Origin: Octopus bimaculoides
Taxonomy: Eukaryota
DNA length: 64,000 nucleotides
Reading direction: 5' to 3'
Assembly (NCBI RefSeq): GCF_001194135.2
Contig: NC_068983.1
Location: forward strand, 123,849,151-123,913,150
Shown in pieces: positions 1 to 64,000 of the stretch. Numbering within the stretch: position 1 is the first letter of the stretch; each line of letters starts with the position of its first letter. A program made the translations under genes and the position numbers. The notes beneath the pieces were generated by a model. That model searched no databases. It had not been told where the DNA came from and was given only the letters and a program-made list of their open reading frames with translations.

Positions 1-599
1 GGGTGACTCGCAGAGATAACATAACGAGTTATACAATTTAATTATTACATTTATTGTTCAATTACATACAAAGAACGCATTCACCCAATGTTCGTTATGA
101 ATAAACAAAAGTCATGTCCGCCATATATATATATCAATGACCTTTTACTACGACAGTCCCACAAGACAACAACAATGAAACAATGAACTCAAACGAACCA
201 CATGACACACGGAACGTCAGACGAATTACATATCTAACAGTCCATATAACAGGTGGTGAAGACGTCGGCACTGGAACTGGCTGTAGCTGTGTTCTGTATG
301 TGTGGTCAACGACCAGACCTGTGAGAGATCTGGAATCGAAGACGACGACCGTCGTTGGATCGGGCTTATTTATAGCTGAAACAGGGATCACCGGAAACCC
401 AGAAGAACTCTATCTCATGTGACTTTATCCTAAGGTCACGATTGGACGTAATGCCCCCTTAGCAAGCAGAACATGGGGACAAATGCCGCGTAAATAAGAA
501 CCAATCAGGATAGTGGACAGAAGGATCCAAGGCAGCCTAAGGCTAGATGTTAGCAGCTTCGTTATCATTTATGATTGAATGCCCGAGAGAAAGGTTTCA

Positions 600-1046
600 C
601 TACAAGTCCTTTAAGTTTGGTAGGGGATAACGATTTGGCGTGATGATAGCATTAAATCTCCTGTCATCACCAACGGATCTAAAATCCGCTTCACCCTTCC
701 GAGCTAAGTGTAGCGGAGATGCCCAAGGGCTAGTAGAAGGACGTATGAGACCAAGCTGGAGCATGTACTCGAATTCAACGCAAGCTTTCTTGAGCTTGTG
801 TGGTGCTAGTGTATGTGGACGAGAGAAAATGGGTGAACCAGTTGTTGTAATAAAATGTTGAGTCAAGTGAACTGTCTGGGTAGGCTTAAATGATAGATCT
901 GTTAACTCGAGAAATGAGGCAAGCAGAGTATGGAACTGGTTATTGGCAGCAGCTACAAAAAATGATGGGACGAGGATAGCAGCAGTAGATTCACATGCAG
1001 GCGTAGATAAAGATGTGGTAGTATCCACAAGTCTGTTTTCTGACAT
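600..1046 (-). pseudogene. Gypsy reverse transcriptase N-terminal fragment
   Basis: HFITTTGSPIFSRPHTLAP..EFEYMLQLGLIRPSTSPWASPLHLARK..FRSVGDDRRFNAIITPNRYPLPNLKDL is the typical Ty3/Gypsy RT start (IxPSxSPWASP; R.CxDYRxLN; DRYPLP); stop at 600-602. Confidence 0.92.
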
Positions 1047-1284
1047 CTACCAGAAGTGAGTAGAGGTGTAAGAAGTCCGCCCCAAGGATAAGATGTGGCA
1101 GGTCAGCGATGACAAAAATCCATTTAAAATCTCGACGCAAGGCAAGGTCTAGAGTTAAAGATATCTGACCGTAGGTTTTGATGGGAGACTGGTTCACTGC
1201 ATATAATGAAATACTTGATAACTGTGGCTTGTTAGAGCTGAACCATAACGGCAAAATACTGTAACTTGATCCTGTATCGACCAT
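991..1284 (-). pseudogene. Gypsy retropepsin (aspartic protease) fragment
   Basis: VDTGSSYSILP catalytic DTG motif, then LDLALRRDFKWIFVIADLPHLILGADFLHLYSLLVDV (ILGADFL); frameshifted relative to RT. Confidence 0.92.
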
Positions 1285-1327
1285 GAATGTCTTGTTTGAG
1301 ACTAGGCCCCTAATGAAGAAAGCACGA

Positions 1328-2116
1328 TTAGCTGAAAAGTTGTGAGAATTCTGACGTGCCCAAGCTCTCTAGGTTCAGTTTTCCCACATTAAAAGTACGA
1401 GGCTTGTTACAACAACGTGCCTTATCATGAAAACGTGCATGGTACCAACACACCGAAGAATTGTTGGTTGAAAAAGTGTTATGTCGTTTAGAAGAGAAAG
1501 AATGGCTTCGCGAACGCTGTCTAACACGACAGAATTGAGATATTTGGCGCGTTAAACCATCGATAGCCTTCAACATGGCGTCTCCATTTTCATTATCAGG
1601 CTGTTGTCGAGAAGACGATGAAGCAATAACCGAATCAGTTGCAGTGGGTCTGTGAGAAAATTCCATTATCTTGTCTACAGACGAAGCAATTTGATCTATA
1701 GTGTTGGTGTTCACCATATTCACCAATATAGTCTGTACATTAGTTGGTAAGCGGGAAAAAAATATTTTCTTTACGAAGAAGATATCCGTCACTGAGTTCT
1801 CTGATGCGCCTAAGAAATTCTGAAGTAGGTTTGTCACCCAGGTTCTCATCCTGTAACAATGCACGCGGAAACGCCTTTCTGCTGATTTAGAATTTCTGCA
1901 TAGTATTTCTGTTCTCAGAGAATCGTAGGTCATGCTTTGCGGAAGATCTGTGATGATATCTTTAACGGTGTCTGCTAATATGGCAGGAATCCCACTAATA
2001 AGCAGGTGTAGCTTTTGTTGAGCGGCTTGTATACCATGTGCTGTGAAATAAGAATGAAGCGGTGCAAACCATAGCTTAGCATCGCTGGAATAAGCTGGTA
2101 TGGAAATGTTACTCAT
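1328..2116 (-). pseudogene. Gypsy gag-like frame (262 aa) with compensating frameshifts
   Basis: YSSDAKLWF..., FFSRLPTNVQTIL and CWYHARFHDKARCCNKP match Gypsy gag; across ~1765-1870 the gag-like text (RALLQDENLGDKPTSEFLRRIREL) lies in a different frame from the annotated ORF. Confidence 0.85.
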
Positions 2117-2326
2117 GATTAGGCGTGATAAGTGACTTTCTTATTTGACGCGGAAAACACGAAATTATTTCAAAACTAAAATATCAGAGATGCTGGTAGA
2201 GTAATGTAGAAATTATCTTGAAAAGTGTAGTATGGCATCGATTTACCATGTGCTGTGGTTTGCGTATTCAAAAAGTTGGGTTTACTATTTTATAGTGAAA
2301 TGTCCACAGTGGCTATCATGTTCTTG

Positions 2327-2341
2327 ACGTCGGGTTCACCA
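2327..2341 (-). other. Primer-binding site complementary to the tRNA-Trp 3' end
   Basis: Minus strand TGGTGAACCCGACGT versus canonical TGGTGACCCCGACGT (1 mismatch), about 210 nt upstream of the gag ATG; partial second copy GGGTCACCA at 2400-2408. Confidence 0.8.
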
Positions 2342-2581
2342 TTTTATAGTGATGTCAATTAAGTGACATCCTATAATCTAATAAGCATGAGAGAAAGAAG
2401 GGTCACCATTTTGTACGTAATGACAAGAAAATAAGAATTTGTGAGACGTTTGTAATAAGTCATAACACATTTATTACCGGGGGTAATGCGTTAACATATA
2501 AGGTTAATTGAAGGATGGAGGCGGTTATCCATGCCACTTACACTTCTGGGAATATTTTTAATTTTTATTCAGGCCTTCCTT

Positions 2582-2978
2582 CTAACCAGATACAGTGGCA
2601 AAAACAGTATACTTCCACTTTGCAGGGTTCTTGGCTGACTCGAAACGCACTTCTATTGCCGCAAACCTTGTGCCTCTGGCCAGGTATTTGATTTCATTCA
2701 ACACCTGCCTGAGGCATTTTTCGATTGTTGATTCTTCTAATTGTTCAAATCTTTTTTTTTTTTTTCTTTTTTTTTTCAGAATTGAAGACTTCATAAATTA
2801 TGGTTTTTTCTTTGGTTCTGGTTATCATTTCCCCAGGCGGCGTCAGTTTGCTTTGTCCTTCGGTTTCTGTAATTAGTCCGAAATACTGTTGTATTTCCTT
2901 TTTTTTTAATTAAAATTTTTCTCCTCCGCCTACAGCAGCGGCAAAATTCAACTTCTCTGGCTGTTTGACCAAAGCCAC
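2582..2978 (-). pseudogene. Decayed retroelement ORF1/gag-like coding remnant
   Basis: VALVKQPEKLNFAAAVGGGEKF*LKKKEIQQYFGLITETEGQSKLTPPGEMITRTKEKTIIYEVFNSEKKK, frameshift in the A-tract (~2752-2776), then RFEQLEESTIEKCLRQVLNEIKYLARGTRFAAIEVRFES. The NFAAAV motif and RRM-like pattern resemble LINE ORF1; the family assignment is an inference. Confidence 0.5.
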
Positions 2979-3211
2979 TTCACAATAATAATAATTTCAC
3001 AGAAAAAATACAAGAATAGTAAAATAGTATTCCGCGAGGACCGCAATTCAACAATTCACACAAAAAGTTTTCTACCCCTCCCCCAAGAGGGAGGACAACA
3101 AAAATTATTCACAATAAAATAATAAAATGTTTCCCCTGAGGAAACCACAAACAGAAAAACAAATTCCTTTGAAAGATGACACACAATAGCAAAAATTAAC
3201 TCCTTACTTAC

Positions 3212-3257
3212 TGAATGAATAATCAAAACAGACAGACATGACCAATAAGCAATGAAT
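3212..3257 (-). other. Putative short non-coding first exon (Inr-like CCATT/TCATT to GTAAGT donor)
   Basis: Inr-like A at 3257 or 3253, about 32-36 nt from the TATA; TTCA|GTAAGT donor at 3211-3206; no ATG-led frame of note. Confidence 0.5.
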
Positions 3258-3281
3258 GGCGCGAATTTAAAAACGTGTTCC

Positions 3282-3289
3282 TTTATATA
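3282..3289 (-). promoter_or_regulatory. TATA box (TATATAAA)
   Basis: Minus strand CTTATATAAAGG, 36 nt downstream of the HSE array. Confidence 0.7.
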
Positions 3290-3298
3290 AGGGATGAA

Positions 3299-3329
3299 CC
3301 GGAAGTCTGACTTCCACGTCAACCGGAAG
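3299..3329. promoter_or_regulatory. ETS-type sites (CCGGAAGT 3299-3306; CCGGAAG 3323-3329) flanking a UPRE/CRE-like box (minus TGACGTGGA, 3321-3313)
   Basis: Exact motif matches packed between HSE and TATA in a locally CpG-rich segment of an otherwise CpG-poor window. Confidence 0.55.
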
Positions 3330-3359
3330 CTTCTAGAATGTCCGAGAACTTTCTAGAAG
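3325..3359. promoter_or_regulatory. Heat-shock element: 7 contiguous alternating nGAAn pentamers
   Basis: gGAAgc TTCta GAAtg TCCga GAAct TTCta GAAg: six perfect units and one single-mismatch unit at exact 5-bp spacing. Confidence 0.88.
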
Positions 3360-3443
3360 GTCGATGGAGATTACTCTCGTTAAATCTCTTTTTCGTTTTG
3401 CTTTCCTGCTTGACTGCCAAGGTTCACTACACATGCTTTGAAT

Positions 3444-3630
3444 AAACTCCTTGAGAACAAATATCTATCATATTTAAGATATATCCTTTTCTTCTTCTAT
3501 GGACAAACTTATTGAGAACAAATATCTATCATATTTAGAATATATTTTTTACTTTTTCTACAAACTTCTTGAGAACAAATATAGATATTATTTAGAGTAT
3601 ACCTTTTGATTTTTCTATAAATAAACTTGA
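3444..3630. repeat. Three diverged ~58-60 bp tandem repeats
   Basis: Core AAACT..TTGAGAACAAATAT(C/A)(T/G)AT..TATTTA repeated at ~3444, ~3505 and ~3562. Confidence 0.8.
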
Positions 3631-3844
3631 ATACTCCCAGGAAGTGACTTCCAGTAAGCATGACCATCTGTAGTAGCTGGAAATTTTCCAGCTTTATCCC
3701 AGTATTTTCTTCCAGTTGGTTAATGTATATTAAGTGAAGCCTTGCTTGTAATCTATTGCCGTGAGTGGGCTTCCATAGCAATAACTGATTTGCTGTCTTT
3801 TTTGCATCTTCAATAGTGACCTATAAACCATCATATATACAGAA

Positions 3845-4030
3845 TGTACATACACACGTGCACACACACATGTGAACACACACACACATACAAATGTGCA
3901 CACGTTTATGCACACACGTGCACATACACATACACAAACACTTACACACACATACACATACACACACGCATGCACACAAACACACACACAAACATACATA
4001 TATACATACATACATACATACATACATACA
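3845..4030. repeat. Compound (CA)n/(TACA)n microsatellite
   Basis: Direct reading; explains ORFs 3730-4083, 3821-4027 and 3844-4050. Confidence 0.95.
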
Positions 4031-4101
4031 TGATGGCTGCCCACTTGTGACTGAACAAAACTATTACTGACCTTTAGGAGCATTGTGCACTCAAGACTAC
4101 C

Positions 4102-5040
4102 TTATACTTCACACTTCGAGCTACATTGGTGTCTAACGAGCCCTGCTCTTGACAAACATACACAACTGCAAACATTGCAGACCAAGATTTCCCCATTCAT
4201 TACACCAGCAGTGCGTTTTTGAGCAGCACACTTGAATTCTTCATGAAGAATACGTGCTCTTTCAAAGGTATCAACTCCCTCCTTTACCTGTTTCTTCCAT
4301 CTGTGGTGATGACAAACATTGCTTTCCCAGTCAGCTTCCCACATTTCTCAGGCCTTTAATGAGGACTTTACACAATCTTTAAATTGCAGTCTTGGCTTCT
4401 GCTGGGGTCACTTTCCACTAACAAGTTCCCCATATAGTATCTGTTTAGGGATCCTACTATCATTCATTCTAACAAGGTGTCTAGTCCAGTGTAACCAGTG
4501 TTTGTGCACTATCACCTCAATACTCAGGATATTGGCTTTCATCGGGACCTGTGTATCTGGAGTTTTTAAGGTACAGCCAACATTCAGAATGTGTCTCGGA
4601 TATCTCTGAGGGAAGCGTTCAAGGACCTTTACATGACGTTTGTAAAGGGTCCATGTTTCACATGAGTAAAGGAGCAATGTCAGTACACATGTAGTACACA
4701 GCAACTTTTGTTCACCTTATGATGCTATGTTGGGACCAGACATGAGGTTCAAGAGACCTGAAGGAATCAGTTACTCTCTGCACCCTGAAAGATATTTCAT
4801 CATCCAGAGAGCAAGAATGGCTGAGTGTGCTACCCAGGTAGACAAACTTGTCTACCACTTTTAGTATTGTTCTTTCAACCAAGATAGCTGGTTCCACATA
4901 TAGGTTTCCTGGTGCAGGCTGGAATGTTACAACAGTCTTGTCCAGGCTAATGCTGAGTCCAAAGGCCTTGCAAGAAACAGAAATATGATTCACAAGTATT
5001 TGCCCAACCTTGCCCAACAAGAAGTCCGACCTTGTCACGC
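4102..5040 (-). mobile_element. RTE-clade LINE 3' fragment (RT thumb to C-terminal C2H2-like finger)
   Basis: SLDKTVV, VDKFVYLGSTLS..LDDEISFRV, LLYSCETWTLYKRH, RMNDSRIPKQILYGEL, CNVCSCVCLSRAGLVRH; frameshifted. Confidence 0.92.
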
Positions 5041-5522
5041 TACTATGTCACACTGATCCTGCTGGAGAATTATGTTAAGAGTACGAGTGTCTGTGGAGTA
5101 CTCAGTTATGTACACTATTATTCAATGAAAAAATAGTTTGTTTGATTAAACAACATTAATATTCATCAATAAAAAATCCATTTTACTTTTTTTTTTAATG
5201 TTTCAAATGAATAATGGGAAAAATATATCAGTTTAGTTTTGATATTTTCTTCTGGTGATTCTTTGTGGTTTTATTTATGATAGTAAAACAATAGATTTGT
5301 CTCCAAAACAACTTTTTGCTCTGTTTTCAAGTATCAGATCTAATCTTTTCATTTCCATCTTGCAAACTCTGTCTCGCCGTTTTTCTATTTCTATCTGTCA
5401 GTCATTCTGTAATATAAAATCCCCAGAAAGTTTTATAACATTTATTTCTTGATGATGATGATGATAACACAAGAACAATGATATTACTGGATTTAATAAC
5501 CTTTTCTACAATTTTATTTTAG

Positions 5523-5570
5523 ATATTCTTATGGGCTGGGACAGTCCACACTTCTTAAACAGCAATTCTG
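5523..5570 (+). CDS. Candidate internal exon (phase 1-1) of the unknown plus-strand gene: (D)ILMGWDSPHFLNSNS(G)
   Basis: ATTTTATTTTAG acceptor, open 48-nt frame, TG|GTATGT donor; phases compatible with the 9393 and 17433 exons. Confidence 0.55.
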
Positions 5571-5829
5571 GTATGTAAATACAAGGGGTGCATATTTATT
5601 GAATGTACCTCTTGTGACAGCACATCCTTTATCAATATATGCCATGTAGATGCACATGTGTTTAACATCTCGATTGTTAATTTAACATAGATAGAGCCAT
5701 TTTTTTTTTTCATTTAATCAAAGAAGAAATATTATTTATAACCATTGGAGATCAACATGTTTGATGAATGAATTTCTGCAGGTTCATCTTTATAGAAATG
5801 ATGTGAACAAGGAGAGAATTGGAGATGAT

Positions 5830-6070
5830 TGTCTTTTTGTTTTCCTTTTAGATTGCTCTGAGGGAAGGGGCTGTGCTGATAGTCTTCATAAGCCCTTTAA
5901 GAGCAATGAGATTGTTGCTTTTAACAGACCACTTAAACTGTTGCAAGTTGGGCCTTGCAGAAATGATGTAATCAGGTAATCAGTGAAGGAATTCCTAAAA
6001 GCTGATGATCTAAGACAAAAAGACTAAGAGAAGTGGTTAACATGAGATCTGGTGGGATCAGATGTAATAT
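5830..6070 (-). mobile_element. CR1/L2-like LINE 3' end remnant
   Basis: Degenerate translation ..LPDYIISARPNLQQFKWSVKSNNLIAL resembles the LWNxLP...xLxxFKxxV end of CR1/L2 ORF2. Confidence 0.45.
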
Positions 6071-7859
6071 GGGGAGTGAGAGGAGGCAAGAAGACTGAAT
6101 CAGTAGTACCTGAGTAGAGACAGTAAGAGACCAGCCAGCTTTGAGGAGTAAAGGCTATTATGGTAGCAGAGAAAAAGGTGGAGAGAAGAGACAGTATGTC
6201 TATGGGTCAGGGGCTGGAGTATGTTATGAGCAACTTTATATCATTCAATCAGGTTATTTTTCTCTGGATGTGGTATCCTAATCACACAAAAAGCAGGGAG
6301 CTTGGCTTTAATATATTTGTTAGGAGCAATGTTTATGATGCTATATGTAAATGACCAAAATAGAAATATTACATTAAAATCCCAAAGCCAAAAGCAATTA
6401 TAAAACTCCCATTGGAATTAAATACCATATTTTCTGGTTTACAAGTCAGATTTTTCAGACCAAAATTTACAGCCAAAATAGGAATGTCAATTTATACATC
6501 AAGACTGCTTCAGAGGGCTAAAAATTCCATGTGAAATGCAGCAGGATTTGGAAAGATGATGATGTTTGCATGTTTACACTTTACATTACATCAATTTGTT
6601 TGCTTGAAAATATGGCAGGATCATAGCACACCTAAGAAGACTTAGACTAAACTGCCCAGAAGAGGTCTAATAATTTCAAAACACGTCTGTAGTTGCCATC
6701 TTACTTCTAATAAAGATCAGATTGCCTCGCTAAAAATAAAAATTCAGTTTCCAGTTGAATTACTTATTAATTTTTTGAAATTATCTCTCTTTTTTCTTGT
6801 GAATTTCTAATGCTTACATTTAGGTTTTTAGTTGTTGCTTTATTTCCACCTAGGAAGCAAATTTCAGTTCATTAAAAATGTTTTTCCTTACAACATTCAG
6901 TAACATCAGCAGCTACCTGAAGTAATGAGAATGCAGTTTGTTTTTACTGTTAATGTTAATAACTTGTTTGTTTATTTTTTGTTTGATTTTTGGGGATTTT
7001 TGTTGTTGTTGGTGGTGGTAGTGGTTAAATATCAATGTTTTTTTTGCCATGCTTACAGATTCTATACATTGCCTTAGTACCTTAGTTCATTCTAAACACC
7101 TTCTATATAATGTATCTACATATTCTACATATTATGTCAACATCTCTACACTGTGCCTATGTATTCTACACAGTGTCAATACCTTCCATACACTGTCCTA
7201 ACACTTTCAATATACTGTATCTACATAGTCTATGCACCAAATCAACATCTTCTACACCTTGTGTCAACTCCCTCTATACATTGTGTAAGTTCATTCTACA
7301 CACCTGTTCAATACATTCTGTATACATTTCTTGATGTTTGTACCACTTACATATACAATGTTATATTATACGCGACCTGCCTGGTGTCTATTCTCAGTTC
7401 ATTCTAATATCTCAGGTGATTTGGTACCTATTCTGGATCATCTTGTCCCTATTCTCAGCTGATCTAGTATTCAACTGATCTGTTACTTATTCCCCTAAAA
7501 GTTAAGTGAAATAAAGTTTACTGGCATGAAACATGATATTATGCTAACAGCAGATTTTAACTCATGATCTATGAGTAGATGGTCTCTTGGTCATCCCACC
7601 ACTTCTATTTATATAAAGCTCAAGACTAGACAAATGTTATCAGTGTTAATTACTATAAAATGTGAGTGAAATATTAAAACAGCCTTTGATTTCTCTTCAG
7701 TGCAAATGTGGTCACTATAAATTTTTAAAATGGCTCTCTGTCAGTTATCACAATATGTTCTAGTTGGTTCAATCAACAGAATAACCTGCTCATGAAATTA
7801 ACATGCACGTAGCTGAGCATTCCACTTACATTTTACACTAATTATCATATGGTGACCAC

Positions 7860-8085
7860 ATGAAGGCATGTGGTTGAGTGTTTAAGTTATTCAACTCATG
7901 ATTGTAAGGTTATGTGTTCAATTTCCAGTGACATATAGTTTCCTTGAGCAAGACACTTTATTTCATGTTGCTCCAGTCCATTCAGCTGGCAAAAATGAAT
8001 TGTACCAGTATTTCAAAGGGCCAGCCTTGTCACAAATTGTGTCATGCTGAATCACCCTGAGAACTACATTAAGAGTACACAAAGC
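7860..8085 (+). mobile_element. tRNA-headed SINE-like repeat
   Basis: GCATGTGGTTGAGTG (A-box-like), GTGTTCAATTTCC (B-box-like), then TTGAGCAAGACACTTTATTTCATGTTGCTCCAGTCCA; 7733-7910 recurs at 10535-10702. Confidence 0.65.
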
Positions 8086-9392
8086 ATCCTACTTCTCCCA
8101 TTTTATGTCCTAAAATCAACTGACTCCACTGTTAAATCCACCATGCTAACTTGTCCTTGATGTAACATATGAAAATTAATATTTCACTGAAGTCCTGATG
8201 AGTACAGCTATTATTCTATAACACATCATTAAAACTACACCTGAGTGGATTATAACCAACCATTGTAATATATTATTCCTCAATGTTTTAGGAAAAACAG
8301 TTCTTACTCCTTCAACAGCTACAAGTAAGTACTCTTTTACTTGTTCCTTCTTTAGCTTTTTCACAATTTACTTCACAATATTAATCTACAATGATATTAA
8401 TTTCCAAAGTAATCCTGAAAGTTTGAACTCACATTCAGTTACTATAAATAAAAGAGCTTTTTTCCTCTTTGAGCTCCCACCAGTATTCACCTATCTGCTC
8501 CCCTACACTACGTGCCATCTCCCCTTACCCTGGGGAGATGGCATGTAGCATAGGTGAACATTGGTGGGAGCTCAAAGAGGAGAAAAGCTCATCAATGTTC
8601 TACCAACGTGCTCAATTAGAACATAGTGGCTCAGTTAATAACAGAGATGTTAAGTTATTATCAATGCATAGAACAGACATGACACTTAGACAGATTACAG
8701 AGGCCACAAACATAGTAATAGACAGAGTGAGCCTCAACAGAAAACACGAATGAAACAATAACGCCTACCACCACTACACTACACAACATAATGACTAAAG
8801 ATAGAATGGGAGATAAAAAGGACACAGATACAAACAGTATAGTAAGCAAACCCATATACACACACACAAAACATACATACAAAACACAGACACATGTGCA
8901 CATACACACACACACACACAGATACAAATGCAAATGCATGCACAGATAAGGTTACACGCCATAGAAAAACAGAATGGACTAAACAGAACAGGAAGAGAGA
9001 CATGGAATGGAGAGTTGCTGAAGAGGTCACAAGTGGGTGACAAAAGATTTCCAGACAATAGACATAAAATAAGAACAATAATAAACAAGTGGAGAACCAA
9101 TATATAGTGCATGTGTTTATTTGGCAAGAAAAATAGATGACCATCCCAAAATATAACAATAACTTTCATCTTGTTTTCATTCTTCCTGAGGCTTTAATAA
9201 CCACTATTTAAAAAATGGTTCATATTTCTATTTCTTTTTCTATATTTGAATCTTGAGAGGGGTTTACTAAGTACCAGTGATATACTAGGGTAGATTAAGC
9301 CAATTGTTCAAACACTGTTTTTGTGCTCATTTCAGAAATCCAGATTTCTTTCTGAAGTGCATCTAACAATATGACAAACATCTTTATTTCAG

Positions 9393-9457
9393 CAACAACA
9401 TTGTCATCACCAACAACACGTGAGTATAATCCCACATTGCAGCCCTCGTCTCAACAT
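9393..9457 (+). CDS. Candidate exon of the plus-strand gene with two possible donors (end 9419, phase 1; end 9457, phase 0): ATTLSSPTT[REYNPTLQPSSQH]
   Basis: TCTTTATTTCAG acceptor; AC|GTGAGT at 9420 and AT|GTAAGT at 9458; open in the phase-1 frame. Confidence 0.4.
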
Positions 9458-9989
9458 GTAAGTTGTTACCTTTCTTCATCACACTTTAACCAATAATAAT
9501 AATAACGAATAAAAAGTTTCGAATGGTACAACAATGCACTATAATATTTTTTTAAATGGACTATATACCTGTTGTAATTTAGTTAACTATAGTCCGATGA
9601 TATTTCGGAATTACAATTCCTTCTTCAGATATTCTTAGATGGAGTCTCTGCTATAAACTGTTTTCCAACAGTTTTCTTTTTTTTGGAAGCGTCTCAGTAG
9701 TTGTCTCACGAAGCTTCTTCCGGAATTCCTCATGAGAAGTGCGTGAGGTCGGCTATGTTTCAGTCTCATGTGTGTTGGTACATCTGTAGCGCTGCTTCTA
9801 AGTTATGTGTTATACGTGCAGCTTTTTTTTGCCTTTTTTTTTTTTGTTATAAACAATACATGAGCATGTTATTAAGAATGAACCTACATACATCCAGATG
9901 TAGTTAAATAATATATTGATTACCAACCTCCAGCCTGTTGTTAATTTGGGGTCCTAGTCTGTGTATGAGTAAATAATAATAATTAGTTC

Positions 9990-11490
9990 AAATTTTCGCA
10001 CAAGGCCAGCAAGTTAGGTGGTGGGGTAGTTGATTATATCGACTCCAGCACTCAACTGTTACTTATTTTATTGACCCTGAAAGGATGAAAAGCAAAGTCA
10101 ACCTCAGCGAAATTTGAACTTAGAACCTAAAGACAGATGAAATGCCACTAAGCATTTCACCCAGCGTGCTAACAATTCTGCCAGTTCACCACTTTAATGA
10201 TAATAATAATTACAATAATAATCTTTTCTACTAAAGGCACAAGGCCTGAAATTTGTGGGGAGAGGACTAGCTGATTACATCGACCTCAATGGTTCACTGG
10301 TACTCAATTTATCAATCCTGAAAGGATGAAAGGTAAAGCTGACCTTGGGAGTGTTTGAACTCAGAACATAAAGATGAATGAAATATCACTAAGTATTTCA
10401 ACCAGCATGCTAACAATTCTGCCAACTCACCACCTTAATGATAATAATAATAATTACAATACTGATAATCCTTTCTACTATAGGCACAAGGCTAACAATT
10501 TCAGGGGAGGGGCTAAGTTGATTTTAAAAAATTGCTCTCTGTCGGTTATGACAATGTGCTCTTGTTGATTCAATCCACAGAATAACATAATAACATGCAT
10601 GTAGCTGAGCATTCCATTCACATTTTACGCTAATTATCACAGGGTGACCACATGATGGCATGTGGCTGAGTGTTTAGGTTATTCAGCTCATGATTGTAAG
10701 GTCATGATTTTATTGACCCTGGAAGGATGAAAAGCAGAATTGACCTCGGTGGAATTTGAACTCAGAACGTGAAGATAGATGAAATGCCACTAAGCATTTT
10801 GCCCCATGTGTGAATGATTCTGCCAGGCTGAAGCAACCCTGATAAATGAAAGACAAAGTCAACCTCAGAAGAATTTGAACTTTGAAAACACAAAGCTGAA
10901 AAAAATATCAGTTAACATTTTGTCAGTGTCCTGACAATTCTGCTAGCTTGCTGACTTCTGTAATGATGATGATGATGATAATCTTTATTAGCCACACAAG
11001 GGCTTGAACAAATACAAGAAATACAAACCTTTTGCTAGAGTCTCCATAGAAAGAAAAATGTGAAAAAAAACAGATTTTCAAAATGAAAGGAAGGGTGAGA
11101 GATGTTTCCCAATATACAATGAATAGAAGGATGCAATAAGAATGTTAAAGGTACACACGCATGTGCACACACACATATATATAAATGGATAGATAGGTAG
11201 CTATGCATATATACATACATGTATGTGTGTGTGCATGCACAAGCGCGTGCTTGTGTATCATCATCATCATTTCACAATAGCGGTAGTAGTCCCTTCTACT
11301 GAAGGTACAAAGAGCTAGTTGATTACATTGACTCAAGTATGCAACTGGTACTTATTTCATTGATCCTGAAAGGACGAAAGGCAATGTCAACCTTGGTAAA
11401 ATTTGAACTCAGACCATAAAGACATATGAAATACCACTAAGCATTTTCTTCAGTGTGCTGACAATTTTGCCAGTTCACTGCCTTAATAAT
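9990..11490 (-). mobile_element. Cluster of about five same-orientation copies of a tRNA-headed SINE
   Basis: Unit ...GGTACTTATTT..TTGA(C/T)CCTG(A/G)AAGGATGAAA..CAAAG(T/C)CAACCT..GAATTTGAACTCAGAAC..AAAGA..GA(A/T)GAAATGCCACTAAGCATTT..CTAACAATTCTGCCAG at ~10000-10195, 10225-10440, 10705-10830, 10835-10960 and 11290-11485; the reverse complement carries GTTCAAATTC (B-box). Confidence 0.85.
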
Positions 11491-14339
11491 AACAGTAACA
11501 ATACTATATTTTATTGACTCTTTTTTTTTTTTACTTCTTGACCATGCACTTTGAACTTGCTAAAATCCGGAGCCTTAAGGTACAATTTGAAAACATTTTT
11601 AAACATTTCAGTAGCAAACAAACGTTTATTTTATTGGGCACAAGGGCCCATACAAATAATATAACACATCACACACAAAAGGGATTACAAAATATACTGA
11701 AGTGCACTTATAGATGGACAGACAAAGAGGCTGGCAGATGGGGAGGCAGAGAGACAGATATGGGATGAAACAAAGATGTACCACAGTATATTCAGACAGT
11801 TTAAATTTAGTATACTAAATGAACTACCAAGGAAGGATCAGAATCCACCACTTAGTTAGGATTGAGGAAAACTCACAATTCCAATCACCTTCTCTGAATA
11901 CTGCAATCTAGAATTTCTGAATATGTCCACAAGAATATTTGATGTTTGCCAAGATGAGAACGCTTCCACATCTTTCTGGCAGCTGAACTTTTTCTGTTTA
12001 TATAACATTGTAGTTGTTTTTACCAATAGTCTATCATAAGTGTTCTATAATTTGGGATACCATCTCTTCCTCAATTTATCATTTATCTTTTACTTGTTTC
12101 AGTCATTAGACTGTGGCCACGCTGTGCCACAGCCTTGAATTTGTACAGTATTCCTTTTGTTGTTACAGTATTCCTTCAGTTGTTAGCTGTCGAGACACTA
12201 CATCCTTCAAAACATCCATGGTTCCTGAAAGTCGCCAAAAGTACACCTGATGTCCCCACCCCCATTTTTTTTTACAAAAACTTTTTTCACTGTTCACTTC
12301 CTGTGCATATTCTATGTACTGTTCATGCAGTTTTGGTTACTTTTTTCAATGAGTTGTAGTGCACCTGAGCACTGTATACAATAAGATCATTATATATTAT
12401 ATATTCCTTCGGGTCATTTTGCAGACCCATCAGGCTATTGTTAACAGTTTGGACAGTTGTGAATCTTAGAAAAGCCAAAGAAGGCTGCCTCTAGCAGCCT
12501 TCTTTCCTTTAGTCTAGACTCTTACACACTTTTTTTTTTTTTTTGTCCCAGATGATTTCCAATGTTCTTCTAATCTTCATCTTTAGTCCATGTCCACAAT
12601 ATGATGTTGTAATACTATTGCTTATAACTCCTGATTGTTATCAGTGGCCCCTGGTGCCTGTGGTACTGAAGGGTTCTCAGCATCCAGGAACAAAGACAAT
12701 TTTGGTGCTCCTACCTTAATTGAAAATAAAAAATGAAATTTTGAAATTTTATAATCCTTCCCAACTGCTCCTGGTGGCTAAACATTCTTATAACATTCTA
12801 CAATTCTTTGTAAATTGTTACTAAATCAAGGAGCATGATTAAAATAGTTCACTTTAAGTCAGTATTAGAAATGACAAACTTGAAATACTTTCCAACAAAA
12901 TTCAAATATTTTAAATGACAGAAATATGTAAAAGAGAAAAAGCAAATACAGCCTCAACTTCTGTTTAAATTGAAACATGTTTTACTTTCCTATAAATCAG
13001 GTAATACCACCAAACATAAGAATTAAGCCTGAAGCTTCTCATTCCTTTCATTGCTTATAGATTAACTTGTTGTGTTAAGAAAAATACAAACATTTGTATT
13101 TATTTTTAATAAATACAATAATATATTTCACTACCAACCATTTTATCACTTTTATCTCACTAGTTTAGTATTATTTGACTTCTCTTTATCAGCATGTTTT
13201 TCTTTTTACAATATTTACATCTGCTATTCTTCTTCCAAAATAAACAGAAAATCATGCAACAAATCTACATTTGAAAAAGCCTGCTTCTTATACTATTAGT
13301 TATAGTACTCCAAATATCTTTATAAGGCTTGCATGAAAAGCATTCAATAAACATTAGCATAAAGCAGTGGTTCTTAACCTGAGCTGTAGTGCTCAATTTG
13401 GGACATTGAGAGCTCATAAGGGGGCAGCATATGTCAGGTGGGTTACTGAATATTTCAGTAGAGTTGTGATTTTGCTTTAGAAACAAAATATTTAAACCAG
13501 TTACAATACTGATATTTCAAACACATTTTCAAAAAAGCATTTGTTATGATTAGAATATGAGTTAAACATTGCGTTTGTCAGTGAGCAAAACATTGACTGA
13601 TGATGTGCCAAGATCCAGTAAAATTTCATTAAATAAATCTCCACTTTCTTCGGTAATTTCCATAAACATTCAACATATGTCATTACTCCATGGAAATATC
13701 TAAAATGAAATCATGCTAGATAGAATAAAGTCAAGAAAACATGGATAATAAACTGCTGCACAAAATTAGCTTCTGTTTAACGAAAATAATTGCTGGGTCC
13801 TTTCTTCCCCACTCCAAACATGAGAAGAGGACCTTTGTAAATGCCATTTGGTGAAAGTGGGCACTGGGCAGAGGTATATATTCCAGGTGTGCACTGCACA
13901 CCCATTGAAAATGGCAAATTTGTTATGAATATTAACCTTACTCATTAATTTAATCACAAATCTTAATGGGAAACTGTTTTTATACCCCTATTTGCAATTT
14001 AGTGGCATTGGGTGTGGCAGCACACCCAATACAACAACCACCATATACCACTGGTACTGGGAAACAAATGGTTGAGAACCACTGTTACAAAGCCACCAGA
14101 GTAGTACACAGCAACAGTTCTCATGCAGCTGGCAAAAAATGCACTATTAAACTTTCTTACCTTTGTATTGATTGTTAATGCTGAAAGTTTCTTGATTGAA
14201 TATTTAGATAATTAACTGAAACAGTTTTTCTGTTCCCTCTTTATCTTAAATGATTAAACAATTTGACAGTAATAATACTGATATTCTATGATTGTGAATC
14301 ATAAAGTAAATAACTGTTTTACTCTTTAACCATTGTCAC

Positions 14340-14680
14340 TGGAACTGCTCGAAATCTTTCATCTTTTACTTGTTTCAGTCGTTGGACTGTGACTATGCTG
14401 GGACACTGCATTGACATGTTTAGTTGATCAAATCAACCTTATTACTCATGCAAAGTTTGGTACTTATTCTATAAGACTCACTTTGCCAAACTACTAAGTT
14501 ACAGTAACATAAACAAACCAACACCAGTTATCAAGTCAAGAGGGACTAAACATAAAGACATGCAGATGACAAGCTTCTATACATTTTCTACATGCAAAAA
14601 TTTACTTTCAAGACATTGATTGACCTCAAATTACAGGTTGCTGCGCAGTAGGACTGAACCTGAAACCATGAGGTCATACA
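14340..14680 (-). mobile_element. tRNA-headed SINE, same family as 25065 and 61766
   Basis: Reverse complement of the head GGTTTCAGGTTCAGTCCTACTGCGCAGCAACC and of the ..AGTACCA..GACTGAAACAAGTAAAAGA tail. Confidence 0.65.
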
Positions 14681-14886
14681 GGCTAACAGATACTAAATAT
14701 AATAAATACCCTGAAATCACACCCTACCTCCTTACAAAGTAAGAGGACACATTGAATGATATTATCTTGGAAAGACTATGCCCCAAAACAAAACAGGATA
14801 GTCATGGCTAGAACACCTTTAGTCATAGATTTGCTTAATCAGAGATGACCTGAGATTAAACAATAACAACTAATTTTGAAGTCACA

Positions 14887-15075
14887 TATCATCATCATCA
14901 TCATCATTTAACATCCGTTGTCCATGCTGGCATGGACAGTTTGAATGGAACTGGTAAGCTGGAAGGCTGCACCAGGTTCCAGTCTGATTTGGTATGGTGT
15001 CGACGGCTGTCTGCCCTTCCTAATACCAGCCACTCTGAGAGTGGAACGGGTGCTTTTTATGTGCTACTGGCACAA
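14887..15075 (-). mobile_element. RTE-type LINE 3' tail copy ending in (TGA)n
   Basis: Reverse complement of the 40020-40180 tail (AAAAGCACCC..CACTCTC(A/G)GAGTGG..GAAGGGCA..CCATGCCAGCATGGA..GTTAAATGATGATGAT). Confidence 0.8.
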
Positions 15076-17432
15076 GAATATTGTATATGGTGAATAAGTT
15101 GCATAAATTTGTATTAGAACTCTAGTATTCTTAATCAGAAATAACAGAAGTTGATATGTTGAGGATTAGAGTTGTAGGGGAGGTACAGAACTAGTCTAGG
15201 AACTTTTTGATGCCACCTCATAGACTGTATTTGTCACACAGTATTGTCTACCATTCATACAGGTGACCACTGAGGTAGACAAGCAACCATTGACATATTC
15301 ACGAATAGACATGTAGCCACTGAGACAAGTAACTACTAGATGTGTAGGTGACCCTGAAGTGTAACTACTGAAGTAGCCAGGGAACCACTGAGCAAGATGA
15401 AATATTAAAGATGGTGTGAAGGTGATGATCATTTTTATTATAATGAAAGAATAGTTGAAAAATTTAGTGAGGAAAAGAAGGTCCTGCTGAGGTGCATGGT
15501 ATTTCAGAGTAGTGGTAGCAAGGATAGAATAATGGGTGGAGGGATAAATAAAGGGTGGTCATGTATATTAAAGGTTCCTCATGTGTAAAAAAGTAATGTT
15601 TAAAAAAAAAATGTGACACAGTAATGGAGTTGTGAAGAACTATTAGTAATATGACTGTAAGATAAATATCATAACACTCAGCGAGATAGGGTGAGAAGTT
15701 ATGAAATCTTTTTGAAAATACAAAACAACCTTTGAATGAATATATGTGACACCAGACATTTGTAACAATCAACATTTGCTTCAACATTTATGATGTTAAA
15801 GCAATAAGTGAGAAAGTTGGTTCACATAAAACTGTGGCTGGAATGTTTCCATGCATACCAGTCAATATTAACAAAGATAGGAGATATTTAGCATACCAAG
15901 TATTTAATTATGGATGAAAGAAGATTGTTATAGGAAAATGACAACCACCCAAAGCATATTTCCTACAATAGAAAAATATTCCAATTGTGATGTAGCAAGA
16001 GTTTGTACCACCCAGGGCAGCCCTCATCACCATGTAAAACAACATAATACACATCAACAGTGCTACCCGCTAAAGTGCCATCTGAGGTGGACCACATCTT
16101 TCCTTTTAGCTATGCTATCACTTCAAGATTTATGACAGGGTAAAATGTCAAGTGATTCTCTCACACACAAACGATGATAATATTCCCAAAGTTTCCCTCC
16201 CAATCATTTGAAAAAACATGTGCAAAACTTCAGTAGTAGTTGATATTTTAAGATTGATATTTTCCCTTTTGGTGATCATACATGTCAATACGGTTGTTTA
16301 GCTGTAAGATGGATTTTTGTTTTTGCATGCAATTGGTTTTCTCACAAAAAGTTGTCCCACCTACATTTGTAAGTCAATGTAAATAATTGCTGTGATTTGG
16401 TTCACTATTTTGATTTTCACTAAATTTTTGTGCATTGATTGAAGTGAAAGAAAAAAAGCTGTTCAGTTGACAAGAATAAGAAAATAGTATGGCTCAAAAG
16501 CAAACCCTGTCCTTTCATTCAGTATTAATCATTCATTTCACTCAAAATTAACAAATAACAAATTCAATCAAAAGAAAATATACTTTAACAAATTTTTTGG
16601 GGCAGGGTTTTAACTGTCTTTGACTATATTATCATTTTCCAAATGAATCAAATAAATGCCATCACATTAATTTTTGACAAATATATAACAAAGACACTTA
16701 CTTAAAATGAAAGAAATATAACAAAAAAAATAAACAAAACATCTCTTTTCAGAAACCTCTTTGAAAGAACATAAAAGCACAACCTCAAATACACGTAAGT
16801 AGATTCCAAATTGAATTCTTTTTTTTTTTAGCGCAGATACATCACTTTAAATAAGCTCAGTAATCCAAGCTGTAGAGAAGCTCTCACTTTGTAAAGTGTG
16901 TGTAAGCAATAAGAGCAACAGTCTAACTATCAAACATTTCATTAATTTATTGTATTTGGATCAAGAATTAATGTAGGTATGGCCTGGACAAGGATAACTT
17001 ATGCACAGTTACACTACATAAAATGAAGTTTCCAATGGCCCATTAACATAGTAATTAGTGACAGTCACTATATTAGAATTAACTAATTATTTTTAAAATC
17101 TAGAGTTTGATCTTTCAGTAGTTTTAAGTATGAATTTGTCTGAATTGAAATGCTTACATAAATCTAATCAATATTTTCATCTAAAGACTGAACAACTACA
17201 TCATTCAAAATAATATATTTGTGATTGTAAAGTTGAATAATTATATGTATAACGACTTGGTCACATTATCAGTAGCCTTTCAAGAATACTGGATTTCAGG
17301 TACTAAGAACAATGATTTTGTACTTCAGTAGAATAATAATTGCAGCCTCATTTCTTGTACTTAAAAATCTATTTGTTCCCAGTTTCAAAAGCAATTCATT
17401 CTTATATTTTTGTTTCACTTTCTTTGTTACAG

Positions 17433-18295
17433 AGAACAGCAGTAAATCAATGTTTGTGGTCTTTGATGATCTAAATAAGTCTGAAACTGATTCTAACACT
17501 GGCACTTCAAGAACCAATGAGTGTTTGGGTCCCAGACCACCAGTGTTTATTGTACCCACCCAAATAATTGAACATGGTAGCCCAAAACACTCATGTAGTA
17601 ACAGTGGTTCCCAGCTTGGGGATCATTCTCAACAAAAGCTTAATTTTAAACCATCTCTCCATGCACCAATACCAAATACTACTGAAGAAGTGCTTGCAGT
17701 TCCATTTAATTCTTTGCCTGAATCCACTAGTAGGAAACAAACACCACTTTCCCCAGTTCAAAATAATTCTCCTTTGGATATCTCCGGAAGTAAATCCCCT
17801 CCAAATGTTCCGAGGCAGCAGACTTTAGAAAAGCCATCTTCAAAAACATCTTCTGTTGATCCATCTTCCATTGACCAACATAGAAAGCAAAGTATATCAT
17901 CTACAATGGTGACTGAACCAGAATGCAAAGATGGGAACTTAGACAAACCAGAAAATCTACAAAATGAAATTCCTCCAGCAATTAAAACCAGTCGAAGAAG
18001 TCCAACAGACAAAGATGAAATAATTGAACCAAAATCACCCTATCAAATGAACTCTGGTTATGTGGAATCTCAAAATAGACCAGCTGCAATTATTTTACCA
18101 CCTATTAATGTAAATTCCAGAAAAAAAAGTGGCCAAACATCCAACTACATTGCCTTGAAATCTCCTCGACAAAGAAGCCCTGTGGGTTCAGAAAATGCAT
18201 TTTCTGGTGTTGATAATACCGAACGCAGAAAAAGTTTTATAGAAGATAAAATGTTTGATTCACCAACTCAGAAAGACCCTGGAGCTCCGAGATAA
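17433..18295 (+). CDS. Terminal coding exon (~287 aa, Ser/Pro/Lys-rich, probably disordered) of an unrecognised gene
   Basis: 984-nt open frame (17312-18295) in very AT-rich DNA; long pyrimidine tract and TTACAG| acceptor at 17432 (phase 1); TAA stop followed by an AT-rich UTR-like tract; no motif recognised. Confidence 0.75.
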
Positions 18296-21109
18296 TGTAT
18301 TACATCAGAAAATATCATTGAAATATTCAGATATCATCTTTACTAAAAATAACTTTTTTTAAGAATTTTTAGTTTAGGAAAATAACACATCAGATAATTA
18401 ATAAGAGACAATTTTGTAAATAAGATATATTTTTTCTCGTAAGAAATGATGTACCTTTATTGTTCTTCCAGATATGTTAATTCAAAAAGGTACTTGAAAA
18501 AGGGTTTAATCTTTACTATGCCACCTACTGTAGATCTGAACAGTACACATGGTACCATCAAAGTATTTCTGTTTTTATGAATATCAATATTGCATCTAGA
18601 GATAAATAGGTGCTTTGTCAATAAAAAAATGTACAAGAATATAAAGAATACTTAAATGAATTTCATACTGCAAGCAGTGGTTATTTTTGTGTTCCATAAA
18701 GTAGAGTAGTAGAAATGTCAGATAAAATTCTTTATAGGACAGTTATATCTCTGTTTCTGAGATCAAATTCCAACGGGATCAACACCACCCTTGTTAATTA
18801 AATAAGTACTAGTGTAGACATAAAGCTAGGTTAATTAAAAATTAACTATACCCCACTAGTTTCCAAAACTACTTGTGACCTTGTGCTTAAAATTAAGTTA
18901 ATTACAATAAGACATGGTCTTGGATCTATGTAAGAAATTATTTTGGCAACGATAAAAGACCTATTTTATATATACAAATAAGTCTATAACCAACCAAATT
19001 AATTATTCTAACAAATTAACATGTTAGGGAGTAAAATAATTGCGCAATATTTAAATGATTGGTTATTCACAAGATTTGATTGCTGTTTTGGTTAACCCCC
19101 AAACAGCACATAAGATTTGAACTTAGCATTGGAAACAGAAGATTCTTTTCATCAATAGTGCTTCTATTTCTAACAATATCACACTGTAACCCCTGACAAT
19201 ATCCATTTACAGCTATAGAAATTAAGCTATTGAAGTTTTGTTTTTATGAAGAACATAGCACATTGCCAGTGCTGAGAAATGAACTGTTGACCTCCCAATC
19301 ACCAGGCCAGAACCTTAAACACTTGGTCAGCTTCTTCAATCATTAAATAACTATAGGAATACTATTTTCTCCAATTCAACACAATTCTCCTTTGGATATC
19401 TCCAGATATTCCTAGTAAGTAGATATTGGAAAAAAACACCTTTTAATCTTAATATTAATAGACAATTGTAGATTTAATTAAATGTGTGGCTTCATAAAAT
19501 AATTGTCTCAAAGTATTTTTTCTCTGATCCTAAGGATTTTTTTGTTTTCTCTTTGTTAAGAAAAAGCAGATTCCCACCTTATCACTTTTCATTTAATATT
19601 TTCTTTTATAATGATAAAAAAAAGTATTTGTATGTTGTCTTAATTCCCATGATTTATTCTCAACTCTATTGTTCAGGATCTTATGTCCTAATATGAAAGT
19701 TTGTATTATTCCTATATTTTGTATATATTTACTATTGCCAAAGTGGTTACAGATATTTTGATAATTGGAAGGTTATTTGGAAAATGAATCGTTTTTATAT
19801 TAAGTCACATCTTTTTCTGATATGTAAAATTTCTCATGTTATTTAGACTTGTTAATGATGGGTGAGTTATCATGCATTGTGTAACTCCGGAAGATCTGTT
19901 TAGTTTTATCTAGTTTGGTGCCTAATCTTTCAGAGTGTCAGTCTCCTCCTCCCCAGGGTCACCTTTGCTATTCACTTTTCTGGGGATGATAAAATACAGT
20001 AAAATACTGATAATGATTCCATAACATTGATATTGTACCTAATTAAAAGAGATCAGTATTTAGAAGTATAACTTGACATGTTTAATAAGTTATAATTGAA
20101 TATTTTCTCATTACTATCTTGCCATTTACTCCTACCAAGAAATTATACTTTGTCATTAATATGATGTGCATTTTAGACTCATTTATTAAATATACATCAG
20201 TACAGTTTCTCATAAGGTATACCAAATCCCTTTGAAAAGCCATGTTATTAACCAATTTATCTCTTGCATAGAATATGCTTCTAGTTATCAGGATTTCATT
20301 GAGTTACCTATATAAAATTCATGATAAATTTTGAAGAAACTTTTTATCTACGTTGTGATAGAATCAGAAAAGATTAAATTTTCAGATGTGTGAATTCTGT
20401 GATCATAAACAAATTTCACTTTAATAAATTTGTTTACTTTTTCTTTTGAAGTTGTTTACGTTGAATAAAATGTTATTCTTACCCATATTTTTTTGCACTT
20501 ATTTTTCCTTGCATATGTACTTTATATAAACTAAATTCTTTCTCAAAAGAACTATGAGTTTTCAAGCAATTTTATGCCAGTGACAGATCCAGTAAAAATT
20601 AACAAAATAAGAATTGATATTTCTAAGTAAAAATTGTTTTAAGGTAATATAGATTAGAATTAATATAAAATTATGCTGGAATACCAAGTTGTTTAATATT
20701 CTTTAAGTAGGAAATATTAAAAATTAGACATATAGAAAAGGCCTGCAGGAAAGTCCAAGCCAACAATGCATTGAACATCTGCTTTTATCCTCTAGAGCTG
20801 ACAAAAACTATTTAGCATACTGTATTTTCCAGCATACAAGTTGACATAGTATATAGTATAAACATTCAAACATAGTCACCATCTTTCCAAGTCCTATTGC
20901 ATTTCAAATGGAATTTTTGGTCCTCCAAATTTGTCTTGGTGTATAAGTCAACTTACCTATTTTGGCTGTAAATTTTGGTCTGAAAAATTTAACTTGTATG
21001 CCAGAAAATATTGTATGATGATATCTAAGTGACTTATTTTCCAATAAAAATTGGTTTTGAGTAAATTGTAAAAAGACAAAAAAAAGGGAAAAAAAAAAAA
21101 TTCAAGTAA

Positions 21110-22612
21110 TCTATCTCTCTTATATATTAAAAGGCAAGTTGTCTGTGTGTGTGGACCACTTCTACTCCTACAATTTTCAACCAAATTTCACCAAATTTGA
21201 CATGTGTGCTCTCTTTGACTTAAAATGCTTTTTCATATAATTTTTTTCCTCGAAATTCTGTACCCCCAACATAAATAGACTACTCTCAATTCGCCTAGGA
21301 TTTGACTTGAGCCAGCGAAAAAACGAGACACACACCCAGCTGGAAAAAATCAATATTTTACTTTGTCAGTTGTGGTGAGCTCTTATAGACTGCTTGCATA
21401 GTACTGCCAGCAGTATTCATTTGCAAGTTACGATTTGCCTCTGTTTTCATGTGAGCACTCTTTTTCATATAATTATTCTAACTTGAACTAGCCACTTCAA
21501 AACTCTTACCCAAAATTAAAAATCCTTAATTCGGTCTGTTTGATTAATATTTTTGCCAACTACATTTTACTATTTTTTGGGGGTGCTACACATTCACCGC
21601 TTTTTTCTTGAGACTTTTTCTATTGCGTAAACTGATAATTTTCCACCATGCCTCAACGCAAAAGATCCAATATAGGTTGGCAAACAAATGCTGCAAAGAA
21701 AAGTAAACATATGCATGCAAATGAATCTGCCAAGGATGTTGCCAGGAGGAACTCTCTCAATGCACTTAGGATGGCTTCAGCATGAAGAAGGGAAAGTGAA
21801 CAGCAGTGTTGTGATTGGTTAGCACGTATTGCTGTGCAACAAGCTGCCCAGAGCAACAAGCAACGTTCAGCATGCCGAACAAGAAATGCTTCCTCTACTA
21901 CTGCTGTACAAGCTTCAGAGAATGCAGCACAACACGCAGATCGACTTACAAGAGATGCTTCCTCAACTGCTGTTGCACGAGTTGCAGCACAATGCAGATT
22001 GACTTACAAGAGATGCTGCAGCGACTGCTGCATGAGCTACAGAGACTACAGGGGAAAGACAACAACAGATGTTGCTTTATGTGGCAAACAAGAAAACATC
22101 AGGTAACCATACCCTTGTCACCTTATTTATTTCATTAGCGTAATCTTCACAGTATGCTCTCCGTTAAGTGCCCCTGATTGTGAGGTAGGCAACAGATACT
22201 ACACTTTTCATCTTTTTTGCACAGGCCACACATCAAATTTTTTGTTCAGATAATGTTGTATGTGGAAACCAGTCAAACAGCCGGTAAACATACTATTTCT
22301 CTTTATGTCATATCTTTAGGCTCAACCTTTCCATCTGCTAAACAGCACATGTCAGTAGTTATGTCGTAAGGAAAATAAACTCAATTATTGCCGGTTTTTC
22401 ACAGATCGACCTAGTGTCCCAATGGAAAACAATGACAATGGTGTGAGCATATGACTCTGCATGTTCACTATTGCGCTAAATAAATCAAACAACACAGGGA
22501 ACATCTGCCATTATTTCTTTCATTCAATTCAGAGGTGCATCCGTGAATGGTCAAATAACCAAACAGGCATACTTAACAAACAGTCCAGGGCAACGCCTGG
22601 TATGCCTGCTAG
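21110..22612 (+). mobile_element. Internally deleted Helitron (5' TC ... hairpin-CTAG 3', inserted in A|T)
   Basis: A|TCTATCTCTCTTATATATTAAAAGG 5' end; MPQRKRSNIGWQTNAAKK plus R/E/A-rich repeats (21649-22100) like the RepHel N-terminus; decayed helicase-end motif LCMFTIALNKS (~22455-22490); CCAGGGCAACGCCTGG hairpin 22585-22600 then CTAG|T. Confidence 0.82.
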
Positions 22613-23971
22613 TATATATATAAAGATGAGAATGTGTGTATGTCTGTCTGTGCAAATCCCTAAAACTCGAGAACTACACAACCGATTTCATTCAAATTTT
22701 ACACATGCCTTACTTAGGGTCCATGTAGTGTCATGGGCCAAAAAAAGGACAGATTTAATGCAGTATATCTTTGAAAGTGAGGGGGCATAAATGAGGCCAT
22801 AAGCCCCATGAAAATTCATATATTTTTGCTGTTGATGAAATTTTAACCATACATATTAGACACAAAGGAAGTAACATTTCCAAAATTTCAACTTCTTAGG
22901 AGTTAGTAAAACCCCTTAATGGGGGGCTTAACTCCTACAATTTAGTCATTTTTCCTTAGCCAAGATGAATACAATTGTACTCTTGGAAGCTGTAGGGTCA
23001 CCCAAGGATACAATATGAGCATTATTTGTAATTCAATGGTACAACAGTGTAAGAGTTTGCTTTGAAATATACTTAGATTGTGATTTCTGCAATGTGGTGC
23101 ATAAATTGTCAAGTAAAGGAGAGGCATCTTTGCCTCCAGTGATTCAGTTGCAATGTGTTGAGTAAAGTTATTTGGTTGCAGGCCTCCTTTGAGTCTTTAT
23201 ATAATCACTGGGTCAGAGATAGTCCCCAGATGGTAACATTGATTTCAAGGCCTTCTCAGATAAGTAACTGGTCATTCAAAGAGATTTATAGATTGCAAAT
23301 TTATTCTGTCCAGTTACCTATCGGCACAGTGATCATTGGCAAACTCCAGAGGTGACACTTTCATTTCCCCTTAGCCCACGTCACACAGTTGTTAATGTTT
23401 GAGTTGGGTCACACCCTTCCAGTTGCTATAGATTCATAATGCATCATCTTAGGGCTGTGCCCACCACCTGTATGGTGAGGAATCCTACATTGAGGAGTGG
23501 TAACGACTAGGACAGGGTAGCCGACTCTTACTGTGATCATTCGTCTTTTGGTTTCCTGTAGCTTTGCTCTCTTTTACAAACCCAGTGAACATACATATAT
23601 TTCCGATTTCAAAGAAATTTGAACAATAGATACAAGACCCAAGTTATGAAGATTCCCAACAATTCAACTTCTCTGGTTGACTTTAAGACCCCACCCCCAA
23701 TAGGGGCCTTAACTCCCACATATTAGAGCTCCATGTGTCTATTCATCAGGAGCAAAAACTTTTGAATAGGTTTCATATATGAGATAAATATGTCATGATT
23801 AGAATTTTTGTTAGAGTGTGTAAAGAGAGAAAGAACACTCATTAAAATTCTTAATCTGCAATTTTGATGAAATTCGAATCATAGATATTCCAGTTCATTA
23901 GAGAAAATATAAAAGAAAAGTCTAATTCTTCAATTCCATGTGACACGGGCAAAGTCAGGTATCTCTGCGAG
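22613..23971 (+). mobile_element. Second non-autonomous Helitron abutting the first head-to-tail
   Basis: Starts TATATATATAAAGATGAGAATGTGTGTATGTCTGTCTG; ends CACGGGCAAAGTCAGGTATCTCTGCGAG|T, a decayed version of the first element's hairpin-CTAG end. Confidence 0.7.
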
Positions 23972-24269
23972 TGACAGATAAATGTAAAACATATTCTACG
24001 TGTAAATTTTAGACTTAGAAGTAACTCGAGATCTGTCCCTTGTATGGATGTTTAACCTGAATAATGTGATAAGGACAGAACAAAGTGTTTATCCTGCATA
24101 CTTTGATATAAGCTTCAAGAGTTCTTTGGCAAGTTTCTTAACTCACTAAACTGATTAAGATGTCAAAAAAAAAAAAAAAAACTTTTGAAAGTCTATATCT
24201 ACTGACAGTAGATATAGGAAAATAAATGTTTCATCTTGGTGTCAATAAGTGAAAGAATTAGCACAAACA

Positions 24270-24665
24270 AAATTTTCCATTATCATTTAGCATCTACTTT
24301 CCTTGCTTGCATGGGTCAAACAGAATTTGTTGAATCAGATTTCCTACAGCCAGATGTCCTTCTTGTCACCAACCCATACCTGTTTCCAGGCAAGGAAACA
24401 TTTCCCACAGCCAGACATGTTTTTCCATGGAAAGATGTAAATGAACAACATAACCTGTATGACCGATGCTCATTTGCAGCCATCACACTAAGTCAGGAAA
24501 AGGGTACACATAACACATATTTACGACAGGCTTTTTAAGTTTCAGTCAACTAAATCTACTCACAAGTCTGCTCACAGTCAAACTAAAAATGCTCACAAGT
24601 TGACCCAGGGCTATAGTAGAAAACATTTGTCCAAGTTGCCACACAGTGGGACTGAACCCAAGACT
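24270..24665 (-). mobile_element. tRNA-headed SINE with an RTE-like 3' tail
   Basis: Head reverse-complementary to 25065-25200; the 3' part resembles the LINE tail (CCTTGCTTGCATGGG..GATGTCCTTCTTGTCACCAACC); homologous to 40660-41040 and 61077-61482. Confidence 0.75.
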
Positions 24666-25064
24666 TAATTTCTATTCATTAAGCATTAGATGAGACCATT
24701 GTCATGATTAGCTGCCAGTTATTTATAAAACTACTACTAGGTTGTTAGTTTTGATTTATAAATTAGATCTTAACTCTTAGGAGACGACAGGGCCAATCTA
24801 TCAGCCAAAAAGTTAAATAACAAAGAAGATTGTATTAGTTCATTCAATTTCCTACAAGAATATATATAGTTTTATATATGTAAAGTAATTACCTTATTTT
24901 TTACAATATTTTTGAAAAATAAGTGCATGCTATCTGTAGGGCTTGTGAAAAGGATTCTGTCTTCTTGGCACTGAAACTCCAAATGAGGCTCTGTCTCCAA
25001 AGGGTCAAAAAGAGTTCGCCAAGTTATGGAACAAAGATATTTAGTTTGAGTGCAGGTGCAGCAG

Positions 25065-25206
25065 TGTGGTAGGAAGCTTGCTTCTCAACCACATAGTTCC
25101 GAGTTCATCCCCATTGCATGACACTTTGGACAAGTGTCTTCTACTATAGCCTCAGGCCAACCAAAGCCTTGTGAGTAGATTTGGAAGAGAAAAACTGAAA
25201 GAAACT

Positions 25207-25248
<42 letters not shown>

Positions 25249-25450
25249 CGTGTCCGTGTCCTCCTCCACCACTGCTTGACAACGGGTATTGATGTGTTAG
25301 CATCCCTGTAACTTAGTGGCTCAGCAAAAGAGATTGACAGAATAAGTACCAGGTTTTAAAAAAAAGATACAGGGTCGATTCATTTGACTGAAAATTCAAG
25401 GTAGTGCCCCAACATAGCCACAGTCTAATGATTATAACAAGTAAAAGAGT
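25065..25450 (+). mobile_element. tRNA-headed SINE with an internal (TA)n tract
   Basis: CAGTGTGGTAGGAAG (A box), TCCGAGTTCATCCC (B box), GTGTCTTCTACTATAGCCTCAGGC core, AATAAGTACCAGG..GGGTCGATTCATTTGACT tail. Confidence 0.8.
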
Positions 25451-26366
25451 TTTATAGTAGTATATCAAAAGTAAATATCGTAAACCATTTTAACTTGCAT
25501 AACTTTCCCTTCTACCAATATGTATTTCAGAAGTCTCATACCTTTCTCAAAACTTGTATGCTAAGGTCTGCTTCTTTGTCAACATCAACAACTAAATGTA
25601 CCAAGTTCAATCATCACCATTATTAACTTTGAGAAACCTATAGCTAATCATTAGAGATGTTACATGGCTACATACTATAGAGTACTATCCAATATTGATT
25701 ACATCCTGTGTATTTCTCCAATGAAGAAACACTAATTTTATTTATATATATATATTTTACTAGCTTCAGCCAGTGGGCTGTTGCCATGCTGGATCACTAC
25801 CACTTTATGTATATAAGGTTGTGAAGAATCATTATTTCTATCTGTCAATGTTTTCTATTTCAATATGTTTTCTTTCAACGTTTGATGATGTTATACACAC
25901 AAGTGCAGGCATCCCAGATTGGTCAGATCGGTCAGATCGGTGCAGTTAATATTCAGCTGAAAAGTATGTCCATTGGTCTCTGGTGAGAAAACAGAAGTGA
26001 AGTGTGATATCCAGTATTTTTATTTATGAATTGCTTTATGGACACACGTTTTATACAGACCTAGTAAGAGGTTGTGTGGAGCTAACTAGTTCAGAGGAAA
26101 TTATAGTGGTGAAAGAATATAGAGAAGAAACAAAGTATGTAGATCTGAGATTATGTTGGTGGGTAACTCTTTGCCAATAAGTTGAATAAATTTCTTTTAT
26201 GCCTCTGTACAGCAACAGGTGTAACACTGTCCCATATGTGTAGTATTCCAATGTAGTTCACAACTGAGCATTCTCGCTAGCCATTAGGACTGGAATATTT
26301 CTTGACTCCAAAGTACAATTTTAACCTTTGTAATGCCATTTTTGCATCATTTCATACATTGTCATC

Positions 26367-26565
26367 ATCATCTAATATTCACTTTCTATGCTGGCATGTG
26401 TTGGACATTTTGATAGAAAACTGGCAAGCTGCAGTACCATGCCAACCTACAATGTCATCTTTGGCATGGTTTCTATGGCTGGATGCCCTTCCTAGCACCA
26501 ACTACTTAATAGAATGTACTGGGTGCATTTTTGGGGCCACCAGCACTAGCAATGTTGCTATGTAA
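26367..26565 (-). mobile_element. RTE-type LINE 3' tail copy
   Basis: CATCATCATC..TTCTATGCTGGCATG..TGGCATGGTTTCTATGGCTGGATGCCCTTCCTAGCACCAACTAC, same family as 14887 and 40020. Confidence 0.75.
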
Positions 26566-27069
26566 CTTGCAAGACAAAGCTCCCACTAAGAAGAGGAAGT
26601 ATTTGAGAGGAGAAGGTAGAGGTGGGTAGCTTTATGCCAAATGTTGAAAGACAAAGTATAACAGAGAGACAATCACAGGTATCTTGCTATAGAGATATGT
26701 GGCTGAAGGAGATAAAGGATGGTAGTGATGGGGTGCAAGATCAAACTATCAAGGAACAAGAAGGCAAGCATAAGTGAAGATATGGACAGTGGGTCATGGG
26801 AGTGAGTGAAAAAATGTGTGGATGCTTTCATAGCAGTGTGAAGGGGGAGTAAACAGGTAGAGGTTAATGTAATGAGTGCTAAATAAGGGTGGGGGTACAG
26901 ATGATGGGGAATACCAATATGTAGAGGGTAATATAGGACATATAGTTTGGCTTCATGCTCAAAAGAGCTATAATGGATGCAATTTTCCTACTGAGGCAAC
27001 TGTAAGAGAAATAGACTGAAGAGTAAGCCACTATTCTTCGCATTCATTAACTTGGAAAAGACATTTTAC

Positions 27070-27480
27070 AGGGTATGGCATTCAATAATTTCACAATCTC
27101 TAAGGAAACAAAGAGTAGACAAATGACATGTAAGGGCTATACAAACTATGTGCAGTAAGTAAATCAAGAGTCAACAATTCCAGTGAAGGTAGGAGCACAT
27201 CAAGGCTCAGTCCTGTCCTTTTCTATTCACCATAGTCCTATAGGTCATCATAGAGGTACTTAAGACTAGCTGTCCATGGAAACTCTTATATGCTGGTGAC
27301 TTAGTTCTCATAGCTAAATTTATAGTGAAATTAGAGAGGAAATTCCAAGCATGGAAGCTAAACCTAGAAATGAGAGGCTTCGAGGTAAATTTGGCAAAGA
27401 CTAATGTTTTAGTAAGTAAGAAAGAAGAGAGGACCAAGCATCATGAGGAGAATGGCTTTGTTTGATGTGCAGAAAAGAAG
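27070..27480 (+). mobile_element. RTE LINE RT core remnant
   Basis: Degenerate GAHQGSVLSFLFTIVL*VIIEVLKTSCPWKLLYAGDLVLIA (QG-LSP and YADD motifs); resumes after the mariner at ~27845. Confidence 0.8.
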
Positions 27481-27844
27481 TATGACGATTGGCTGAAAAG
27501 TTCATAAGGCGACCAAGATGCTCTCATGGAATGTGACCGAATGAGGTTTATTTTTCAACACGGTCCCCCTTGTGGTCCACATACTTTTTCCATTGGTGTT
27601 ACAGTGCTTAGATCTCATTGGTGAAGAAGTGGTCATCCTGTTGGTTAAAACAGTCATCAACAGTAGATATGACATCATCTTCACTCAGATACTGGTACCC
27701 AGCCAAGTGTTTCTTCATGTTGGGGAACATGTGATAGTCAGATGGAACCAAATCAGGAGAATAGGGAGGGAAATCAACCAGTTCAAAGCCACAGTCATGC
27801 ACAGCAGCCATTGAAACCGAAGACTTCTCCAGATGAAACAGCAA
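27481..27844 (-). mobile_element. Mariner transposase 3' fragment with one terminal inverted repeat
   Basis: GFELVDFPPYSPDLVPSDYHMFPNMKKHLAG..EDDVISTVDDCFNQQDDHFFTNEI (YSPDLAPSD motif); TA-TGACGATTGGCTGAAAAGTTCATA TIR-like end at 27481-27506. Confidence 0.92.
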
Positions 27845-30800
27845 AAAAATCTATACATAAGGGATAAGAGATTTGATGTAAGGTTTGTGTTAATAAGTGG
27901 TGCATAGAGCCTAGAAATCTATGGATATGAGGAGGAATAAAAATTGTCTGGCAGATTTTGCTTTATTTCTTAGCACCAATGTAGTGAGTATAACAAGAAA
28001 GTTGATTATGCTTTGAGGAAGTGTTGAGTAACAAAGGTACTGGTTGATAAATTAAAGATTACGGAGTTATTTGTGCATGGTTTAAGTAGAGCAAGCAGTG
28101 GACAAATATATGACTTGAATATCTTTGTCCTCAAATAGAATAACAACTGCAGACCAATCCAACATAAAAGGACATTAAATAATTATGATGGTGATGATAT
28201 ATGTCTTTATATATCAAACAATTTTGGTGAAAAGTGATACATGTTTTCATGAAATTGAAGGACTGTTTGATTAGCTTCAGATTCTGTTGAGTTAAACAAA
28301 TGACAGATGAGTCTTTACTTCATTTAAGATATCAGTTAACTGAAAGGAACATTCTAAGGAAGTGCTCATACTAAATGGTTAGATCGTACCTGACATTTGC
28401 TGGATACAGTTGAAATATGGAAAGATGCAGATTTGTTCAGGACATTAAAATGACAATCAGGTGATAAAACTCTTTCAATAAAGTCACTAAATTATATCTT
28501 CATTAAAAATGAAGCTTCCTTTTCTAAATTGTTAACCAGTAAAACTAGATTAGTTAATTATTGTTTCTCACTGATATTATACAGATAAAATCAAAATGTT
28601 TGAAATAACTAAGAATTTGCAAATACACTGAGTCATCATAAACCAAAATAAGAGAGTTGTCAAAATCAAAGAGGGAGACTACTAGATATAACAACAAAAT
28701 TTCCCTCAAAGTATACAGTACTGTCTTACAAAAAGGATATATTAACTGATGTAGTCTTAAATACCTTATGCCTTAAGGGAAGATAAGATAGTCAAGGTTG
28801 GAATAATTTTGATCATAGAAACTGTTCAGTTGAAACTATACAACTTTAATCAATTAATTAATTAAGTAAGTAGGCTATAAAGAAAAATCTATCGAATCTA
28901 AAATTAGAGACAAAAAAAACTAAAAACAATCCTAAAATGGATTTTTTAAATATTTGTTTTTGGTCCTGTAGACTGACATTTTACAAAAACATTATAGCAG
29001 AAAATTAAAGGGAAGTAAAATTACATTCTTTGTGGAATATAAGAGCTTCTTGTTTAAACATTTAGAAATAAATAAAAATCTTAAACTTAACAGGAAAAAC
29101 AAAACAGTAAAAACATCTCAAGTTAATGAATGATCAAATTATATAAGGTCATGAGAATACAGCGTAAACATCACTGCAATTTGGTTGTTTCTTTTTATAA
29201 CTTGAGCTATTGATGGAGAGTAGAAGGTATAGAAATATATGTGTGTGTATGCATGTGTAATAATACACAGAATGCAAATGTGTTAGAATTTAATTCAAAC
29301 TCTTACATCAAGCTTCATTAAAATAGTCTGAAGAGATGCATGTTTTAAAAATATGAAGTCAAACATATTTGTGCATTATTTTTATTATTTATTCTAATTA
29401 TTTTCCTGCATATTTTAAACCAGTTTTTTTTTTTAATACTTAATATTCCAGAAACAACGTCATATTAAAAGAATTTCATAATTAATAATAAAAATGTCCT
29501 CAGAGTGTATACAGAGATATTCATGGAAATAATAATTATTATTCAAAAAAAAAATTATTTATTTACAAACAGTAATGATTTTATTTTTTTTTTTTTTTTC
29601 AATAAATATCAATCTATTTTAATGTTCATGTTTTGATGTTGTTAAATGAATTAAACAACTAATATTTTATACAGAGATCCATTAACATGATGAGAAGAGT
29701 AATACAGATCCCAACCACACTAATAAAAAAGAAAAAAAAATTATCATTGACATGAATAAAACATATACTTGTATATATAAAATAAATCGTTTCTGAAAAT
29801 AAGCTTTCAATGAACTGGTTCAAAGAAAATAGAATAAGACTTTGATAAGAGGATCGAGTAACTTGACCAATGCCAAATTATGAGGAGACTAAATGAAGTA
29901 GTGAAAATAAATTATTACACAATCCAACAGTGACAATTTTGGTTTCTTCCCCTTCTTTGTACAGTAGTATTATTGTTATTATAAAATTCAGTATTATATG
30001 CATATTTATAAAGTATTCCTTAAAAGGATTAAAAGGTACAAATGCATGTCCTGGATGTAAGAATTTAATATAATACACACATTTATCTTGAAAATGCTTT
30101 TATACTTTTCACAATTTTCTGTTTCAGCAGTTGCAGATAGTTAAAATTCATTTATCAATTGTTTTATTCGAAAATTTTGAATTATTTGACTATTTGAAAT
30201 TCAATATAAATAGATTTCACCTCATCTGTGTATCTGTCACTACAGTTATGACTTAATTAACTACAAAATATTGTATTAAGTAATAATCTCATGCCCAAAA
30301 TTTCTTAAATGTTATATTTTTACATTAGTTTCTCTCTAAACTTATCAAACAACATTGTTACATATTGTATTTTTACCATAAAGGTTTTAAAAAGAAGACA
30401 ACCGTTGCATTCTTTTGAAATACATCACTGAATTCTATTTTCTCACATACACGCAAGAAAAAAAAGCCTGTAAAAATTCCACTTGGTAGAATAACATTTA
30501 TTTATCATTAGAATAATAAAAATAACTTAACATCCTTACCCAACCCTATACGATAGAGAAATAACAAAAACATTTACATAAAATGGCAATTTATTTGAAA
30601 GAATGAAATTTTAAAATGTTAATTAATTAATTGTATATGAGAGTTCAAGCATATACATATGCAGACATATGCACACAACTTTTTCTGTCAATCAATGAAT
30701 CACAGCACATTTTTGTTTTAAATATCTGGATGGTTAATTAGGAGGTAAGGTAAGGTAAGCTACTGATGTTTGTTAAGCTTGATCATAAACAATATATAAA

Positions 30801-33453
30801 AATGTTTACATCTATTTTTCAGGTAAGCAATAAATTGTTAAGAAAGAGAAACAATAAATTAAAAATTTTCGAGAGATATAATGCGATACAAAAACAATCA
30901 CTGATTGCACTTTTTTTTAGCTTCTTTCTTTGAAGTCATTCAAAACTTTCTATTATTCAATCATTTTAAAATAATATTTTAAATGTATTTTCTAATATTT
31001 CAACCCTATCTATTTATATCTATCCTCTATCAAAATATGAATTTTATTAATTCTAAGTTTAGGGAAAATGCTTTTATATAACAAATATGTTTACATTTGT
31101 AAATAAACAAGTACTGACTTTGAGGTAATCAAAATAACTATTTTCAGTAATTCAGCTGTATACTATTCATTAAAAACAAAACAAAACAAAAAAAAAGAAG
31201 CAAAAACGCCATAAAAAAATCATCTAAAATATGAGTAGATATAGAACATCTTAATTATTACTGCAAATTTTCAACAATATTCATTACACTGCAAAAATCT
31301 GAACTAAGAGAAAATTCATTCACTCATTCTGTTTTTAACTTCAAATTTCCATTTTATGGGATTTATAAACAAACTACAAAATGATTTCATACTAACCAAT
31401 AAGAGACAGAAGGAGTTGCAAAATAATTTTAATACCTTCAAGTGTAAAAATTGCCAACAACTAAATTTCTTTAATCAACAAATACTTCATACTTATAGGA
31501 GAGAAAAAACAAAAAAATAACTTCTTTCCCAAATTTTTCTCAGAATTATCAACAACATAAAAGGAAATGAAATTGTTACCTCTGGGAGTAAAAATAAAGT
31601 AGAATAGACTAGCCAGGAGCTTACATCTACATTACAGTACTTAACGTGTGTATGGCTATAAACATAAGAACTGATACTTTATTTAAATTATGTGTTAATA
31701 ATGATGGCAATAAATAAAACTCAGTTTATAAATCATTTATAACCTAATTGCTGTAAAACTGACACTAACACAGACATTTCAACAAATATTCAGAAGTGAT
31801 TTTGAAACAAAGTAAATATAAGAAATTATTGACATGATTTTGAGACACTATTTCTAATTCAAAGAACAGTACAAACAACTAATTATTAAAAAAAAAACTG
31901 GGTGACAGCTAGTAATGCTTCTATTGAATACCTAACATTAGCAAACAAACTTTTAGTTAATACTATTTATAAATTCTGAAAAAGATATGATGCTGAAATA
32001 TAAGCTTATACATATATACTTATGCAAATTGAAATATAAACAATGGACAAAAACTAAATTTTCTTAGTCTTTATCACTAAAAATTTATTAACAATAGTTA
32101 GTTTTCAACTAGAAAGTTGACATCACATTTGTCAGAAATCATTTAGAAATACAACTGTCAAAAGAGATTGATTCAATGTATATTTCTAGGAGAGAAAAGT
32201 ATGAAAGACTAAAAAGAAGAAAAAAAGTATTAAAAGTCAACAATAAAAAAAATCTTAATCAAAATATATATCAAAGCTTTCAATGATAATTTTTCTGTTC
32301 AAATTATCACCATTTGTAACATTTCCTAATTTAATTTTTCAAAAGTAATTCTATCTTCAAGATTTTTATTACATTAATTTATTTTAAATGAAGATAATTT
32401 TTTTCACATGATTATGAAGGGAAATTATATAATGATATGATTATAAAAATTTTATTTTAATTAATATGCTTTTAAAAAAGAAAAAGAAAGATGTAGGTGA
32501 AAAAAAAACTGTATTAATGGGCCAAGGAAAGGAATGAGTAAAAGTGTGATAAAGATGTAAGCAAAAATGGAGACAAAACTAAATTCATAATAGAGCAATT
32601 GGTGTTATATTTTGATATTTTTACCTTTATTTCTGCACAGCAGAAAAATGCAATAAACAAATGTATTTTTTGCAACAATACTCCACAAAGTAGTTATTTA
32701 CAGTTCAGAAATACACTTGATGAGGTCATATTTAAAAGTCACCTCTGCTTAACTGCAACCTCACTCCTCTTGTATCTGTCTTTAAGACTGTATGTGTGCA
32801 TTATATGTGTGTGTGTACATACACTCATGTATGTATATACGTGTGTTCATAAAACCCCACAAAAGAAGATCTACAAAATCTTTGAAAAAGATAAAATACA
32901 AAAATAATGATAATGTGCAAACAAAGATACCAATAATGAAATAAATTGTCCTAAGAATACAAAACACTCAAAAACAAAATGGAATTAATTTCAAAATAAG
33001 CATTGAAAATGTTGAAAAATTTGTTACAATTGGCAGTAACTGAGTCTATCAAATACTTAATCGATGAGTGTAAAATGCTAGGCTTAATTTGTTTAATTTA
33101 AAGACAAAATTCTAATTTAAAAAGAATAAATAAAATGTTCTTATAAAAAAAAAGAAAATGAAATGCTAGAATCAGGTCTTCATTCCATTTGAAAATTACC
33201 AAGAGTGTGCTGTAAATAATCTTGTACAGTCTTAACTTTAAAAATGGTTATGAGTCAAGAATTAAGTATCAAAATGTATAGCAACACCATCAAAGATACA
33301 AAATATTTCAAAAATTGCAAAGTTGCTACTTCTTTAGGTCATGATTTTCTAATAGCTCATAAACTTGGCAGAATTATTAGTTTCTTATCATTGATAAAGA
33401 AAAGTTTTTAAAAAAATACTATTTCCCAACACCCATAAAGTATTTTTGAAATA

Positions 33454-33456
<3 letters not shown>

Positions 33457-33513
<57 letters not shown>
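33457..33513. repeat. (TA)n microsatellite; others at ~25211-25244 and ~42868-42900
   Basis: Direct reading. Confidence 0.95.
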
Positions 33514-33517
<4 letters not shown>

Positions 33518-34103
33518 TTACAATGATATTAATGAAGAGCATGTCAAAAGTCAGAGATAAAAAAAAAAATGCAAGTTTTACATTATAACATAATTATAGG
33601 TGCACTGTATTTAGTAGGGAGTATTAACAATGAAAATTATTAATAAAGATGATATCAAGATATAGCAACTAAAGTAGTCGCTAATGGAAAGAATGATATG
33701 TGCTCCAGTATGACCACAGTCAAGGGACTGAAACCAGTACAAGAATGTGCAATTTCTAATATAGTTATTCAGAAATAGTGGTAGCAAGCTGACTAATATA
33801 AATTACAGTTTATATTAAAATAATTACCATACAATATTTTCTTTTTTAAAAATTAGTTTTCAATTAATTAATTTACAGCAGCCAACCATGCAGCCACAAT
33901 TCATGAATGTAAGTTAGTAATTGAGACCTTTAAAATATGTTATTCAACTTTTCCATTCTCTTGTTTCTTTCCCCACCTAGAGCAATGCCCAGTAGTAGCA
34001 TTAGTGTAAAACTTAAGACTGAAAATAAATTCAATCATCATAGGAATACAAGTATAAAAAGACATGACTTTCCTTGCAACTTTAAAGCCTTTTTTTTTTT
34101 TGG

Positions 34104-34650
34104 TTTTTTTTTTTTTGTTTTGCCCTCACCCCCACCCCTTCAAATAATAAAACAAAAGTATATATTAGAATTGTACAGAGCTAGTATATTTACACATGTT
34201 TTTATATCCCTATTCTATGACTGTGCAATACAAAATTCCCTTGCTCAAAATACTACATAAACCTTGCAAAATAAACTTCAGCAGTCACTAAATTTATAGC
34301 AAATTAACTAATTTATTCTCCTATTTAAATTACAGTAACTTAAGGTTTAAAAAAAAAATCAAATAAAGGTTTNNNNNNNNNNTTTTTTTTTTTTGTTTTG
34401 CCCTCACCCCCACCCCTTCAAATAATAAAACAAAAGTATATATTAGAATTGTACAGAGCTAGTATATTTACACATGTTTTTATATCCCTATTCTATGACT
34501 GTGCAATACAAAATTCCCTTGCTCAAAATACTACATAAACCTTGCAAAATAAACTTCAGCAGTCACTAAATTTATAGCAAATTAACTAATTTATTCTCCT
34601 ATTTAAATTACAGTAACTTAAGGTTTAAAAAAAAAATCAAATAAAGGTTT
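34104..34650. repeat. Direct duplication of ~269 bp (34104-34372 = 34382-34650) across a 9-N gap
   Basis: The two copies read identical at offset 278 and flank N34373-34381. Confidence 0.95.
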
Positions 34651-34774
34651 TAGATCATGCTATGTTGAGTTTCAGAACTTGTAACAAATTGTTCACTACT
34701 GGCAGAGAGATAGCATAATCCAAGAATTACATATTTACACAAAAGTGTAAAATATAATTTGCTATCAGTAAATT

Positions 34775-34867
34775 CTAGTTCATCCATTTTCTGCAGTTTG
34801 GAGCCCCACACAAGCAAGGAATTTTGTGCTGATCATCTTCGAAGTCAAATTTGTAATCATAGGTTAG
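34775..34867 (-). CDS. KMT2C: KMT2C/D last exon: end of SET and post-SET ([30 protein letters not shown])
   Basis: TTGTTGCAG acceptor, 93 nt, TAG stop. Confidence 0.98.
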
Positions 34868-34906
34868 CTGCAACAAAAGTAATATTGATTTTATAAACAT
34901 ATATAA

Positions 34907-34943
<37 letters not shown>

Positions 34944-37900
34944 TTATATAGCAAAAACTGCATAGAAACACAAGAAAAAAGTACTCAAAACTAAGCGCAG
35001 AGGAATATAAAATCTAATAGAAATTGAAACTTCACCAAACTAAAAAGTGCAACTCAAGAATAGACTCAGCTTCTATTAAATTTTGTGTGTACATGCACAT
35101 GCATATGTACAGATGCTTGAAAATTTCACCCATTAACAAAATTAACTGAGTAAAAAAAAAAAAAGCATGAAATTTTCAGAGAGTTTATGAATTTATAAAA
35201 TGTGTGCCTTTCCATAACAAGTATACTAGAAGGGATTTAATATAGCTACACTCATAATATGAAAGAGAGACATTATCATGATGATGATGATGATTATCTG
35301 GTCAGATATTAATTGTTTCTTTCACACATGTAGAGACTGTGGATTGGTGATTTTCAACAAGACTAGGTTGACATGTTCTCAATGGGGAATTATTCATGGA
35401 AGTAGTGCAAATCTGGCATAAAATACTTCAATTGAATGTAAATGTGCATAAGGCAGTTAAGGAGGAATGAAGGTTGGTACAGTTTGTGTAGGAGTGTGCA
35501 TGATTAGTGGGTGGTAGTGAGTAAGTCAGGAACGTAGAATGAAGAGTGTGGGGAAACAAAACTGAACCTAGTGATATGCTAGAATTGATAAAATGCAGGT
35601 CAGTAAAAACCCCAATTGCACTGGTTTGATATGAAATTTCCAATCCTAGAGATTAAAAAGAAACAGAGTCTATTCAGAGGTAACTTAGTCAAGAAGTTCT
35701 CATATCAGATACTTCAAAAATTTGCTGATCTCAAGAGCAACAGGCTATTGCTATGTTAGGAGTGCAAGTGTCTGGTAAATCTGATACTATGGAAATTGTA
35801 CAGGTGGTTACTGAGCTAAAAGAGAGATTCAAAGGGATAAAGGATATGGATGTTTATCAATTATTTTGATCGTTTTTGTGATATCTGAAGTGAAGGAGAA
35901 AGATTGTCCATCTTGGGAGCAGATACAGTACTGCATATCTCTATAGGTTGTGGTAGTTCTTTTTTAGAGAGAGAATTAGATATAAGATTTCAGGGAAGAA
36001 AAAGGGAATTCTGGACAGGATGGTTAAGGGTAATGTAAGGAACTCTATCAGAACAGGTGCCCTGAGAAAGTTTTGATGACAAAATAGGAGTTGAGAAGAA
36101 AAAATTAAAAAGTTGTTGTGTATGCATAGTAGGGAGTTGGAAGCAAACCAAGTATAAAAAGAAGTGGTTTTTATCAGCAAGAGTGTAATCTACAAAACTA
36201 TCTTGGTTAGAGAGTGGTGGATAAGAGGTTTTGCGAAGTGAACCAGAATACCTAGCAGCAATTTCAGAGGTAAGTAAGTTTCAAAATTGTGAAGTGTACA
36301 AAGAAATAGCTAGAAATTTTCTGATTTTGGTTTGTTATTATTTTTAATATTAATGAGAACATTAGTTTACTAACCTCTTCGCCTCGCACGATTTTCCTGC
36401 TTGTAATGATAATAATTTTACTTTCTTTTTCAAAGGGCACAACTTCAGCTACACAGTTGGGATTGCATGAATGGTTGATGTAACGAGCTAAGCCTCCAAC
36501 CATTGTGGCATCTATAACTGTGTCTGTATCACTGCGGAACATGTAGACACCACGATTCTGAAAAACAGCATAAATGGATACATATTCAAGAACCTGAAAT
36601 ACAATCCCTAGTTCTTTTTTTCTGTTTTCCTCTGCTTCATCAGTAAGATTATATCAGTAGATCTTTTTTAAACCATATGAAAAGCTTTTAAAATCCTCAT
36701 TTACTTGTGTGAGACAAGTACATTGTGACAAAATATTCTACAGCTGGATGCCCTTATGACACCCACCGCCTATTTCCAAGCAAGGTAATAATCTCCTAGG
36801 GTATCAAACAACAAACAGCCTAGACGTAGTCACACAGCAAACAGGAAATGACATATGAATGAGCCTTTTGTTTACAAAGGTCATGCAACACATTAAGATA
36901 CTTGATCATTTTTTTGCAGTAGATTACAAGCAAATGGTACTGTCCACATAAAGAGCAAAACTATTGTTTACAACCAGTAAACACACAGGAAGAAAAAAGA
37001 ACTATGAACTCCAGTCAAATTTCTTTTCTATGCTTCAAATTTAATTTGCAGCTTCAGACTGTTTCTTAAAATCATTTTCATTACATAATCCATTAGTTTG
37101 ATCCATTAGAATGGATGTCTTATATTATTAGCCTTACTTTCATAGCAGCTTATAATGGAGATACTAGTAAGTCATAAAAGATAATCATTAGCTAAATATT
37201 GATAACTGATTTTCAACATCTCAATAACATTCTCCTTACCTGTAGAGAGCAATCTAAAATTATTCATATCTAATTTCTAAAACTAATTTTTCAGTTAATT
37301 AAACGGATTAAGATTATTCTCTTTCCCACTTCCAAGCACACAGTTTAAGATACAAGTAAAAAAAATGTCAAAAAAAAAGAAACAATTTTTTATAATTACA
37401 ACTATATTTATCAAAATATTTAAAAATTTTAAACTGTTATTCTCAAACATGAGATACAAATAACCAAAGAACGAAAGGTAATTAAAGTTAGATGAATTTG
37501 AATTAATACCTGAGCTTCATATACTATTTCTCTTTTGTTGGCAACTTCATTTCGTATCAAGTCTCCAATGTATTCAATCACCATTGTATGTTTGTCCAAA
37601 TCTCGTGCAGAAAAAAGACCAAGGCCCTATAATAACAAAAAATTACAAAGATTATAAAACTTTTAACTAGTAAAATGGGAAAAAAAAAAAATTCTAATTT
37701 TAAGTAAATCAAATAACATACTTGTATCCTGGAACGAGCCAAATAGACATTATTCCTCCATTCTGTTTTCAATCTTCTATATTGTTGAGATTTGGAATGA
37801 ACAAATTGCTTCATGTAAGGGGAATTAACATCACCACTGACACCTGTCACTGTGGTAGGCAGAGAACGGGAAGTGATACTTGTTTGCAATGTATGAGGTC

Positions 37901-40900
37901 TGCAAAGAAATATAGTTAGAGTAAAAAAAATGATTTCAATCTGGCTTAGTATGTGGGGTTAGATATGATATTCCAGTAGAAAAAATATTAAATTTAAAAG
38001 AATAAAATATTATTCATTAGGTAAATGACCCTGATTGATATGCAGAAAAGGTAGAGACAGGAATGCCATACAGTGTACCAAGTGCAAGCGATGGACATAC
38101 AAGAAGTGCAGTGGAATGGCAGGAAGATTAACAGAGAAAATAGTCTTTGCATATGGAAGATATACAGAAGCAATAAATACTAAAGAAACCTAATAACAAA
38201 TTTTCTTGAATACCTTAGAGTTTCTATAGAGGCAGTGGACAGTTTCAGTTACTTAGGTGAACTAATGAGCAGTGGAGGAAAATGTTCAGAAAGTACAGTT
38301 GCTAAAGTAAAAATAGAATAGAGAAGGTTCAGAGATCTATTACTCCTTTTAGAACAAAAGGTTTTCTCTCTCAAGGCAAATTGCATGATGCTTGTGTACA
38401 AACAACAATGCTACATAGCAGTGAGATATCAACCCTAAATGCAGATGACAAGCAATGACTAAAGAAGAATGAAGCTGGTATGCTCCATTGCAATGTCAGT
38501 GAGCATGTATGACAGGATACAAGTATTTTGAGGGGAAAATAGATCCTCCTTCCTGAATCTCTTATACCTCTTTCACAATACCTACCCACTCCATACTAAC
38601 CTCACTTTTACCCTTGTTCGACATTCACTACACTCACTTCTACCTTCATCTGTAACCATCTGTTACTCTCTTCTCATACTCTTATCTCTAACCATCTCTT
38701 ACAATCCCATATACTCTTGCAACCTCTATCCACCCACACTTCCTGGTCTTCTATCTTCACTCACTTTTAGTTACCTTCTTGTAGTGTCAGGGTAGGAATG
38801 ATGCCAAAGCAGATGCTGGAACATGATGCAGTCCTATGACCCATCAGAACCTGCTGAACTGTCTGACACATGCCAGCATGGAAGATGGGTGCTTTTTAAC
38901 ATCCTCATATATAAATATATATAGATGGCCCTGCTCAATCTGTAGAAAAGGCATAGGTAGAAACTCCATAAGATGTACCCAATGTAAGCTATGGACACAT
39001 AAGAGGTGCAGCAATATCAAAGGAAGGCTAACTGGAAAGATAGCTTTTGTGTGTGGCAAATGCTCAGGAGTAATAAATACTGAAAACATTCAGAGAACAG
39101 CTTCCGTCACATTCCAGGGGGAAAAACTAGAAGTAGTTGATAGCTTCTGTTACCTAGGAGACCAAGTCAGTAGCGGGAGTGGATACTCTGAAAGTGTAAC
39201 TGCTAGAGTAAGGATAGCCTGGGCAAAGTTCAGAGAGCTCCTACCTCTGCTGGTGACAAAGGGCCTCTCATTCAGAGTAAAAGGTAGACTGTATGATGCA
39301 TGTGTGCGAACAGCTACGCTACATAGCAGTGAAACATGAGCCGTGACTGCTGAGGATATGCATAAACTTGCAAGAAATGAAGCCAGTATGCTCCGCTGGA
39401 TGTGTAATGTCAGTGTGCATACACAACAGAGTGTAAGCACCCTGCGAAAAAAGTTGGACTTAAGAAGTATCAGATGTGGTGTGCAAGAGAGATGACTGTG
39501 CTGGTATGGTCATGTGTTACAAATGGATGAGGACAGCTGTGTGTAAAAGTGTCACACCCTAGCAGTTGAGGGAACCTGCGGAAGAGGTAGACCCAGGAAA
39601 ACCTGGGATGAAATGGTGAAGAACAACCTTCGAACACTGGGCCTCACTGAGGCAATGACAAGTGACTGAGACCTTTGGAGATATGCTGTGCTTGAGAAGA
39701 CCCAGCAAGCCAAGTGAGACCATAACTGTGGCCTATGCCAGTGCTGTATAACCAGCTCATTTAAGAGTACCATTCAATCATTGGGCAATAAACTATGCTT
39801 GCAAAGACCTGTTGAGGTAAGTGAAATCGCTGCCGTGGGCGATGACAGTAACGCCTGATTGGCACCTATGCTAGTGGAGCATTAAAAGCACCATTCAAGC
39901 GTGATCATTGCCAGAGCTGCTGACTGGCTCCCGTGCAGGTGGCATGCAAAAAGCACCATTTGAGCATGGCCGATACCAGTACTGCCTGACTAGCCCTCGT
40001 ACCAGTGGCACGTAAAAGCACCCACTACACTCTCGGAGTGGTTGGCATTAAGAAGGGCATCCAGCTGTAGAAACTTTGCCAGATCAGATTGGAGACTGGT
40101 GCAGACTTCTGGCTCGCCAGCTGTCAGTCAAACCATCCAACCCATGCCAGCATGGAAAGCAAAAGTTAAATGATGATGATGATATATATATATACACACA
40201 CACATATATGTGAAAAAAGAACATGGGTTTGAACTTGGTATTCTTTTATTACATCTGTTACCTATCTTACAATATTCAGTAACAAATGATGTTACACTAT
40301 AAATATAATCCATACATGCACTGTGTAAGTGCAGCATGCAGACACTTCCTCAGACAAGAAATATTTCTTGATTGTGCAATCTGCACTTATGAGGTACATC
40401 AATAGATTGCATTTATAGTGTGACATCATACGTTCTGAATACTGTAACAAACATAATAAAGGTATACCAAGTTCAAGCCCATGTTCTTTTCTAACATTGC
40501 TGATGTGCTCTTTATATTACATTATAGTCCCCTCAGATTGCATAGAAACCAGTGAGAATTTCATGTGATTATCAAGAAAAGCTGAAACCTGAATAATTAA
40601 ATTATAGTACACTGAGCACATCCATTCCTACTTATATCTATATATACATCTCATTATTGTCATCATTTTAATATCCACTTATCCATGCTTGCACGAGTCA
40701 AAATTTGGTGAGGCAAGTTTTCTGCAGGACACCCTTCTTGCTACCAACCCTACTTGTTTCCAAGCAATATTTCTTTATAACTAGACATATTTTTACAGAA
40801 AACTGGAAACAAATGACACTGCTTGTATGACAGTGACACTCATTCACAACTAACACGTGATGTCAAAAAAGGGAAACACAAGCACATACACATATGGTTG

Positions 40901-41044
40901 GCTCCTTTCAGTTTCTGCATATCAAATCTACTCACAAGATTTGCTTAGCTTGGGATTATAGTAAAAGACAATTGCTCAAGGTACCACACTGGGACCAAAC
41001 CTGAAACCATGCAGCTGTGAAAGCAAACTTCTAATTCAGACAGA

Positions 41045-41081
<37 letters not shown>

Positions 41082-42865
41082 GATTAAACAGTGTTGATAA
41101 TATTCATGTTAAGATGAATAAAAACCGATGTAAGTACTTCTTGAAGTGAGTTCTTAATTTTGGTTCAGAGCGAGCACAGCCTGTAGGATTTATTGTCAAG
41201 GGCATTTCAATCAGATTTGATCGACCAAATCTGAAATTGTAGTTCTGTAGAAGATCTGTGCCAGGTAACTGCAAGAAACAAGAATTATAAAGCATTATAG
41301 TATTGACAAACAGTAGTATTAAAGTATTGTAGAATTATCTATTAATATTCTCACCATTCCTAAAACCAAAATCAGGAGTAAATGATTACTAATTTCATCA
41401 TAATGCTCGTTATATAAGAGTTGTTTAGTATTTTGGTATAAATGAAATTTACAAAATAGCAGTAAACAAAATTTCAAAATAGCAACAAACAAACTATTAA
41501 TTACTACTTACTGATTCAATTACTCTGACAACTGATGGTTCTGTCAAGCCAAAAAGATCATCTCCAGTTATGAAATTTGGGAAGATTTTTACTAGTTCAG
41601 CTTCTTTTCTCATTTTTTGTAAAGCTTCAAGCACATGCATCCACACACCTAAAACAAAAATTTCATAATTTAATAAGCATGAAAACAATTTAACCATTTT
41701 CATATCAACCCACATGAGACTGCTCCTTGTTTTACAATACAAACTTTCCATTTTAAGAAAGTATTCTAAATTAAAAGCTTCCATGTTAATTTATGTTCCA
41801 AACACTAGCTTAATATTGACAAAGTTATTTAACCAAATTCTTCACTATTTTCAAAATTAACTGAAACAGAGGCAGTATATTTTACAGAAATATGGTAATA
41901 AAAGGGTTAATAAACATGCATTCAAGATGGAAACAAATTTTAAGAAAAATCAATTCATATGAATGAATGAATAATCACTGTTATCATCATTCTCAGTAAT
42001 CCACTTTTCCATGCTGGTATAGGATGCACAAGTCATCATGGTCCAAGTCAGTTCCTCGTGGATGAATCAGGTGGCCACATCACACCCATATATTCTAATC
42101 TTTGGTATGGTTTCTATGATTAGAAGCTCTTCCTAATACCAACCACTTTACAGAGTGCAATGAGTGCATTCCATCGCAAAGAAATGTTGCCAAGACTTTA
42201 GTAAGACTGAAAAGAACCCATGTCTTTATTTGCTAGTCAACCATGTTAAAGAATGTGCTGGAATCAATACATAGGGGCACCAGCACTAGCTTTGTTCTCT
42301 GTAAGACTAAAGAACCATGCTACAAATTGTTTGACTATATTCTTTCAAATCAAACATGTTCAAGTGAAGATTAGTGAAAGAAAAAGAAAGTATAAGTATG
42401 ATAGGGAGGAAAACAGAGTGACAAGAATAGGAAGGAGTAACAGAAGGGAGACAGTGGTAGCTATATGTTGATTGTTAGTAAGGAAAGTAGTAAGAGAAAC
42501 AGCATGAATGGCATAATGGGATAATTATAATGACATTGAGGGAGAACGAGTGAGGAAATACAGAAGAGCAAAGTTAGGGTACTAAATACAAATACATCTT
42601 ATGTCTGTATTTACTGGTATAAAATACAATAAAAAATGGAATAAAAGTTAATAACTTACATTTTGGTGAATTATCTTTTATTATAACATCTTCAAAACCT
42701 TTCTCCACAATTTTTAATACAAATTCAGGATGACCTTCTTTGTCATGTACACTACATACATAGCGGCATCGCCTATGAAGCTGTCGCATGCTCCAGTAAA
42801 ACCGGGAGCTTTTAAAACCAACCTTAAATATAAATTAAAGTATTAATTTTAATGTGAAAATTTAC

Positions 42866-42904
<39 letters not shown>

Positions 42905-45900
42905 ACACTTATATACACTCACACACAGGGTGAGGGTAGGGTGTACATGTATTCATCAAATCAATTCCATTTATTTAGCAGTCAACAAATGATATGAAAA
43001 CTCTGGAAATAATTTACAATAAAATAATTGAAACATTGTTTCCTATTTAATTTCAGTAACCACATGATCTATATTAGCAACTAATCTCTTATTTTATATA
43101 GTTTCATAACAGAAGTTCAAATTCGAAGTTGTAATTGATGTCTTCTACATTCCTTAAGTCAATATTTAAACAAATAGTTTCCTAATGTTTAATTAGAAGT
43201 TACTCTCTTGTTCCCATGACAAATACTTTAAATCATTTCCATCTGATGTTTTATTATATCTCAATTTCCAAAAATTGGTCATCATTAGTTACAGGTTTCT
43301 AATAAACTAAGCACTACTTCACTACATTTCTGAGGATAAGAGTGGCAACAGTATATCTATATGACGGTGTAAAAAAAAACCAGTTATCTCAAAGGATGCC
43401 ATTCATAAAGCACTAGTTTTTGGTTTTTTCATATTTATATTCTTCATTTGTATGTAAGATTTCCTTACCAATAAAGGTAATTAAGAACAACTAAATCAAG
43501 AATGCATAACCTTTTGCTAGTATTAACAAGAAATAAAGTCCTCAATAAGGGATGGCACAGCGAACCAGTGATACTTTATCATAAGATCAAATGGTAAAAT
43601 CAAGTGACATGTCTCTTCATCAATAGATGAGACATAAACATAAAAAACATACTATTTTTTTACCCAATATTTATGCTTTTACATTATGCCCAAGAGGTAT
43701 TTTCATTTTAACATTAGATTTTCATTTTAAGTATAAGAAAAGAAAAAAGAAAAAAGCATTTTAGATACAGCTATACCATTACATCCACTCCCCATATTGG
43801 CAAATGGCTGGATGGATTGTCATGATCTGATCCAGTTACGTGGAGCTACTGCCCTTCTGCACACACACACACGAAACTTTAAAGTGCCTTGTCTGAAGTT
43901 ATGCATGCATATAACTGCACATATATACATTTCAAGAAAAGAAAATAATGTTTGTACATACTGGATAAATGCATTCTCTGGAGTGAAACTTGCCAGTCTG
44001 GATCTGATGAGGTAGAAGCTGTCCCACAGAATGTAATATGAGAGAACCTATGCGTAAAGTAAAGCGGCTATCTTCCTCATGAACCATACTGCAAAATAAT
44101 TCAAATGAAAATATTTTAAGCTGTTCTGTTAATTAAAAACCCAAAATATGATGTTAGCTTACAGTGAATTCAGTAGATTTTATTATAAAAAGTATTAAGT
44201 GCTAATATCTCATATTGTGAAAATTAATGAAATCATAGTTTTAATGGATTTACAAAATTTTCAACCAATTTGCCATACCTCGTAAAAATAAGATAGATAA
44301 AAAAAACTGCAAAACAAATATTTTATAATAAACTGAAATAAAACAGATGATTTCTATTCATTTTACATATAGTAATTAATTTTACCTTGCTACTTGTTTT
44401 CCTTCTTCACGACACACATAAACTCGTCTGAAAACTACTAATGACTTTAGTTCATTTTCCTGATTATTCTTTGGAACATGGCTTGGACAAAAGAGTGTCT
44501 TTAAAAAACAAAAAAAAATTCAACTAAATCATTAGCCTCAATTAAACTTTGTATCAAGAGGAAAGAGCTATTGATTCTGTATTATATAAAAATAAACTTG
44601 ACAGTGAATTAATTATACCAGTAATCAAGAAACATTATCTGGATAAAGGAACAGATGCAATTATGAATATAATTTTTAAAAATATATGAAAGGAAGCAAC
44701 TTTCAGGAATTTGTTGTACTTGATGAAAACTATTTTGCAGATTGTAAAAGGAAGAATAATTAAGATAAAAATATATCAAAAATTCTGGTACATTCTATAT
44801 TCCTCAACTAAACTAAATGGTGTCCTTCAACGTTAGCTTTGTCAATCTAGTTTAGCAGTCTATTACAAATAATGTAATAACATATTTGGCAGAGACACCA
44901 TAATTCAATCTGGGAACAACATACATGGAACAATGTTGTCATTTAAAAAAAAGGGTAGACTAGATTTAGCATGCCTTGCAAATTACCATAGCATTTTTTA
45001 AAAAAATCTTTTTTAAATCAAATTACTTACTTTATCTTGATAAAATACACATCCATCTTTAATAGCACATCCAAGATGATATATATTGGAACATCGGAAT
45101 TTGAAGCAACCAAGTGTTGCTCCATTCTTATGGCAAATAGAACATTCTAGTGAAAGCCCACGTCGATAAGATTGTTCCACATTGATTAGAGCACCATTTA
45201 ATGTCTCATACACTTCATGAGACCACAAGGCACAGTTCAAATGGGTCCATTTGTCAACATCCAAGTTCAATAACCTGCAGATAAAAGTTTTTCAGCTCAT
45301 TATTTTTTTAATAGTTTCAGCACACACACACACACAAGTGTTTCTAAGTAGGAGAAAAAGTACATGACACCATTATAGAGTATATTAATTTATTTGTGCT
45401 AATCTACCTAACTGTTACTCTAGAGTTCCCCACAATGTCAGGCTAATTCATCAGATAGAATACACTGGATAAATTTATACTCAGCTTATTTTGCTCAACA
45501 AACCAGCTTAATATCAAGGGAACTACAGAATAACAGTCAACAAGATCAGCCAACAAAATGAATTATATATCTTGTGCAATTTGTCACATATGATAATTTA
45601 TATATTTCAATCATACATAAATATATTAGACAAAGATTGAGAATCATAGATTTGAAGATAGTGACAATATGAACAGCCTGAAAATGTTGATCTACAGAAA
45701 TGAGATGAAAGATCAGGACTCTTAAGAGATGATCCACTACAAATAAGGCCAAATCTTCTGTGCTGACTGAGGAAAGTAATTAATGCAGTCACATATGCAC
45801 ATGCATGCATATATAATAATTTTTACCATTAATCAATTGCATGGAATTAAGTTTATTACAAATATACTGTTATAAATAATTTCCTGTTATGAACTTCCTG

Positions 45901-48897
45901 TGCCGGTGGCATGTAAAAAGCACTATCTGAACGTGATCAATGCCAGTGCCTCCTGCCTGGCTCCCATGCTGGTGGCATGTAAAAAGTACCATCCAAATAT
46001 GGTCGATACCAGTGCTCCCTGACTGGCTCCCATGCCGTGGCACGTAAAAAGCACTATCCGAATGTGATCGAATCCAGGGCCTCCTATTGGTTTGTGTGCC
46101 AGTGGCACATAAAAAGCACCCACTACACTCTCGGAGTGGTTGGCATTAGGAAGGGCATCCAGGTTAGGGTTAGGAAGAGCTGTAGAAACATTGCCATATC
46201 AGATTGGAGCCTGATGCAGCCACTGGCTCTCCAGACCTCAGTCAGACTGTCCAACCCATGCCAGCATGGAAAACATTAGTTAAATGATGACGACGAAAAT
46301 TAAGGAGAAAATTAACAAAAACAATATTCACCTTGCCGGTCCATTTGATGATCCATCTCCATGGGTATGACAAAAGGCACATTTTCGAATATCTTCAAGA
46401 TTTGGATTTCTAGGAAGGATCACGCCGATTGATTCCCAAAACTTCTACAATAAGAAACAATAGAATACATTGTACAATCTTCATGTTCTATTTTCTTTTA
46501 ACAAACTTTTATCTGAATAATACCAATTATTAAAATGTCTTCAGTTAGTTTAGTGAGCATTTACTGAATCTAAAGTATCCTACTTCCTACAAAAGTGCAT
46601 TATTTAGAATCCAGTGGTATTTATTTGTCAGTTGAGAGGCAAATAACTGCTGGACCCCAATCTCAATTTTAAAAGTGCATATTTTCAGATTCAATCAATT
46701 TAACTTATCAATTTCTGAAAGAAAACAACTTACAGGATCCAGTTCATCTCGTGTTTGTAATTTTAATGTTCCAAAAATTATATCCCACTTTCTCCATCGA
46801 ACATCTTTCCATTTTTTGGGTGCAGGCTTATGAAGAGAAATAAGAAAACTTAAGAGATTTGAAAAAAAAAAAAAAAAAAAAAAGCCAAAGACTGCGAAAA
46901 AAAAGATAAAGATGAATGTTATCAAAAAATATTAAAATAACTGATCAGCCTAAAAATAAATAATTTCAAATATTCTATTAATAAAAGAAGGATAATAAAT
47001 AACTTCCATCTGAGTTGGTGGAAGTAATAGATAGGTAGACGCTATGCTTGAAACCATTTGCATTCATTGCTTGAGTTGAATCCTGCTAATGTTTACTTTG
47101 TTTTTTCCAGAATCTCAATAACACTTAGTCATATACTTTTCTTTACAAAAATTGTGCTAAAGAGAACTTGAAAGTGTAACAAAGAAATTTTAATGACAAC
47201 TTTGTATATCAATAATTTTAAAAATTAGATCTGAAAATGTATGAAGATCTCAATAAACTCACTTGTGATGGTACTGGTGATGTTGAAGACGTTGACTGTG
47301 ACTCAACACTGTTGCTACTACTTCTGCGGCGTCGCTTACCACATAGCCTGCTAACACTGTTAGTAGTAACATTTTCTTCTCTTTTACCTTGAGGTGATGT
47401 GCATTCAGATGCAGCTATAGATGTTGTAGTTTTTGAAATTGCTGTGGTTGTTACAGCCACAGTAGTTGTGACTGCAGTGGTTGCTGCTGCATCAGCAGTA
47501 GAGGTGGTGGTGGTTGTAGCTACAGTGGTAGTACAAGTTGTAGCAGTTACTGTTCCTCCAACTGAACTTACTGTAGTATGATCAGCTAGAGCACTTTTAT
47601 GTTCAATAATATCACCACCTTCTTTTGTTTCTTCAGGTAAAGCTGAACGATGTGTAATAGCAAACTGAAGATAACAATTTTTACTGCAAAATGTAATTTC
47701 CTCATCCTCAGAATCCTAACAATGAAAAAAATTAAAACATTTTCATGAAAATTTTCAATCAAATAACATGATATTTATATGCAGTATAAAAAGATTTTAA
47801 CCAGAGGATGTAGTGTAGCTAATTGGCCTCCTTCAGATAAATGTATTTTGGTAATATCTAAAGAGTTTAAGAAGTAAATCACCAATGTGGATCCCATACA
47901 TGGTGTTTTTAAGACTCAATTGGGAGGTAGTAAGGTTTCTTTTCCACAAAGTCTATGATTGGGAGTTCAAAATGAAAGTTAGGCTCACATCAGCAGTATA
48001 AAAGGGTGGAAAATGTCAGCAATTACACTGTTAGTGTGAAGTAGATAAGGGCCTTGAGTAGATTACTAAATTCTAAGCTCTTAAAGAGGCAAAGAACCAA
48101 TACAGTGTAATATGAGAAGACTGCTGGTGGGTTTATATCATCGATCAGAATAACTTACGACCGAAACTTTAAAAAAAAAATATTTAAACTAATAATTTCA
48201 TGATAATTCCCATCATTTTTGGAAATGCTGACAATCTCAGGTAAGTTATTACTTTAGGAAAAGTTTTATTCTATTAGTTTGAGGCATTGCTTACTAAATT
48301 GAAATAGTTAACATTTAATTTAAACAAATTTAAAAGGGGAAAAAAAAAACCCGACTTAAATGAAGAAACAATCACCTGTTCTTCTTTTGTAATAAAGGGC
48401 AATTCAGTTTTTTTCTTGCGAATCCCAGGACTTAATACAGCCCAATCACAATGCCGGCAGAATTTAGGCTTTGATTTCACCATGGACTGGATTGATTGTA
48501 TACTAACAGCTTCTTCTTTATCTAAAAGTAAATATCATCAAATACAGGAAACATGTTAAGAGCATATGCAAACACATACAAAACATATAGCAACATTATA
48601 CTAAAATTTACTTTTAAATAACATCAACATTCACAAAAAAAAGGGGACTTCATGGTTTCATACTTAATCCTTTAGCATTTAAAGTGACCATATCCAGCCC
48701 AAATATTCTATCTGTTTCATACTCAAACAAACCAGATCTGACCCCTCACACATACCCTACAATATCAGTCTAAAACTAAACAATCACATCATCAAAATTT
48801 TGAAGCTATTAAATAATGTATGATTAATTCAAAACAATGTGAATAAATAAGCATTACATTTGACAGAGTAATCTAAATACTAAAGGGTTAAACTTTT

Positions 48898-48937
<40 letters not shown>

Positions 48938-49021
48938 NNNNNNNNNNGTGTGTGTGTGTGTGCGCGCGCGCGTACTGATGTCAAATCACGAGGCAATTAA
49001 ATTTCACACAAAATGTGCAGG

Positions 49022-49060
<39 letters not shown>

Positions 49061-52000
49061 TTCTCATTATTAAAATTCCTCCTCTAAAAGGTTATATTTT
49101 TGGAAAGTTAGGATCAAACTTTCAAATGCCAGGGAAGATAATATTTATACTTCCAGTTTCAAATTTAAATTTGCTTAGATGTCTATAACTATGCTCTATG
49201 AATTGGACCATTTATTTTGGTAATAATTTGAAATGTATTTATAAATTAACAGTCTGTATAAATTAACTACAGAATATAAAACCTGAATATTTGAGAAATA
49301 TAAACATATTTCATTTTTGTTTATTTAAAATATGTGTTTCTTGTTACTACATCACAGCCTAAAATAATAGAAGACATTTACCCAATCTGGCTCAAGCTGG
49401 GTCAAAGCTGAAACCATATGGTACACTATATATAATAAAATGAAATGAAACATGATAATCTTATTGAACCACACCAAATGAAACAGGAAGTCAGATAAAA
49501 TAAAAATATGCAGATGCCACAATATTTATGAAAGACTAAATTAAGAATCCACATTTTTAACTATATCACATATAGACTATTAATTTTTTTTTACATTTTA
49601 TACTTTAAATCCTGAAATTTAAAAAAACAAACTTATATACTTACGAGTCATATTATACTTCAATACTTCAGGAGAAGGAGTTTCACTAATTTCATAAGGG
49701 GGCACAGCAATCTTTAACAGATCAGCAATAGCAGAAATAACTCCTCCAATGTCATCTTCAGCAGTTGCTTTCAAAGTGAGTGTCACAGATACTTGCTGTG
49801 TAAGATTTTTAAAGGGTCGAGCAAGACTTGATGACAATGTTGGCATTTTGGCTGATAGACTGTCCTTTTCTATTAACTTGCCACTTAAATCTGAATAGTT
49901 CTGAGTTTTCTCTCCTAAGCTAAATTCAGGCCAGCTGGAAACAAGATCCATTTCTTTCTTGCATATAATTTTAGTATCTAAATCTGATGATAATTTATTT
50001 TCTTCTTTAACTGATGTGATACATGGACGAACTGGGATGGGCTGAATAAGAGGCAAAATAGGGGAAGATGTTTCCCGAACAGCTGGATCTATAGGACGTA
50101 AAGCTGGAAAATCATCTCCTTCAAGAACAGTTTCAGGGGAAGATGAAGATATTATTGTATCTGGACTATCACTTGATCTAAAATAGAATTTTTAAAATAT
50201 TATAAAAAGTTTATAGTAATAAGTCAATTAACTAAAAATATTGAAATTTATTCTAAAAGTAACAAAAAGTTATATTAAAATTCATTAATTTCATTATGAA
50301 ATAACAGACTTTCTTATAATGAAAAATATTTATAAATAGAACAGAATTACCTGGAAGGATGGTCAAGTCTTGGCTCTATGAGTGGTGGAGGTGGTAATAC
50401 AGGTGTATATTTAGGATAGTTAAGTCCAACCACAGAGGTATTTCCTGCTTGTAACCAATCACTAGTGTTTGTTTTATTGGCTGATGCAGTAACTCCAGTG
50501 TTGCCAGGTGTTGTCACAGTACCTCCAGTATTCACACCTGCTCTGGCTGCTGCAGCTGCTGCTACTTGTTCTGTAGTGAGATGATATCTTTGTTGTTCTG
50601 TTACAGGAGCTGTAAATTATTCAATTTTGTTTCAAATGCTAAACAAATTATCAAACAATCTTAAGAGAACAGCAGTATTTCTGAATTACCATAAACCCAA
50701 AGAATAAATTTTTTTTTTTTTTTTTGAAATTTCAATTTAACATGTTAAAATAAGTATGCATTAAATTTTTTCTTCCTAACTTCTATTAATCAGATTTTCT
50801 GCAATTTAAATACCAATGATACAAATAACATAATCTAATACATAATGATATTAAAAACAAACATTTTGTAACTTTACCACTGTCAATGATAAAGTGAATA
50901 TACTTGTAGCATAAAAAAAAATAAATTCCAATTAGGAAAAAAATCAGATTTGAAGCAAGAAATTTAATTGAATGCTTTTCATCTTAATAGGTATATTTAA
51001 AACAGTAGATTGTAAAAGGCAGCACACTAAAAGCCTTAACAGCATTTAGTTTAAACCCTTTGGTCCCCATGAAGGAATCTCTTCAGGGTCGAAGAAATAA
51101 GTTCCAGTCACCCTCTCACTCCACTAAAGTGATTTTCTAAGGCTAAGAAAAATAATGATAATTTATCTTTAGAATGATTTCCTTTTTAATCATTTAGATT
51201 TTTACTGCTATTCGATCAAAATTAGATGCTCTTCTTTTCTCCAACCAGAAAAGAAGGGAGATTAGCTGACTTTGCTAAAAGTTATGCAAGAAATGCAATC
51301 AATGTTAGCAAAATAGAAGTACATCAACCTGATGCAAGTTCCTAGAAATAGTTTTAGCTGTGCTTACATTTGTAAATGGAGCCAGTCCTAATCCAAGCTA
51401 AATGATTCAAAACTACAGATTGTATTTTCTCATTTATTCATACAATTTTCAGTTTTATGTATCATTATCAGTAGCATTTTACATGTTTTTCACTCCATCT
51501 TTCTCTCTCTATAAGATTAATAAGGTAACATATTTAAAATTATCATTATGCAAAAATATTATCATGTAACCAGAAGAAATCTAATTTGATCAGGCTCTTA
51601 ATATCAAGCAACAATATGGTCAAGTGAGTGGATATAACAGATCAACAAATGTTTGCTCCTCTCTCACTCTCTCTCTCTCTCTCTTTTTATAGAAAAAAGT
51701 AAGAAAGCATTCCACACCATTGTAAATATTATTCATGCCTAAACTTACAAAATGTTTCTTTTGTTTTTTTTCAATACAAATGAATCAGAACTAACAATAA
51801 GTAAACAAATTTCATTTAAATTTCTTCATTACATTTTAAACTGTCATTAATAAGGGAAAAAATTATAAATCTTTGAGAGCTTACTGCAAGAAGTAAAGAG
51901 ATACTGAAAATATTACATTTCACAATGTCATTTAAAGAATATTAATATCATACAATTCATACAATTAGTAAAGTTATATTAAAAGATAAAGGAAACACTG

Positions 52001-55000
52001 ATTTATATGTAATGAGGAGAAATGATGCATTGCAAAAATTTCTGTATGTGTGTTCATGAGCACATCTGTAAAGATATGATGGACAGACTGTTACAACATA
52101 CATGACAAGGATGGTTTAATTGAATTATTACTGGAATCGATATCTATTAAATAGTTTCCTTTATCTTCTATTTTTTATTAAAAAAAAAAGCTCAGATTTC
52201 AAAATATTTTCAAAGGATGGGGCATGAAGTGGTAAATATGAGATACAATCAAACACACAATTTAATGTAATCAAAATAGCTGACAACCTAGCAACAACTT
52301 AATTCCTATAATGGCAACAAAGCATATAAGAAAAAAGAGATTAGTTAGTGTAATCTGGTGATTAGTTGAAAGCAATTTCCAATTCTATCTCAAAAAATGT
52401 ATGTACATGTAACAATTTAAGCAGTTAAAAAATATCAATTAGACTTAAATTGTATTTTTTAGTAAGTGATCCATAATTCCATGAAGTTACAAAATAGCAA
52501 AAATATGTTTAAATCACGTTCAAATTGAATGTAATCATGGCCACTTCTTAGTATCATTTTGGCTAAACTCTTAAAAAATAATTACTTTTAATCAAATCAT
52601 ACAACTTTTTCCAACTAGCATGACATGAATTATTACACTAAATATAAATACATGCAAGTATTATTATGAAAGAATATGTGCTTATTTCCAAATGATTTTT
52701 CCAAACAAAACCTGTTTAAAATTTCTACAAAGTAATTAAATCAATTCATTTTGTAGATTTCAAACTTAATTAAAAATATATATACATTTCTTCCAAAATA
52801 TATATTTGTAAAAAATAAACTGCATTACCACAGAGAGGTAATTAGAGACAAAGATAACAGCATCACTCAGATAACTAAAATTTATAATCAATAACATTAA
52901 GTAGAAACACAAACCAATTAATTTTACTTCAAAATAAACCTATAATGAGAAAACTCCTCAAAATTCTTATATTGACCTTTAAACACTTAAAGTAACCTAT
53001 AGTAAACAAAATAATATGAAATTGTAAGAAGAGTAATAGAGACTAAAGATATTAAAGCCACTAATGCTCAAAAAACTGACACAACAAATAGTTGACATTA
53101 TAAAGGATAAGAACAGAAATAAAACACCATTATATAGAGGTAAAAATCTACAACAGAAGTAGCTAAATATTTAAGAACAGAAGTTTTTAAGTTATTGGTT
53201 ACTGAAACACCACAATTTTATATAACATTCTATAGAATAATTATAGTTACAAATAACTTTTTAAAAGCACACAATTATATTAATTTGTTAAAATTTAATT
53301 CAAAATAAATTTTTCAAATGTTATTGAAAAAATGGAATTTTAAAAAATATTAATAAAAGGTGTATGTAGTAAACCTATTGAAATTTCCTTAAAACAAAAT
53401 AACTGCCCAACTTATTTTATAGCAAATGATTTGATAAGTACTATGACTAAATGCAAATAGTTTTACATGATACTTTGATATTTACTAACATGTTAAAAAA
53501 AATATCTTGCTTCAGCCATGACCAATGCCAGAAGGTTAGAACTACTAAAAGAGTAACAGACTAATCAATGTCTCATTTTTGTTGTAACTATATTGGTTTA
53601 ACAATCATTATAATACTTCTGGGTAGGTATTACACACACATTTGCTCAAACAACTGACAAGTTTCAAATATAGATAAAACTTTATATGGTATTTAATTAT
53701 CTTAAAGAGACTTCTTTCAAAAAAGCAGATATCAGTTTCCCTGCAAGAACCCTAGCATAAAGATACCACCCAACATCATAAAAATTAAAATATCAAATAC
53801 AATGTTTTTAAAATTATGTTTGAATTTTTCCTATTTATATACTTTTGCTTAAATATTGAACAGATTAGTATCTATGAAAGCATATTAAAGGACATGCAAT
53901 TTTAAAATATTACTATTTGACCTTTAATTTATGTTTATTTTGACCATAACATTGATTCTGAAAATATAAACTGAAGTAACTAAATCCAGATTGCTAGTTT
54001 CTTAAAACAACTTTTGACTATCTGGAACTACTGTACCATTTTAAAAACTAATGTCAACTTATTAGACTAGTAAAGCCATTGTTCCTGCATGTTGGAATAA
54101 GATAGGCTTTGGCTATACTCCTTACACCAAAGAGAAGTGTAGACATCAGAAAAAAAGTAGGGCTATTATAATATCGATAATTCTGTTTCATCTGGCAATA
54201 TTGGTTAAAATGTCACTTAAGAAACTATTAGAACTAATTTGTTGGTTTAATAATGTTAAGCTTTAACCAAGATGCTCTTTAAAATCCAATTGTTCATCAG
54301 CATGCATCAGATCATGCCAGTTGGAAAAGCTAAGAAGAGAACCTGGATACTGCTTGTGTTCACCATCACTGAGGAACTTTCGCCGAGCTAGGATGTCACT
54401 ATTAGGCATAGGAGGTAGAATTTGGGGTATCTGAGCTAAGCTACCATGGCTGTGTGAAGTTGTGCTGCCATAGAAATCAACCGCACCTTCCAAATATCCA
54501 GCACCATAGGACCCTGATAAACGATTTTCATCTGAAAATTGAACAAAAGAAAGATCATATAAAAGCTGTTGACAAAAAAAGAATTTAGTTACATTAATGT
54601 ATACAGAATACCAATTACTAAAAATATTTTTCTTTCATTCTTTCTTTTTTTTTTTTTCCGTAAAGAATTCCTGGATTACTGATAACAATCCTTAAATATA
54701 ACATTTGTTTGTCTGTATACATTATAAGTATCACAATAATGAAAGATAAAAAATAGGAAATTTGGTAACAGTTTTGTTTCCTTGTCTAGACAATATTGCA
54801 TTTACAGTAGGAGAAAATTCAATAATAGAGTTGTTATTATCATAGAGAAGATGCCATCACTTTTTTTGCTGTTTTAGTGATAATTTCTTTGATGTTGTTG
54901 AAGAATTATGGCTGACATAATTTAAAGAGGCAAGCCCATTTATATCAATGTACATAATAATCATTCCATTTTTAAACATTCATATCCACTGATTTATGAT

Positions 55001-58000
55001 ACTATAAAAAACTTAATGTAAAAACTGCAAAATGCAATATCATAGCAGAATCCATATTTGAAGGGGGGGGGGGAAATCTGGAGGGAATTTCTATTGGAAA
55101 AACTTACCACTGAAGTAACCAACAACTGGACAGATATGATGATTAATATTCACAGTTGGTTCTTGTAAGGATACCATTGGCATATTCTTTAACTGGGCCA
55201 TGAAGGAATCTATGTAAGTATCATAATCTTCAGAGCTTTTAGACTTTTTTGCTCTTTTTTTGGGGCCTTGCCCTTCACTTTCTTTTTTCTGGGACTTTTT
55301 CCTTTTTTCTTTCATTCCAAATTCAGAAATTATCTTTTTCTTTCCCTTTTTGTCTTCTTCAACAATGCATTTTTTCTTTTCTTTTTTCTTTTTCAGTGCA
55401 ACTTCCTGTTTCCGCTTCTCTGCAAATAATACAATTTCATTTCATTCCCTTTTACTCAAGTGAAAAGTAATACTCAAATTCAATTTATTATAAGAGAAGC
55501 TCCAATGTATTATACATATTCAGGTACGATCACCTATATACATCTGACTACCTTCAACCCATGCTTATATCCATCTCACTCTTCCCTCCTACCCACCCCT
55601 GCTGATTCACATTCTTGGACATATTACCTTGAAGGTACATGCTGCCACCATGTCACCACAAGACATGGTACTCCAACCAGTTAGATCTTATCAAACCATC
55701 CAACCCATGCCAGCAGGGAAAATGGACGTAAAAATGACAATAGTGGTGGTAGTGATAATGGCAATGACTTGATTTATCTATTTCTCTGCTCATAATATTC
55801 CTATTCCACCCATCCTAATACTATTACCCACTCAGAAAACTCTGTACCTCATTTTCTTGTCCATGACAAGTTTCTCTGAGGCTTCTTCCACAGTATGCAT
55901 TTATTTGTCTCCATTCCTCATATCAATTAATTCTGCTGTCTTTTGTTTATATGTGCTTGGGTAAGTAACTAGAAGAAAAGTACTTAGTACACATAGAGCT
56001 CATTTATTCATTTGAAGCTTATGTGTAACTTTGTTACTCAAAGTAGCAACAGAGTCAAGCCTCAGCTACAAATGAATGAATAAACTATTACAAGGAGTAA
56101 GTGCCCCCACCCTCTTTGTTTACTCAAAAACGTCTATAAGATCTAATGCATGAATATGGAAAATTGGATATGAGAAGTATGTTAAGACAGATTACTGTGC
56201 AATATAGGTAAATGACAGATGCTTGGGGGNNNNNNNNNNNNNNNNNNNNNNNNNNNNNNNNNNNNNNNNNNNNNNNNNNNNNGGAAAGACCTTTTCTGAG
56301 CGAGATAGAATAAGAACTAACAGTGTGTGACAATATTTGTCCTCGGAGACAAGATGTCTTTTAAAAAAAATACAAGACCCATCCCACATATACTAGCCAA
56401 GGAAACACAAAATAATAAGGATGTGATGAGAGTAAAATAGAGTGACATATATACTGTAATGTATAGCCGAAGAATAACTGAGATATATGAAAAAGAAACA
56501 ATATCGCAAATAGTGAAATTTGACAGGAAAGTAGCAAAAAAGAAAAAAAGTTGTAGCAAATGTAATTAAATATTAATTCAAAGTAGATGATTGTTGACAA
56601 TATTTTGACTCTAAGCTTCTTTACTGTTTGGTGAAAATAGATGTATTTTAACATACCTGTGCAATAAAGTCACTTCCTTGGTCTTTTGTGTCATAACCAT
56701 TACTTATAGTACAACAAATAGATGTTAATTACATTACATCTTGATAAATCTTAATTCTTACCCCATAACTTAGCCTGTTCTTCAACATTCAAGTTGCAAT
56801 ACTCAGCACTTTCTTCATTAATCACAGTTTCTTTACATAGAGGCATGTTGTCAATGAGTTCCAGCTGACGCAGCTGATCTGGAGTCAAGGAGCTGTCTTC
56901 ATCAGCTTCCTACAATTTTAATAATACATTTAATTAAATCATTTCTAAATATATAAATTATCATATAAATCATTAATAGATTAAATAAAGAAATAAATAT
57001 ATCATAACAGTGTAATTATTTACAAAATGCATTTCTGAAGTAATTTCAATTTTAGATTCCATTCTATTAAAATTTTTAAATATTTGACTTTTCTTCCACC
57101 TCACATCTGATTTTCTTTGTTATTATCTTGTATGAACTGTGGTTTAGAGAATTTAAAGAAGGTTAAGAACAAATAAATTCAACATATTACAGCAGTTCTG
57201 ACTATCCACTATCTCATAGTCATCAATATTATTTTTCACTTGTTCATGGCAGTGATGCTAGCATAAAGAGTAGACAGACAAATTGAGTGTTTAATGATAT
57301 TTAATTTAGTAGCATGTGCTTGTAACTAAATTTACTGCAACTATTGTTCAGTTAATAATATACATAAGTTGTTGTTTCAGTTAGCCATGATCTTTCTATT
57401 TCCATCTCAAATAGTTTGCGTTTAAAGCTCAATTTCCGGTAGTCTAAACTGTGAGCAGTATTCAAGCTCTTCAACTTTAACCCAATCTTATATATTTTTA
57501 ACTTCTCCAACTCCTGGTTAACTTTACAAATAAACTACAGTATTTTTGTGCATACTCATTTAAGAAAACCCAGTTCTGAAAGTTTCTGAAAGTTAGAATG
57601 GAAAACAAAAATTTAGTGGGACTCTAGCTGAATTTACACAATAAAAGTTAAGCAACTAGTCACATACCTCAGTGCGACTGCTGGCTGATGGAGTAGTTCT
57701 AGTAGGAGCCTGAACAGCTGCACTACTATTCACTGTTGCAACCACTGCAGCTGCAACAGCACTTGTAGGATTATGAGCTGATGAAGCCAGCAACTGCTTC
57801 AGTAGCACGTTCTGGTTACCCTTTGAATCAACAATGCTTGCAACAGCATCAATCTCACTCTTTACTTCACATTTATCTACAAAAAATTGATTTTAATAAA
57901 ATTACAAATAAAATTTGGCATTACATTCCATCTGAATACAAACTGGAAATAACCAGATAGTACAGACATATAAAAAACGTATGAAGAATTTGATAAATAA

Positions 58001-60540
58001 ATTACTATTTTAAGTAAATTAATATTAAAACTTAAAATTGTAAATTGATTGGCATAATATAATTTGGATGTAACAACTTCTGAAAACAACATACCAGGTA
58101 AAGAAACCACATCTTCAGGTTCCTTTTTAATGTTAAATGTTGACACATGTGAGGCAGCTTGTTGCTGCTGCATGTGGACATGAGAAAGTGTAGTAATTGG
58201 TAAACTGGATCCAACTGAAGTATTTGTTGCTGAAACATCAACACCAAGATGATGCATAGGAACACCTAGTGATGAAATAAAGAGTGAGAAAACATAGAGA
58301 AATAAAGTTCGTGTCAGATAATTCATAGCCATAAAACAAATATTAACAATATCATTATGAATACATACAGTACTAGAAATAAGAAAATGACATACCTGTA
58401 TTTCCTATATATTTTTTAGTTCTTTTAATATTTTTATTGCTTCAAATCTTACTACCAAAACTCATCATCAGCATTATGTAATTTAGCCTTACTAGATGTT
58501 ATTCCGTAAACTGTATTTATTTTCCATAATAGCAAATATCAATTAAGAAATTATGACACTTTTTCTCATGAACATCTTACTTTAGATTACATAATTATTT
58601 TTTGGGGAACAATAAAAACTCTAAAAATAATCTACAAAGTCAAAATTTATATAAAAATGTAAACTGTAAGATAGTAGAATATGAAATCTCATAGAGAATT
58701 TAAAATTATCGTTTTAAAGTATATTGCATAAACAAAATATTTTTAATTGGCGAACAGAAAATACTTTGTAGACAAATTTCATACAGAAGGTTTGTTTCAA
58801 ATATTAGATATAATAAAACATGCTTAAAGTAAAACTGTACAAGAGGGATTCAAATATTATAATACCCAATCATGTTAACAACAACAAAACAACAACAAAA
58901 ACAACAACAATTAAAAAGATGAAGCCCTCTGGAATATTTCTAATCAAAAGTGGGAAAATTTGAATTTTAGAGGACAACTCTCAATTGGGTATGTAAATCT
59001 AAATGGCTAGCCAGTCCATTTCAGGCAATATATATANNNNNNNNNNNNNNNNNNNNNNNNNNNNNNNNNNNNNNNNNNNNNNNNNNNNNNNNNNNNNNNN
59101 NNNNNNNNNNNNNNNNNNNNNNNNNNNNNNNNNNNNNNNNNNNNNNNNNNNNNNNNNNNNNNNNNNNNNNNNNNNNNNNNNNNNNNNNNNNNNNNNNNNN
59201 NNNNNNNNNNNNNNNNNNNNNNNNNNNNNNNNNNNNNNNNNNNNNNNNNNNNNNNNNNNNNNNNNNNNNNNNNNNNNNNNNNNNNNNNNNNNNNNNNNNN
59301 NNNNNNNNNNNNNNNNNNNNNNNNNNNNNNNNNNNNNNNNNNNNNNNNNNNNNNNNNNNNNNNNNNNNNNNNNNNNNNNNNNNNNNNNNNNNNNNNNNNN
59401 NNNNNNNNNNNNNNNNNNNNNNNNNNNNNNNNNNNNNNNNNNNNNNNNNNNNNNNNNNNNNNNNNNNNNNNNNNNNNNNNNNNNNNNNNNNNNNNNNNNN
59501 NNNNNNNNNNNNNNNNNNNNNNNNNNNNNNNNNNNNNNNNNACACTAAGATTTCTAAATTTATTTTCTTCTTTGCAGTCAACTGACTGAAAAAAAGAAAA
59601 CAAATGAAATTTGTATTAGTCTCTGGCATTTTTAGTTATAATTCTTGAAGTGAAAACTTTAGAAAGTCCAATATATTACAAATATCAAATATCTATCTAC
59701 TTTGTGTTTCTGAGCCATCACTTACAAGTCATAAAATCCAGTTATAATACTATGGTTAATATGGCAAAAAAGGCCGAATTTTCAAGTGGTAAAATAACTA
59801 ACCTTTGTTAATGGAATCTTTGGTGTATGCCTCAGATCCAGTAGGATTAACAAAACTCCTCACATTAGTACTGCTAATCCGCTGTCCATCCAAAGATAAA
59901 TTGGAAGTGGAAGAAAAAGATGAAGATTGTGGAAAGTTAGACACTGTTAAGCCCTCTTTAGAATCCACTTCTTGCCCATTGTTAGATTGTTGTGAGGTAT
60001 GCAAAACTTGAGGAGATGATGGAACTGCTGGTGGAGAATGTTCAGGAAGTGGAGGGGGTGGTGGAGGAGGGGGAGGAGGTAGTGGTGGTAATGGTGGGGG
60101 TGGTGATTTGGGAAGAGGAGGAGCCAAAGATGACATTAATGATGTGATGGTTGTAGGAACAACTGGCTGAATGGCAGAATTTGTTGCTTGTTGTCCAAGG
60201 TTTTGCTGCTGGAATTGTTGTGAGTATTGGCCAGATGCTTGAGGGACAGTTAAATTGGATTCTGGAACCATAGTGTTAGTTGCTGGAGACTGACGGTTAC
60301 TAGATGCCAGAGCTTTTCCAGAATTTTTCCCACCATTGTGTTGCTGTTGCTGTTGCTGCTGCTGTTTCGCTTGCTCCTCTTTTTGAAGTTGCACATTAGT
60401 ATACAAAATTTCAATTATTCTTCGATCTGTTTCAGATTGAGGTTTAAAATTTAAATCCATTGGCGGTTTGAAAGGTTTTGCTGATCCTGATGAATTCCCA
60501 TTGCCAATTCCAGATGTATTTCCAAGAGTTTGTCCAATTC
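34775..60540 (-). CDS. KMT2C: Histone-lysine N-methyltransferase 2C/2D (MLL3/4, trr) ortholog, 3' portion: 22 coding exons, ~1640 aa, 5'-truncated by the window edge
   Basis: All 21 introns are GT-AG with matching phases; exon lengths sum to 4925 nt (2 + 1641 codons incl. TAG); ePHD-FYRN-FYRC-WIN-SET-postSET order and the terminus [27 protein letters not shown] are diagnostic; KMT2C vs KMT2D cannot be separated (single invertebrate ortholog). Confidence 0.97.
36375..36557 (-). CDS. KMT2C: KMT2C/D SET exon ([28 protein letters not shown])
   Basis: TTTTCAG / GTTAGT, 183 nt, RYINHSC motif. Confidence 0.98.
37510..37626 (-). CDS. KMT2C: KMT2C/D SET exon ([25 protein letters not shown])
   Basis: TTATAG / GTATTA, 117 nt, phase 0-0. 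Confidence 0.97.
37722..37899 (-). CDS. KMT2C: KMT2C/D pre-SET exon ([37 protein letters not shown])
   Basis: TTTGCAG / GTATGT, 178 nt, phase 2-0. Confidence 0.97.
38220..38540 (+). mobile_element. Older RTE fragment, same region and family as 38921-40180
   Basis: [27 protein letters not shown].. parallels [27 protein letters not shown]. Confidence 0.7.
38921..40180 (+). mobile_element. RTE-clade LINE 3' half with an embedded PHD-like finger, tandem 3' UTR repeats and a (TGA)n tail; antisense in a KMT2C intron
   Basis: [34 protein letters not shown]; VDSFCYLGD; [19 protein letters not shown]; RGRPRKTW; in-frame stops; tail AAAGTTAAATGATGATGATGAT. Confidence 0.93.
40660..41040 (-). mobile_element. 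tRNA-headed SINE with an RTE-like tail
   Basis: Homologous along its length to 24270-24665 and 61077-61482. Confidence 0.7.
41138..41268 (-). CDS. KMT2C: KMT2C/D exon with the FYRC end and WIN motif ([25 protein letters not shown]); alternative donor possible at 41126
   Basis: TTCTTGCAG acceptor; AA|GTACTT or, 12 nt further, CG|GTTTTT (both phase 2). Confidence 0.95.
41512..41648 (-). CDS. KMT2C: KMT2C/D FYRC exon ([28 protein letters not shown])
   Basis: TTTTAG / GTAAGT, 137 nt, phase 1-0. Confidence 0.96.
42660..42822 (-). CDS. KMT2C: KMT2C/D FYRN exon ([30 protein letters not shown])
   Basis: TTTAAG / GTAAGT, 163 nt, phase 0-1. Confidence 0.96.
43962..44088 (-). CDS. KMT2C: KMT2C/D FYRN-start exon ([31 protein letters not shown]); not in the ORF track
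   Basis: TTTTGCAG / GTATGT, 127 nt, phase 2-0. Confidence 0.95.
44386..44498 (-). CDS. KMT2C: KMT2C/D ePHD-end exon ([23 protein letters not shown]); not in the ORF track
   Basis: TTTTTTAAAG / GTAAAA, 113 nt, phase 0-2. Confidence 0.95.
45031..45274 (-). CDS. KMT2C: KMT2C/D extended-PHD exon ([47 protein letters not shown])
   Basis: CTGCAG / GTAAGT, 244 nt, phase 2-0. Confidence 0.97.
45900..46295 (+). mobile_element. RTE 3' UTR/tail copy with tandem ~60-70 bp sub-repeats
   Basis: Units (G/C)CAGTGGCA(C/T)GTAAAAAGCAC(T/C)ATC..AA.GTG..CGAT repeated 3-4 times, then the tail shared with 40020-40180. Confidence 0.85.
46332..46444 (-). CDS. KMT2C: KMT2C/D pre-PHD exon ((K)[27 protein letters not shown]); NAGNAG acceptor (start 46444 or 46441)
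   Basis: TTGTAG|AAG acceptor, AG|GTGAAT donor, phase 0-2. Confidence 0.94.
46734..46826 (-). CDS. KMT2C: KMT2C/D exon ([31 protein letters not shown])
   Basis: CTCTTCATAAG / GTAAGT, 93 nt; KKWKxxxWxKW motif is conserved in the family. Confidence 0.92.
47263..47715 (-). CDS. KMT2C: KMT2C/D exon ([18 protein letters not shown].. Thr/Ala-rich tract ..SPVPSQ)
   Basis: CATTGTTAG / GTGAGT, 453 nt, phase 0-0. Confidence 0.92.
48376..48521 (-). CDS. KMT2C: KMT2C/D exon ([31 protein letters not shown])
   Basis: CTTTTAG / GTGATT, 146 nt, phase 1-0. Confidence 0.92.
48899..49057. repeat. (GT)n spanning a 10-N gap (48938-48947), plus (TA)n at ~49024-49057
   Basis: Direct reading. Confidence 0.95.
49645..50177 (-). 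CDS. KMT2C: KMT2C/D exon ([57 protein letters not shown]..)
   Basis: ATTTTAG / GTAAGT, 533 nt, phase 2-1. Confidence 0.93.
50351..50609 (-). CDS. KMT2C: KMT2C/D exon ([23 protein letters not shown])
   Basis: TTTACAG / GTAATT, 259 nt, phase 1-2. Confidence 0.9.
54268..54531 (-). CDS. KMT2C: KMT2C/D exon ([25 protein letters not shown])
   Basis: TTTTCAG / GTTAAA, 264 nt, phase 1-1. Confidence 0.9.
55108..55419 (-). CDS. KMT2C: KMT2C/D Lys-rich (NLS-like) exon ([37 protein letters not shown]..)
   Basis: TTTGCAG / GTAAGT, 312 nt, phase 1-1. Confidence 0.9.
56762..56909 (-). CDS. KMT2C: KMT2C/D exon ([30 protein letters not shown]); not in the ORF track
   Basis: TTGTAG / GTAAGA, 148 nt, phase 0-1. 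Confidence 0.88.
57668..57876 (-). CDS. KMT2C: KMT2C/D exon with an LxxLL box ([26 protein letters not shown]); not in the ORF track
   Basis: TTTTTTGTAG / GTATGT, 209 nt, phase 1-0. Confidence 0.9.
58095..58265 (-). CDS. KMT2C: KMT2C/D exon ([20 protein letters not shown])
   Basis: CATCACTAG / GTATGT, 171 nt, phase 1-1. Confidence 0.85.
59037..59541. other. Assembly gap (505 N); other gaps at 34373-34381, 48938-48947 and 56230-56282
   Basis: Direct reading. Confidence 1.
59803..60540 (-). CDS. KMT2C: KMT2C/D exon, poly-Q / poly-P low-complexity region; most 5' exon found in the window
   Basis: GCCTTAG / GTTAGT, 738 nt, phase 1-1; ORF track 59798-60553. Confidence 0.9.
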
Positions 60541-61076
60541 CTAAGGCAAGCAAACATATCAGGTCTTGAAATTTTTAGATATAAAAATCACTTTAGAGCT
60601 TAACTTAGGTCACGAAAAAAAAAAAAACTTAAAAATGAGATGAAATTCTAATGTTGAATGAAAATATAAACTATATTTGTCGAGTGCATGCAGAAAATTT
60701 TTAAAAAAATTTAATTAAAAAAATGTTCACAAAGCATCTGAAGGGAGAAATCTTAATGAAAATATTTAAGTAAAATATATTTGAACATGGCTCAAATTTT
60801 TGTTTGTTCAAAACTGAAGTTACTGTAATAAATGAATAAAAAAAATGTATGATGAAATGAGTACATTCAAATATACTTGAGTAGAATATATTTATATATG
60901 AGTGTTCATAGCATTATTTCCTTTCATTTTGAGTATTTTTCTTAGGGTAAATATAGGTGTTTAAAAAAAAAAAAAATTCTAAATAAAATCTACCACCCTT
61001 TCACCCCCACACAATTCATCAGATACAGCAACTATGTTATTTAGTTCAAATACTTGAAATTAAAGAAACCATTTCA

Positions 61077-61482
61077 TCATCATTGTCTTCAACATAATGT
61101 CTACTTTTCCATGCTTGCATGGGTCAGACAGAATTCGTTGAGGCAGATTTTCTGCAGCTTGATGCCCTTCTTACTGCCAACCACAATGGTTTCCAAGCAA
61201 ATTAATATTTCTCCATAACCAGACACATTTTCATGGAAGACTGGAAACAAATGGCACTGACAGTATGATGGTGATGCAAGTTTACAAACTTACAACTATA
61301 AGACAAAGAAACACAAACACAGAAGATACATAACAGGCTTCTTTCAGTTTCTGTCAACCGAGTCTACTCACAATGCTTTGGTTGGCTATAACAGAAGTCA
61401 CTTGCCCAAGATGCCATGCAGTGCGACTGACTCCTAAAACCAGATGGTTGGAGAAGTCAACTTCTTAACCACATAGCTATGC
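61077..61482 (-). mobile_element. tRNA-headed SINE with an RTE-like tail and (TGA)n end
   Basis: CATCATCAT..TTTTCCATGCTTGCATGGG..GATGCCCTTC..GTTTCTGTCAACCGAGTCTACTCACAA..CTTAACCACATAGC. Confidence 0.75.
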
Positions 61483-61765
61483 TAATATTTAAAAACCATA
61501 AACTGATACAAAAGGTTATTAACCAAAATAAGGCAAAGTAACTGCTTCTGCAAAATAAGATATGGGATATTTATTACTCTCTTAACTGATTGTCTAGGTC
61601 CAAACCATGAAGTCTTTATTTCATAAATTTTAAGGGTCTTCTGAATACATTAATACTATCACTCAATAATCTGAAATGCCTTTAGTAATGGCAGGCTCAC
61701 AAAACAATAATAAAAACAATAGTAAGGAAGTTGTAGGTGTTCCACAATATCTGTGACCATAGACA

Positions 61766-61922
61766 CAGACGTAGCTGTGTGGTGAGAAGTATGCTTCCCA
61801 ACTACATGGTTCTGGGTTCAGTCCCACTGTGTGCAGCTATGGGCAAGTGTCTTCTACTATAGCCTCAGGCTAACCAAAATTTTGTGAGTAGATTTGGTAG
61901 ACAGAAACTGAAAGAAGCTCAT

Positions 61923-61975
<53 letters not shown>

Positions 61976-62165
61976 ACTACTTGACAATGAGTGTTGGTGT
62001 GTTTATGTCCTTGTCACTTAGTTCAGCAAAATGAAACCAATAGAAGAAGTATCAGGTTTTAAAAACAAAAGTAAGTACTGTGGTCAATTCATTCAACTAA
62101 AATTTTCTCCAGGGCAGTGCCAGCATGGCTGCAGTCTAATGATTGAAAAAAGTAAGAGATAAAAG
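61766..62165 (+). mobile_element. tRNA-headed SINE with an internal (TG)n tract
   Basis: GTGTGGTGAGAAG A box, CTGGGTTCAGTCCC B box; collinear with 25065-25450. Confidence 0.82.
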
Positions 62166-64000
62166 ATCTAACTAATAGGATGAACTGATATGGCAATGGT
62201 GGCAACTGCTGAAAAATCTATAGCAAGAATATATTGCAAAAGAATTTTTTTCAAGGATGCTAGAGAGGAGATATGGCAGTACACTAATTAACTTGGTTAT
62301 GAAACATGGTCGCATATATGCACCTCTATGTGAATATTGGATAAAACTAAAGGATCAATAACAAATGTATGCATTTAGAGAGTTTCAGGAGTTATGTGTA
62401 CTTTTAAGTTGATGATTTCAATTTATAGTCATTTTTCTTTGTGCCATGTTCAAATATTTTGTGATGCTTTCAACAATCACATCTTCTAAAGTAGGATGCT
62501 TCCTCTAGAATTGCTTACTTCACTGCAAAATGACTATTTAAAAAAAATTTTAAATGTCTAAAGAGTCAAAGTGTTCTGCATAAAGACAAAACACAATAGT
62601 TTTGGAAAAGTGAAAGTTTAGTCTACTCGACCATCATTTATCACATGCTTACATGCAATTTAAAATCATATCCATGAATTAGTATTAATCAAGAATATGA
62701 TGGAAAAGAGTATTCAATGAGAATAAATTATTAATTGTGTAGTAAAAAAAATTTTAAATTTTAATGTTTTACTGTACTTTTTACATCAAAGGCCAATTTT
62801 AAATTGAATGGAAGAATGGAATAGATATGGAAATGAAATTAAAGCATTGCTGTCAAATCATAGGCATTTTTTAAAGAACTAGGGGGTGGGGGTGGTCAGT
62901 CATTATATAGCCCCAGGTTTTATATAAAATGAAACTGAAATATACTTTTAAAACGTACATATAATTTCTTTGAAGGTGATGATTTACTCCTTTACTGCTC
63001 TGGAGTTTCTCATCACATTCAAATGAAAAGGCAATAAAAAGGAAGATTCATCATTTAATTGCCTGAAGGATCACAAATGGCACAAGACTCCAATAATTGA
63101 GTGAACCATCAATTGCAAATGAATAAGTAAACTCTGCTATGTGTATTGTGTATTGGACTGCCGATAAAAATTGTGTAGAAAAATAATTCTGTTCTTTTAA
63201 AATGAACTGGCTTTTATGAAATATAGGGGTGGGTGGGGGAGAAGGAGGGTATTTTTGTTAGGCTTCATAAATACATTTCATATCTTCACAACTCTTAGAG
63301 CTTTAATTTTAGCAACGGGGAAAGGTAACATAGCTTATACTGTACAATAAATGTAAGAAATAAAGATAAAGGTTATAAAATAAACTTTAGAGTTCTTACT
63401 CAAAAAATTAGAATATCTGATGCTTTATTAATTAATGATTAATTGCTATTTTTCAGAGATACATTAAATGATACATAAATATATAGCAAAAGGATCAAAT
63501 CAACAGCAAACTTAATTTACAACCATAAACTTGTTTTCAAAACTTTTCACCTTCAAAATGTTTTTATGTAATCTTCTCAAAAACTTCAATTACAAAGGAA
63601 TGGTACATATTTTGAAACATGAATTTATGAAATAATTACCACTATAATTCATATTTTAAGTTAAACAATTCACTTACTTTAAAATATAACCAAAGAAAAA
63701 GTGTATCGAGGAAACATATGTTAAGGATTTATTTAAAATATATTTAATTACTTTTAAATATTTTTTAAAGTGTTTTTTTATCTGTCAAAATCCAATTTTC
63801 AAAAATTTAGTAAAATTATATTTATCATATTCTAAAATTTTCAAACTGAAATCATGTATAATTCAGCAATATAAGCACCAATAAGGGATCAAATAGCAAC
63901 TGTTTCTTAATCATTTTAAAAGACTCCAAGTTAGTCTGACACAATCAAAAAAATACTAGTTATTAAATAACAAAATAAAAATTAGTTTTAAAAAGAAGAA

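What the first reader, a model, noticed from the sequence alone, without database searches (positions are those of the whole stretch)
3206..3359. Orphan stress-type promoter: 7-unit HSE + UPRE-like box + 2 ETS sites + TATA + Inr + GTAAGT donor in ~150 bp
Seen in sequence, on the minus strand and in canonical order: an unbroken alternating array of seven nGAAn pentamers (3359-3325, one mismatch); TGACGTGGA (3321-3313); CCGGAAG(T) sites at 3323 and 3299; TATATAAA (3289-3282); an Inr-like CCATT/TCATT about 32-36 nt downstream; and a ~45-nt non-coding exon ending at GTAAGT. Established: HSF trimers bind three or more contiguous inverted nGAAn units, TGACGTGG/A is the XBP1/ATF6 UPR element, and hsp83/Hsp90- and Hsc70-type genes have HSE-TATA-short non-coding exon 1. 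Inference: this is a strongly heat- and possibly ER-stress-inducible promoter. No chaperone CDS follows in the remaining 3.2 kb, only retroelement sequence. Its target is therefore either a host gene beyond the left edge whose first intron is filled with transposons, or the retroelement itself.
Basis: partly seen in the sequence, partly recalled or inferred. Interest (0 to 1): 0.72.

Follow-up and report, generated by a model that had tools for sequence, protein, structure and literature searches.

The report
Heat-shock promoter on an octopus LINE
The heat-shock-type promoter is real, but it is not an orphan host promoter: it is the conserved first ~190 bases of a multicopy octopus LINE retrotransposon, here a dead fragment cut off by a second retroelement, which suggests a family of jumping genes wired to the heat-shock response.

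Summary
The seven-unit HSE does not arise in shuffled sequence.

The block 3433-3241 is multicopy. Two more copies lie in Octopus bimaculoides locus L002, 84-90% identical. Both keep the HSE array and TATATAAA, and the spacing differs by only 2 bp. TGACGTGGA and the Inr are intact in one copy and altered in the other. All three copies begin at the same nucleotide next to unrelated flanks.

What follows the block is not the gag/protease/RT element. It is an ATG-poor leader and the ORF1 of a LINE. In L002 this continues into an ORF2 with an endonuclease and a reverse transcriptase. In the window the LINE is degenerate and stops at about 2515, where a separate LTR-type element begins with its own 5' end and primer-binding-like site.

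The GTAAGT "donor" and the ETS sites are not conserved among copies.

Best reading: a heat-shock-factor-responsive promoter at the 5' end of a LINE family.

Open puzzle: the TATA/Inr would start RNA 177 nt inside the element, so that RNA would lack the promoter.

No expression or binding data were available.

The parts
3241..3433 (-). Conserved ~190-bp 5'-terminal module of the LINE (promoter cassette). The element's 5' boundary is at 3433/3431 (TGTGTAGTGAAC).
   Evidence: Identity to L002:2154-2353 is 89.6% and to L002:14155-14354 is 88.1%. The upstream flanks are unrelated in all three copies.
3326..3358 (-). HSE array: seven alternating TTC/GAA units. Unit 4 is GGA. This amounts to two perfect trimeric HSEs joined in phase.
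   Evidence: 0 of 100 shuffles. The other copies have 7 units with 1 mismatch (L002_b) or 2 mismatched units (L002_a), at different units. The majority consensus equals the window sequence.
3313..3321 (-). TGACGTGGA (UPRE/CRE-like bZIP box)
   Evidence: Identical in L002_a; TGATGTGGA in L002_b, a CpG-to-TpG change.
3299..3330 (+). Two CCGGAAGY (ETS-like) sites at 3299-3306 and 3323-3330, flanking the bZIP box
   Evidence: Not conserved: CCAG or CTGG in the other copies.
3282..3289 (-). TATA box TATATAAA
   Evidence: Invariant in all three copies.
3251..3259 (-). Inr-like CCATTCATT. A3257 and A3253 lie 32 and 36 nt after the TATA box, which is +177 and +181 from the element's 5' end.
   Evidence: Identical in L002_a; CCTTTCATA in L002_b.
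2979..3250 (-). LINE leader (5' UTR). It is ATG-poor and contains the conserved inverted repeat CCTCCC..GGGAGG at 3094-3075. It also contains the non-conserved GTAAGT at 3211-3206.
   Evidence: There is 1 ATG in the 438 nt from the 5' end, against 8.8 expected (P=0.001). In L002_a there are 0 between the Inr and the ORF1 ATG, against 5.2 expected (P=0.004). The leader is colinear with the L002_b leader.
2516..2978 (-). Degenerate N-terminal half of LINE ORF1. The start-codon equivalent is GTG at 2978-2976. There is an in-frame TAA at 2912-2910 and a frameshift in the A-run around 2775-2750, followed by further frame changes. It is cut off at about 2515.
   Evidence: A frame-joined translation is 64% identical over 90 aa to the L002 ORF1, E=1e-36. 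See also the tblastx and frame views.
2342..2515 (-). 5'-terminal region of a separate LTR-type retroelement. Its boundary is TCCTTCAATTAACC.
   Evidence: The same boundary occurs at L002:9632, where the upstream DNA is unrelated.
2324..2341 (-). Primer-binding-site-like TGGTGAACCCGACGTCAA
   Evidence: Conserved as TGGTAACCCCGACGTCAA in L001 and L002. The resemblance to a tRNA-Trp PBS is recalled from memory and was not tested; no tRNA genes were found for comparison.
1328..2116 (-). gag-like ORF (262 aa) of the LTR-type element
   Evidence: Pfam DUF7041, E=4.8e-13. It is 72% identical to O. bimaculoides LOC106871348.
600..1284 (-). Protease-like ORF with a DTGSS motif (1284-991) and the start of RT (1046-600), frameshifted. 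Homology to the other copies stops at 604.
   Evidence: The homologous L002 ORFs carry RVT_1, RT_RNaseH, Integrase_H2C2 and rve.

Best explanation
The block 3433-3241 (minus strand) is the 5'-terminal promoter cassette of a LINE (non-LTR retrotransposon) family of octopuses.

Structure of the family:
- a module of about 190 bp
- an ATG-poor leader of about 270 nt
- ORF1, with a single CCHC knuckle
- ORF2, with an AP-type endonuclease and a reverse transcriptase

Proposed mechanism (inferred, not shown):
- Under proteotoxic stress, HSF trimers occupy the two in-phase trimeric HSEs, 69-101 nt upstream of the Inr.
- With the TATA box 37 nt downstream of the array, they drive Pol II transcription through the leader into ORF1 and ORF2.
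- LINE expression, and possibly retrotransposition, would then be coupled to heat stress.

The bZIP-type TGACGTGGA box may add a second input.

The window copy is dead. The ORF1 start codon is lost, there are stops and frameshifts, and the copy is truncated at about 2515 where an LTR-type element (own end, PBS-like site, gag, PR, RT) begins. At most this copy could produce a heat-inducible non-coding chimeric RNA running into that element.
For: Shown by tool results:
1. Motif reality and significance.
2. Multicopy and element-borne. There are three copies, 84-90% identical, with the same sharp 5' boundary and unrelated flanks. The HSE array and TATA are kept in both other copies and the spacing differs by only 2 bp; the bZIP box and the Inr are intact in L002_a and each altered in L002_b.
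3. What follows is LINE sequence. In L002_a the module is followed by ORF1, carrying HCFKCRKKRHLRSKC, then Exo_endo_phos (E=3e-9) and RVT_1. The closest solved structure is the L1 endonuclease.
4. The window carries the homologous leader and the ORF1 N-terminal half.
5. In L002_b the module and leader are followed by the ORF2 region, 81.6% identical over 1.46 kb.
6. A related Logan contig also shows the ORF1(CCHC)-ORF2 layout.
7. The leader is depleted of ATG, as expected for a translated mRNA leader.
8. The module (84-90%) is conserved at least as well as ORF2 (82%) and much better than the leader or ORF1 (55-70%).

From established knowledge: three or more inverted nGAAn units bind HSF trimers, and HSE-TATA spacing of tens of bp is typical of hsp promoters.

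Precedents from the literature:
- HSE-bearing mobile elements: ONSEN LTRs (PMC13602373), Caenorhabditis Helitrons (PMC6927752) and Cryptococcus TCN LTRs (PMC12810828).
- A mollusc LINE, nimbus, co-induced with Hsp70 and Hsp90 by heat (PMC3343117).
Against: - There is no transcript, TSS or HSF-binding evidence of any kind.
- Only three copies were found, and two of them lie in one 20-kb locus.
- Promoter paradox. A LINE can keep only sequence that lies inside its RNA, yet the TATA/Inr predicts a start 177 nt inside the element. The RNA that founded these copies must have started at about 3433, where no recognisable core promoter was identified.
- Within the decayed genomic copies the HSE is no better conserved than the rest of the module: 6 of 35 columns vary, against about 19% overall.
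- No TSD or 3' tail could be defined for any copy.
- The ORF1 protein has no database relatives.
- The LINE clade is undetermined.
Confidence: 0.6

Rival explanations
1. The module, perhaps with the first ~200 nt of leader, belongs to a separate repeated promoter-bearing unit X, and the LINE inserts site-specifically just downstream of X's start site. The LINE would borrow a promoter it does not carry. Recalled precedents: SLACS/CZAR in spliced-leader genes, Tx1L inside Tx1D, R2 in rDNA.
For: - It resolves the promoter paradox.
- Window to L002_a identity drops from about 90% to 55-70% close to the predicted TSS.
- In L002_b, the module and leader are joined directly to the region just upstream of ORF2, which could be a 5'-truncated insertion at the same target.
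- An ORF1 with one CCHC knuckle, together with an L1-like endonuclease, would fit the L1/Tx1 group, which by my recollection contains many site-specific elements.
Against: - No 'empty' unit X was seen; in 3 of 3 copies the module is followed by LINE leader.
- The leader after the Inr is still colinear in all three copies.
- The whole 440-nt stretch from the 5' boundary is ATG-poor, as if transcribed as one leader.
- No continuation of X could be identified after the LINE 3' end in L002.
Confidence: 0.17
2. The module is the U3 promoter of the LTR of the downstream gag-protease-RT element. This is the first reader's 'the retroelement itself', an ONSEN-like heat-activated LTR retrotransposon.
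For: - The module lies upstream of, and in the same orientation as, gag in both the window and L002.
- In L002 a second module copy lies downstream of the integrase fragment, roughly where a 3' LTR could be.
- The module starts with TG.
Against: - About 920 bp of LINE leader plus ORF1 separate the module from the element's start in the window. In L002 the gap is a whole ~5.4-kb LINE plus about 2 kb of other DNA.
- The gag element has its own conserved 5' boundary (window 2515 = L002 9632) next to unrelated upstream DNA, and a PBS-like site 174 nt further in.
- The downstream module in L002 is followed by LINE leader and ORF2, not by flanking DNA.
- L001 carries the gag element without any module.
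- No LTR pair was found by self-BLAST.
Confidence: 0.05
3. It is an orphan host heat-shock or chaperone gene promoter whose coding exons lie beyond the left edge, with a transposon-filled first intron.
For: The canonical hsp-type layout, and a GTAAGT 46-51 nt after the Inr.
Against: - The module is multicopy with a sharp common 5' boundary and unrelated flanks.
- GTAAGT is absent from the other copies.
- The sequence after the Inr is homologous to a LINE leader and ORF1.
- The left flank could not be fetched: exact look-ups of window ORFs found nothing.
Confidence: 0.03
4. The motifs are real and inherited, but this copy, and perhaps the family, is transcriptionally inert. The HSE array would then be a fossil with no present regulatory role, for instance because of repeat silencing.
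For: - The window LINE is dead and truncated.
- All sampled copies are 10-16% diverged and have broken ORFs.
- L002_a has lost most of its CpGs (o/e 0.38), which is consistent with germline methylation.
Against: - The window copy keeps both perfect trimeric HSEs, the TATA box and the Inr.
- Its CpG content is undepleted (o/e 1.18).
- HSF binding needs only the DNA motif in accessible chromatin.
Confidence: 0.3

Closest known systems
ONSEN (ATCOPIA78) of Arabidopsis; also Cryptococcus TCN3/TCN12: LTR retrotransposons with HSEs in the LTR (PMC13602373, PMC8376061, PMC12810828)
   Same: A retrotransposon carries HSF-type heat shock elements in its own promoter, which would couple element transcription to the host heat-shock response.
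   Different: In those elements the HSEs sit in U3 of an LTR, which is regenerated at each replication cycle. Here the element is a non-LTR LINE, which has no such mechanism. This is an animal (cephalopod) rather than a plant or fungus. Heat activation is demonstrated for ONSEN and not tested here.
HSE-bearing Helitrons of Caenorhabditis (PMC6927752)
   Same: A mobile element family disperses arrays of HSEs through an animal genome. Copies can confer HSF-1-dependent induction on neighbouring sequence.
   Different: Helitrons are DNA transposons. Their HSEs act mainly as dispersed enhancers for host genes. The present module is a complete HSE-TATA-Inr promoter placed in front of the element's own ORFs.
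LINE internal promoters: human L1 5' UTR with YY1/RUNX3/SOX sites, mouse L1 monomers, Drosophila jockey/I/Doc Inr+DPE promoters (from my own knowledge)
   Same: Promoter and transcription-factor sites lie in the first few hundred nt at the 5' terminus of an ORF1/ORF2 LINE. 5' ends are modular and can be shared or swapped between subfamilies.
   Different: Known LINE promoters are TATA-less and start at or near element nucleotide 1. Here a classical upstream-type promoter predicts a start at +177. No stress-factor array of this kind turned up in my literature searches.
Canonical hsp70/hsp83 promoters
   Same: Multiple contiguous inverted nGAAn units lie tens of bp upstream of a TATA box and Inr, followed by a long ATG-free leader.
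   Different: No chaperone CDS follows. The sequence is multicopy with a transposon-like boundary. Descent from a host hsp promoter could not be tested.
nimbus (BgI) LINE of the snail Biomphalaria glabrata (PMC3343117, PMC8462715)
   Same: A mollusc non-LTR retrotransposon whose RT transcript is co-induced with Hsp70 and Hsp90 by heat or stress.
   Different: No HSE or promoter is mentioned in the paper I checked (PMC3343117). Sequence relatedness to the present LINE was not tested.

Membership tests
HSF-dependent heat-shock promoter (hsp70/hsp83 type) | At least three contiguous, alternately inverted nGAAn units | tested here: met
   Seven units with one mismatch at 3358-3326; 0 of 100 shuffles.
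HSF-dependent heat-shock promoter (hsp70/hsp83 type) | HSE within about 100 bp upstream of a TATA box and Inr | tested here: met
   The proximal end of the HSE is 37 bp from TATATAAA. The Inr A residues lie 32 and 36 nt after the TATA box. The layout is conserved in two other copies, within 2 bp.
HSF-dependent heat-shock promoter (hsp70/hsp83 type) | Drives a chaperone or other host stress gene | tested here: not met
   Downstream lie a LINE leader and ORF1 remnant, then an LTR-type element.
HSF-dependent heat-shock promoter (hsp70/hsp83 type) | HSF occupancy and heat-induced transcription | not testable with these tools
   No expression or binding data were accessible.
LINE (non-LTR retrotransposon) 5' UTR promoter | Lies at the 5' terminus of a unit encoding ORF1 and an APE-RT ORF2 on the same strand | tested here: met
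   L002_a has the module followed by ORF1 (CCHC), Exo_endo_phos and RVT_1. The window has the module followed by the leader and the ORF1 N-terminal half.
LINE (non-LTR retrotransposon) 5' UTR promoter | Copies share one 5' end next to unrelated flanking DNA | tested here: met
   Three copies start at TGTGTAGTGAAC or TATGTAGTGAAC, and the flanks differ.
LINE (non-LTR retrotransposon) 5' UTR promoter | Transcription starts at element nucleotide 1, so the promoter is inherited | tested here: inconclusive
   The common 5' end and the ATG-free module (0 ATG against 3.15 expected, P=0.035) fit a start at about 3433. The TATA/Inr, however, predicts +177. No TSS data exist.
LINE (non-LTR retrotransposon) 5' UTR promoter | 3' tail and target-site duplication flanking the whole element | tested here: inconclusive
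   No exact repeat of 9 nt or more from the 5' flank was found downstream of L002_a. The 3' end of L002_b is lost in or near an assembly gap. The window copy is truncated.
LTR (U3) promoter of an LTR retrotransposon (ONSEN-like) | The same sequence forms direct repeats at both ends of one gag-pol element, next to a PBS or PPT | tested here: not met
   The module is about 1.1 kb from the PBS-like site, with LINE ORF1 in between. The gag element has its own boundary at 2515. No LTR pairs were found in L001 or L002.
UPR element (UPRE/ERSE) promoter | TGACGTGG/A core, or an ERSE (CCAAT-N9-CCACG) | tested here: inconclusive
   The UPRE-like 9-mer is present and kept in 2 of 3 copies. There is no ERSE anywhere in the window. 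Binding by XBP1/ATF6 rather than another bZIP factor cannot be told from sequence.
Spliced non-coding first exon (hsp83/hsc70 type) | A conserved 5' splice donor shortly after the TSS | tested here: not met
   GTAAGT occurs only in the window copy. L002_a has GTAAGC and L002_b has none.

The most novel reading that the evidence does not exclude
A cephalopod LINE lineage carries a complete, upstream-type heat-shock promoter (HSE array, TATA, Inr) inside its own transcribed 5' end and keeps it across diverged subfamilies. This would be a self-propagating heat-shock promoter cassette. It would make retrotransposition heat-inducible in an animal and scatter HSF-responsive promoters through the octopus genome. 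It would need a still unknown way of inheriting a promoter that lies upstream of its main start site, such as dual start sites, 5'-end exchange between subfamilies, or targeted insertion behind the cassette.
Probability: 0.3. Interest if true: 0.65.

Novelty: new variant of a known kind. Interest (0 to 1): 0.42.

Why it matters
Heat-activated transposons are well established in plants (ONSEN). HSE-spreading Helitrons reshape the nematode heat-shock regulon.

An animal LINE whose own promoter is a canonical heat-shock promoter would have three consequences:
- It would give a direct, testable link between thermal stress and retrotransposition in cephalopods, whose LINE activity is already of interest (PMC9115989).
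- It would provide hundreds of potential HSF-responsive start sites for nearby genes and lncRNAs.
- It would raise a mechanistic question about how a non-LTR element inherits a TATA-type promoter.

For annotation, the practical lesson is that this 'orphan stress promoter' should be masked as a repeat and not used to predict a host gene.

Tried and rejected
- LTR hypothesis. Self-BLAST of L001 and L002 found no LTR pairs. A weak resemblance of L002:9480-9530 to the Inr region was no better than shuffles.
- 'Common composite' hypothesis for the window and L002, that is, a deletion derivative. Rejected because the LINE parts are 55-70% identical while the gag-element parts are 86-88% identical. 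In addition, the L002 LINE ends about 2 kb before the gag element.
- Searching for more copies:
  - The ORF1 protein search gave no hits.
  - The ORF2 endonuclease search gave only two relatives. One locus (L003) is 5'-truncated, and one short Logan contig (L004/L005) has no module.
  - Exact-pattern scans of the metagenome and viral collections found nothing.
- Extending past the left edge or naming the source. Exact look-ups of eight window ORFs found nothing.
- A self-cleaving ribozyme or other RNA family that could define the 5' end. Rfam at E<=0.1 over 1-6000 gave only microsatellite-type miRNA false positives.
- TSD search for L002_a and the 3' end of L002_b: nothing found.
- A tRNA gene to check the PBS assignment: none.
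- Pfam on the other long window ORFs: no families.
- One protein search timed out, and two contig look-ups failed and were repeated.

Full report
**1. Observation**

On the minus strand the window reads: cTTCt aGAAa gTTCt cGGAc aTTCt aGAAg cTTCc, with cores at 3358-3326. The remaining motifs follow in order:
- TGACGTGGA at 3321-3313
- TATATAAA at 3289-3282
- CCATTCATT at 3259-3251
- GTAAGT at 3211-3206
- two CCGGAAGY sites on the other strand, at 3299-3306 and 3323-3330

The 33-nt HSE pattern, allowing up to 2 mismatches, occurs once in the window and in none of 100 dinucleotide-preserving shuffles. TGACGTGGA occurs once against 0.10 expected. CCGGAAGY occurs 3 times against 0.30 expected.

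Relative to the Inr A at 3257, the HSE spans -101 to -69 and the TATA box starts at -32. This is a textbook heat-shock promoter geometry (established knowledge).

**2. What lies downstream**

The minus-strand ORFs in 2116-600 are:
- a gag-like protein (Pfam DUF7041)
- a DTG protease-like ORF
- the beginning of a reverse transcriptase

The closest proteins to the gag are two 'uncharacterized' Octopus bimaculoides proteins, at 72% and 66% identity. The window is therefore octopod DNA. Its exact species could not be established.

I fetched the two O. bimaculoides loci, L001 and L002. Note that the run_python file L001.fa holds both records.

**3. The module is multicopy**

BLAST of the window against these loci found two further copies of the promoter block, both in L002:
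- L002_a at 2154-2353
- L002_b at 14155-14354

A three-way alignment gives 89.6%, 88.1% and 83.5% pairwise identity.

- All three copies begin at the same nucleotide (TGTGTAGTGAAC or TATGTAGTGAAC), preceded by unrelated DNA.
- All three keep TATATAAA and the HSE array. The bZIP box is TGATGTGGA in L002_b.
- HSE-to-TATA spacing differs by a single 2-bp indel.
- The HSE mismatches fall in different units in each copy, and the majority consensus equals the window sequence: six perfect units plus GGA.
- Ten of 43 variable columns are CpG transitions.
- CpG o/e is 1.18 in the window copy, 0.38 in L002_a and 1.08 in L002_b.
- The two ETS-like sites and GTAAGT are not conserved.

It also settles the single-copy-versus-multicopy question in favour of an element-borne sequence.

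**4. Which element it belongs to**

It does not belong to the gag-pol element.

*L002_a.* The module is followed by:
- a leader of about 270 nt
- an ORF1, frameshifted, containing a CCHC knuckle (HCFKCRKKRHLRSKC)
- an ORF2 with Exo_endo_phos (E=3e-9) and RVT_1 domains

ORF2 ends in a CPRCG...H....C motif, and the probable 3' end of the element is near 7590. The endonuclease's closest solved structure is the L1 endonuclease. This is the layout of a LINE.

*The window.* The stretch 3250-2516 is colinear with that leader and with the N-terminal half of ORF1. A frame-joined translation is 64% identical over 90 residues, E=1e-36. The window ORF1 is dead:
- its start-codon equivalent is GTG (2978-2976)
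- there is a TAA at 2912-2910
- an expanded A-run shifts the frame
- homology ends at about 2515

*L002_b.* The module is followed by about 210 nt that align weakly but colinearly with the leader. This stretch includes a shared CCTCCC..GGGAGG inverted repeat (1 of 200 shuffles reached the score). The ORF2 region then follows, 81.6% identical over 1.46 kb to L002_a, with no ORF1.

*Related subfamily.* A Logan contig of a related subfamily (72% identical in ORF2) also shows ORF1(CCHC) upstream of ORF2.

**5. The neighbouring LTR-type element**

From 2515 leftwards the window matches L002:9632-11520 (86%) and L001 (88.6%).
- The boundary TCCTTCAATTAACC is the same in the window and in L002, although the upstream DNA differs: LINE ORF1 in the window, unrelated sequence in L002.
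- A PBS-like TGGTRACCCCGACGTCAA lies 174 nt further in (window 2341-2324). Its resemblance to a tRNA-Trp PBS is from memory only.
- The L002 copy continues into RVT_1, RNase H, Integrase_H2C2 and rve domains, a Ty3/gypsy-type set.

This element is therefore a separate insertion or junction that truncates the LINE in the window. Its homology to the other copies stops at 604.

**6. Additional evidence that the module and leader form an mRNA 5' end**

From the 5' boundary to the ORF1 start, the window has one ATG in 438 nt (8.8 expected; P=0.001). L002_a has none between the Inr and its ORF1 ATG (5.2 expected; P=0.004). The module alone has none in the window (3.15 expected; P=0.035).

Window to L002_a identity is 87-92% across the module and 55-70% across the leader and ORF1. 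The L002_a to L002_b module (83.5%) matches their ORF2 (81.6%). The module is thus at least as constrained as coding sequence and far more so than the leader. This fits a functional promoter kept across subfamilies, or exchanged between them.

**7. Mechanism and the open problem**

The inferred mechanism is HSF-driven, TATA-dependent transcription of the LINE. The difficulty is that a LINE can pass on only what is in its RNA. A start at 3257/3253 would omit the promoter, yet three copies share the 5' end at 3433.

Three resolutions are possible:
- a second start site at the element's first nucleotides, with the HSEs acting as internal elements at +76 to +108
- exchange of 5' modules between subfamilies
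- the rival model, in which the module belongs to a separate repeated unit that the LINE targets

I could not discriminate between these. No 'empty' module, no TSD and no intact 3' end were available. No ribozyme or other RNA family marks the boundary.

**8. Comparison with the literature**

HSEs in transposon promoters are known from:
- ONSEN LTRs (PMC13602373, PMC8376061)
- Cryptococcus TCN LTRs (PMC12810828)
- Caenorhabditis Helitrons (PMC6927752)

A snail LINE, nimbus, is co-induced with Hsp70 and Hsp90 by heat (PMC3343117), but the paper I checked (PMC3343117) mentions no HSE or promoter. The described octopus brain-expressed LINEs are single-ORF RTE elements (PMC9115989), unlike this two-ORF element. 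Full-text searches combining heat shock element with non-LTR/LINE/internal promoter terms found no description of an HSE array at a LINE 5' end. Absence from this library is not proof of novelty.

**9. Verdict**

- It is wrong on three points: the owning element, the splice donor, and (probably) the ETS sites.

I classify it as a new variant of a known kind, a heat-shock-element-bearing mobile element of LINE type in a cephalopod. Interest is moderate because everything functional is inferred and this particular copy is a truncated fossil.

I did not build any consensus or repaired full-length element.

Noticed in passing
window 3444-3607: A 57-60-bp tandem repeat (2.8 copies, 80% matches) directly abuts the LINE 5' end. 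It is absent from the flanks of the two O. bimaculoides copies, so it is target DNA and not part of the element.
   Followed up: partly
window 3730-5038 (minus strand): ORF fragments at 4102-5038 look like the C-terminal part of another LINE ORF2 (one ends in a C2H2-like CNVCSCVCLSRAGLVRHQCS). They are followed by a long (CA)n/(ACAT)n microsatellite at 3847-4031, like the microsatellite-tailed RTE LINEs described for octopus in PMC9115989. Pfam gave no hit. Rfam miRNA hits here are microsatellite artefacts.
   Followed up: partly
window 2515 / L002:9632 / L001:11271: The LTR-type element copies all lack a recognisable long LTR. Two of them start at the same nucleotide, and the third starts about 100 nt further in, at a repeated TGGTGACCC motif. 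The short region between the boundary and gag contains three AAAATGGTGA(A)CCC-like repeats. Whether 2515-2342 is a very short LTR or the start of R was not resolved.
   Followed up: partly
L002:2154-7590 and L002:14155-15934: Two 5'-intact copies of the same LINE family lie in the same orientation 12 kb apart, bracketing the gag-pol fragment. The window has the same LINE family abutting the same gag-pol family. This may be chance in repeat-rich DNA or a real association, and it is unexplained.
   Followed up: partly
window 3094-3075; L002 ~2500-2530; L002 ~14480-14500: A G/C-rich inverted repeat (CCTCCC-N5-GGGAGG) in the otherwise AT-rich LINE leader is kept in all three copies. It may be an RNA hairpin in the 5' UTR. 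It was not folded.
   Followed up: no
window 3412-3385: The first 75 nt of the module are as well conserved as the HSE. They contain a purine-rich GCAGGAAAGCAAAACGAAAAAG stretch, which resembles an IRF/ISRE- or ETS/STAT-like GAAA repeat by eye only.
   Followed up: no
window 17312-18295 (+) and 59798-60553 (-): These are the two longest non-transposon ORFs (327 and 251 aa). They encode Ser/Pro/Gln-rich low-complexity sequence with no Pfam family, and may be large exons of host genes with disordered proteins.
   Followed up: partly
window 12078-12138, 14354-14414, 25745-25805; also 39864-40182 and 45896-46296: Several short dispersed repeat families (61-74 nt, 64-84% identical) are probably SINE-like elements.
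   Followed up: no
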